From positions 2,298,264-2,362,263 of the forward strand of contig BFEA01000013.1 of NCBI GenBank assembly GCA_003427395.1: DNA of 64,000 bases. Reading direction: 5' to 3'. Positions 1 to 64,000 of this stretch are shown one piece after another (the stretch's first letter is position 1; the number at the start of each line of letters is the position of its first letter). Position numbers and translations under genes: made by a program. Source of the DNA: Chara braunii. Lineage: Eukaryota > Plantae > Charophyceae. The notes beneath the pieces were generated by a model that worked only from the letters and a program-made list of their open reading frames with translations, did no database searches and was not told where the DNA came from.

Positions 1-72
<72 letters not shown>

Positions 73-76
73 CTCT
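1..76. repeat. (CA)n microsatellite followed by short (CT)n
   Basis: Direct: CA x34 from base 1, then CT repeats. Confidence 0.97.
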
Positions 77-170
77 CCTCTACACTCCGTGATTTTTTTT
101 TTTATTTTTTTTTTTGCGATTTTCTCAGTTGTGTCTGCCACTTCGTCGTGGTTGTTACTGTTGTCGTGCA

Positions 171-555
171 GGTCATCTGCGCTCAAACACCTCCAGGAGC
201 AGATCAAGAAACATTTCACGATTGAGGGGACGCGGGGAAAGAATGTGAAAAAGGGATCGAAGTACTGGAGGTGTAACTACTAAGACTTGCGGTTGGCCGG
301 GACTGCCACAAGGCTCCGGGATCACTTCTTGGAGAGCGGGGGGGGTCTGGTTGCAGCAGGGAGGGGGGGAAGCTGGGGGTAGGTATATTGTTTATTATTT
401 TTTTAAATTCCGGCGCACATGGCGCACAGACTGCAGCGCACCGCACAGCGCACGGCGCAAGGCGCACAGCGCACAGTGCGCTGTCTGCTGATCCGGCGCA
501 CAGCGCACAGTGCACCGGCGCGCACAGCGCAGCGCACACGTGCGCCGCAAGTATG
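171..555 (+). mobile_element. Internally deleted hAT-like DNA transposon end: BED zinc-finger remnant plus GCGCACA subterminal repeats
   Basis: After an acceptor-like GTGCAG (~171), the frame of ORF 89..283 reads KKHF..WRCNY*DLRLAGTATRLRDHFL, a BED-finger pattern with one Cys lost to a stop. 413-545 is a dense array of GCGCAC(A) motifs ending in ...GCCGCAAGTATG, a plausible TIR. The left end is not in the window. Confidence 0.55.
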
Positions 556-736
556 GTGAAAACCGTTTCATTGCCTACAAATTTTTATTTTCTTTTCAGC
601 ATAAGATATGAATTCTTGAATCTTGGTACTTACTGTCGTAACTTTGTGCTTTATCGCAAATTTGAATTTTCCAAATTTCCACCGATTAAGGAATTGTTTT
701 CCACAAAAATTCGTTCCTTTTTCAGATTAACAAAAT

Positions 737-821
737 AGTGGCAAACTGCGGTAATTTTCAAATTTCGAAAATTGTTCGTTTTGCAAATTTGAACTTTCAA
801 AATTCCCCATACCTTGCCACT
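737..821. repeat. Small imperfect AT-rich palindrome (MITE-like remnant)
   Basis: AGTGGCAA...TTGCCACT with roughly 40-bp imperfect arms. Confidence 0.4.
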
Positions 822-978
822 TTATTTCAAAATTTCGCCTATTGTGCAAAATCCGAATTTATTTTTGCTGATTATATATGGTAGAGGCCACTCGCCACAG
901 AGAGCTTGTGAAAGTAAGTAGACAATGGATCAGTGAGCAACTGATGCATTTCCAGAATTATTTTTCGGTTTCCTCTAT

Positions 979-1901
979 TGCGTGGCCATTGCCTCTATGA
1001 GCCCCATAAGGCCCCATTTTTGCAGCCCGTCAGCCGCCCTAAGTGAAGGCAGGCTCGACGAGGCCGTCAGGGCCCTTCTCTGGCCACTACGCAACTCAGG
1101 GAAATTCAGGCAGTTGCGCAGCGCCAGTTGGTTGAGTGAATCCAGGCCCTGGGCCGCTTGTGTGAATGAATGTGAAGCAGGCCCTGGGCTGGATACGGGT
1201 ACCGGGCCAAACAAAGGCCGAAGGCAGTTGGGCACATGCATCCACTACAGGCACAGGGCCTGCTCTCGTCGTGCTGGGCCTCAGGCTACCGGTGCCTACT
1301 GGAAGTTTCCTGGGACTGGACGCAGGCAGGCCACTTCGATATAGGGAAGGGCCTGCCTCCTCATTCGGCATTCGGGTGCTGGCTGCATGCTGCACAAGCG
1401 CTGCTGCTGCGCTATTTGCTGGCTGGCGCCTACGCTCTCACGGGCGAGAAGGGAAGGAGCGGGCAGCCATAGCCGAGCTGCTCTGCTGTGAGCTGGGTGT
1501 GGCGCATGGTGGTCCTTGGGTGCTAGTGGCATCTGTGAGTTGGGGAACGAGGTTGTGAGTGTAGCGCGAGACATACCTGGTGCTGGAAGCGTGCGACATT
1601 GGTCGCCATATGCTCGTACTTCGGGGATGCTGTTGATGTCATCTTTCGGCTTCGTAGTATAGGCTAGATAGGATCTGCCACATGTATTCTGGGCGACGAC
1701 CGCCAGATAGGATATCAACTCTGGTTCTTCATTGATGATGATGGGACTATTTCAGCATTGTCAATTATGAACTCTTGGTGTGTTTTTATTTGGTGATTCT
1801 CGTGATGCAATGCTGCTGTTGGTTCGAGGTCAAGACTATCTGGACTCGTATGTATGATGCTGTTTGATTGCTGAAGTTCGCTATTGCTCATCTTCCTTGC
1901 A
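979..1901 (+). repeat. 5' LTR of element 1
   Basis: Nearly identical to 8798-9720; only two differences seen (983/8802 and 1032/8851). Confidence 0.97.
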
Positions 1902-1904
1902 ATT

Positions 1905-1916
1905 TGGTATCGGAGC
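1905..1916 (+). promoter_or_regulatory. Primer binding site, initiator tRNA-Met
   Basis: TGGTATCGGAGC, 3 nt after the LTR (canonical TGGTATCAGAGC). Confidence 0.9.
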
Positions 1917-3168
1917 TGTGGTACGATTGCGCTCATCTGGCGCTTGTCTTCTGCCTTATGCGGTACATAGATGCGGTCTGCTGGGCGAGTTTGGCCGTAA
2001 GTGGTGTGTAGTGAGGAGGGTGGAAACAAGTGTAAGGCGACCCAGGAGGTGAGGGGAATCACCAGGAAGGCTACGGAAGTGTAATGTGGTCTGGACAGTG
2101 TGATGAGAACTATCTAATGTGCGATTGATGCTGAGGTGGAACGGCGAGTTAATGCTCTTGCTGATGCAGTGACTGGTCATCGCAATCGCCATTTGGTCAT
2201 CTGGTGAGATTATCTCTGTGGTTGGGGACAGCAAATTGAGGTACGTTGCTCTTAACCTTATCTTCCCTCTCCGACACTTCTTACCGTGAGGTTGTGTGTT
2301 CCTTCTTGAGAGTCCTCTCATCGTGAGGTGTCAAGTGCGCTCAACCTTGAGAGTCGGCAATGTTCACGTGGAGCATCTGGGTGGAGATGGGCGAAGCTTT
2401 CTGAAGGCCCCTGGACGAAGCACTGGGTCACGGTCACCATGCCAACCCACAGGGAGTAGAACACGCATGCCTTGCTGCTTGTCCTTTGTTTGGCTTGCTG
2501 CGCTGTTAGGTGGGTACTACTGGGCAGGCCAGCCCTACAGGAAAGACGAGCACCCGGCGTCTATAAATAAACACGGGAAGGGGAACCATTGGCTGTGATC
2601 GTCGTCCGGCTGCAACGTAAAATAATTCCTGAAGTCACTTGGGGGCGGACGTTAAATTGCCCCTGGATCAGCCAATGGTTGGAAGGCTCGCGGCACGCCG
2701 AGGATAAATATACGTGCAAGGCTGGCCAGCTCAGTGGATTCTCGGGGCACAGGGGTGGGCCGGGCACACACCTTTAGACACGCTACGCCTCCAGATTGCT
2801 CAGGGACGCTGACGTCAAGAGATACTCAGGGGAACTAAGGGAGGGGTTGATTCTAGGTGATAAGTTCGAGAAAATGCCATGCTGTCCTATCCACACAACT
2901 GATTTTATTTTTATGTTTTTGATTAGTTAGATGTATTGCCATTGACATCTGACAGACAACATTAGTTAGGACTGGTTATTGTTCCTGGTGCTTCTGTTTG
3001 CGGACTAGTCAGACTAAAAATAGTTTCAGTTGTAGGAATCTGACTTACCTGTTGACCTCAAGTGATATCTGTTTCGAAATAGCCACCAATTAATTAGTTG
3101 GTCTGTGCACTATGTTGCGGTAGGCATCTTGAATGATCTAGTGTAGACAGTGCACAATGTTGTAGCCT

Positions 3169-5141
3169 ATGAGCGACGAGGAGGACACCGGAGAGGACGA
3201 CCGCAGGATCTTGCGATCAGCTAGAGGCCCGGGAGCTCACGTGTCCCTAGGACCGGAGGGTGATAGGATTCTGTTCCGCCAGCTTAGGGAGAGGCAGCAG
3301 CAGCAGAGGAGGGCTAGAGCAGCCGAGGCCAGCAGAACTTTAGTGAGCGAGGCCGGTGCTACAGCAGCCATGGCCACTACAGCCATGGTCACTTCTGCGC
3401 AGCAGACTTCCCAAGCCGGTAGTTCAGGTGCCATCGGGTCAACGGTCGCGCAGACCGTGAGTCAGTCCACTGGCATTATGGCAAGCCAGACCGTGGTGTT
3501 GACTCCAGAGGATGTCGCCATCCAGCAAGCAGCCCTGCAGGAGGCACAGCTACAGCGGGCATTAGGAGAGATAAAAGCGGAAAAGGAAAAGATGATCAGA
3601 AGAAGAGCCAGGATGCAGCGGAGAGGGGCAGACATAGAGGAGTTAGAATTGGACCTGACACACATGGATGCCGATGTGAAGGTAGTTAGGAGGGCCCTGC
3701 TAGGCGTAATAGAGATGCAGGAGCATCAAACTACCATCCTTCAGGACATTCAACAGAGCCTAGCCGTTTTGGCAGGCCGTGCTCAGGCAGCACCATCACC
3801 AGCCGCGCCGGTGCCTGGTCCGTGCCATATCCTCTGTCTTTTGTCCCATCGGTGACAGGGGTATCCCCATATGTAGCCCCCTCAACGGTTGCTATCGTTT
3901 CCCTAGGCATGCCGCTGTCAGGAGGGGTAACAACAGGGAGTAGTTTGCAGGTTCCTGTACAGACAATGTTTACTCCAAGTCCGTCGCAGGTTGCAGTCAC
4001 CACGCAGCCTGTTGTCTCGCAGCCTGAGCAGCCTCAGGGCACGCAGCCCCAGCAGCTAGCACAGCAACATGTGTCACTGGGTCCACAGCCCGGAGTGATG
4101 CAGGGACCGGTACAAACGCAGTGGGTTCCAAAGACGGCCATCGCCACTCCCAAACCTTTTACAGGGGACACGAGAGGCGAAGACCTCGACACGTGGTTGA
4201 GGGCAGTGCCGGTCTACGTCAGGTGTAAACTCACCTTGCCGCACGAAGAAGTGCTTGTGGCTGCTTCCTACCTAGAGGGTAGTCCAGCAAGATGGTTGAG
4301 TGGTTTAGTTCAAGGATATGGTCATGACTTCCGCGCTTGGGCAGCCTCCCAGAAACTGGAGGACTTCCTGAAGATGGTGGAAGAAAGGTGGCATGATTCT
4401 CAGGAGGCCCAAAGGGCCACTGATGCGATTCTGACACTGCACACAAGGCAGTTTAAGTCAGTAAGGGAAGCCACCGACGCTGTTGAGCGTCTGATCTGTG
4501 TCCCAGGGGTGCGCTATGACCCCAGGTCCTGTTGACTTCGTTCCTGAGATGCTTTTCTCAGCCTCTCAGGAACCAGTTGGCAAAAGAGGCCAACATCAAT
4601 ATGCACAACTTCCCTTCGCTTAGCAAGGTGGCCCTAGACCTTGAAGCAAAGATAGGGCATGGACAGACACCCACTACGGATGGGAGGAAGAAGACAGTTT
4701 CCCAACTGGAAAGCGAAAGCTCGCTTGATGTTTGTCGACAACGATGGTTCAACCATCGAGGTGGACGACAACTTCCAGGAGGGAGTAGGTTCAGAGGCAG
4801 GCAGCGTAGACGCTTCAGAGGGTGGAGTAGTCGCTGCCGTTTCTCAAAAAGGAAAGGCGACCGGTAGACGCCGCGGAGGCTCCCGGTCTAGGAGTCAAGT
4901 TGACCCCAATGCTCCATGGGAGAAAGCGGGTCTGACAGAGGACGTGTGGAGAGACCGTTACTAACGGCAGGCCTGTATTCGTTGTGGTCAATATGGCCAT
5001 AACCAATTCAAGTGCCACAACAAGAAGGTGACAGAAAAGATCCCGCATACGATGGGGCAACTGTTGGGATCCTCTTAGCCCGTTGGTAGCAATGTTGCCA
5101 GTTCTTTAGGCAGTGCTCCGGGAAACATGTCGGGCGAGTAG
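3169..5141 (+). pseudogene. gag: gag of element 1 (frameshifts and stops)
   Basis: ORF pieces 3169-3855, 3822-4535, 4532-4867 and 4659-4964; capsid-like PKPFTGD..LDTWL; CCHC knuckle CIRCGQYGHNQFKC at ~4974-5015. Confidence 0.9.
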
Positions 5142-8100
5142 GAATTGTAGCTGTTCCTGCTAGGGTCGAGGTGGTGGAGACACCCTCACCATCTCGAGAG
5201 ATGGCCCAAGCTACTGACTCTAGCGTCGTCCCGCAAACACGTTCAGACCTATCGAGCCTCTGTTCGATGAATGTGTTCGAGTCCTTAGAGGAGCTAGAGG
5301 TAGAGTGGTCTAGATCAGACCCGCTAGCTTTTTGGACGACACTAGTCAAAGCCTTGAAGGGTGAGATGTTCGTCAGCGAGGTAGTCATTCGCGGCCTCAA
5401 GGCCGGGGCCTATTATGACACGTGCTCGACGTGAAACTTTATTAATCGTGCGTGCATTAAGAGACTGCGCTTACAGGGGCAAGTGCAATGCTTGAGTCGA
5501 CCTGTGGAGTCGACCTGTGCCAACAAACAGCGCATGGTAGTCAATGACTACCTCCAAGATGTAGAGTGTTGTTTCCCGTACGCGGGAGGGGACTTGAGAC
5601 ATCGTGTCTCGTTCCTGGTGAGTGACGAGCTCCCAATGGACATGTTACTAGGTATGTACTACCTCTCTGTTGCACAACCCCAGTTTGATTGGGACCGAAA
5701 AGTGGTCAAACACAACTTGCCAGGTGGAGGGACCGCCTGATTACATAAGTTCAAAGCTAGTAGTCTGATTGAGTCCTATGGGTGCATGTGTGCGCCCACG
5801 TTCTACAATTATTATAAGCAAAATCAGGAGGGTATATATTTAGTCTATGTCTCTGCTGCAGGCGAGCCGGTGAAAATGCTGCCGGAGATAGAGGGAGTAG
5901 TTGCTAAGTACCCTGATCTATTTGAAGAGCCAACGGGGGTTGTTGAGAGGGAGGTCTTCCATGCAATAGAGATTATCAAAGGGTCTAGTATTCCGAAGGG
6001 TAGGATCTATCGGATGTCTCCAGGCGAGCTTGATGAGCTTCGCCGCCAACTCAAGGAACTCGTAGAGAAGGGTTGGATCTGGCCGAGTGTCTCTCTTTAT
6101 GGGTCTCCAGTTCTATTCGTGCCTAAGAAGGAGGGTACTCTTAGGATGTGCATTGACTATAGGGGCCTCAATGCCATCATTGTAAAGAACAGAGAGCCCC
6201 TACCGCACATTGATGATCTGTTAGATAGAGTGCAAGGGTGTCGGTACTTCGGTAAGATAGATCTGAAGTCCGGGTACCATCAGATTGCAATCCGGCCCGA
6301 GGATCAGNGGATCAGCACAAAACCGCTTTCCAGACCAGGTACGGTCTGTACGAGTTTGTGGTGATGCCTTTTGGCCTTTGCAATGCTCCTGGCACCTTTC
6401 AGCACGCTATGAATCAGATATTCCATGACTACTTAGATAAGTTTGTCATCGTGTACCTCGATGACATACTTATCTTTAGTAAGACTGTCGAGGAGCACGT
6501 TGCACATTTGGACAAAGTCCTCAGCCTCCTACGACAACACAAGTTCAAGATTAACGGTGAGAAGTGCGAGTTTGGCCGCACCCGTGTCTTGTACTTGGGT
6601 CAGGAGATCTCCGCGGAAGGGTTGAAGCTCGATGACGCGAAGGTGGCCAGCATTCGCGATTGGCCACGTCCTCAGTCTGTGACTGAGATGAGATCTTTCT
6701 TAGGAATGACAGGCTACTATAGGACTTTCGTTAAGAACTATAGCATAGTGGCCGCTCCTTTGACTGATCTGACCCGCCTTGACACCCCATGGGAGTGGAC
6801 AAATGAGTGCGAGGCTGCTTTCAGACATCTGAAGCATGTGTTGACGCACTATGAAGTCTTGAAACTTCGTGATCCTGACAAGCCGTTCATAGTCACCACG
6901 GATGCCAGCCAATATGGCATTGGTGCCGTGCTCGCGCAGCAGGAGGGGCCAAAGTTGAGGCCAGTCGAGTACATGTCGAAAAAGATGCCGTCTCAGAAGT
7001 TGGCAAAGTCAACTCTACGCAGTGTACAAGGCTCTGTCCCATTGGAGACACTATCTCCTAGGAAGATTCTTCATCCTCAGGACTGATCATCAAACCTTGA
7101 GATGGATGAGAACTCAGCCAGTACTATCTGACGCTCTGAAGCGTTGGATCGAAGTCATTGAGCAATATGACTTCGACCCCCAGTATCTCAAAGGGGAGTA
7201 CAATAAGGTGGCTGATGCCTTGTCGCGTAGACCTGACTTTTCAGGTGTGCTGATTACTGAGTTCGATCTCACAGACGATGTTACTCGCTCTTTGGTGGAC
7301 GCTTATCGCGAGGATCAGTTCATGTCTTAGATCATACGCCGACTCCAGGCAAAGGACAAGAAGACTTCTCCTGAGTTTGAGTTGGTCAATGGATTGCCCG
7401 AGTAGGGAGTCTTTGCGTAGTTTGTTTTTAGGCGAGTGTCATGATGCCATCGGCCATTTTGGGTATGAAAAGACCGCAGCCAGCCTGCTGCAGCGGTTCT
7501 GGTGGCCCACGATGATGCGAGATGCTCAGCTGTACGTGGAGACTTGTCAAGTTTGTCAACGAGACAAGCCACGTACTCAGGCTCCTCTTGGGCTTGTGAA
7601 GCCCCTTCCGATTCCGGAACGGCCTGGTGAGAGTCTGTCCATGGATTTCATGTATACTCTGATCACCAGCAAGAGTGGAATGCGTCACATCTTCGTCATC
7701 GTGGATAGATTTAGTAAGTATGCTAGGTTAATAGCCATGCCGGAAACAGCAAAGACGGAGTACGTGATTAGAATGTTTAAAGAAAACTGGGTCAGGGACT
7801 TTGGTCTACCGAAGTCTATTATTAGTGACAGAGATGTCTGGTTCACCAGTGAGTTGTGGAAGGCCGCTGCTGCAGAACAGGGAACTCAGTTGCAGATGAC
7901 TTCTGGGAATCACCCAGAGGCCAACGGTCAGGCTGAGCAACTGAACCGCGCTGTGCAACACCTGTTGAGGCATTACATCAAGCCCACCCAGGTGGACTGG
8001 GATGAGAAGCTTGCTCTCATCGCCAGCTTGTACAACAAAGCTGTACACCGCCACCGGGGTGAGCCCAAACAGCTTACTGCTAACATTCAAGCCTAGACTA

Positions 8101-8760
8101 CCCCTAGACTTTCTTCTTCCTGAGAATCAAACCAATGCTGCACCAGGTACTTTGGAATTTGCTTAACGCTATGAACAGAAGATGCAGCAGGCTGTAGAAC
8201 AGATGCAGAAGGCGCAGGCTGCAATGATAGAGTCTGAAAATAGACACCGCCGGCCTTCTACATTTCAGGTTGGGGATAGGGTCTGGGTTAAGTCGTCGGA
8301 ACTGGGACAAGAGCACGGGATTTCCCGCAAACTCATGCCCCAGTACTTTGGACCCTGGGAAGTCTTGGATATCATTGGGACAGATCCAGATGGGCCATCC
8401 TATGTTATCCAGATACCTGGTCATCTCCGTACTTACCCTGTCTTTCACACCTCCAAACTGGCACCTTTTAAAGAGACTGATCAGTTTCCATCTCATCGCT
8501 CAATGCTGCCCCCAACCATGGACGGAGAGGTGGACATTGATGATATTGTGGATCACAGAGAGCTGCCGGTATCAAGACCAGCAGACCGGGGACGTCCTCC
8601 AGAACCGAAGCTGCAGTACCGCGTTCGGTTCCGGCATCACACTGATCCGAAGGAGGACCGCTGGTTCACCAGGGAAGAGCTCATGCAGACCGCTCCTCAA
8701 GTTGTAACCCAATACTAGAGATCTCTGCAGAAGGGAAAGCACCCTATGGTCGAAGACTGA
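5120..8760 (+). pseudogene. pol: pol of element 1 (PR, RT, RNase H, integrase, chromodomain), disrupted
   Basis: PR YYDTCST ~5410; RT LRMCIDYRGLN, KIDLKSGYHQ, YLDD ~6452; RH TTDASQYGIG; INT HHCC and GQAEQLN; GPWEV; chromodomain DIDDIVDH..YRVRF..DRWFTREEL at ~8530-8718. Confidence 0.95.
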
Positions 8761-8784
8761 GCTTCTCAGAGGACTGTTGAAGCT

Positions 8785-8797
8785 GAGGAGGAGGGAA
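8785..8797 (+). promoter_or_regulatory. Polypurine tract of element 1
   Basis: GAGGAGGAGGGAA immediately before the 3' LTR. Confidence 0.9.
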
Positions 8798-9720
8798 TGC
8801 GAGGCCATTGCCTCTATGAGCCCCATAAGGCCCCATTTTTGCAGCCCGTCGGCCGCCCTAAGTGAAGGCAGGCTCGACGAGGCCGTCAGGGCCCTTCTCT
8901 GGCCACTACGCAACTCAGGGAAATTCAGGCAGTTGCGCAGCGCCAGTTGGTTGAGTGAATCCAGGCCCTGGGCCGCTTGTGTGAATGAATGTGAAGCAGG
9001 CCCTGGGCTGGATACGGGTACCGGGCCAAACAAAGGCCGAAGGCAGTTGGGCACATGCATCCACTACAGGCACAGGGCCTGCTCTCGTCGTGCTGGGCCT
9101 CAGGCTACCGGTGCCTACTGGAAGTTTCCTGGGACTGGACGCAGGCAGGCCACTTCGATATAGGGAAGGGCCTGCCTCCTCATTCGGCATTCGGGTGCTG
9201 GCTGCATGCTGCACAAGCGCTGCTGCTGCGCTATTTGCTGGCTGGCGCCTACGCTCTCACGGGCGAGAAGGGAAGGAGCGGGCAGCCATAGCCGAGCTGC
9301 TCTGCTGTGAGCTGGGTGTGGCGCATGGTGGTCCTTGGGTGCTAGTGGCATCTGTGAGTTGGGGAACGAGGTTGTGAGTGTAGCGCGAGACATACCTGGT
9401 GCTGGAAGCGTGCGACATTGGTCGCCATATGCTCGTACTTCGGGGATGCTGTTGATGTCATCTTTCGGCTTCGTAGTATAGGCTAGATAGGATCTGCCAC
9501 ATGTATTCTGGGCGACGACCGCCAGATAGGATATCAACTCTGGTTCTTCATTGATGATGATGGGACTATTTCAGCATTGTCAATTATGAACTCTTGGTGT
9601 GTTTTTATTTGGTGATTCTCGTGATGCAATGCTGCTGTTGGTTCGAGGTCAAGACTATCTGGACTCGTATGTATGATGCTGTTTGATTGCTGAAGTTCGC
9701 TATTGCTCATCTTCCTTGCA
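8798..9720 (+). repeat. 3' LTR of element 1
   Basis: Direct repeat of 979-1901. Confidence 0.97.
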
Positions 9721-9899
9721 CTATTTAAATCCGATTATTTTTTTGGCCAAATTGTCCTTTCTACTACTTCATTTTACAGCCCACTGACAATGCCTAACTG
9801 ACACACTACCGACATGCAATTTTTCCTGTTGATTGAAATATTCCCAGTACCCGCAAAGTTCAACTTGCATACAACAGCGAACATCGACGTGAGAACTCA

Positions 9900-10064
9900 C
9901 ACATGAGAAGCCAAAACGAGATACAATCCACACTCCAAGATGTCGTCACCAGTATTATTGTCAATATACAAGAATGTTTGTCACCAGCGGCTCTGCCACG
10001 CACTCATACACAGTGTGTCTCAACCAATTGGCTGCTATGGCTTCCCCTTCTCTCTGTCTCTCTG

Positions 10065-10103
<39 letters not shown>

Positions 10104-11120
10104 TGTCTCTCTCCCTCTTCCCTGGATGGTTACCCTGGATACACCCACTCAGCTATCGTACACCAACGGGGTATTCAATGTCGCTCCTACTGTCTGGCGC
10201 CCAGCGCCCAGCCTACTCTACACATCCTACCTAGCCTATCTACATTCGTGCAACAGGCTCACTTCGACATCGAAGAGCAAAGTACATGATGTCAACACCA
10301 ATGCCAACCTCCCACATACACCAGGTACATTCTCTCGACTCCCCTCATCACCCCTTGTCCACCCACACCTGCGCCTTCTTCCTGAAGACCATCATCGCCC
10401 GTCACCCGCTTGCGCTCTGCAGCCCGTCTATGGCCGCTTGGCGTCCCGCTGCCCTGCAGCGCCCACACCTCTTAGCGCCCGCGCGCACCCCAGCCAGCAG
10501 TAGCGCATGCAGACACTTGCGCTCTATCACAGCAGCTTGTCCGCATTGCCTGCCTAGGCCAGCCTACTCTACACTGGCTGGCCTCCTCCCAATATGGGAG
10601 TCACTGCCCTGCTGCTGGACTGTCTGGGCCTGGCCGACGAGGTTTCCAGTAGCTTCTGGTCGGGCCCCAGTGTCTGCGCCCAGGCCCATGTCTACAGTTG
10701 ATGGCCTGGGCCCTTTTCAGTCGGGCACACCCAGGATCATGCAGGCTCCGAATGTTTGCTGTGTTTGCATTCACTCGCAGGGTTGGTGTGCCGACAATGC
10801 TGCATTCTCATTGGCCCGCGGCCACTTCCTGATGTGTCGGCCTCATGCTGCGTGTGCCCAGGGCGCAACCACCTACGTCCAGAGCTCAACTGCCTGACGC
10901 AGCTGCTTCTTCTGGAAGAGCCCAGGGTGAGTCCTATGTTGCACTTCAATCAACTGGCGTGCAGCAACTGTCTGATACCCACATTGGAAAATGCTGAGAT
11001 AAGGGCCTCTTGTGGATATTCAGGCCCACCTTCACTTAGGGCGGGCACGAGGCTTGCTGGGGACCACCGTCCAGAACATATGCATGTTGTTTAGGGCCCC
11101 ATGAGGACACATTCCTCACA
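9900..11120 (-). mobile_element. Old solo LTR or LTR remnant related to the chromovirus LTRs (left boundary uncertain)
   Basis: 10170-10330 and 10630-10710 resemble the reverse complement of the element 1 LTR and 18400-18910. The right end reads TGTGAGGAATGTGTCCTCATGGGGCCC on minus, like the other LTR starts. Contains a (CT)n tract at ~10048-10100. Confidence 0.6.
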
Positions 11121-11443
11121 TTAGGGTCACAGCTCGTTGAGATGGCCTTCAGTCCAGTCGAAGAATTGTGGGCTGCATCCTGTTCAGGGAACCCTAGCAA
11201 GATGTAGAACCAAGTATTGCATACTGTTTTGAAAGTGTCTCTGCTACTTCCGTTCTCTCTTCTTGTCTGTTTGGAGATGTGGTCAAATATTTGAGAGTGT
11301 TGGTAATTTCTCTGCATGATTGGTGTAGATTAGGTAGCAGGTGCTGCAATAAATTTATTTATGTGTGAATATAGCGTTGGGCATTTAACCTAGTTTTGAG
11401 ATTGTTGGTATCATTCCTCTCCTCTCTTCTTGACTGTATGCAG

Positions 11444-12139
11444 ATGAGGTCCGCCATTCTGAAGCCAAGACCTGAGATGTTCCCGAAGTATGTCGAAGAT
11501 GAGCCACCTGCGTTGCCAGAATGTTTCACACCGGCCTTTACAGCTCATCTCCACAACACATTTAACAGACCTCAGCTGAGTGCAATACAGTGGGCTGCAG
11601 CACACACAGCCGCAGGTGGTTCGAGTAGGTTTGGGAACAAAAGCAATGCTGGTGCTGATCTAAGTACTAGTGGAGGACAGTCGCAGGAACCCTGGCCGTT
11701 CACTCTTGTCCAGGGTCCTCCAGGGACAGGTAAGACACACACTGTCTGGGGAATGCTGAATGTGATACATTTAGTGCATTTTCAGCGCTACTACCAATCT
11801 CTTCTGCGGAAACTTGCACCACAGGCGGTGGCTATGTTAGCCCCAGAAGGTGCTCGGCATAGTGGGAATAGTAAGGGAGCGGATCAGGATGAGGATGGAT
11901 GTGACACCGATGCACCGAGCGGGATTGATGAGTTACTTGAGCAGATGGATTCCAATCTGTTTCGCCTTTTGCCAAAGCTCTGCCCTAAGCCTCGGATGCT
12001 GGTCTGTGCTCCTTCCAACGCTGCAACTGATGAGCTGCTGGCCAGAGTTCTTGAGCGGGGCTTCATTGATGGAGAGATGCAGCAATACAAACCGGATGTT
12101 GCAAGAGTGGGAATGGATGCTCAATCCAAAGCAGCACAG
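11444..12139 (+). CDS. Internal exon of a host Sen1/senataxin-UPF1-like superfamily 1 helicase (plant MAA3-related P-loop helicase family)
   Basis: Polypyrimidine tract and TGCAG acceptor at 11443; CAG/GTAACT donor at 12140; 696 bp, phase 0/0, no stops. Shows FNRPQLSAI (Q motif), LVQGPPGTGKT (Walker A), RMLVCAPSNAATDELL (motif Ia) and VARVG. Confidence 0.93.
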
Positions 12140-12334
12140 GTAACTTTGGTTATATCTCTTTGCCTGTTGCTTTCTTCATTGGATGACTTGTATTGTTGCA
12201 CAGGTTTGTGGTCCATGTGTTGGCTACTAAAAACTTGTACAATGCTGTAGGTGAGCACGATGTATTGTTGTACCGGGCTGCAACAACCCTCGCCCCCATT
12301 TTGTTCACATTGGCCTCTTCTGAGGCCGCGCTTG

Positions 12335-14053
12335 TAGTGAAACCCCAGCAGTCAGGCCAGTACAGTTCCTGGCCTTTGTCCTGATTCTGAACCCTGGCTG
12401 GTATATCACTTCGGCCTACGTCGAGGTTGGGGTTCTCGTTTTGGGAGATTCATTGTTCGTTTCGTTCATTCATTCGGTCCGAGATTCCCGTGCTCAGCTG
12501 CTGCCTCCGTGTGTGTCCATCTCTCTCTCACTCTGTCTCATCTTCACCTCCGCATGTGCTCTTTTTGGGAGATTCATTGTTCATTTCGTTCATTCATTCG
12601 GTTGGAGATTCCCGTGCTCAGCTGCTGCCTCCATGTGTGTCCATCTCTCTCTTGTTCTGTCTCATCTTCACCTCCGCATGTGCACCTGGCACATGAGTTA
12701 CACTGATATGGGAGCAGAGTTTGACTCCCTCCCTCTCTCGCTATCCTGCCGTCACAGGTAGTCATCTCCTAAGCTCCTTCTAGCAGCTGCACCTGGTCTG
12801 TGAATGTGACCTGGTACTCTCATCATCCAAGCTGGCAACTTGCTCCAGTTTCAGACTCCCAGGGGGTGACATCGCAGCGACATCTCCTTCGACATCCAAG
12901 CGCTGACGCATCAGCAGGTTGAACATCGGCAACGCATCGTGCTGCCACATCGCTGCCCGACTGCTCGTCGCTCCCAACGATTGATGGTCTGGGGAGATGT
13001 CTGGATCGCAGTGAACCCGACTGTGCTGGGTGTCATACTGCATCCCCACACCGCGTCCCGATCCCGATTCCGCACTCCATACCCACTTCCCCTGTCTCCT
13101 TGATTCCTCCTTCCTTCATCTTACCTCGACAATTCCCACAGCGCCTTCTCCCTATTTCTTCCGTTTCCACTTTCTCTCCCAGTTCCGCCTGCCTCCCCTG
13201 ATTCTTCCTCCCTTGATCTCAGCCTCCACCTAATGAGATCCCGCTACCTTCCCTCCTTGCTCCCAATCTCCCACTTCCCCCTTTCGATTCACGTTTCCCA
13301 ACTGCACCCCGATTCTTCCCAACTTCGCTTCACCTGCGTCCTCCCACCACTCTTTTCCTCCCATCTCCACTACCATACGATGTTCCACCTGCTTTCCCGC
13401 TCTCCGCCAACTTCGACTCCCTCCACGGTTGTACCCCCTTTCTAGAGCCGTTCATCTCTGCTGCTCACGTGCGCAGGCACTCGCCTGCCTGATCGGACCA
13501 GATCTTGACCTCTTTTCCTTTCCCCCGGCTTCTGCCTTGCCACCGCTTCCACTCGACACTTCTTCACCCCGCTGCCTCCATTCGCTCTTCTTCCCACTCC
13601 CGCTTGATCCCCTTCGCTGCACTCCCGCTTGTGATTTCCCCCTCGCCCCGTCTTCCCGCTTGAATCCCGTCCCCGTTTTCCTTCACCCCCGTTGCTACCC
13701 CGTTCCCCTCCTCCCACCACCATCTCCAATCACCTTGCTTCCACCCGCCTCCTACTCCTTGATTGTTCGTTCCATTCATCCCAGTGTGCACGTGCGGATA
13801 TGAAGATGAGAGAGAGGAGTGAGAGAGATGGACACACACAGAGGCAGCCGCTGGACTTGGGAATGTCGGACCGTATGAATGAATGAAACGAACAATGAAT
13901 GCCCCCTAAAAAGAGAACCTGGCCTAGACCTAGGCCAAAATGATATATTGGCTTGGGCCCATGCACCGGGCAAACCAATGGTGCCGGACCAGGGTCAGGC
14001 CTACGGCCTGTAACTAGAACGGCCTGACTGCCGGGACTGCCGGGTTTTTGCTA
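12335..14053. mobile_element. Non-autonomous foldback or MULE-like element with long diverged terminal inverted repeats
   Basis: 12335-12560 is an imperfect inverted copy of 13787-14053. The left arm has a ~122-bp tandem duplication (12440-12682). Pyrimidine-rich core, no transposase ORF, no TSD found. Confidence 0.65.
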
Positions 14054-14699
14054 TGCTGCTGCATTTTTCAGGTGCCAGTCTTCAGTTAGGGTGGGCAGGC
14101 CCCCTTTCTGCCATTGCCGCGGTCCGGAGTCCTCGCGACTATTGTGTTGAATTTCAATGCAAACAAATTTTGGCTTACTTTCACTGCAGAATTCCTCATG
14201 GAATCAAAGACCATAAAGGGAAAAATAAACCAAACTAAGGGAAAAAGGAAATCAAACTAAGGCACCACTTTTTGAGCCTCTTTAAGCCCAATTCATACCA
14301 CCATTCCTCCCTTGGAATGGGAAAAATAGCCCAGACTTAGGCGGCTTTCGTTGGGTTCAGGAAAGCCCCACCGGCAAAAAAACAAAAAACAAAAAAATCC
14401 CAGAGTTTTAGATGCCTGGGGACCCTGCAAGGGCAGATGACTGCACGTGTTCACAACCTAGCATGCGCTGGGTGAAGCATAATTGCCATTCATGTGTGAG
14501 ACCTGAGAAATTCGCTCCTGTGCATTGAGAACCTGCATGGGTTGAGGTTGTCCCTGCTTAACCGAATTGCTGTCTTCGTTGTCTTTCCAGGTGACTGCCT
14601 TCGCTGTTCCGAATTGTCTTGTTGTTTCTGAAATTTTGCACCCAATCGGTGTTGAATTGGTGATGATGTACTTGTTCTTGTGGTGCAGTTAGCCATATA

Positions 14700-17600
14700 T
14701 CAGGCAGCGAGAGCTCACCCGTGCAGGATGTGAGGGCAGGGCCCTTGCCCCCAGCGCTGCGTCTCTCAGAAGGGTCTGCCGTTGCCGGACACAGAGATCA
14801 GGGGGAGAGCAAAGGACTGGCCATAGGATCGCAGGACTAGAGCCAGGACGCAGCCCCATGTGAGGACGTTCCCAAGCAATTGGTACTTGCCTCTGGGCAT
14901 GGCGGCATGCAGCCCCTCCCACACAGCAATCCGAGAGACAGAAGCATCACCTACCGCTCAGTCCCTCTGAACTCTCGCCATCTGAGCAGCTCCCACAGGC
15001 GGCGGAGCCTCAGGGGGTGAACGGGGAACTGGTCCTAGAGTGGCAGGGGAAGAGCCAGGACCGGGCCTCGGGCCACGTTCAGCCCCTGCCAACACAGCAA
15101 CCCGAGACACAAGAGCTCCACTCATTGCAGGGTCGTCCCGCCCCCCTGCCATCTGAACAGCTTTCAGCCTGTGGCAGATTTGACTGAGGACCTGCCTCTT
15201 AAAGTCATAGCCAAAGGCACGTAGCCAGTTAGAGGACAATGGGGCCAGCACAAAACAATGCAACAGATCCTGTGTTTTGAATATCTGCACCAGATTGCAA
15301 AGGGTCTGAAAAGCATGCTACAGGCGGGAGTCCGTCTTCTTATTAGACCGCAGCACCTTCAGGACTCACAATCGCTGATCCAAGGATTCCTGAATTTGCA
15401 GCACCACCCACCGCTCAAAAAGGAGGGCCCCAATGCCTACCTGCACCTTCCCCTCAGAATAGCAGTCCGCTTAAAAAAGGCAGTGAACTGGACGATGACA
15501 CAATGACGTGCCGGGGGAAGGAATAGACAGACTCAACAACGATAGTCTGAGGGCTGTGCCCTGTTTACAGGAATGATACTACAGGCAGCACAGTGGGGGC
15601 GGGGGAGTCTTCACTTCGGGCCATCCTTGAGGCCCCACCGCAGCCCAATTCAAGCTCAACATCACATACCTCTACATATGCCAGTAGGCAGGAGCTGGAC
15701 CTCCAAAGACGGCATCTTGAATTGACAGGTTAGTACGGCACGCCTTAGTATCGACAGATGGTGCAGGAGCAGAATTAGGCCGGAAAAGAGCTGGGAGACA
15801 CCATTCACTTGCAACATTGCACAGCAGGAAATCCAAGTTCAATGGGAAACCGTGGGCCAGCTCTAGTTCCGGGACCACCAATAACTTCAACAAGAGCGAG
15901 TCACGATGTGGAACAACACACAGCTGAACTCATAGCACAGGAATACCAGCACCTGCAATTACAACAAGTCAGCTACTGGGGGATGCAACAGCAGGAGCTG
16001 TAGGAGCTGTATAGGCAATCACAAAGACTGCCTTTTGAATAAACACTGCAAATTCAAAACGATCAGGAGCAGTCGCTCAATCCCCCCACCTAACGCAGCT
16101 GGGGCCAGGGGCACCGCTGCAGTCAGACCCGCCAACAGTAGGCAACAGACCCGGTGCTGGACCAGGACATGACCCAGGCGCCGCAAGAAGAGGTACTGGG
16201 TCCTGTCCATTCCGGAGTTTGTAGGCAACTGCCGGACTCAGTCCCATCTGGCATTGAGTATCCACCCAGCATGGGACCCCCACATGGATTTGGTTGGGTG
16301 CGCTTGGGGATGCAGAAGAAAACTAATCTGATAACTGACTCGCACCAACCACCACATCCTCACGATGGTGCAGGTGGCCACCCGGCTATGGATTACGAGA
16401 TGTCCATGTCTTCCCAGTATGAGGGCCTGGAAGGAAATGACCCCAATGCCGAGCTTGGCTACTCGTCGAATTCGAACAAGCATACGACCACGTCAATTGG
16501 GACTATCTAGACTGCTGTCTCCACAAAATGAATTTTGGGGTGGCTTTTCGGTCTTGGATGTCCATAATGTCAAGTCGACAACACAAATGTCATGGTTAAC
16601 GACATCTATCACAACCGTTCGATCTATAGAGATCGGTCGGATGGGTGGATCCGTTCACCCCTCTCCTTTTCGTGCTGGGGATGGAAGACCTGGCATCCAT
16701 GACGGGGGCTAACCCCGAAATACAGCGCGTAGACATTCTGAAACTGGTGACATGAAGGTTAATTGGGGGACTAATACATAAGGATGGTGGTTGAGTCGTG
16801 AGGGGCTCAACCCTTAGAAACACCCCCTGTGAACTGTCGCACCCAAGAGGAGGGGATCAAAATCCTAGGGATCAGGCTCACAGTTTTTTGTCCCCCCAAC
16901 ATGGCCAAGAACTAGTAGGTCAGGCACTCGAAATCAAGAATGCAGTGCTTGCCACAATATGGTATAGGCCAGCATTCTGGGAAATCTCCAGGATGCAGTT
17001 GGTGGAGCTCAGAACCACAGTATCCACCTACCTGTGGGAGAATGACCGTGAGCAGGTCAAGTGCATTAAAAGGGTGGCCTCGACATCCCCCACGCAGCCT
17101 AAAAAGGTTGGAGGGTTGGGCATCCTGGACCCTGGAGATAAGATTAAAGCGCTAATCTTCAAGGTGATCATTCGCTTGCTGCTGGCAATAGACATTCCGT
17201 GGCTGCCACTGGTATATATACAATTGGCCCCCCTTCCCCTCCAGAATGCGTGGTCCACCCCTTGCGCTGGCTGACTAACTCGGCCTAGACAATACCAGGT
17301 CCATCAAGACATAGGAGAGATGAGTCTGAGGCCAACAAAGTCAGGTGGGACCTCAAAAGAGACCCCCTTTGGGCAAACATGCTTACCTCTGGAGGGATAT
17401 GGGGGCCACCAAAAAGCCGCCCGACTCCTAGATGGCAAGCCGTCTGGCGGCAACCACTGTTCGGAAACCCAGACATATGAGATGACATTGAACAACCTTT
17501 CTCAGTGACAGCTGCCTGCCACTGATTGACATGGGAGAGTAAGGGCCTCTTCGTGGTCAAGGACTTGTGGGACATCCAATGGGGCACTTGGAAAATGATC

Positions 17601-18100
17601 CGTCAGCTGCAACCATGACTCTCTCATATAAGGAACTGTCAGGAGAAAATGGATCAGATCCAAGCGGCGATCCCCCTACAGTGGATTTCTGCCCTCAAAA
17701 GAGGGCCCACTATGCAGGAAAATGATTGGGTCACAAGGGTCGACAGCCTGCCTCTTCTTATTGTTGTGTACAGGATCACAAGCACAACAGAAAATGGCCT
17801 GCGGTTGCAGGCAAATGAGCCGGCGGTGCTAGGAGCGAGATGGACCTGTCAGGACTTGGATTCCACGTGCCCCGAGGATAGTCGCATCAGGATTAGAGTA
17901 GTGGGAGAGGATGACCCGGCTGTCCACTCCGATTTGTACGCTGCCTTTCGATCCACAAGCGTGGGAGTGGCCTGGGCAGAAGCCCATCCCCATTTGGAAA
18001 AGAAGGATACTGCCGTGCAAACCGCCCACACTCGTCCAGTCCTATATGCAGTCAGAAAAGTGTCAGTCCATGAATGTTGACTTCTGCCTGCATCAGATGT
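14700..18100 (+). pseudogene. Degenerate L1/Tx1-type LINE remnant (ORF2 post-RT region; upstream part possibly ORF1 or UTR)
   Basis: ORF 16798-17274 has IKNAVLATIWY...YLW...RVA...PKKVGGLGILD...KALIFK, the L1 ORF2 thumb-region signature. It continues as IQAAIPLQW at 17649. The extent upstream of 16800 is weakly supported. Confidence 0.65.
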
Positions 18101-18209
18101 AAAGTCCTTAGTCGAATGGCATATTCCAATTTTGATTAGAGCAACGAAAGCAGACTGCATTTGTGGTTTCTGAAATCCGCTCCGGTTCTATTTTTATTTT
18201 TTGTCCTTC

Positions 18210-19213
18210 TGCAACTAAAATGAGCAATAGCGAGATGGCAATATCCAGAATGCACAATCACATTGAAAGCCAGAAAGTATCACAGTGTCCAGAAAGCAGC
18301 ATTGCACCAATATGACACCAATGGAGAATCGTAACACTGAAAACCAATGTCAATGAGAGCTTGCTCTCGCCACCACCAACATGAGAGTCCAGGACCTTCT
18401 CCCTACTTGGCGCTCGGCGCCCAGCCTACTTCGTACACAGCTACTTTGTGCCTACTAATTGACAATGCAACTGTTGATGTCAGCAGCCGACGAAGTACTT
18501 GAAGATGTCGCCTAGATGCAGACCATCGCGAATACCAGGTATGTGCCCTCACATGATCATCATCATCATCATCATCCTTCTCCCTTTCCCTCGTCTTGCA
18601 CCCACGTCTTCCCTCTGTACACCCGAAGACCACCTCTGCGCCTCACTGTAGTCCAAGCCCCAGCCAGCTACGGAGGCTGGGCTATGGTGCTGCCCTCAGC
18701 AGTGCCCTGCTTGTTGCACGACCGCACACGCGCCACTTTGCCCTTAGCTCACAGCAGCACGCGAGCCAATGCTCCGGCAGCGCTGGGGCACAAACTGGCA
18801 AGTGCCTGAATGAGCCCCCAGGCAGCAAGCTCTTTCCTATATGGAAAGAGTCTGCCTGCCCCGGCGGCCTGGCTGGGCTGGGCCTCTGCCCAGAAGCTTC
18901 CGGTAGGCCCCAGGAGGCTGTGCCTCTGTTGCAGCTGCTGGGCCTTGTTCGGTTGGGCCTCCCAACTGTTTGTGTATGAAGCTGCGATTCTGGCCCGGGG
19001 CCTGCATTTCAGGAAAGGCCTGGAAGGCCGTGGAATATTTTTGCTGCTCGGCCTGTGTTTCCCTTAAGCAACTGGCGCATCACAACTGCCTGGACCCCAA
19101 ATACGAAATTGACAGCAATGGGCGTCTTGAGATTTGTTAGGCCTGCCTTCACTTTGGGCGGGCACATCTGTAACAGGGGCCCCATAGGCCTGCCGAGGAC
19201 CCAGATCCTCGTA
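18210..19213 (-). repeat. 3' LTR of element 2
   Basis: Starts TGCAAC..ATGAGCAATAGCGA like the reverse complement of the element 1 LTR end; abuts the PPT; (CAT)n at ~18555-18575. Confidence 0.85.
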
Positions 19214-22200
19214 TTCCCTCCTCGTAGAAGTCTTCTAATCTGCAGGCATCTTTCTCTCGAGTTCTCTTTCATAGCCCGCAATCACTTGAGGTGCTGTTCG
19301 CTGGAGTTCTTCTCTAGTGAACCACCGATCTTTGCTGGGATCAAGATGGTGTCTGAATCTGACATGATGTGGCATTCTTGGCTTGGGAGGATGGCCTCTG
19401 CCCGGCGGTTTAGGCACTGGCATCATTCAATGGTCCACGATTCCGTCGATGTCGACTTCACCATCCATGGTTGGGGCCAGCATTGACCGTTTGGAGGGAA
19501 ACTGTGCAGTCTCTGTGAAAGGTGCCAGCTTTGAGGCATGAAAAACTGGGTATGTGCGTAAGTGAGGTGGGATGCGAATCACATAGGAAGGTCCGTCTAT
19601 CTGATCCCCAACTATGTCTAGGACCTCCCAAGGACCGAAATACTGTGGCATCAATTTGCGAGATATGCCCAGTTCTTGACCCAGTTCAGATGCTTTGACC
19701 CATACTCTATCACGTACCTGAAAGTTAGAGGGCCGTCTATGCTTATTCTCAAATGCGACCATCGCATCTTGAGATTTTCTAATACGCTCGACGGCCTGCT
19801 GCAGCATCTGCGCATGCTTGACAGCAAACTCTATTCTGCGAGGTGCTGCAGTGGGCTGTTATTCAGGTAGCAAGAAATCAAGTGCTGTTCTGGGCTCCCA
19901 ACCAAGATGCAATTGGTTGGGAGTCGTACCGGTAGTACTATGCACAGCGTTGTTGTACAGGCTGGCGATGAGAGGTAACTTCCCGTCCCAGTCATCCTGA
20001 CTTGGCTTAATATAATGCCGAAGCAGGTGCTGTACGACTCAGTTCATCTGTTCTGCCTGGCCATTTGACTCAGGGTGGTTCCCTGATGTCATTTGCAGCT
20101 TGGTGCCTATCTGCTCAGCTGTTGACTGCCACAGTTTGTTGGTAAATCTTATATCCCTACCACGTACTATAAACGTAGGGAGTCCAAAATCGCGTACCCA
20201 GTTATCCAGAAATAGTTTGATGACGTTGTCAGTTTTAGCAGTTTCCGACATAGCGATAAGTCTTGCATACTTGGAAAAGCGGTCCACTATAACAAAGATG
20301 TCTCTTGCCAGCCCTGCTTGTCACAAGAGCATCCATGAAGTCCATGGACACACTCTAACCAGGACCTTTAGGAATCGGCAAGGGCTTGAGAAGCCCAAGC
20401 GGAGCCTGAGTCCTAGGTTTGTCTTGTTGGCAAGCCTGGCAAGTTTCAACGTATCTCTTGGCATCTTGCATCATAGAAGGCCACCAGAATCTCTGCACTA
20501 AGTTGGCTGAATTCTTCTTATAACCGAAATGGCCAGTTGCATCATGTCTTTCTCCTAAAAACAAACTACGAAGAGACTCTCTGTCTGGGGGACATATTTT
20601 TTTACTCCCCGCCTTCTCGAGAAACAGCAAGCCATCAACCATCTTAAATTCGGCGGAAGTTACTTTGTCTTTCGCTTGAAATCTATGAATGATCTCATAC
20701 ATAACTGAATATTGTTGATAAGCTTCCACCAAGGACCGAGTTACTTCGTTTGATATACCAAACTCAGTCACTAGCGCGCCCAGATAATCTGCCCTTCGCG
20801 ATAGTGCATCAGTCACTTTGTTGTACTCCCTCTTGATTGGATCAAGTTGATAGTCATACATGTCTATCACTTGAATCCAGCGTTTGAGTGCGTCAAAGAG
20901 TACAGGCTATGTCTTGATCCAGCACAAAGTCTCATGGTCAGATCTCAAGTAGAAGAATCTGCCTAGGAGATAGTGTCTCCAATGGACCAGCGCTTTGTAG
21001 AGGGCATAGAGCCCACACTCATACCCGGACTTTGCTAACTTCTGAGATGGCATCTTCTTACTCATGTACTCGATGGGCCTCAACTTTTTCCCCTCCTTTT
21101 GTGCAAGGACCGCGCCTATGCCATATTGGTTGGCATCTGTGGTCACGATAAAGGGTTGCTCAGGATCTGGAAGGTTGAGTACTTCATAGTTTGTCAGAGC
21201 ATACTTCAATTTCTTGAAGCTTGCTTCCCAAGGGGTGTTAAGGCGAGTAAGATCCGTTAGTGGGGAAGCTATAGTACTACAGTTTTTAACGAACGAACGA
21301 TAGTAGCCCGTCGTCCGCAAAAACGATCGGACCTCCGTAACAATTTGAGGTATGGCCAAGTCTCGTATGTTGGCCACTTTGGCATCGTCTGGCCTTAACG
21401 CATCCGTTGAAATTTCATGACCCAAGTATGAGATCTTGGTGCGACCGAACTTGCATTTCTCCAAGTTTACCTTGTACAGGTGTTGTCTTAAGAGACCTAA
21501 CATTGTTCTCAAGTGCTCAGCGTGCTCCTCTACAGTCTTACTACATCTAAGAATATCGTCGAGGTACATGACGATAAACTTGTCTAAGTAATCATGAAAA
21601 ATCCTATTCGTTGTGTGCTGGAATGCTCCAGAGGCATTGCATAGGCCAACGAGCATCACCACAAACTCGTACAGACCGTACCTGGTGTGGAAAGCGATTT
21701 TCTGTTGATGCTCAGGTCTAATAGCAATTTGATGGTATCCGAACTTTAGATCTATCTTAGTAAAGTACCGGCATCGCTACACTCGATCCAGTGGGTCGTC
21801 AATGTGGGGCAGGGGCTCTGCGTCCTTTACGGTGATGGCATTGAGGCCCGTATAGTCAATGCACATCCTTAAGGTACCTCCCTTCTTAGGAACAAATAGG
21901 ACTGGAGCACTGTAAGGGGAGGTACTTGGTCGAATCCATCCCTTCTCTGTGAGCTCTTTGAGCTGGCGGCAAAGCTCATCCAACTCTGAAGGAGATATCC
22001 TATAGATCCGTCCTCTAGGTACTTCGCTACCAGGGACGACTTCTACTGCGTGGACAACCTCCCTTTCCACCACATCAGTGGGATCCTATAAAATGTCTAA
22101 ATACTGTGCGACGACTGCTTCTATCTCTGGGGGTGATTTTACGACCTTCCCTTTCTCAGATACAAAGACTAAGTACATGCCTTCCTCGCGATTCTGTTTA

Positions 22201-22938
22201 TAGTAGTTATTGAAAGAGGAGGCACACATGCACCCGTAGTTTTCCACTAGACTGCTAGCTTTAAACTCCTGCAGTCTAACGGCTTCACCGTTGGGCACCT
22301 TGTGGATCATCACCTTCCTATCCTAATCGAATTGAGGTTGAGCAACCTCGAGGTAGTACATACCTAGCAGCATGTCGAATGACAGTTCGTTGCTGACAAG
22401 GAACGAGATTTTATGTCTCAGTTCCCCTCCTCCATAGGAGAAGGTGCAGACTATGTCCTGGAGATAGTCTTGTACAACCATGCGGTGCTTGTTGGCTACC
22501 GTTGATGCTACGGATCTACTGAGCCGCTGCACTTGGTCTCCTAAGCGCAGCCTATCCACACAAGCCCGACTGATGAAAGTTCCGTGTAGAGCCTATGTCT
22601 GGGAAGGCAAACCACTTTGCGGTCACCTACATCAACCTCTACCACGAAATGTTCACTTCTAGGACCTTTGCTTATCATCGCTCAAGAGTCTCTTGGGTAC
22701 TTCCCTGACCACTCAGTCTGTAACTCTTCTAGGGACTCAGTCACATCTCTCGAACAAAGCGTTGGTGGTTCTGAATGTGTCTGCGGGGCGATGGATGGAT
22801 CACTAGCCTTGGCCAACGCTTGAAGTGGGGAAGGCAACGTTACCACTTCAACACGAGTAAGAGCGGCTAACATTCCTACAGCCCGAGGTGTTTCCTTGCG
22901 AAGTGCTCGCAGAGGCACCGCCATGATTTAAAGATAAG

Positions 22939-24346
22939 TGTTACGATCCTGGACAATTTCGAAGTGTACAAACATCAGAAAGTACAATGTCGTCCAATTG
23001 CAAAAATAACCGACTTCCTCGCCAACCAATCTCCTCCTCTTTATCTCCGCCCCTCTTATTCAAACAAGAAGTAACAATAATAATGTTGAATGGTTGAACC
23101 AGAATCAATATCCGAATCCCACTTCTACTGCAGGCACAACATGAGGTCTACCATAGCCATGGCCACCCTTCCTCTTCCTCTGCATACAAGCCGAGGCTAT
23201 GGCGGACTATTGAGGCTTCAGCCTCCTGTCCAAAGGACAACCCAAAGCGAATCAATATTCGAATCCCACTTCTACTGTAGGCACAACATGAGGTCTACCA
23301 TAGCCATTGCCACCCTTCCTCTTCCTCTGCATACAAGCCGAGGCTATGGCGGACTATTGAGGCTTCAGCCTCCTGTCCAAAGGACAACCCAAAGCAGCTA
23401 TGTCTCTGCCTCACTTCAAGCAGCTATGCCGCTGCTCACTGGACCGCCATGCCTGACTCTACCCCGAGCTTCCTTGGTGCGGCACTACCCCAACAGGGGT
23501 CTTTCAGATGCAGCGCCTCACAAGGTGATGAAGATGGTGTTCACCATAGCCAAGTAGGTACCTAGCCACTCTCCCCCTTGGTCCCCTTCTTCCTCCTCCT
23601 ACCGGTAGAGCTCCACCATAGCCAAGGTGGAAGCTCCCGGCTTCTTCCTCCCAGCAGCGCTGTAGCAGCCAGCGCTCTTCCATCCAGCGCTCCAACAGCG
23701 TGACGCCCAACTCGCACACTGAAGAATGAGGTTGAGCTCTTGCCTCGGCCTCTTGATATAGCGGCCTGCTTGCCTCTTGGGCGGTGACTTCCAGGCCGCT
23801 CAGCCTCCCAAGCGACTGGTACCTCCTCCCTTTCGGAGGGAAACATCATTGCAGACTCTAATATTGCCCGTACAGGCTCTAGACTCAGATTGGATGGACT
23901 GGTACTGGCCTAGACCTAGCCTACTGCTACTGGGCCTCTAAAAATGCCAACTTTGTCTTCTTCTGCTCGGCCTCGAGTACCCTTGCACATCTACTGCTAC
24001 TGGGTGTGGTACCGGCCTACCTGCTACTTGAGTGTTTTTCCGCTGCTCCAGGTGTTGCGGGCCCCTGCCTCCGCTACTTGAGTGTTTTCCCTTTCTGCAA
24101 CCCTCAATGCCACGGCCACAGGTAAGTACTGACCCTACGGGCCTGCCAAACAAGCAAGTACCTTTACGGGTCACACACACACTCATGCCGACAAGCACTC
24201 AGACAAGCATGCAAGTCAACAGGCACGCACACATATAGGCTTAGGAAACACGGTAGAATGTGGGAATCTTGGTAAGGCATCCATTCCATCGGCAGAACTT
24301 CAGAAATCAGCAGTGTTATCAGTCTGTGTTATGGCGGGTCATTACA
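22939..24346. mobile_element. Solo LTR (1408 bp) inserted in the gag of element 2
   Basis: Termini TGTTACGATCC...GGGTCATTACA; TSD TAAG (22935-22938 / 24347-24350); removing it rejoins element 2 gag; internal 147-bp tandem duplication at ~23102-23395. Confidence 0.9.
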
Positions 24347-24759
24347 TAAGCCCACCACCATTGGAGAGGCTACTCTCGTGGTGACCTTCTTGCCTCGGCA
24401 AGTCCTAGACGCGTTGCCACAGTTCAAGCAAGTACCCCTAGCAACTCGGTCCCTCCACACCTCGTAGTCTAAACCAAGTTTTATGCATGCGGGCGCTCCT
24501 GGGTCGCCCTGACCCTTGGACTGGCCTACCTTCTGCTTCCCGGTCCCTCGAGTCTTTTCTTTGATAGGTGCCACGACTCCCCCATCCGAAGTCTCGCTGG
24601 CCCCATCCGACTCTGTGTCTTCCCCGTAGTTTGGGAAGTCGTCAATCTTCGTCGCATGACCATCATGGTCGACGAACACGAGTTGGCCTTTCTTCTTCCT
24701 GTCCTGGGGAAGTCTCTTCTTCCTACCATCTAACTGACCTTGATGGACGAACAAGTTGG

Positions 24760-25590
24760 CCTTTCTTCTTCCTGGCTAGTAAGGCACAGAAACAGCTGGC
24801 CGACTGGGTTGTTACAGTAGGATTGGACCACATATTTACGAGTTTGGAGGAGAAGTTTGCCAATCGAGAGAGAGCCAAAATCTGCTGCAGAGCGTGTGAG
24901 GATAGGCCAGTCATAGTGGCAGGGATCCTTCTCCAAGCTCTACACAGTTTGGGAAAGGCTAACCTCTACACCAGGGTTATCCATGTCAGACCAGGACAAG
25001 TTGCAATTGTTTGTCCAGGCTACCCCGATGACTTATATACAAGCCCTATTTTCTGCAGGTTACAAGGACTGGAAGGCCTTTGGCAGGGCAGCCTTGGATC
25101 TGGAGGCCAAACTCCAAATCCAGTCAACTTCCCAGGCGGGAAGCACCTCCTCGTCTTAGAGTCAGAGGAAGAGCAAAGGGAGGTGGCACACGATGGAGTC
25201 TGTGGAAGACTCTGCAGGCTTGACCAGAGAGGATTGACTCCCTCAGCTAGTCAAGGTGCAGGAGGCTTCCCAAACCAGGCTATTATGACTTCGGCTCAGG
25301 AACTGGTAAGCGCGATGAAGGGCGCAAATCAGCTCCAAAGACAAAGGTCCCCTTCTCGTATGGGGTTTGGCAAATGCCTCTGTGGACCTCAAAAGCAAAA
25401 TCTGCCCAAATTTGCCAAATGTCCAGCTAACCCCATGGATCCTTCCCCTCTCCCATGGAGGGGACTTGCGTATCCTAGACGGGCTATGGCAAAAGAGGAA
25501 GGATGCCGGTGTCTTCCTCAAATGTGTTGGGCAATACTTTGTCAAGTATTGCCATTTATGGGGCAACCACTACGATGTAACTTAACCAGT
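24760..25590 (+). pseudogene. gag: gag remnant of a chromovirus related to element 4
   Basis: Alternate frames give ...ALFSAGYKDWKAFGRAALDLEAKL and KDAGVFLKCVGQYFVKYC. These match element 4 gag (ALYSSGFRDWRSIGRAAFDVEAKL; KDKGVCLRCEGDHFLKNC). Confidence 0.75.
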
Positions 25591-26575
25591 CAGCAGCGTA
25601 TTCTGCTGAGCTGAGTGTCCTTTTGTTGAGGAAGGACAGGTGCAGTTTGGTTGTTTGTAACCTACTTGTGTGTGTTCAGCTGATGGAAACTTTCTCCTGG
25701 TATAGCTACCTTGAGCCTGATTCTTTCATTTGATCCGATTGGTTAATCTGTGCATCCCTTGTGCTCGAGAAAGACTGTGCTAAGTTTCGAGCTTTTCAAT
25801 TTTTGCAAACATTGCTGATGGACAAACTGTTAATTGGACTGAATTCATCTTCTCTTGACGATGAATCAGCCCCAAGATTGCTTTCAGTCTGACAAGTATT
25901 CCAATGTGAGCTTACATTGAATCCTTGTCTGACTAATCCCCTGTGTATCCTTTGAGTGGCGTTCACTATCTGATCACGTTCATGTTCTCACACTGAACAA
26001 CACTCGTTGGATGGATGATTTGTGTTTGAGACAGAGTATGATTAGTACAAATCTCACCTCGAATTCTCCTACATGGTCCTAAGTTTTGCTCGTTGGGGTA
26101 GAGATCAGGTTTTCAGTGTTTCTCTATGGTTGCACACTTGTAGTGACAGTGTTCTCAATTTTCCCTATAGAGCTGCAAATTCCTTTTAACCACTGGACTT
26201 TGTCCTAGTAATGTCTCAGCCTGATTGGCCAGAGTTTGTGACTGAACCCTCTACTCATATTAGACGTACCCTACACATTACTCTGTTAGTTCAAGCGTTA
26301 TAGCTGAATATGGTCAGGCTTAGCCCCATATACAGATCTTGTTAGATCCTACCCTATTCTTGGGAAGAATTTGGGTATCATGCTTGCAAATACACAAAAC
26401 AGTAGTTGAGGAGATTTCCAAAATTAATAGATTATAGCAAAGTTTAATACTAGGCTAACACCCTTGCATTCAACTAGATGGGCTTGACATTTTCAATCGC
26501 GTTAACAAAATGCATGATTAGATTCATCCCGATGTAGGTCATGACCGATTGCGTATCACGTTCCGCCCAATCAGC

Positions 26576-26901
26576 ACTAATTCGGGGGTGCCTACCTCGT
26601 AGGACGATGTGCTGGATAAATCATGGCATCTTGACAACTACGTCCTGGCCTAAATCCATAAAAGTGAGGTTCAAAACGGGCTTCCCATTCGGGTTCTAGA
26701 ACCATTTTAGCTAATGCCCGTTTAGCTCGATCCGCAAGACTAATTTGGGGGTGCCTACCTCGTAGGACGATGTGGTGGATGAATCATGGCATCTTGACAA
26801 CTATGTTCTGGCCTAAATCCATAAGAGTGAGGTTCAAAACGGGTTTCCCATTCGGGTTGTAGAACCATTTTAGCTAATGCCTGTTTAGCTCGATCCGCAA
26901 G
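26576..26901. repeat. Two tandem 163-bp units
   Basis: 26576-26738 and 26739-26901 align with scattered substitutions. Confidence 0.9.
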
Positions 26902-29531
26902 AAAACCTCAATCATATTATTTTTAGGATGTTGCTAGCTATCTATAAGCCGATTACCAGGCTGATTCCCTTGCATTCAGCTAGCCAACACTCGCTGATAG
27001 TCTGAGCTACGGGTGGTAGATTTTCAGAAGCTGATTGGTTGCCTAGAAGTTGATTACCTGGCTAATACCCTCGCATTTCAGTAATCAATCTAATCTGGTA
27101 TTCTCACCATGACCCTTCGAGATTCTCTGGTCTTTGCGTTCTCCACCGCTACGGACATTTAGTGATCCTCTAACTAATACCTCTGTGTCGATATGGGCTG
27201 GTAGTTGGTTATGTAGCTCGTGGGTCCTCGCTCCCCGAGAGGGTAAAAATGCAATAAATCGCAGTTTCCTAGTGGGACTGTATACTAGTGTTCGACTTTG
27301 TAGTTTCTTGTCTTGTTTTGAGCCTTGCGGGACTTTATCCTGTGACCTGTAACCTGTGTGTTTTGTTTGTGTGTGTTGAGCCCTATGGGACTTTAGGCCA
27401 TTCGGCCTTTTCCTTTTGCATTGTCATAGGTCTAGGTCCCCTTTTCCCTTTTTTCCATCTAGATACAAACGAGTCTTAGGTTGTTGCCTTTGGAGTCTGT
27501 TGTAGGTTTAGGCACAGGGTAGAATTAGCGGACAAAAAATTTGGTTCGGGTCTTTTTCACGTTTTCGTTGGCTGGGCAAACTTTGCCTGTTCGTTGTTGG
27601 AGCGCTGCTGCTCTATCTTGGGTGAGGTCATCTTCTTCGTCGAAGCCCAGCCATAGTTGGGGATGAGAAACGAAGTTAAAGATCGCACTGCTGCTATTGC
27701 GCAGCTCTGCACGAGAGCTTCCACAGGACTGTGAAGTCCATCCATAGTTGGGGTTGGGAAACGAAGTTGAAGATTGCATTGGTGCTATTTCGCAGCTCTG
27801 CAGGAGAGCTTCCACAGGACTGTGTTGTTGGGTTTGGGCGCTGCCATTCTCCGCTACCATTCTCTATTTGGCATCCATCAGCTGTTCTTCCTCACAAGGA
27901 ACTTTGTCTTCTTCGAAGTGCTGGATCGGTTGTCTCCTTCTTCATCAGGACTTCCACAACTGTACTTCCGCGCGGGTGCTGAGCTGGCGCTGCTATCATT
28001 ATGAACTCGGTTGTCTGTCGATTACACACTGGTGATCTCACACATGCCCACACATGCATAAGAAGACGGGGACAAGAGACATAGTCACACATTGCACACA
28101 GACAGAATAAGCAACGGAGAGCAAATATGCACTGAGTATGGAGACAACACAGTGTTTCTCTCTGACGATGCTCCCAACAACCAATCATAAGAAGACACAC
28201 AAGAAACACAACAGAACATAACCAAGTTTCAGCCAACATCGACCTCGAACGTTACAGAGTTCTCTCCCAATGTTTACCCACCACTGAAACCTACACTTCA
28301 CCCCAACTCCTACACTTTGTTAGTAGCGCCACACTGAAACGGCGTCGTAGAGGCCAGCGCCAACCAGAATGATGGAGGAGGAGGCCAGCGTCAAGTTCCT
28401 AATTAAGATGAAGAGTCTTTGCAGCACCACTGTCTCTGACACATAGCAACCTCGGAAAGAGTAGCAGCAGCAGCGGTCCACCCACAAACAAGTATGTAGA
28501 GCCTTCCGATAGCCCACACGATCGCAAGCACCCTCAAGGGTGAGCACGCCCAACTATGGCGGGCCCCAAAGGTCTGGCTATGGCTGTCCTCTGACTAGGG
28601 ACTCAAGATGCCGCCTGCAGTCAATCGTCGCCTTGCTTCCTTTCCTTGGCTTGCTTACGCATCCTGGCAAAACGAAAGTTGCCAGTTCGAAAAGCCCCAA
28701 CTAGACTCACTCAGACCTATTAGTAGCTCTAGCCTAGACCTAGACTCAGACTGGACCGACCGATACCGTTTCAATTTCGGCCTATAAGGTGTCTCCCTAC
28801 CCGACTATAGGCTTTAGGACCTGTCTATCAACATAGGCCCGTAGGCCTGTATGTCTTGGTCGTAGCACGGTGTCTTAGCAAACACCCTTACAAGGGTATT
28901 TGTCGTCCTTTTTAAAGGTCGCACTGGGAGCGTCCTTGATCAACTTAAACGCGTCGATAGGGCAAATCCCGTCAGGGCAGGCACCTCGGCAACCTCGCTA
29001 CTAGCAAAAGTCCGAACCAAAATGCAAACGAATTAGAGAGTGTGTGGAGCATGCATTATTGCGTTGCACTGTGGGGGTGTCGTTTAGTTATCAGCGGTGC
29101 CAGGACGGCGAAAGATGTCAAAGGCCATAGGGTCCGGTTACCTTCACTATAGTTTTCAATTTGGTTATATTTTTCTTTTATTTTATAAAGACTAACCTCA
29201 CTCCACGAACCTGCTCAGCCTCTAGCGGGACACGTTACAACAGGATAAGAACTGTACCTTGCGCATATGTGGGAGGTTTATGATTGGACGACTCGTCGAA
29301 AGGAGCGGCATTGGCAGATCTAGTCTAGGGGAAAATCTGGAAGTTTGACAAAGTATGTCGTGCGCCCGACGAGATGGATACCAGGTGACCACAAACCTAG
29401 GTGCGGGCGGCATCTTTTGACGGCCAGAAGATTGGTCGGTAGGCCAAGGCGGGGGCCTGGTTTGTGCAGGTAGGACCAATCACGGTCCCGTGACTATTCA
29501 TACACAGGTGCATGCCTACCTAGCTCAGCCC

Positions 29532-29600
29532 TTTGGCCTGGTTCTAATGGTTATGGTACTGGACTTTCAAGCGACAGGTTTGGGGTTCGAGGTCAGCAAG
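29532..29600 (+). promoter_or_regulatory. tRNA(Gln/Glu)-derived segment with Pol III A- and B-box-like motifs (copy at 48854-48922)
   Basis: TGGTTCTAATGGTTA.GGTACTGGACTTTCAA ... GGTTCGAGGTC. The anticodon and T stems do not pair, so this is not a tRNA gene. Confidence 0.55.
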
Positions 29601-29819
29601 CATTGATGGAGCAAAGGAGCGCGATCGGCAGAGACTTAGGGGTCGAGGGTCTTAAGGGACTATCCCCCTTGTTTTTTGCCAGACTGGCCCAAAACTTGGG
29701 TTCAATTGGCAAGACCAAGAGGGCGTCCGCAGGTTCGCGTCCTCTTCAATTCCACTTTTTATTTTGTTGATTTATTAATTATTTCTTATTCATCTCCATT
29801 TTCCCATCTGTTGACCAGG

Positions 29820-30596
29820 CCGGAAACTGACTCTGGGACCGACGACAAAGAACTATCGTGAGGCCACCCACTTTCGGAATAGAGTTAAAGAGTGCTAGGA
29901 AATTTATCAAGCGAGAAGTGGACGTAGGAGAGTCGTGTATCCACATTTTGGCGAAGGTAGACGACAACTGCGTCACCGCCATCTTGATTGGACGTGGGGT
30001 GCCTGCCAGCATGGGCTATTATGACCCACATTGTAGTAGGGGGTGATTGAAACCCCCCCGGCGGGTGGCCATGGCGCGACAATCGAGGACCTTGAGCACG
30101 AGCCTTCTTGAGAGGGCCCATTCAGGTTCCCTCGTGTGAGGGATGTTGACGAAATTCCTCTAACCTACCCCTCATGAAACACAAACTAACGGGGTTAACT
30201 TGCATGTATGCTGGTGGGTGTAGGGCCTATGAGGCTGAAGAGACCTGGCAAAGACCACCTCCAGATGCACCGTTCACCAGCCACGATGTACTGTCGAAAG
30301 ATTTGAGTGTGAGCCTGCCAATTGGCACCCGCAAGGTGGTGAACTATGTTGGGTAAGGCACGACCAGAGGAAGCTCTGGTAGAAGCGCGAAGTGTTACTG
30401 ATGTGCAAATCGCAGACAGGCTTGACTACAAGGGCGGACAACTAATGGAACCGCCTAGTAGCTGCTCCCCTCAGGAGTTTTCCCTTGGCAATACGAACGT
30501 GCAAAACGTTCGTCGGGCCTGGGTATAGGGTCGAGAGGTCAATTGAACCAGGCTAGTAGCTGGTTCCCTTCGAAGTTCGCTCAGGCCAGCCAGAGT
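29820..30596 (+). pseudogene. Diverged nuclear LSU (25S/28S) rRNA-derived segment within the 5' LTR
   Basis: Collinear LSU landmarks: AGAGTTAAAGAGTGCT..AAATT, TGAAACAC, ACCCGCAAGGTGGTGAACTATG, CCAGAGGAAGCTCTGG, ACTGATGTGCAAATCG, TGGGTATAGGG, CTAGTAGCTGGTTCCC. Confidence 0.85.
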
Positions 30597-31058
30597 TGTT
30601 GAAATTATGCACCGTACTAAGCAGCGCTAAGTGCTGCGCTATGAAGCGACAAAGAGAAGGAGATTTGTGGAGATACGGGGAAGAAGACAAGTAAGGGAGA
30701 AAGAAGAGGAGGGAGACGAACGAGAAGGACGGGGTTGCTACGAACCCGGTTGGAATCCGAGCCAGGTACGCGAAGGAAGAGACAAGGAAGTGGCGGAGGA
30801 GGAGAAGACAATGGTTATGGAGGATGGAGAAAACCTATAGCCTACTCGATCCTTAATGAAATCAGCAGCAGGGAGGATGTAAGGGAGCCGGTGGGGGAAT
30901 TGGGATTGAGAAAGGAATGGGAGGAAGTTGGAGGTGACGAGGAGAGGTGTACCTCCATTTCGACTTTGTGTGTCCTCGTACAGGTTGTTGTCGCCCTTTC
31001 CTTAATTTTGATCTGAAGATTTACTGAGGTTGCTGTTCCTTCCCTTTCTACTTTTCGA

Positions 31059-31571
31059 CTATGTATCACCCGCGGTCGTGACCGCAGGCGCTCGGCATCC
31101 CGACCGCAGCGGGCGGCGCCCGCGGCCAAGTGCAGTCGGAAAACCCCGACATTTTTAAATCCTGGGATAATAGGCCAAAAAATAAAAAAAAAATATGGGG
31201 TTTTAGGTTTTTGTGCGCTCTACAACTGCATACTTTTAGTTCTATTTTTTGACTTTCTTTTATTTAAAAAAAAAATGAAAAACAGAAATCCCTCAGGCAA
31301 ACGTTTTTCACTTTATTCTTTTAGTAAGAAAAATAAAGTAATTTGTTTGATTTTTATCTCAAATTTGGTAACGAATTTTCATATGACCCAAGGCAAAAGT
31401 TGTTCAGTTTATTTTTAGGCATAACATTTTTTTTTTTCTGATTTTTTTNAATTTTNTTTTTTCCTTTTTTTTTTTTCATGACCGCGGACTGCGGTCATGA
31501 CCGCGGCCTCGCGGCCGAGACCGCAGTCCACGGTCGTGCCCGCGCCGATCGCGACCGCGGGGGATTCATAG
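31059..31571. mobile_element. hAT-like MITE (513 bp)
   Basis: 20-bp TIRs matching at 18/20 (CTATGTATCACCCGCGGTCG / CGACCGCGGGGGATTCATAG); 8-bp TSD CTTTTCGA (31051-31058 / 31572-31579); CCGCGG subterminal repeats; absent from the sister LTR at ~50480. Confidence 0.93.
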
Positions 31572-34147
31572 CTTTTCGAATCTAACCACTATCGTGACAA
31601 GGGGTGGATAGGATCGGGGTAGTGTAGGCGGAAGGGGGGGGGATACATGAGGAAGACATTGCATATCGAAAGGGAGAAAGAAAGAGGACGAAAAACGTAG
31701 ATATTGGTCACTTCCTGACCGATTCGGACAATCTAAGACCCGACATAGAGGTTTTAAGCCATTCCGAATCGAATGGCCACGCCAAAATTTTGATTCGGAT
31801 TATGGTCTAGTAGATACGGTCACTAAAAACTGTGTGGAGTAGGAACTATCTTGACGACAGGTGTTGGCGGGTGTGCATAATCGCGGAAGCACGGAAGTAA
31901 GATGGCGAAGAAAAAGGGACGTTGGAAGAAGAGAAGAAAGGAGTGAGGGAGAGAACGATTGGAGGAAAGCAAATATAAAACAAAGAGAAGGCGGGGAGGG
32001 GGTGGAAGACACATACCTGGTGGTCGGTTTCACCAACATTAGTCGAAGTCGAGGTTTTCAGTTGAACACTGCTCGTCGGTAAGATTTGTCAGCTTCGTTA
32101 CCATCGAGACCCCACCATTCGTCATTACATTCGATTCCATCGAGCCGAGGCGTTGTGCTACACTACGAGGAGGAAAAGCATGGCAAAGAAATAATGAGGA
32201 CGAAGGACAAAGAAGGAAAGGAATGAATGTGAAAGAGAGAGAAGGGGATTGAGGTGTTGGTCGTCCGTTCGATGAAGCATGTTTTCCTAATAACACTCAT
32301 GGCGCTCGCCTCCGTGGTTTTCAGCACAGCGGTTCCCTTCCATGGATAATTCATCGTTTTTAGTGTATGTATCTTCCCATGTTTAGAGGGAGATTCATTC
32401 TCGTTTTTGTGCTTGGTGGTGTTGGATCGGGTCTACGTATTGTTGTTCATCAACTCGACTATCTTGCTGCCCATCGTGTTTGTTTGGCAAGATTGTCGTG
32501 CTTCCCTTTTGCGCACGCGGTCGCGGTTATCCATGTTGCTCGCCAATACTGTGCGTCGCCAGGCTCATCATTTTCTTACTCTTGTTTGTGTAGACATTTT
32601 GCATAGTGGTGGTCACCTGAGCGGTGGCCGGTTCCGCAGAAGCTCCCCTCTAGAGTGGTAGATTGTGTAGTATTTGACTACATGGTAGCGCTCAGCCCAA
32701 CAACATAGTTTTGAATCGTACATGTGTTTGGCCATGATCCTGGACAAGTACGAAGGAAGTTAAGTACGGGCAAAGGCGGAAGGAAAAGGAGATAAGGCGA
32801 CGAGGGGGGGAGGCGATACCGACAAGTTTGAATTGGAGGGAGTAGAGGAAGGAAAGTGCCAGGTAAAGTGAGCCAGCGCCTGCTTCACGTTAGTGGTGCT
32901 GGCACTTCGTCAGATGCACAGTTCGAGAGGTAAGCAACTTATCTGGAGACGGGAGTTCCAGGTACATCGGCTTGGAGAATACAAGGATTAACTGATTGAG
33001 AAAACGCCTGGCCATTTATTGGTTAAAGATACATACTGCCTGAATGATTTTCAATTAACGGACAGGGTCACAGCCTGTGGCGCACTGTCGAAAGACTGCA
33101 TTTACGATTAGCATGAGGAGTTTGACAACTCCGAGTTGAAGGAACCAGTGTTGTTTGCTGGTAGTCGAAACTATCTGTGTACGACGCTACTGTGTTTTTG
33201 GAGCGTTATTATGTTTTGTGGCATCTTTGTTAGCTCGCTACCATATACGTTGTCTTACTATGTGTCTGATGCTACCGCCATGTTTTAGTTGTAACGATTG
33301 CTAGACCACGAATTGTTGTTGAGTCACTATGTCGTTGTTACAACACACCGAAAGCTGCTTCAGCGACGCAATCGGGTGTTGCTGTCGAGCACCTTGATAG
33401 GTTACTATTGCAACAGCCTGGAAGCCATATTGCCACCTAGGACACTGTAGACTGCAACCCTTTCAAGCAAAGCTCCTGTCGATCAAAGGTCGTTGCTGCT
33501 GATCTCAAGTTCGTGGGAACCTGTTGATGAGTGAAGGCTACTGACCACTAGAAGTTGTCGCACCTTATTCCGGAGTTGCTGCACCTTATTCCGGAGGGGC
33601 TGATGCTGCTGATCTCGAGTTCGTGGGAACCTGTTTTTTTGGAATTGAGATTCTGTTGCGAAATAGGCCGCCTACTTAAACCGACTCTCGCAGTTGGCTG
33701 CCATGGGCTCTCATGATCTGAAGGCACCAAGGCCCTCCCGTGTGAGTTGAGCTGGCCCCTTCTCGTATCTCGAGCGTCTGACTTCTCTTCTTCGTTCCTT
33801 CTTCATCCAAGTCTAGTTCGTGTTCGGAGCGGAAGGCGGCAGGCGGGATTGCAATCCGTAGGACTGCATCAAGGCTTTGTGGGGGTTGACCCATCGATTG
33901 CGAGAGCTCTGTCGGAGCCCAGGCGGGACTGTGGAGGTAGGGAACTCAGAGGTAGTCCGTCACTATACCATTAGCATCCCAATAAACCCCTATCTATACA
34001 AACGTTGTGTTTGTTCTGTTTGAATTTGATTTGTGTGTATGTTTGTTTTCTTGTTTTTTCAAGACTTTAACTAAATCGAAAAGGGAATTTATTATGTGTG
34101 TGAATTCATCTGTTTGTGGTAAAAATCATGATCTTTGCATGCGACGA

Positions 34148-35050
34148 TTTGAAATGGGGTTGGAGATGAGGTTCTGCTGACTAATCCGGTCGCTTTGTTG
34201 TTTGCCTCAGACATTGAAATAGGGCTGGAGATAAGGTCCTCGTGACTGATCCGGTCGCTTTGCTGCTTGCATAAGACATTGAAATGGGGTTGGAGATAGG
34301 TCCTCCTGACTGTTCCGGTCGCTTTGCTGCTTGCCTAAGACATTGAAATGGGGCTGGAGATTAGGCCCTCCTAACTGATCCGGTCGCTTTGCTGCTTGCC
34401 TAAAACATTGAAACGGGGCTGCAGATGAGGTCCTCCTGACTGATCCGGTCGCCTTGCTATTTGTGTAAGACATCGAAATGGGGCCGGAGATGAGGTCCTC
34501 TTGGCCAATCCAGTCGCTTTGCTGAGTGAGTCAGGTTTGCTTGTTGACTTTGCTAAGGTCTGACTTTTCTCCTTGTGAGAATAGTCCAGCCTATAAGTGT
34601 GTTCGTGGTTGCATGGGGTTGAGCGAGAACAACTTGGAAAGTTAATCAACTAAGTAAAATACAAGACTAATGTTTTTGTGATCAGGACAAGCGAGAGATG
34701 AGGTTCTGCTGACTGATCCGGTCACTTTGCTGTTTGCCTAAGACATTGAAATGGGGCTGGAGACGAGGTCCTCGTGACTGATCCGGTCGCTTTGCTGCTT
34801 GCATAAGACATTGAAATGGGGTTGGAGATGAGGTCCTCTTGACTGTTCCGGTCGCTTTGCTGCTTGCCTAAGACATTGAAATGGGGTTGGAGATCCTAAC
34901 TGATCTGATCGCTTTGTTGATGCCTAAGACATTGAAACGGGGCTCCAGATGAGGTCCTCCTGATCCGGTCGCCTTGCTATTTGCGTAAGACATCGAAATG
35001 GGGATGGAGATGAGGTCCTCATGGCCGATCCGGTCGCTTTGCTAAGCGAG
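34148..35050. repeat. 65-bp tandem arrays in the 5' LTR (two blocks)
   Basis: Unit GACATTGAAATGGGGCTGGAGATGAGGTCCTCCTGACTGATCCGGTCGCTTTGCTGCTTGCCTAA; about 6 copies at 34148-34525 and again at 34695-35045. Confidence 0.92.
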
Positions 35051-36916
35051 TCAGATTTGCTTGTTGACTTTGCTAAGGTCTGACTTTTCTCCTTCTGAGA
35101 ATAGTCCAGCCTAAGTGTGTTCGTGGTTGCATGGGGTTGGCCGAGAACAACTTGGGAAGTTAATCAACTAAGTAAGATACAGGACTAGTGTTTTTGTGAT
35201 CAGGACAAGCGAAAGATGAAAACTTTGGATGAACGAACCTTTGTTTTGAATTGGCTGAATGCGTTGTGGACATGACATGCTTGTTGGCAATGCTTCGTCT
35301 TTTTGCTCCAGCTCTGTCTGTTTTCTGCATTATAGGGTAGTCTGTTAGTGCTCGCCGTGTGCTTGTGCGATAGGCAGGTAGATGCTCACTTTGTTTTTTT
35401 AGCATTTGTCTTTTCATGCATGATTGTTTTGGTTGGGCATTGGCTAGCCTCTGAGTTCGTAGAAGTTTTGAGAGCGTTTTTTCCTTGATGTAGATGTTGC
35501 CATAATTTTTGATAAATACTAAGTTAGTCAAGTTTAAGACATGTCGGCTAGGATAGGATATTGTTTAGTCTTTGGGGACAATAGGAATTATGAAAGTCTT
35601 CCTCTCTAAATGAAGTGCTGTCGAAATTTGTACCGGAACCAAATAGTTTGTTTGTTTTCAGGTATTTTCGGAGTCGCGAGTTTTTCTTTTTAGATTTGGT
35701 ATAGTAAATATTCTTCGAGCACACTTCCCTGAAAGAAGTGCTGTCGAAATTTTCGGGATTTTCACATCGTTATCGGATGCTAGTGCTAAGTAGCTTAGAG
35801 TGTGATACGGAGTTGAACTCCGTTAACTCGACAGGCGGTGCCTGGCTTGATTTTGTGACGCAGGTCATTGCTACCTGCAAGTGTTCTTTATCGGAGTGAG
35901 ACTTAGTTGGGTATGGCGAATTGCTCGCCAACTCGTGACTACTCTTATTTTCTTTCCTCTGGGGAGGGACGAGCGGATCCCGTCTCAAAGGGGCTTTGTT
36001 CTTTAGATTCTTAGTCGGACGTTGGTCCTGAGCCTGGAATTCGAGGTCCTTGTCCAGGACATCCTAAGCTCTTGTCCAACACAAAAGGGTTTTCCCTTTG
36101 AGCCGGATCTACGCGTCTTGCTTATCGTCACCCACTGCCTAAAAGACAGGGGCGCCGCAAGGGCCGCACAAGTTATCTTTCAGCCGTGCAATATCGTGAA
36201 GGAGGAACCCTTCACGATATTTCGCTTCCGACACTTGAGTGTCGTACGCAATCCCGAAACCCCTGAGAGGCTGCGCGGATGTGGGTAATGCATGAAGCGC
36301 CGCCATGACAACAGATCAAGTGAGTACACATGAATGAGCGTTATGTTTCCCTTAGCACCTACATTCTTTTTATGCAACTCTGCGCAGGCCTCGCTCAGAC
36401 ACGTTGGTCTTTTGAGTTATGGGTCAGAAAGAATGAAAAAGGGACTAGGCTTATTTGTTTGTCTGAGTTAGTTTGTTTTGTTGCGTGTCGCGTGGTCAGG
36501 TTAGGATGTCCTAGTGGACCGACGCTAAATCGCACCTGGGAGATTAGCACCCCAGCGTGATGTTTCGCGTACGGGTCCGAGCTAGGCGTGGACCACGCGT
36601 ACCCCCTATGCTACAACATAGGAGAAACGCCCTCGGCTGGGCCACCTCCGCGATTGCATGCAAAAGCTTCTGCGTGTGGTTTAGTAGCTCGACGGGGATA
36701 CGCCCACCCAAGGGATGGTGACAGCTCCCACGGGTGGAGGTAAGTTGTACCTCAGGAGACCCTGTGCTGTCGTAGGGACTCGATGGAGGTATAGTTGGCG
36801 CACTCGGACGGAGCGGCTACGCCGCTTCCCTTTTTCGTGCATCGACTTACGAATTCTGCCAATCCTGTGTGACACGGCCAGGAAGGTCCCCCTAGCGGGG
36901 CCGTGCGCTCAACATG

Positions 36917-36936
36917 TGGCGCCATTGTCGGGGATC
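36917..36936 (+). promoter_or_regulatory. Primer binding site, tRNA-Asp(GTC)
   Basis: TGGCGCCATTGTCGGGGATC versus TGGCGCCGTTGCCGGGGATC, the complement of the plant tRNA-Asp 3' end (Athila-type PBS); two transitions. Confidence 0.88.
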
Positions 36937-37400
36937 TCGGCTGCCTACCGAGGTCCATAGTGAACGAACTTGGGTTTAGTGCAGAACGGCGATCCGGACA
37001 AAACGATACTTTTTATGATTAAATAATGATGTAGTGGGTTTTTGACTTTGATATTGTTCGTTATGACCTAAGGGAATATCCATATGAATCTTGTCAGGCC
37101 AAAGGAAGGGCCTGGTCGTTATATTTAGAGATATGTCAGGCCAAAGGAAGGGCCTGGTCGTTTTATTTAGAGACGCTAAGTATCAGGACTTGGCGTGACG
37201 TGGAAGAAATTGTGAAGTGATTGTATGGTGGTGTGAGAGTCTGTGATAGAGTACTGAATGTTTAAACCAAGTAGCTGGGCACAACCTCCTAAGGTTTTTT
37301 TAGGTTAGACTGGCTATAAGGGAAGGTTGAAGTTGTTAAAGTGATGAGGTTGACCTTGTATAAGTGTAGATTGACAAGGAACTGATTTTCGGAGATCAAA

Positions 37401-40400
37401 ATGGCAGACGATGAACTTAATGAGGCCAATGGCGCGGGCCAGCGGTCGGTTACGTTGGGTCAGCTGGTTGCTCTGCTCGATGGGCGAGCGATGACGCGAT
37501 TCAATATCCCGAAGGTTCGGGAAGGTGTCGTAATGGCTTGAGTTGCTCGAGCAGATTACTGACAAAATGATAGAGGAGGAGAAATTTTGTCAAATCTCTA
37601 AGTTTGTCTGGTGGGACATGCGACTAGAAGTTATGCGGGTAGCGGCTGAGGCCGCATGCAATTGGGGGAATTTTAAGGCGGAAATGCAGAGGCGATATCA
37701 GTTGGGGGATGACCTCCTTACGACGGAGGACTTGGAAAGATTAGAGAGGTCGGATTTCACGACAGTGGGTGCCTTCGCGACGACGTTCGTAAAGATGGTC
37801 AGAAAGGTTCCAAGACTAGCAGAAGAATCCCAATGTGCCATCTTCTTAAGCAACTTTACAAAGTGAAAGAGTGTTTCCCTAACAAGAAGAGGAGTTATAG
37901 GGCGAAAACTGACATAGGAAACAGTGAAACAAAGCTTGGCTGATGGAGAACTAGACCAGATATACCAGTTTCAGATGAAATAACAACGACAGAAACGAAA
38001 GACTTGAGTGGTTACTGAAGGTGCAGGTATCAACCTTCAACAACTCATTGCGGATGGAATACCCAAGTACCAAACCGACCAACAGAAGGCGGTAGGGAAA
38101 CAGGTTTTGACAGTGACCCAGTCACTAGCAAAAGCTGCGAAGGAGGTGGTGGAGCAAGTGGATAATGATGACGATGATGGAGAGGAAGAACCGGCAAAAC
38201 TGACGAAGAGTCAGAGGAAGGCGAGGAACCAGGCCGCAGGTGGCCAAGGTACGGGGAAGTATGCAGGATTGCACGCTGCTGCGACGACCCAAGTGACCAT
38301 GAATCAAGCAGGTACGAGTGGGGCGCAACCACAAGGGCCAACGCCGCTTGGACCTTGGCCAGGGACCATTCCTCCTGTCTGGCCAGGAGATAGTCCATAT
38401 GGCCCATAACCGTTTTACAACCAAGTCGAGCCACCCGTAGGAGGGCCGACTGCGCATACTGCAGGAGGGTACCCTAGTGTGCCAACTTAAGGAGTAAACT
38501 GGCAGGAGGGGGTCAACAACGACACCCCCGTCTCAAGTGGACCAGCCCGGTCAAGTGACGGGTCAAGGGCGAGGACAAAGCCAAGGGGGTAACGGGAAGG
38601 CAGTCAGGGTAGAGGCGGTGGAGGCCATGGACGAGGTTACGACAATGGTGGACAAAATGGACAAGGGGATGGACGTGGAGGCAACTGGAACAGGCAAGGT
38701 GCAAATGACAGGCCAAGGTTTGATTGGAGCAATGCTATCTGCCATCATTGTGCGTTAAAAGGGCATACCTTCAAGTTTTGCCAGATTCGAAGGGTAGATG
38801 AGAGGAATGACCTTATCTCAACGACATGGACGGGGATACCTATGATAAATATGGAAAATATATTGACCCCAAGATTCCTGGGGGTGTGCGAGAGGAGGCA
38901 CTCTGTCGAGCCGAACAAGGTTCGCCACCACCGGCTATGTTTCGACTCTGGCAAGAGGATTCCGAAACAACAGATTCGCTTCTTGCTTCAAAAGTAGCCT
39001 TGAAAGTTTCGCCAAAAGTTTTTTGACTAAATAAAACAACACCCACAAAACTAAAAGTTACTAGAATTTCTTCATTATAAAGTAAAATTTGTTTTGAACT
39101 TAGCACACTGAATAGTAGGCCAATGATAAAGATGGAAGAATTGGCCAATAGCGAGTTGACTGAGGACACCGGGGAGGAAGAGCCAGTGGTGACAGAAGTA
39201 GAGGAAGAGGAGGAGCCATATTGTCAAGAAAGGGCAAGTGAGACCATGGAGCGAACGGAAGACCTCATGGAGAAAATGCAGAGATTTAACTTGAAAATGA
39301 GGACCATTTGCGAAGAAGTGGCGAAACCAATGGTTTTCCTAGCAGGCCCAGAGACGGGGTCATCAAGTGCTAAGCCGGCTTGTAAGACCTTGGGCTCAAC
39401 CCCGCGATCAGGCATTGCATTTCGGCAGCCTCGAGGACAGCCTATGATTTCACAAGCCGTGTGCAAAAGGAGTAAAAAGGGAGACCACAGTAGCAATCAG
39501 GAGCCTCCGAATGAAAATCAACCACGAGAGAAGGAACCAATGATTGACGTCGGAGGTGAAGGCAATGAGGATGAGGAAGATGAGCGGCTAAGGAAGGAAG
39601 AGGAAGAACAAGGTGCTCAACGTGCAAAGAAGAGAAAGCCGGAAGATAGGCCAGAGAGAGCGGCGAGAGGAAAAGGCTCGCGAAACAAAAGTATGCGGTG
39701 CCATTGGAGGATGGCGTGGACATTGAAGCCATGGTTGATAGGCTTCTGGAAGGACATAATGACCTGCATAATTTGAAGGATATTGTCGCATTCACGCCTA
39801 ATCTTAGGGAAGGATTCAAGACGCGACTCTCGCGTCGAAGGGTGGCAAGTGTAAGATTGGCAGATCTTATTCCTGCCTGAGGCTCACTGGGCGGTTCTTG
39901 GGACAAAGATGGATTGGAAATCGGTTGGGACCGGGAGTGTGAACTTGTGCATAAAGGGTAAGCCGTGTAGCAGGATGTTAGACACAGGAGCGAAGACGAA
40001 CATCGTCAAAGAATCTGACGCACTCCGCTTGGGAATGGACATCGATCAAATGGTCTCGGGCTTCCTCTGTGGGGCAAGCATGAAGACTCCTTTTATTGGA
40101 CGAGCTCGAATGTGGTGATTGAAATCGGAAAAGTGAAGGTGCGGTCTTGCTTCTTCGTTATGCCCGATTTGGACCATCCTCTTTTGTTGGGAAGGTCATT
40201 CCTCTATCGCACTGAATCTATGATACTTAACAAGCATGATGGTAGAATGTGCGTCATCCTAAGCGATCCAGTCTGCGGCAACTACAAGATCATTACCTGT
40301 CATAATACAGGACCACGTAGCATGCGGAGCAGGCCAAACCTAGGTTCCTTTACGTATGAGGAATCGGAAGGGGAGAGGAGGAGATTAATGGGCGAGGACG

Positions 40401-43400
40401 AAGAGGAGTGTGAGCCTACTAGGGAGATGTGTTTAAGCCTAACAAGCATCAATGACGCCATGGAGATAGTGTCGGCTTATGGGATGGCGGATCCTATTGT
40501 CGTGCAGGCTTTGAGAGAGAATAATGGAAGATTGCGGCGAGGGAGAAGTGGAACTCATATATCGATTGCAAACAAGGGCAGGTGAGCCAAGGGTATCTCT
40601 GAGTCGTGCTGCAAGTCAGCCTTTTTTAGGGGTGGGCTCAAGCAGGGCTCCAAAAGGCTGACTCGATGTGGACAAATTGCCTATCATTAGCATTCACACT
40701 GTGCCTTACGTACCATGGAACTTGCGATGGTCACGCTATCCTAATCCGGCAGAGGAATGGAGAGTAGTTGACTACCTGGATGACAAGATTCATTCTCATG
40801 TAGTCGACTATTCAAGTGGACCTTACACATTGCCATGGTTCTGTTTTATCAAGCCTAACGATACCTTGAGGTGGGTACAGGACCTTCAACGCCTGAGTGC
40901 AGTAACGATACAAGATGCGGGAGGTTTATCGAACGCAGATTTGCTATTTGAGTCATGTGTCGACAGACCTATCATTTCTTTAGTAGACCTGTATTCCGAA
41001 TCTTACGCAACCATACATTGATGATTTGGTTGTGAAAGGGAGAAGGAAGAAAGATGAGATGGAGGTCATGCACAAGGAAAGGAAATTCGTCTGGAGCCAT
41101 ATACAAGATATTGCTTGGGTTCTAGACATTTTGAAGGATCATAACCTTACCGCAAGCGGACTAAAGTCGAGACATTGTATGTGGGAGGCGACCATATTAG
41201 GCTTCGTGTGTAATGAGATCGGTCGTCGACCTGACGTCAAGAAGACTAACAAGATACTCGAATGACCGGCCCCGGTCGAATCAGTTAGTGAAATTCGTAG
41301 CTTCCTGGGGACTTGTGGCTTTTGGCGAGTCTTCATCAAGAACTTCGCTGAAAAGACTGAGCAGTTAAGGAAGCTTGTGCGGAAGGATCGGGAATGAGAA
41401 TGGGATGAGAAGCAGGAAGGAGTGGTGAGTGGCTTGAAAAAGGAATTCAGAGAAGGAGGTCTGGTGTTGGGAGTCCTTGACTTTGAAGCGACGCCGATAC
41501 ATCCTTTCAAAGTGGAGACCGATGCAGGGCCTACAGTCTTAGGTAGCGGAGAGACCTTGAAGGTCGAAAGTCGAACCTTGAATGGCACAGAGAGGAACTA
41601 CTCACAATTTAAGCGAAAGACACTCACAGTTCTTCACAGTCTAAGGGTGTTCCACAACTACCTTTTTGGAAGGAGGTTTGTGCTGAGAGTGGATCCAACA
41701 GCATTGGTCGGCTCATTAAAGAATTATGCCCCATCAGACCCAACTATTGCCAGGTGGCTCACCTACGTATGGATGTTTGACTTTGAGTTGGAGCGCATAC
41801 CTGGGAATAAGAATTGGGCTGACAGGTTTAGTCGGATCAATTGGGATAAGTCCAGCAAAGGAGCTAACGAGGGTATACCTCCGGTGGACGCATTCTTGGA
41901 TGAGGAGGAGGATATGAAGCTCCATATCAACGTGCATGCAGTTGGGGTCAGCGGAGTCATTATACAAGGACAATTTGTTTTTCTTGCTCCTGTTGGGTAC
42001 GTAAAGCGTGCGGATATAGTCCTTAAGGACTTTGAGGAGGAGGATCCTTGGGGAGGAAAGGACGTTGAATGGATGGCCAAGCTTGCATTGGCAGAGACCT
42101 TCCGAGTAAGTGAAGATCCATTGGCCATTGAGAGTGGAGCTTACTCACTCGACATGCACACGAAGTATGTGGCGGATGTTATTTTCCTCGTCAACTCGAT
42201 CGTCCAAAGGCATGAGGATGGAGAAGGGAGTCGAGACCCTGTTAGAGATATGGAAGAGGACGAGTTCGAGGAAGGAGAGATAACGGAGGCTTTTCGCGCA
42301 GATGAGTACGAAGGCGTATACCATGAATTGGGCTTGCTTCTTTCGTGTGAGATAAGAGAAAGAGAAGCAACCAAGAAGGTACTCGAGATGCGACCACGTT
42401 TTTTGGTCCGGGATGAACACCTTTTCATCAAAAATGAGGTTGGCAGCCTGAATAGGGTAATCTGCGATCGAAATCGTCAGATAGACGTTATAGTCGCACT
42501 TCATGACAGGCGTGCAAATGGTCACAGAGCGTTTGCCATGATATATGCGAAAGCGCCTGAGCTTTATTACTGGGAAGGAATGAGCGAAATGATTCGCAAG
42601 TATTGCGAGTTGTGTGTTCCATGTCAAATTAGGGCGTCGACTATGTACAAGGAGCCATTGCACCCACTGATTGTACGTGATGCAGGGGTAGTAGTCCATC
42701 TGGACCTATTGGCAATGCCTCAGGGAGTGGGCGACTACAACTACATCTTCGACGCACGGGATAATCTTACGGGGTTTGTCGATGGACGAGCCATTCGCAG
42801 TAAGATGAACGAAACATTGGTTTGTGCATCTCCGAGTATTTTTCAATATATCCTTTCGTAGTAGAATTTGTGATGGACAGAGGGTCGGAATTCACCTGTG
42901 GAGAAGTTAGAACCTTGTTGGCGGAGTATGGCGTACAAGCGTGTTACACGACTAGGGCACATCCGCAGGCGAACGCCCCAGTTGAGAGAGTGCATACCAC
43001 CATCACGAATCTACTGGCGAAATGGGCAAACGGCAAGGAGAATCAGTGGCCTAAGCATTTGCGCACAACATTCTTTGTGGAAAATAGTACCATTAAGAGA
43101 TCCACGAAGCAGGGGCCAACAACGCTATGGTATGGGAGGTATGCCACACTCCGGATAGAGAGCTTTCTGAAGACGTGGAGGAGGCAGGATATGGAGAGCA
43201 TCTGTCCTTCGAGGAATTGCTGGATTTGCGGGCCAGACAAGTTGGCATAGCAGAAGAGAGGATCCAGGAAGCGGCTGGTCGAGTAACAGAAAGTCGGTTG
43301 AGGGACAAGGAGAGGTGGGATCCCCTCCCATGAATCAGGAAGGAGCCATTGAAAGTCGGAGATGTGGTGTTACTATATGACTCCTCTCTAGAAAAACATT

Positions 43401-43552
43401 GGTCTCGTAAGTTGGACAAGTGATGGTTAGGCCCATATCGCATTGGACGGTGCGGGCAGCACGAAGCGTATGAGATTGAGGACCTTAACGACACGCCGTG
43501 GAGAGATTGGGTCTCGGGTTCGAAACTGGAAAAGTTCAGACCGCGAGACTAA
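37401..43552 (+). pseudogene. gag-pol: gag-pol of element 3 (many stops and frameshifts; RT core partly deleted; no chromodomain)
   Basis: Capsid-like 37401-37990; CCHC CHHCALKGHTFKFC ~38740-38782; PR MLDTGAK ~39975; RT WFCFIKP..LRWVQDLQRL, LVDLYS, YIDD at ~41014; RH VETDAG; INT H-H-CC, MDRGSEF, NAPVERVH, WLGPY. Confidence 0.92.
38960..39133 (-). pseudogene. atp4: Mitochondrial atp4 (orf25/ymf39) N-terminal fragment (NUMT) inserted in element 3
   Basis: AT-rich insert translating [58 protein letters not shown], recognisable as streptophyte mitochondrial ATP synthase subunit b. Confidence 0.85.
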
Positions 43553-43844
43553 GGTAAAAGATCGGAAAAAGCGCAACAAGTAGAAATAGTATCTGATTCC
43601 TCATCTTATTAGGTGGTACTCTGCATTAGTGATAGGATAGGATTGTGTGTTAGTATTTAGATAGGTTTTAGTACGAGTTGTAGTTTGTTAGTCAAGTCAG
43701 TCGTCTGAGGGTATGAGAGATCTGCTTGAGTCGAGGCATTCCTGATCCTCTCCTGTGCTTACTTTTGTTTCCTTTATCGTTCGTCCTTCTTATTTGTGCA
43801 GGGTTGGCTTTTCGGAGTTGGCCACTATTTGGAGGGGCGGGAGG

Positions 43845-46276
43845 ATGGCGGGACAGGAGGGTGAGCGACTAGCCACGTCTTCGATATTGGGCCCTTTTCG
43901 TTACGGGGGTGGACATGTATTTCCATCTCTGGACGGATTAGTTAGGCAAGTTTGGGTCCTTGGGTTAGATTTCGCTCAGATGACAAAGAGGGTTAGAGGT
44001 ACTGGCAGCTATGAGGAGCGTGTGGCTCAGGTCGTGAGGGAGTCATCGGATTGGAGGCAGTTCGCCAGGCGGATGCTGAGATTGCGGCCTCAACGCATTG
44101 ATCGACAGGGTAGGCCCATGCGGTTTGATGGGGCTAACCTGGATGACTTCCTTAAGGTTTTCATCATTTTGGGGGATGGGCAGAGATGTACTAAGGCACA
44201 GAGGGTTAGGCAAGTTCGACATTGGGTTGTCCCGGAGCATAGACGTGAGGTGAGTACCCTGTCACACACAACGCAGACTTGGGCGGAGCTCATAGCGACG
44301 CTTGGAGGGGCGTTCAATGCTGGCAGACGATGCAGGCTCCACAAAGTGGTTGGGGATTACATCCTGAGGCTCAGGATACGCCCACAAGCACAGCTAGAGA
44401 GGTATGAGGTCGATGAGAGGCGATCGCGAGAAAGGCGGAGAGAGAGTGAGCAACCAGAGATCCCATGCATGCCTAGGTCAGGCAGGCGCCAAGGAAGTCA
44501 GGATAGAGAGGATGATCTAGAGGAGAGATCAAGCATTGACTGTTGATATTGGGACGACCCTCCCGACAGATGATGTGGGGGAGGAGGCCTTACCAGTAGG
44601 GTCTCAGAGACGAGGTGAAGTACATCTCTTACGAGGAGTTTCTTTCATATGTCAAGGACTCATCTATCCTTGAGATTCGGGCATTGCTAGTACCAGAGGC
44701 ATGTCAGGGTGAGACGGGAATTAGAGGTTGTGATCCTAGAGGTGCGCCTGAGGCAGATGGGACTACTCCGCCTACACTCAGACAGGATGGGGAGGAGGCT
44801 TCCCTACAGCTTGTGTTAATGACTGCTTCGGCCCAGCCTACTGAGATTGATACCATGGAGAGAGTGGTTTTCGATACTGCATCAGAGGATAGGAGGGATA
44901 GGCCTTATCAGTGGAGAGACACGCGGGACGTGGCATTAGATCTCCCACAAGGGGAGCTACAACTTATGATAGGGCCTGCCACCATAGTGTCGATGCAAGA
45001 GCACGAGGGGCCTCAGCCTGAGCAGGCGCGAGAGACAACGCCAATGCATGGTGAGCCAGGTTATGATGAGCAGGAGGACCAACCTCAATCATGGTGAGAG
45101 AGGTGAGATGAGACCTTTATCATTGGAAAGGTTGTCATTGTTGCGCGAGAGTCGATCGGTTGAGCAGCCAATTGAGCCTGAGGGTTCAGTGATTGCCCAA
45201 CTATATGATATGGAGTCTCCTAGGAGGCAGATGCGACAAGAGGTATCCCAACCTATATTGACAAAGCAGGTTGAGGCCGAGGTTCTGTGGCTAGACAGGG
45301 AGGATCCTATGGAGGGCATACAAACCCAGCAAGTGGGATCATCCCCTTTGGATTTTGGAGATACTCCACGACGGGATGGTGATCGGGGTGAGGCCAGTAC
45401 GAGGGGCCACGTTGAGGTAGTTCGGAGCGTACCCAGGATGCATCCATGACTCAGAGCAGGAGAGCTCGCCTGATTCTCGGGGGCTGATAGATCACGAGCC
45501 TGTTAGGAGGGGTGCGTGGCTGGCCGAGGAGATGGGATGGATGCATCATTACATTTTTCGGGATGGGTGGCTTTTGAGCGACTGGGTTATCGAATCATTC
45601 AATTCGATGGGATCTTCGGTCGATTGATTGATGATTGGTTGATCGATGGATTGATCGATTGATTGATCGATTGATTGATCTTCCCAACTATGGCCGCGAG
45701 TCCGAACTTGCCGGAGGGTTAGACCACTGGAGGGCTGAGGGTACTATATGATGATCGGACCATGGAGAGGGCCTACGTTGGTAGCAGCCTCGCAGCAGCT
45801 CTAGAGGCGATAGAGCAGGTTAGAGATTACACGAGGAGAGTTGTTATCCGATCCTTTGAGCTGAGTCGCGACAAGCAAACAAAGCAGGATGCGCTGAGAG
45901 AGGCGGTGAGTGACCTCCGTATGGTTATAGAGGGAAGGGAGGCTCAGACTTTAGAGGCAGCCGAGGCGGTCCTCAGGATTCAGGAGAGAGAGGCGAGTGG
46001 TTGGCAAGCCCAGGTTCAGAGGGTACTCGAGGAGTATGAGCCACCTGCAGACGCAAACAGATAGCGATAAGCTCGAGCGCAGGGTTGTCCTTGAGACCGT
46101 GCGGTCATCTCAGTTGGAGAGCCAGGTGCCGACTCTTGTCATATTACAACGAGAGACCGAGGAGCAGACACAAAGGCTCTTCTATGCGGATGCGGCCAGA
46201 GGAGGGGCTTCATGCGAGATTGTTATCTGAGGCCTCAGTGCGAGAGTTGGCAGGAGTGATGGAGTATGTATATTGA
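43845..46276 (+). pseudogene. Extra 3' ORF of element 3 (env position): capsid-like N-terminus, acidic disordered middle, coiled-coil-like C-terminus; disrupted
   Basis: Polypyrimidine tract and TGCAG acceptor at 43801; ATG at 43845 in AGGATGG context; ORF pieces 43755-44546, 44615-45097, 45048-45449, 45762-46064 and 45997-46230. Confidence 0.65.
45620..45680. repeat. Degenerate (GATT/GATC)n simple repeat
   Basis: Direct reading. Confidence 0.8.
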
Positions 46277-47958
46277 GAGTTTTTTTACTTCAGATCTCAG
46301 GATGCAAGCCATGTACTATATGTAGTTGGTGATTAGATCTGACTCGTGTTTTTGTTGACTGTACGTACATGATAGGCTGCTAGCTTTAGTAGGTTGGCTT
46401 GAGTAGGGGTTTCAGAGATTGCGGGTCCAGTTTTGGGCGAGTTTTGTGTGAGTTTTGTGTGAGTTTTGTGTAGGTCTTTTTGTGAGATTGGTGTGTGTTT
46501 GGTGTGAGTGTACGTATGATATGACTTTTCAAGGTAGGACATGGAGTTAGCGAGTGCCTTTGAGAGTTACGTTGTTTCGTTTAGGGGCGCTGCTCCAATT
46601 TTTTTTCGGATAATGATACCCATATTCGATTCTTCATGATTGATTTTAAGGCCTCACTGTGTATGCCCTATTGTTGGGATTGATTCAGACATATGAGTCT
46701 CGTGGGGAAACAGGGAGCCATGGAATATTCTCACAGTGTGAACTTGTGTTCACTACCCTTGCATCTGTGATGTTTGTAATTTGTTGGTTGTGAATAAGTT
46801 GTTTGATTGTTGAACAAATTGTTACTGACCTTGATTGCATATGAATCAGTGTATGAAAGTCAGTGAAAATTATTCGATAAAGATGCATGGAAAAAGCCTG
46901 GATCGAAAAGGCAGCCTAAATGTTTGATGGGAAGGGGGCCCGCTTGAGGAGCCGCCTGATTATCAATGTGAGTCGAAAATGAAAATTTATGATTATAACT
47001 TGTTTCATTAAGGTAAATAAAACTTTGATTTTTGCAGAAAATTGTCAGTGAAAAGCGGTTCGTATAATGAGAGGTTTCTTCGAAAGAGAAACTTGTTTGT
47101 GAGGCTCTAGGGTCGGCGGTCGTGTTTGCCATGATCAAGCAGAAAGACTGCAAGCATTAAAAGCTGGCTCAAGAGTAATTTGGGAGGCCTTAGCCGGGGG
47201 CTAAATAGGCATCGTTGGGGCAATCCCCAATGTGGGTTGCTGTCCCCCCTAACCAGGACAACGGACCCCTAGCTTAAGGACAAAGGGTTGATCTGCACCA
47301 TTATCCATGGCTCATAATATATATCGGATTATTATGGTTACTATTTCTATTACTTTCATCATATGGAAGGGCTAAATTAAGCCAAGTATCGGGTCCCTCC
47401 AAAGGCTCTAATTAAGGTGACTGCTAGGGGGTACTTAGGTCCAAGAGTCAGAGAATCGCCTTAGCAATATGCAAGAAATGTAGGCAACATCGTGGCTTAA
47501 CGGCACGATGAACCTTGGTTTGGGCCGATCATCCAAACTATGGTGGGCTGAGGGCAGGACTATAACCCACCTGTGATTAGACACAAGGCCGGGTTGAGTT
47601 TTGATTTAATTGCATGGAGTGAGCTTTGTGCATCACTATGTCTGTCGCAAGTTGAGCTGCACAAGGAGGTGTGCTTTTATATGGTAGGCCACTCAGGAGG
47701 GTATGCTACTCATTTCGATTGCAGAATGAGTTACCCAGAGAAGTATATTTTGGTTTTGCCTAAGCTACTCTAAAGGGGTGGGCTACCTATGTTTGTTGTG
47801 TGCTGCAGTTTATTCCACTCAGGGCAATTGTCTTGCCTTAAAACCCGCGCCCAAAGATGACGGTTTTTTGATAGCCCGATTCAGACAGAACCCAACGGAA
47901 GTCGGAAGGCGTCTAGGACAAACGGAAGGGGCTGGTATTTGAACATTGAAGCTAACCT

Positions 47959-48028
47959 AGGGCGGTAGTATAAAGAAAGTATCCCTGTGAGTCAGGCAGG
48001 AGGTGCAGGTTGGACTCCTGCTCGCCAA
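47959..48028 (+). ncRNA. tRNA-Asp(GTC)-like cloverleaf in the 3' UTR of element 3 (mimic or relic, not a functional tRNA gene)
   Basis: Acceptor GGCGG/TCGCC; D arm GTAT..GTAT; anticodon stem CCTGT/GCAGG with 7-nt loop GA-GTC-AG; variable AGGT; T stem GCAGG/CCTGC with loop TTGGACT. U33, the D-loop GG and C56 are lost. Confidence 0.7.
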
Positions 48029-49139
48029 AGGGACGTCACATAACTAAAATACCAAACCCCAAGCCGAGTCCTTCCGATTATATGGATTTGGTTATCCATC
48101 TGCTCAGTCTATGCATTCACCTTTGTTCACGTTCACACATTATAACCTTTACCAAAGCGACGAGGACGTCGCTTAACGGGGTCTGGGAGGACTGTCATAG
48201 CAAACGCCCTTACAAGGGTATTTGCCGACCTTTTAAAAGGTCACACTGGGAGCGTCCTTGATCAACGTAAACGCGTCGATAGGGCAAATCTCGTCAGGGC
48301 GCTCACCTTGGCATCCTCGCTACTGACAAAAGTCCGAGCCAAAATGCAAACGAATTAGAGAGTGTGTGGAGCACGCATTATTGTGTTGCGCTGTGAGGTG
48401 GTCGTTTAGTTATCGGTTGTACCAGGACGGTGGAAGGTGTCAAAGGCCATAGGGTCCGATTACCTTTGCTATAGTTTTCAATTTGGTTATATATATTTTT
48501 TATTTCATAAAGACTAACCTCACTCCACGAACCTGCTCTGCCTATAGCGGGACACGCTACAACATGATAAAAACTTTACCTTGCCTATATGCGGGAGGTT
48601 TATGATTGGACGACACATCGAAAGGCGCGGCGTTGGCTGACCTAGTATGGGGGAAAGTTTGGAAGTTCGACAAAGTATGTCGTGCGCCCGACGACCTGGA
48701 TACTAGGTGACCACAAACCTAGGCGTGGGGGGCGTCTTCCGACGGCCAGAAGATTGGCCGGTAGGCCAAGGCGGAGGCCTGGTTTGCGCACGTAGGACCA
48801 ATCACGGTTTCGCGACTATTCATACGCAGGTTCACACTGACCTATCTTAGCCCTTCGACCTGGTTCTAATGGTTACGGTACTGGACTTTCAAGCAATAGG
48901 TTTGGGGTTCGAGGTCAGCAAGCAGCGATGGAGCAAAGAAGCGCGATCGGTGGAGACTGAGGGGTCGAGGGTCTTAAGGGACTATCCCCTTTGGTTTTTG
49001 TGAGACAGGCCCAAACCTGGGTTCGACTGACAAGACCAAGAGGGTGTCGGCAGGTCCTCGTCCTCTTCAATCCCAGTATTTTTATTTTGTTGATTTATTT
49101 ATTATTTCTTATTCATCTGCATTTTCTCGTCGGTTGACC

Positions 49140-49900
49140 AGGCTGGAAACTGGATCTGGGACCGACGTGAAAGAAGTACCGTGAGGGCGGATGAAAACAA
49201 CTTCTGGAAGGGAGTTGAAGAGTGCTAGGAAATTTATGAAGCGAGAAGTGGACATGGGAGAGTCGTGTATCCACATTTTGGCGAAGGTACACTGCGGCTG
49301 CGTCACCACCATCTTGATTGGACGTGGGGTGCCTGCCAGCACGGGCTATTATGACCGACATTGTGGTAGGAGCGATTGAAACCCCCCCCGCGGGTGGCCA
49401 TGTCACGAAAGTCGAGGACCTTATTGAGCGGGCCCATTCGGGTTCCCGCATGTGCGAGATGCTGACGGAATTCCTCTAACCTACCCATCATGAAACACAA
49501 ACTAACGGGGCTAACGTGCATGTATGCCGGTGGGTGTAGGGTCTATGAGGCTAAAGAGACCTACAGATGCACTGTTCACCAGCCACGATCTACTGTCGGA
49601 AGACTTGAGTGTGAGCCTGCCCATTGGCACCCGCAAGGTGGTGAACTATGTTGGGTAAGGCACGGCCAGAGGAAGCTTCTGGTAGAAGCGCGCAGTGTTA
49701 CTGATGTGCAAATCGCAGACAGGCTTGACTGCAGGGGCGGACAGCTAATGGAACCGCATAGTAGGTGATCCCCTTTGGAGTTTCCCCTCGGCAATACGAA
49801 CGTGCAAAACGTTCGTCGGGCCTAGGTATAGGGTCGAGAGGTCAGTCGAACCAAGCCAGTAGTTGGTTCCCTTCGGAGTTGGCTCAGGGCAGCCAGAGCT
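49140..49900 (+). pseudogene. LSU rRNA-derived segment within the 3' LTR
   Basis: AAGTACCGTGAGGG..GATGAAAA..ACTT..GGGAGTTGAAGAGTGCT, plus the same downstream landmarks as 29820-30596. Confidence 0.85.
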
Positions 49901-52900
49901 GTTGAAATTATGCACCGTACTAAGCAACGCTAAGTGCTGCGCTAAGAAGCGACAAAAAGAAAGAGCCCAGAGCAGTTGAAATTATGCACCGTACAAAGCA
50001 GCGCCAAGTGCTGCGCTAAGAAGCGGCGAAGAGAAGGAGACTTGTCGAGATACGGGGAAGAAGACAAGGAAGAGAGAAAAGAAGAGGAGGGAGACTAACG
50101 ACAAGGACGAGGTTGCTACGAGACGGTGAAATGGTGGCGTAGGAGAGAGTAGAGGGGGTTGCATGAACCTGGTTGGGATCCGAGCCAGGTATGAGAAGGA
50201 AGAGAGGGAAGTGGCGGAGGAAGAGAAGACAATGGGTATGGAGGATGGGGAAAACCCATAGCCTACTTGATCCTTACTGAAATCAGCAGCAGGGAGGATG
50301 TAAGGGAGAAGAAGGTGGGGGAATTGGGATTGAGAAAGGAATGGGAGGAAGTCGAAGGTAACGGGGAGAGGTTCACCTCCGTGTCGACTTTGTGTGTCCT
50401 CGTAGAGGTCGCTGTTGCCCTTTCCTTTTTTAATTTTTATCTGAAGATTTACGGAGGTTGTTGTTTCCTCCCTTTCTACTTTTCGAATCTAACCACTATC
50501 CTGAGAAGGGTGGATAGGATTGGAGTAGTGTAGGCGGAAGGGGGGGGGATACGTGAGGAAGACATTGCATATCGAAAGTGAGAAAGAAAGAGGATGAAAA
50601 ACGTAGATATCGATCACTTCTTGACCGATTCGGACAATCTAAGACCAGGAATAGAGGTTTTGAGCCATTCCGAATCGAATGGCTGCGCCAAAATTTCGAT
50701 TTGGGTTATGGTCTAGTAGATATGAGCACTAAAAACTGTGCGGAGAAGGAGCTATTTTGACGGCATGTGTTGGCGGGTCTGCATAATGGCGGAAGCACGG
50801 AAGTAGGATGGCGGAGAAAAAGGGAAATTGGAAGAAGAGAAGAAAGGAGTGAGGAAGAGAACGATTGGAGGAAAGAAAATATATAATAGAGAGAAGGCAG
50901 AGAGGGGGTGGAAGACACTTACCTTCTGGTCGGCTTCATCAGCATGAGTCGAAGTCGGGGTTTTCACTTGAACGCTGCTCGTCGTTAAGATTCGTCAGCT
51001 TGGTTGCCATCGAGACTCTACTGTTCGTCATCACATTCGATTCCAGCGAGCTGAGGCGTTGTGCTACACTACGAGGAGGAAAAGCATGGCAAAGAAATAA
51101 TGAGGACGAAGGACAAAGAAGGAAAGGAATGAATGTGAAAGAGAGAGAAGGGGATTGATGTGTTCATCGTCCGTTTGATAAAGCATGTTTTCCTAATAAC
51201 ACTCATGACGCTCGCCTCCATGGTCTTCAGCACGGCGGTTCCCTTCACAAAGATCATTATGCATCTTCTGGTATTTCACCGGATGATTCATCTTTTCTAG
51301 TGAATGTATCTTCCCATGTTTTAGAGGAAGATCCATTCTTGTTTTTGCGCTTGGTGGTGTTGGATCTGGTCTACGTATTGTTGTTCATCAACTCGACTAT
51401 CTTGCTGCCCATCGTGTTTGCTGGGCAACATCGTCGTGCTTCCCTTTTGCGCACGTGGTCGTGGGTATCCATGCTGCTCACCAATACTGTGCGTCGCTAG
51501 GCTCGTCATTTGGATACTCTTGTTTGTTGTAGACATTTTGCATAGTGGTGGTCGCCTGAGCGGTGGCCGGTTCTACAGAAGCTCCCCTCTAGAGTGGTAG
51601 ATCCTGTAGTATTTGACTACATGGTAGCGCTCAACCCAACGACATAGTTTTGAATCGTACATGTATCCGGCCAAGATCGTGGTACGGGCAAAGGCGACGA
51701 GGGGGGGAGGCGATACCGACAAGTTTGAATTGGAGGGAGTAGAGGAAGGAAAGTGCCAGGTAAAGTAAATCAGCGCCTGCTTCGCGTTAGTGGTGCTGGC
51801 ACTTTGTCAGATGCATAGTTACCTGGAGACGGGAGTTCCGGGTACATGGGTCTGGCCAATGCAAGGATTAACTATTTGAGAAAGCTCATGATCATTTATT
51901 GGTTAAAGAAGCTCATGACCATTTATTGGTTAAAGATACGCATTGCCTGAATGATTTTCGATTAACGAACGGGGTCCCAGCCTGTGGCGTACAGTTGAAG
52001 GACTGCATTTACGATTAGACAACTTCGAGTTGAAGGAACCGGTGTTGTTTGTTGGAAGTCTAAACTATCTGTGTACGGTGCTGATGTGTTTTTGCAGCGT
52101 TATTATGTTTTGTGGCATCGTTGCTACCTCGCTACCATATACGCTGTCTTACTATGTGTCTGATGCTACCGCCATGTTTTAGCTGTTACGACTGCTAGAC
52201 CACGAACTGTTGCTGAGCCACTATGTCGTTGTTACACCTTATTCCTGAGACACACCGAAAGTTGCTTCAGCGACGCAATCGAATGTTGCTGCCGAACACC
52301 TCGGTAGGTTACTGTTGCAACAACCTGGAAGCCATATTGCCACCTACGACATTGTAGACTGCAGCCCTTTCAAGCAAAGCTTCGGTAGGTTACTGTTGCA
52401 ACAACCTGGAAGCCATATTGCCACCTACGACTTTGTAGACTGCAGCCCTTTCAAGCAAAGCTATTATCGATCAAAGGTTGTTGATGCTGATCTCAAGTTC
52501 GAGAGAAGTTGTTGATGATTGAAGGTTACTGACCACTAAAACTTGCCGCTGATGTGGATTCCGGAGTTGGTACACCTTATTCCGGAGGGGTTGTTGCTCC
52601 TGATCTTGAGTTCGTGGGAACCTGTTGCTGTTGGAATAGAGATTTTGTTGCGACATCGGCCGTCTGGTTAAACGGACTCTTGCAGTTGGCCGCCATTGCG
52701 GGCCCCTCATGATCTGAAGGCACCAAGGCCCTCCCGTGTGAGTTGAGGTGGCCCCTTCTCGTATCTCGAGCGTCTGGCTTCTCTTCTTCTGTCCTCCTTC
52801 ATCCATATCTAGTTTGTGTTCGGAGCGGAAGGCGGCAGGCGGGATTGCAACCCGTAGGACTGTATCAAGGCTTTGTGGGGGTTGACCCACCGATTGCGGG

Positions 52901-53146
52901 AGCTCTACCGGAGCCCAGGCGGGACTCTGGAGGCAGGGATCTCAGAGGTTGGCCATCACTATACCATTAGCATCCCAATAAACCCCTATCTATACAAACG
53001 TGGTGTTTGGTATGTTTAACTTTGACTTGTGTGTATGTTTGTTTTCTTTTTTTTTCACGACTTTAACTGAATCGAAAATGGAATCTACTATGTATGTTAA
53101 TTCATCTGTCTATGGTAAAAATCATGATTTTTGCATGCGATGATTT

Positions 53147-53520
53147 CAAATGGGGCTGGAGATGAGGTCCTCCTGACTGATGCGGTCGCTTTGCTGTTTG
53201 CCTAAGACATTGAAATGGGGCTGGAGATGAGGTCTTCCTGACAGATCCGGTCGCTTTGCTGGTTCCATAAGATATTGAAATGGGGCTGGAGATGAGGTCC
53301 TCCTGACTGTTCGGTCGTTTGCTGCTTGCCTAAGACATTGAAACGGGGCTGGAGATAAGGTCCTCCTGACTGATCCGGTCGGTTTGCTGCTTGCCTAAGA
53401 CATTGAATGGGGTTGGAGATGAGGTCCTCCTGACTGATCTGGTTTCCTTGCTGTTTGCTTAAGACATCGAAATGGGGCTGGAGATGAGGTCCTCCTGGCC
53501 AATCCGGTCGCTTTGCTAAG
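53147..53520. repeat. 65-bp tandem array in the 3' LTR (about 6 units)
   Basis: Same unit as 34148-35050. Confidence 0.92.
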
Positions 53521-56196
53521 TCGGTCAGATTTGCTTGTTGACTTTGCTAAGGTCTGACTTTTCTCCTTTTGAGAATAGTCCAGCCTAAGTGTGTTCGTGG
53601 TCGCATGGGGTTGACCGAGAACAACTTTGAAAGTTAATCAACTAAATAAGATACAGGACTAATGCTTTTGTGATCAGGACAAACGAAAGATGAAAACTTT
53701 GGATGAACAAACCCTGGTTTTGAATTGGTTGAATGCGTTGTGGACATGCTTGTCGGCAATGCTTTGTCTTTTTGCTCAGGCTCTGTCTGTTGTGTGCATT
53801 ATAGGGTAATTTGTTAGTGTTCGCCTTGTGCTTGAGCGATAGGCAAGTAGATGCTCACTTTGTTTATTTAGCATTTGTCTTTTCATGCATGATTGTTTTG
53901 GTAGGGCATTGGCTAGCCTCCGAGTTTGTAGAAGTTATTGGAGCCTCTTTTCCTTAGGGTAGATGCTGCCAATTTTTTCGCTAAATACTCGGAAGTTCGT
54001 GAAGTTTAAGAGATGCTAGCTAGATTAGGATATGGTTTAGTCTTTGGGGACAATGGGAATTATGAAAGCCTTCCTCTCTAAAGGAAGTGTTGCCCAAATT
54101 TCTACTGGAAACCAAATAGTTGGTTTATTTTCATATATTTTCAGAGTCGTGAGTTTGTATTTGGTATTGTAAATATTCTTCACACTTCCCTAAAAGAAGT
54201 GTTGCCGAAATTTTTTGGATTTTCACATCGTTACCGGACGCTACTGCTTAGAGTGCGATACAGAGTTGAACTCCGTTAACTCCATAGGTGATGCCTAGCT
54301 TGATTTTGTGACGCAGATCATTGCAACCTGCGAGTGTTCTTCGGAGACTTAAGCTTCATCAACTCCTACCCACCATGATACCCTCGTCCAGATGTCTGTA
54401 ACCCCGTAGGGGAAAGGCATTTCCGTGTGAATAAAGTTCCTATTCTTTGAACGTCTCTTGAATGGCCATGCAAAAGTTGTGTGAATCGGGGTAGGCGGGT
54501 ATGCCTTTGTCGAGTGGGGGTCGGAAAGGAGTTTGTGGGACATGAACCTGGGAGAAAAAGGGGTTGACCACGTTTTGTGGCATCTGTGTATGGATTTTCA
54601 TTGGGTTTCATGTGTGTGTAGGTAGGTATGGGAGCGAGGGCTCGGTCCTAGATCGAGAGTGATATGGAGGAATGAGTGCAGGGTGCGAGTAACAAGGTTC
54701 AACTATGGCTGTGAGAAAGACTCTCCCTGATTTCCTCCGATGCTCCCCCTTTTCTTTTTATTGTTTTACTTCTATCTCACGCATCTAGCAAGTAGGCAGG
54801 AGTAGCTGTGCTCAAGGATTAGCGTTCGATCCTCTATTGGAGTGAGACTTAGTTAGGATTAGCGCTCGATCCTCTATCGGAGTGAGACTTAGTTGGGTAT
54901 GGCGAATTGCTCGCCAACTCGTGAGTACTCTTATTTTCTTTCCTCTGGGGAGGGACGAGCGGATCCCGTCTTAAAGAGGTATTGCTTTTTAGATTATTAG
55001 TCGGACGTTGGTCCTGAGCCTGGAATTCGAGGTCCTTGTCCAGGACATCCCAGGCTCTGGTACAGCACAAAAGGGTTTCCCCTTTGAGACGGACCTACGC
55101 CTCTTGCTTATCGTCACCCACTGCCTAAAAGACAGGGGCGCCGCAAGGGCCGCACAACTTATCCTTCAGCCATGTAATATTGTGAAGGGTTCCAATATCG
55201 TGAAGGAGGAACCCTTCACGATATTTTGCGTCCGACACTTGAGTGTCGTAGGCAATCCCGAAGCCCATGAGAGGTTGCGTGGATGTGGGTAACACATGAA
55301 CCGCCACCATGACAGCAGATCAAGTGAGTACACATGATTGAGCATTATGTTTCCCTTAGCGCGTGCATTCAATTTATGCAACTCTGCGCGGACCTTGCTC
55401 AGACACATTGGTCTTCTGAGTTATGGGTCAGGAAGAATGAAAAAGGGACTAGGCTTATTTGTGTGTCTGAGTTAGTTTGTTTTGTTGCGTGTCGGGTGGT
55501 TGAGTTAGGATGTCCTAGTCGACCGACGCTGAAGGAGATCAACGCCCCAACATAACGTTTCGCGTATGGGTCCGAGTTAGGCATGGACTGTATGCTACAA
55601 CATACAGGAAACGTCGTCGGCTGGGCCACCTCTGCGATTGCATGCAAAAGCTTCCGTGTGTGGTTTAGTAGCTCGACGGGGATACGCCTACCCAAGGGAT
55701 GGTGACAACTCCCACGGGTGGAGGTAAGTTGTACCTCGTGAGACCCTGTCCCGTCGTAGGGACTCAATGGAGTTACAACTGGCGAGCTCGGCCAGAACGG
55801 CTACGCCGCTTCCCTTTTTCGTGAAGCGACTTGCGAATTCTGCCAATCCTGCGTGATGAGGCCGGGAAGGTCCCCCTAGCGGGGACCGTGCGCTCGACAT
55901 CGGGTCAGCTATTCGCAGTTAGAGTGAGTGTAGGAAATCTGGATTAGTGTCGGCCTGAAATTGTGCAACTTTGCAGATATGTCCCTCGCGAATTTCACCC
56001 CTGGCGGATACCACGGTTAACCCTTAGTTGTAGATGCTTGTCTGTTGAAAAAGCATTCGCGTGTGGCTCGCCAGAGTTGGAAAATTTGGTCACGTAGATC
56101 TTGGAAAACAAAATTACGAATGTATCCCTAAATTGTACTATATAGCCTCGCAGACAAACGCAGTAGTCAAATGAACAAGTCATTGCTGGCTTACCC

Positions 56197-56278
56197 NNNN
56201 NNNNNNNNNNNNNNNNNNNNNNNNNNNNNNNNNNNNNNNNNNNNNNNNNNNNNNNNNNNNNNNNNNNNNNNNNNNNNN
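56197..56278. other. Assembly gap
   Basis: Run of N. Confidence 1.
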
Positions 56279-56298
56279 GGGGAGCGAGGACATCTGAG

Positions 56299-59200
56299 TT
56301 AGGGACGTAAACGCGGGGATTGATGAGGGAGTAGTCCCTTCTGAGTTGCCTCGTACCTTAAGACCACGAACTTCGTTGTCTTGAGAAGTTCCTTCCTTGT
56401 GAACCAAGGGTCCTCAGAATAAGGCTGCAAGGAGAACTTCACAAGATATTGCCGATCGGGGCCGACGCCCCACTCATCCTCAATTGACTCTACCTCATAC
56501 CCCCGACAAAGTATAGGTGGTGCAAATTGAGGGGGCTGGTCAGGGAATGCATCAACAGGTGTGAAATGTAACAACTTGGATGCATGGAAGATCGGATAGG
56601 TATGCAGATGCAGTGGGACATTAATGGCATAATACGGGCCAAAAGGATCGGAACCCACAGTATCTCGTACGTGCCACAGACCCAAGTAAGTGGCAACAAC
56701 TTTGGAGAAATATCCTCTTCCCTTGATACCTATGAGTTGGCAACCCAGACATGGTCGCCGTTACGAATGGGGGAAGGACGTCGATGCCGATTAGCTTGTT
56801 CAGTCATTGCCTGCTGGGCATTGAACAAGTTGGCACGTGCCCGTTCCACGTCTACTCTCGACCGCCTGGCGAACTTAGCAGTTCCCAAGAGTCGGGTCAG
56901 ATCGAGCCTTGTTGATGAGATCATCGAAAGGCTGTCCTGGTTCGCGGCCCCAGTGTAGCCGGTACAGGGTGAACCCAATTGATGAGTGGACTGAGGTGTT
57001 GTACACAAGCTGTGCATGAGACAAGTGGAGATCCCAGTCCTGTTGATCTGGTGAGATGATAGGACGCAGCGGCTGGAATAGAATCTGGGTCATCACTTCA
57101 ACCTGTCCATTGGCTTCAAGATGACGACCGGAAGTCCTGTCCAGACGTGAATTCAGGTAAATCTTTGCAACAGGACTGCCTCTCATTGTTGCAAAATCGT
57201 GGATCTTTGTCACTTACTATGGAAGTGGGCGGTCCATGGTGAGTTACCCACCTCTGAGCAAATGTCGCTCGCATGGCGGAGACCCTAGCCTCTCCTGGCA
57301 AGGGGATGAGCTCCGCCTACTTGGAAAACCTGTCAACACCTACCATTACCTGACGCATTCCACGGGGGTGGTTCTACCCAAGTCTGTAAAGTCAATAGAC
57401 ACAAATTTAGCAGTACCCTCAGGTATGGGTAGGGGTGTGAGCAAGCCAATTGGAGGTCGTCGTTGAACCTTGTTCTTCTGACATAGCTCGCAGGTTTCGA
57501 TATAGCGCAACAGATCACTCCGCATCTCCTTCTAGAAAAAGAGTTGCGACTGGGTTGCATAGGACTTTAAGAACCCAAAGTGACCGCGTCGATCATGACG
57601 CTCTGACATTAGCAGTGTTATGAGCGGCTGGTCCTGAGGGATACACAGACGTTCCTCCCCATTGTTGTAGGTGTACAGCAAGCCTAAACTCAAGGCATAA
57701 GCTGGTTCAGAATTGGGATCAGCTTACAGATTCCTCACAATGGGCCCATAAGTCGGATCCTGATATTAGCAGTGTTTCGAGCGGCTAGTCCTGAGGGATA
57801 CATAGGCGTTCCTTCCCATTGTTGTAGGTGTACAGCAAGCTTGAACTCAGGGCATAACCAGGTTCAGAATTGGGATCTGCTTGCAGATTACTCACAATGG
57901 GCCCATAAGTCGGGTCCTGAGGCCGAAGTCGGGCAACGGTCTGGCGGATCTCCTCTCCAAAGAAGGGAGTAGAAGAGATAGCCCGCAAAAGTGTCAGGCA
58001 TGCGAGAGAGGGCATTGCTACTTTGTTATAGCAGCTCTTCTTGTGTTTCAGTTCAAAGTCAAAGAGATCAATGAACTGAATATAGCGTGCCATCCACTGC
58101 AAGGTGGAATGATCTGAAAAGATCTTGAAGTGCCTGCCCAGGAGGAAATGTTTCCAATGCTTTAGCGCGCACACAAGAGCGTACAACTCTTTCTCGTAGT
58201 TGTAATCCTGCAACTTTTGGGTCTTTATCTTCTTGCTCATATACTGTATGGGCCGCAGACCAGTCCCATCATCCCGTTGAAGTACGACCCCAATACCATA
58301 TTGACCAGCGTCAGTAGTCAAAATGAATTGCAAAGTGGGGTCAGGAAGCTTCAGTACAGGAGCACGACTCAAGGCCTTCTTGATTCGTGTAAATGCCAAT
58401 TGACAGTCATTGGACCAAAAAAAAAAGTTTTTCTTTGTCAGGTTAGTCAAGGGTGAAGCTACTGCAGAAAAGTTTTTGACGAACGTTCTGTAGTAGGATG
58501 CTAAGCCCATGATGGACCGTACATCCCTCACTGTCTGAGGCTAAGGCCAATCTTGAGTTGCAGCAATCTTTGCTGCTTCAGGGGCCAGACCATCTCCATA
58601 AATTACATGACCTAGATAGATGATAGAGGGAACTCCAAAGGAGGATTTCTCTCTGTCAGGTAAAGCTTGAAGGACTAGAGCTAAATGCTCGCTCCCTTAT
58701 AGTTTTGCTGAACACCAGGATATCATCCACGTAGACAACCATAAACTTATCCAAGTAAAACCTGAAGATGCGGTGCATCTCCGTTTGGAATGTGCCAGGT
58801 GCATTACGAAGTCCAAATGGCATCACCAGGTACTAATAAGTGCCATAGCTGGTTTTGAAGGCGGTCTTATGGACATCCTCCTCTGCCATCTTGATCTGGT
58901 GGTACCCAGATTTGAGATCGACGTTGCTGAACAGGGTACAACCCTGCACCATATACAACAGATGATCAGTATGAGGAAGAGGCTCGGTACTCTTTCTCAT
59001 GATCTTGTTGAGACCTCTGTAATCCACACATTCTGAATTCGCCATTCCCTTTGGGAACAAAGAGGATGTGCACCGAATTCAGAAGTGTTGGGTCTGATCC
59101 AACCCGTGCTGGTCAGGGTCTCAAGCTGCTTTCTGAGCTCATCAAGCTCAGCAGGGGACATCCTGTAGATCCGACCCTTTGGAGGGGTCGATCCAGGCCA

Positions 59201-60030
59201 TAGCTCGATGTGATATTTGGTAGGCCAATAGGGTAAACCCACATGTTCCTGCATCTGATCTGCATAGCTGTCCACAACCTGCTGAACCTCTGAGGGACAG
59301 GAAGTAGGAACTGCATCTGTTTGTTTGACCAAGGCCAAAAACAGACATTCATGGTGGTATTGGCGTGAGAGAGTATAAAACTCTCTTGCTTTCAAAGAGT
59401 ACCAACTGGCTTTGGGATGGTATTCAACAACCAACATACATTGCTGATACACCCCCTGCTGATTGGGCAGCTCAACCTTAGGGATCTGCCTGTCGATCCT
59501 AGGGTTGGTTGCCTGCAGCCACGACATGGAAAAAACGAGGTCAAAGGGTAGATCAGGGAATATGTAGGCTGTGTTTTACTTCTTCCCGAGTGTCGAAGGT
59601 TGCAGGAATACCACTGACCTTTTCCTTGATTGTGATCGTGGAGGAATCTCCAATATGGACCTCTAAATGTTTCTCCAACTTCATTATCTTCAGGTTCATA
59701 CGCAATTTTTGCACTGCCGTGGGAGACATGGAGTTTCGAGTAGCCCCATAGTCCAATAGACCCTTGACCCTAGTCTGGTTGATCAGGCGTTGAAGCAGGA
59801 CGAGTTCAGATTTGGTTTTCCTTTTTTCCCTTCACTTGAAGGAAGAGGGAAGCAAACATCTGAGCCTCCTCAAATTCCTGATCGGAGTCATGATCCTTGT
59901 ATACAAAGGATGTTGTTCCTATGACTCCTAATCGTCGTGGCCTATCTTCTAAAGTAGCTGCAAGTTCACCTTCGTTTGAAGATGAAATTGCAGAACTGGG
60001 GGGAGTTGCTGCCTCCAGAGACTGGTTTAG
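56299..60030 (-). pseudogene. pol: pol of element 4 with C-terminal chromodomain, disrupted
   Basis: PR LLDYGAT ~59750; RT CVDYRGLN, VDLKSGYHQ, YVDD ~58725; RH TTDAGQYGIG; INT; chromodomain YEVESIED..QYLVKF..PWFTRKEL; local duplication at 57630-57920. Confidence 0.93.
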
Positions 60031-61500
60031 TTTTTTGGCCTTTGTGAACCGGGGCCTGGCATGTAAGGGCAGTTCTTCAGAAAATGGTCGCCCTCACATC
60101 TCAGGCAGACCCCCTTATCCTTCCTCCTCCTCCAAACCGCTTCCTGGATCCTTAGGTCATGCCAAGGCATGGTGAAAGGATTAAGTGGGTCAGCGAGCAT
60201 TTGGATGTTCGGTCTCTGGGAAGGGGTAGAAGGACGATGCCCCTTATCCTTCCCCTTCTTGCTGCTGGTTGATGCACTGGTAGCAGGGAACTTACCCGTG
60301 AGCACACCCACCAGTGCCTCAGCCAGGGCCGTAGCAGTGTCTGCAGCAGGAGGTGAGGCAGTTCCAGCACGTGGGCTAGAGTGTGGGGAATCTGCATCAC
60401 TTTATGATCTAGATCCCACATGAACAAAAGCAGCCTTTCCCTTTCTTCTGCCCTTGGGAAAGGACCTCCTTCTATCTGAAGAAGGGGCTTGGACATGGAG
60501 CTTGGCCTCCACATCGAAGGCTGCTCGGCCAATGGACCTCCAATCCCTAAACCCAGAGCTATAAAGCGCAACACCGAACTTCTCAGGTGCAGCCCTACAA
60601 AAATTGGTCAGCAAATCATCATTTGCCATAACCAATTCTGGGGTGGAGGTGAGCTGCTCAAACTCAACAAACAAACTCTGGAGTGACCCTGAATAGCACT
60701 GCTGACCGAGGCGAGCAATCCGGTCAGCAACCTTGTGTGTCTGCAAATCTTTCTTCCATGGCCTGCAAAAGTTCGGCCACACCCAGCTCAAAAGTCAGTC
60801 TTCCAACATCTTGTTCTGGCTGTTGGATGAGGACGTGGCCCACTTCAGAGCCGGCCCATCCAGCAATCCCAGAATAGTAGAGACCTTTATCTCCTCAGCA
60901 CAGGTGAAGCCTCTCAGGTAGGCTCTTGCGCCAGCGGCCCAGTCCCCAACATCCACTTTGGGATCATCTCCTCTGAACTCGTTGGGGGTTGGGATCTTGG
61001 GAAAGATCCGCTGGTCACCGGCTGAGTCGTCAGGGGTCTTGGAGATTGTGGGCTTGGGAGATGGATGTGATGATGGAGAAAAGGTAGATCGAGAAAGAGA
61101 GCTGTGAGGAGAAACATGTGTGGATGGAGGGGGAGTAGTCAGGCCAGCTTGTGGGAGTTGAGCGAGGATCTGATCCATCTTAGAGCCGATTTGAGCTTGC
61201 TAAGCTTCCACTTTCTTAAGGTGGTCTTCCATCCTCCCCATTCTGTTATCCAGTTAGTGAAATAAGTGGTGGTTGCTTTGTGGTCTAGATGGATCCACTA
61301 AACAATGGATTTATTCACTTCTGAGGTACGTCCATCAGCCTCATGCTTGGCCATCTACTCAACCAGATACGTTCTCCTAAACGCATCCACTGCAGCGTTC
61401 TCTTCTTCCGGTTCCTGTTTTTCCAAGGTTGCAGTCAGCTCTTGTTGCTGACGTTTTCTTTTTTTCTCCTCCTTTATTCTCTACCGAATCTCAGCCAGGG
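60027..61500 (-). pseudogene. gag: gag of element 4
   Basis: PNEFRGDDPKVDVGDW; knuckle CLRCEGDHFLKNC; the 5' end is approximate. Confidence 0.85.
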
Positions 61501-63025
61501 TTGCGGAAGGGCCAAAAGGATGAGAAGAATCACCCTCTTCCTTCTTTAGTTCTGCAACCTTGGGATGAGGTTGAGCAACCTTGTCAGCCATTTCCCATGT
61601 TAGTTCCACAATTGGAGAGATACACCGAAGGAGTCAGTAGCAATTATTTGTTTCCCTGCAATACTACAGAAATCGCTACCACCTCTGTCAAATTGTAAGT
61701 GTGGGTGAATGGGCAACTAACGGTAGGGGTTAGAAGCATTCTTTGGAGCCCAGGCGTCAGTTAGACACAGTCCAATATAATCAATCACTCGATTTCCTTT
61801 TCACTGGCCCTGGACCATTCTGGAGTTAGTACGGTCAATTCCAGTCATTCCAGAGAGGTCACTAGAATTTTAATGCCCGTGATAGTACAATGGCGATCAG
61901 CAGGAGAGGTAAGATAGCAGAATACAGATCGTCACCGTCCAAATAAGATTTTGCGAATTATTGAATTGTCGCACTCCACGACTCAAACTCAATTTCTGAC
62001 ATTGATGACTTGGTCAACCATACCTTTGGGTTCAACGATTTACTGTTTTCATTGTACAAACTCAAAGAAATCCAGACTGGTGATTTTGCGCTTCATTGAC
62101 AACTGATAGAAAGGAATTATGACGGACAAATTTATAATTATGATTGAAGACAGGCTCAACGCATAATTATAATCTACAGTATGACTACTTTTCTAGTACC
62201 GAATTCGCAATTTGAACACACACTGTCAAGCGCAATACTGTCAGGCAGTCCCAGACAAAATTTGAGAAAAGAGTCGACAGGCACGAAGTTATGAGAGACC
62301 GAGATTAGGAAAGAAGATGGCTATGGTTGTCATGCAGTCTGACAATCTATTTCTATACGTACAGTGACCGATATTGCAATTCTAACTCCCACCAACTCAT
62401 ACTAATTTGCCACACAAAATTGTGCACGGAACATACTCACTTTAGAGAAACATTGTAGAAGAAGGTGGAGATATGGCTATGGCAGATTGTCTGCACCACT
62501 TCTTGCAGAGGCTGTTCCTCTGAACTCCACGTGCAAAATCTCCTAAAAGTTGTTGATCTTGCAGAGGAGACTGAGGCGCTTCACTCCAGGGTCTCAGATT
62601 CATTGAATCTCGCCAAGTGGCACTTGGTGAAGTAGAGCGCCACCGACACCCTGATTTGCTGCCGCTGATAGGGGGCAAGAGTAGCCCAATTCAGTGTTTG
62701 ATTGGCACTCTAGGCCAATCAATCCCAGCGCAATCCACTGATGCTCCCGCTACTCGGTGCTTCACCACCCTCTGACGAATTTCGCATCCCTTAAGGGTCT
62801 GGCGAAATCCACCGTCCTTGCCTTTCATGAATTGGGCGCTCTCCTGAAATAGCAATGCCAGATCAGTTCGATACTGAGCCACAGTAATAACCGCTTGGAA
62901 ATCTTCTTCTCGCTCGATTCAACACTGAAGAAGATGAATCGCCATGAAGCTTTTTTCCAGAGTCTCCTCAGAAGAAGAAGATGCCCTTATTGCGCTCAAC
63001 ACGTACTTGTTCCGCTCCGATCCGG

Positions 63026-63037
63026 GCTCCGATACCA
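63026..63037 (-). promoter_or_regulatory. Primer binding site, tRNA-Met, of element 4
   Basis: TGGTATCGGAGC on minus, 2 nt from the LTR end at 63040. Confidence 0.9.
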
Positions 63038-64000
63038 ATTGTTATGAATTTGGTTGTCTGTCGATTTCAATCAACACTCACACAAGCGATCTTACACGCC
63101 CATACATGCATAAGAAGAAGGGGAGAGGAGACAGAGTCACACACTGCTCACAGACAGAATAAGCAGCGGAAAGCAAAGATGCACAAAGTGTGGAGACAAC
63201 ACACAGTGTTTCTCTCTCTGGCGATGATCCCAACAACCAATCATAAGAGGACACCACAAGAAACACAACAGAACGTAACCAAGTTTGAGCCTAGATCGAC
63301 CACGAATGTTACAAAGTTCTCTCCCAATGTTTACCCACCACTGAAACCTACACTACACCCCAACTCCTACACTCTGTTAGTAGCGTCACACTGAAACGGT
63401 CTCTCAGAGGCCAGCGCCAACCAGAATGATGGAGGAGGAGGCTAGCGCCAAGTTCCTGATGAAGATGAAGAGTTTTTGACGTCAAAAGCTGCAGCTATGG
63501 ATGCAGCGCAACTGTCTCTGCCACACAACAACCTCAGAAGCAGTCCACCCACAAACAGCTGTGTAGAGCCTCCCTATAGCCCAGAGGATCGCAAGCACCC
63601 TCAAGGGTGAGCGCGTGGAGGGAACCCTAGCTATGGCTGTCCTCTGACTAGGGACTTAGGATGCCACCTGCAGTCAATCGTCACCTTCCTTCCTTTCCTT
63701 GGCTCCGCTTATGCATCCTGGCAAAACAAAAGCCACCAGTTTGAAAAGCCCCAACTAGACTGACTCAGTCCTATTATTAGCTCTAACCTAGACGGACTGG
63801 ACTGACCGGTACCGTTTCAATTTCGGCCTATACGGCCTCTCCCGACCCGGCTATAGGCTATAGGACCTGTCTATCAGCGTAGGCCCGTAGGCCTGTCGGT
63901 CCTGGTGGTAGCCCGGGTCTGCTATTCGCAGGTAGGGTGACTGTAGGAAATCCGGATTAGTGCCGGCCTGGAATTCTGCAACTTTGCAGATGTGGCCCTC

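Follow-up and report, generated by a model that had tools for sequence, protein, structure and literature searches.

Layout of the locus

The window, by which we mean the whole stretch of 64,000 nucleotides of Chara braunii DNA that was analysed, carries a large LTR retrotransposon with a tRNA-like cloverleaf in its 3′ untranslated region (Table 1).

Table 1. Coordinates of the retrotransposon and of the structures in its RNA
Feature	Coordinates	Strand	Basis and remarks
Putative 4-bp NCGG target site duplication, left copy	28867..28870	+	right copy 55900–55903, one mismatch
5′ LTR	28871..36914	+	TG...CA ends, about 8.0 kb; self-comparison of the window
Eukaryotic LSU-rRNA-like segment, 5′ LTR	30195..30563	+	Rfam 86.3 bits, E 7.8e-19; last ~80 model positions present twice
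PBS	36917..36934	+	2 nt past the 5′ LTR; complements a CCA-ended tRNA with G73
Decayed gag-pol	37401..43546	+	order protease, RT, RNase H, integrase; many stops and frameshifts
Predicted long imperfect carrier hairpin, cloverleaf at its tip	47900..48079	+	closing helix of 10 bp, 47900–47909/48070–48079; inner helix about 47928–47941/48047–48060
Block common to diverged copies	47904..48117	+	flanks not alignable at 80%
tRNA-like cloverleaf, GTC at 47991–47993	47959..48028	+	same sense as the element RNA; direct reading, scan, relaxed ARAGORN, Rfam
Purine-rich tract, putative PPT	48178..48192	+	adjoins the 3′ LTR; PPT assigned from position
3′ LTR	48193..55899	+	TG...CA ends, about 7.7 kb; self-comparison of the window
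LSU-rRNA-like segment and second partial copy, 3′ LTR	49511..49866	+	Rfam 67 bits; partial copy 22.8 bits, E 0.00085

The two LTRs are 81–89% identical by segment when the window is compared with itself. The element is flanked by ACGG on the left and TCGG on the right, and a paralogous site without the insertion, near 63912, reads CCGG. The features that mark a Ty3/Gypsy element are all present (TG...CA LTRs, PBS, PPT and the domain order), and the RNase H and integrase domains can still be recognised by Pfam in the decayed gag-pol. Among 263 protein matches the best 120 are all named Chara braunii, with a top identity of 82%; of ten weaker representatives that were looked up, nine are also from Chara. 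The pol relatives belong to a very large Chara family whose identities, among the matches listed, span 82% to about 45%. From the arrangement of LTRs, PBS, PPT and target site duplication, together with the decayed gag-pol and the Chara-named protein relatives, we therefore conclude that this is an old charophyte Ty3/Gypsy insertion of 27 kb with 8-kb LTRs.

A first-pass annotation, made from the sequence, had called the PBS at 36917 one for tRNA-Asp. Its position holds; the isotype is presumably Asp, by comparison with the land-plant tRNA. The same annotation had put the cloverleaf just upstream of the PPT. It does lie upstream, with a gap of 150 nt to the PPT-like tract and 165 nt to the 3′ LTR, and is 11 kb away from the PBS.

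Detection of the cloverleaf

The acceptor stem (47959–47965/48022–48028), U8-A9 (47966–47967), the D stem (47968–47971/47979–47982, loop of 7 nt), the anticodon stem (47984–47988/47996–48000, with GTC in the middle of a 7-nt loop), a variable loop of 4 nt and the T stem (48005–48009/48017–48021) follow one another with canonical tRNA spacing, and 19 of the 21 stem positions pair in the window copy. Direct reading and a cloverleaf scan thus agree with the four arms, spacing and centred GTC described in the first pass. That scan, which required spacing and pairing on both strands of the 64 kb, returned 47959–48028 as its sole match. Chance alone gives a mean of 0.067 matches per window, and none once U8-A9 is required (60 block-wise dinucleotide shuffles).

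Detection by general tRNA finders depends on the cutoff. ARAGORN calls no tRNA here under default settings; with -ps90 it calls tRNA-Asp(gtc) at 47958–48030, one of two calls in the window. Its weaker calls within the LTR have broken stems and were rejected as tRNAs. With the Rfam tRNA model a stretch of 111 nt scores 22.5 bits (E 0.0064), short of the gathering score of 29, and Rfam scans of 18 kb and of the whole window did not report the cloverleaf. A relaxed search, which the first pass had proposed, therefore succeeds with ARAGORN and stays under the line with Rfam.

Pattern scans found no other copy of the mimic in the window and none in viral contigs and metagenomes. Protein-based locus scans (alignment A1, 17 of 235 proteins) yielded no confirmed relative among contigs from metagenomes, viruses and prokaryotes, and in tblastn none of the 235 related proteins matches the 3′ untranslated region or the LTRs of the element. 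The other Gypsy elements of the window, which are 25–35% identical to protein P0001 and too distant to serve as a test, have no cloverleaf. Their PBS we take to be of the Met type.

Copies among the sequencing reads

The cloverleaf is a feature of the element family, present in many copies, and is not private to the window copy. In the DNA run X1, 312 contigs fall on 47860–48240 and 35 cover position 47996. Their summed depth is about 500–1100 over the cloverleaf and 1000–1500 just before the PPT, which is of the same order. Two diverged contigs, with 25 and 33 differences, align over 47904–48117 only. The downstream border of this common block is well supported, with depth dropping to 64–253 over 48120–48158, eight loose ends at 48117, and 48117–48118 as the end point of half of the eight X1 pieces listed; the upstream border comes from the two contig records.

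Variants were taken from the best 40 of 85 rows of the X1/X7 table, the remainder being presumably rarer, as the lowest shares listed are about 25%. At two positions the window copy differs from the others, which pair better: X1 has A at 47996 in 100% of its depth (35 contigs) and T at 48028 in 99% (23 contigs). With these majority bases 20 of 21 stem pairs form. No variant is seen among the best 40 of 85 rows at 47989, 47990, 47995 and 48012, which implies that the family as a whole has G32, A33, G38 and G56. Within the cloverleaf, common polymorphisms are confined to 47974, 47975 and 48013 (shares of 25–46%), all three in loops (P = 0.06).

Over 47880–48120, 18 of the 19 listed variant rows were used (47882 was omitted), 15 of them with an X1 share of at least 24%. 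Thirteen of the variants listed at that share lie in 47900–48080, where four keep a predicted pair, four close one, five are unpaired and none breaks a predicted pair. Just beyond the hairpin, the high-share differences at 47898 and 48083 break predicted pairs in small side hairpins. Of three rows with a low share, two break a stem of the cloverleaf with no listed change in the partner, at 48008 (6% of X1 depth, five of seven X7 reads) and at 47987 (four of seven X7 reads, none in X1). The first pass had proposed checking other copies for anticodon conservation and for covariation: among the best 40 of 85 variant rows no anticodon variant occurs, and no double-sided compensatory change within the cloverleaf is found either.

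Of the polyA runs, X6 has 2 reads of 8.9 million and X7 has 48 of 16.7 million on a 381-nt stretch. These reads are about 7–10 deep over the cloverleaf and show no piles of starts or ends; they are too thin for inference on expression or processing.

Bases kept and lost

For comparison, 120 natural tRNA-Asp loci were collected, of which 27 had no recognisable layout; 68 distinct sequences remained, and 55 after 13 with fewer than 19 pairs were dropped. Against these the mimic retains A37, R57, A58 and U60. It also has U8, A9, A14, A21, GUC, U54 and U55, bases that our patterns fixed in the natural set, and an intact G53-C61 pair. It departs from natural tRNA-Asp at 32, 33, 38, 56 and 73, at position 1 and in the D-loop GG, which 54 of the 55 natural sequences have; C56 is present in all 55, and U33 had been part of the pattern used to collect them. 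The loss of D-loop GG, U33 and C56 was noted in the first pass, and we add Y32, C38 and G73. A functional tRNA gene would have G18-G19, U33, C56 and a score above threshold, all of which are wanting here. The discriminator position, 48029, is A; the helix runs on past it, leaving no free CCA end.

The label Asp is given because the triplet is GTC, the D arm is compatible and the PBS is presumably of that isotype. The D arm had been described as Asp-typical, and typical it is, without being specific: among distinct tRNAs with the same D arm, Asp accounts for 29 of the 81 from viruses and 2 of the 99 from prokaryotes, in sets (120 viral and 122 prokaryotic loci, 21 and 16 of them unparsed) in which cytosolic eukaryotic tRNAs are barely sampled. 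Nor are the stems nearer to Asp than to other isotypes in the viral and prokaryotic sets. The eukaryotic AspRS identity set, as given in PMC9976931, comprises G73, G10·U25, G34, U35 and C36, of which the mimic lacks G73 alone. The same source states that G38 reduced aspartylation of human mitochondrial tRNA-Asp. That G10·U25, G34, U35 and C36 are kept is what keeps the idea of an AspRS decoy alive, as far as can be read from the bases.

The 3′ side of the mimic ends in CGCCA, like the last five bases of the primer. Compared with the primer 3′ end deduced from the PBS, three of five T-stem letters and none of seven acceptor-strand letters match, yet 10 of these 12 positions are paired in the window copy and 11 of 12 in most others, so a recent copy of the primer tRNA can be set aside, in line with the first pass. 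The stems had been called rewritten but still paired; the pairing stands, and the rewriting of the anticodon stem is weaker than claimed, because CCTGC/GCAGG occurs there in six distinct natural tRNA-Asp genes.

The anticodon loop, 47988–47994, reads TGAGTCA, a heptamer with five occurrences in the window on the + strand. It is presumably an AP-1/GCN4-type DNA motif, and GTC could conceivably be retained for such a DNA-level reason. At 29827, seven nucleotides complement the anticodon loop; this match is missing from the 3′ LTR and was dismissed as chance.

Predicted fold and probable constraint

The predicted carrier hairpin is about 180 nt long, and 47900–48079 has a folding z of −2.78, yet 3 of 37 other folding windows score lower; values for the cloverleaf (−1.47) and for 251 nt (−1.46) are modest. 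In ViennaRNA the cloverleaf is less stable than the best fold by 3.0 kcal/mol, and its D and T arms have probabilities of 0.01 and 0.04. The competing fold keeps the acceptor and anticodon helices, which therefore occur in both predictions, and replaces the D and T arms by pairs 47965–47968/48018–48021 and 47979–47983/48002–48006. The first pass had considered that a GCAGGAG/CTCCTGC hairpin might dominate; it is this different, extended fold that is preferred, by the 3.0 kcal/mol given above. Natural tRNA-Asp is often mis-predicted as well: an equally large energy gap is found in 11 of 55 sequences, an equally weak T arm in 5 of 55 and a D-arm probability below 0.1 in 27 of 55, which puts the mimic within the worse fifth. 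A four-arm fold of the mimic is plausible on these models. A reading of the carrier hairpin as a MITE was dropped, as no target site duplication was seen by eye.

About a third of the conserved loop positions have changed while the stems still pair. Under neutral decay, in a simple binomial model, at least 19 of 21 pairs are expected to survive with P 0.001–0.07 and at least 20 of 21 with P 0.0001–0.017, values to be read knowing that the site was noticed for its intact stems. GTC is kept with P 0.22–0.34 under the same model, and the anticodon alone is therefore no proof of selection on the anticodon. If the primer tRNA was the donor, many compensating changes were needed; with a different donor tRNA the pairing was inherited.

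Proposed origin and role of the mimic

The structure is a real, family-wide, tRNA-derived feature of a giant algal retrotransposon; it is probably constrained, and its putative role as a decoy is testable. Taking the parts separately, derivation from a tRNA is almost certain and constraint on its structure is probable, while docking of AspRS on it is a possibility that we hold tentatively.

The reading we place first, itself provisional, is that a captured primer tRNA-Asp has been kept as an uncleavable mimic on top of the 3′-untranslated hairpin, where it likely acts as a putative AspRS decoy. Its likely source is the element's own primer, and a switch of template by the reverse transcriptase onto the co-packaged tRNA would have left a sense copy, which the orientation of the mimic fits. 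Since RNase P/Z would cleave a normal tRNA embedded in the genomic RNA, selection would have preserved the stems and let the bases of the elbow and the Pol III boxes go. AspRS would then bind the anticodon and D arm and could not charge the mimic, since G73 and a free CCA end are missing. Once bound, the enzyme would bring tRNA-Asp to the RNA, or release tRNA-Asp uncharged for priming, in the manner of LysRS on the tRNA-like element of HIV-1. The first pass had proposed recruitment of the primer tRNA as an alternative; by base pairing this is not supported, as the mimic is in tRNA sense, and complementarity of the mimic to the PBS start is 5 nt only. The pattern of losses (not cut, not separately transcribed, not charged) is what would be expected of a tRNA retained as a binding surface in genomic RNA, and the LTRs, with their sense pieces of LSU rRNA, are evidence that abundant host RNAs were acquired in this lineage. 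Against a decoy stand the loss of U33 and C38 and the 11 kb to the PBS, unlike the HIV-1 element in its PBS domain.

In its fullest form this proposal would have a Gypsy family domesticate its primer tRNA as a complete decoy, edited where RNase P and Pol III look and preserved where AspRS reads, with an LSU-rRNA-derived domain alongside, so that the RNA would mimic both halves of the translation machinery and gather synthetase, primer and perhaps ribosomal factors. We regard that full version as doubtful.

Ranking just behind the AspRS decoy, and possible in its own right, is a generic structural role, in which the captured primer tRNA caps the 3′ hairpin for packaging, dimerisation, export or a pause of reverse transcription near the PPT, with the anticodon simply inherited from the donor and without a part for any synthetase. 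Several observations suit such a cap equally well: the common block is three times the length of the cloverleaf and its flanks pair mutually in the predicted fold, capture of a packaged primer explains the PBS match by itself, chance retention of GTC has the P of 0.22–0.34 given above, Y32, U33 and C38 are gone from the anticodon loop, and the D and T arms form in one predicted fold only, the acceptor and anticodon helices in both. What a mere cap leaves unexplained is that the four Asp identity elements outside the acceptor were all retained, as was the entire D-stem sequence, when the acceptor and T stems were replaced, and that no anticodon variant appears in the best 40 of 85 rows.

Ribosomes read the U-turn base and the elbow of tRNA, and the loss of both here counts against a role in RNA traffic or translation, be it plasmodesmatal movement from cell to cell or a 3′ ribosome-binding enhancer working with the rRNA-like segment 1.5 kb downstream. 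By analogy it has some appeal: in plants, the mobility of mRNAs is promoted by tRNA-like structures (PMC10226581), a viral 3′ tRNA-like structure is described as binding ribosomes, and the tRNA and rRNA pieces of the element both lie at its 3′ end in sense orientation. We consider such a role unlikely.

It is also improbable that the cloverleaf is a functionless remnant of a tRNA gene or tRNA-SINE head that the ancestor acquired long ago, drifting since with its stems intact by luck. The absence of six or seven near-invariant loop bases, the cloverleaf not being the best predicted fold and the existence of minor stem-breaking variants are what drift would leave. Yet the observed pairing has a P of 0.001–0.07 under neutral decay (for a site noticed by its intact stems), diverged copies retain the block and not its flanks, and the block, unlike a SINE head, begins 55 nt 5′ of the tRNA start and pairs downstream.

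The AspRS decoy supposes that the mimic escapes processing. The first pass had also suggested an RNase P/Z processing site. PRORP requires G18, C56 and R57; with C56G, cleavage by AtPRORP1 was 0% and 18% on two substrates, and C56U had hardly any effect for PRORP3 (PMC5039416, Table 2 for the C56G values). The mimic keeps R57, has G at 56 and has no D-loop GG, and processing is unlikely because C56G blocks plant RNase P. A processing site, or a Pol III unit releasing a small RNA or self-primer, is thus very improbable: U54-U55, R57, A58, G53-C61 and the primer-like CGCCA end are in place, but C56G and the missing D-loop GG, the lack of Helenus-type boxes (YGG box A, GGTTC box B), an acceptor helix that extends into flanking pairs of the long stem, and the 5-nt complement to the PBS start all speak against it.

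Relation to known systems

In the green alga Chlamydomonas, tRNA-Asp-related SINEs, units of a SINE-like kind, are associated with Gypsy elements. The tRNA-Asp likeness and the link to Gypsy are alike in Chara, where the cloverleaf is promoter-less and internal. The tRNA-gene-like sequence in HIV U3 and the bipartite PBS of Ty3 are complementary to the primer, whereas the Chara mimic is in sense.

The closest functional parallel is the tRNA-like element of HIV-1, which human LysRS binds (PMC5689005). In both systems the RNA of a retroelement mimics its own primer isotype and is proposed to engage the cognate synthetase; that of HIV-1 is part of the 5′ PBS domain and has been shown by measurement to bind, whereas the Chara mimic is a four-arm, tRNA-derived cloverleaf in the 3′ untranslated region, known from sequence alone. 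As to an anticodon that agrees with the primer isotype, GTC is present and the PBS is compatible with G73, its assignment to Asp being presumptive.

Helenus, Cassandra and Ajax (TRIMp3) are likewise LTR retrotransposons in which part of the sequence stems from tRNA or rRNA genes (PMC10886601); they are short and non-autonomous, with the small-RNA piece in the LTR and Pol III boxes kept. The Chara element differs in its 27 kb and gag-pol, in an internal tRNA piece that has lost the boxes and kept the stems, and in LTR rRNA that is LSU rather than 5S. In plant viral 3′ tRNA-like structures and in mobile plant mRNAs, too, a long RNA takes the form of a tRNA close to its 3′ end (PMC10226581), the viral structures being terminal and chargeable and the Chara mimic internal, with no G73 or free CCA and with a real tRNA layout.

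Among Gypsy lineages, Phygy, Athila and TatII resemble the element in domain order, in having a non-Met PBS and in that no chromodomain was found. The parts of PMC6317226 available give the following comparison. The 4-bp NCGN target site matches Phygy (ACGG/TCGG, one mismatch), whose Trp/Thr primers, length of 7.7–10 kb and lack of an extra ORF the Chara element does not share. The presumed Asp PBS and the large LTRs match Athila and TatII; Athila has a 5-bp duplication where the Chara element has 4 bp, and Tat requires an extra archaeal-type RNase H, none of which was found (no second RNase H family in a 487-aa piece scanned with Pfam or among the domains listed for P0001). At 27 kb the element exceeds the lineage sizes listed there, which reach 24 kb, and those parts mention no tRNA-like 3′ structure for Phygy, Athila or TatII. 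The element thus has some features of Phygy and some of Athila and TatII, and departs from each lineage in others.

In the open full-text literature, mostly titles and beginnings of abstracts, with subscription papers and repeat databases aside, we found no account of a Gypsy element, from Chara or from plants, with a tRNA-like structure ahead of its PPT, and none of LSU rRNA within an LTR. An LTR element with sense tRNA and LSU-rRNA pieces, not met with in the literature so searched, would be notable even without AspRS. Models of primer choice and loading in plant LTR retrotransposons are mostly taken from yeast and HIV (PMC12786077, in the accessible part of which the word 'synthetase' is absent). 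A primer-matched cloverleaf in the element RNA offers a direct test of synthetase-assisted primer loading beyond retroviruses, and the mimic would be an example of a tRNA recoded to evade the enzymes that process it. With pol relatives at 82% to ~45% identity, the large Chara family makes a test of anticodon against PBS feasible from the public genome.

Other features of the element and the window

The LSU-like segments of the LTRs are in sense and strongly diverged, and correspond to Rfam model positions 675–954, with tandem parts that have diverged to different degrees. In the Rfam alignment many pairs are retained with altered letters. On visual inspection the likeness perhaps begins about 350 nt further upstream, which Rfam did not confirm; Rfam found no further rRNA or tRNA pieces in 28871–30190 or 49080–49520.

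Tandem units of ~65 nt lie within the LTRs at 34104–35040 and 53100–53550, and the 5′ LTR has a 520-nt duplication. The 5′ LTR alone also has an AT-rich insert of roughly 500 nt (31058–31572) with GC-rich inverted ends and a MITE-like look. At the start of the LTR, 48193–48223, summed X1 depth is about 20–30 times that of the adjacent internal region; this excess suggests many solo LTRs, or sister families with different 3′ untranslated regions.

On the 3′ side of the integrase, 44100–46270 is a long decayed sense reading frame with a partial match to the C-terminal third of P0001; three pieces of it that were scanned gave no Pfam family, and its start looks gag-like by eye. Elsewhere in the window, 979–9720 is a young Gypsy element whose LTRs are 99.8% identical over 923 nt and whose pol is split among several frames, and 11375–12250 is an ORF with an AAA_11 helicase domain, likely an exon of a host gene.
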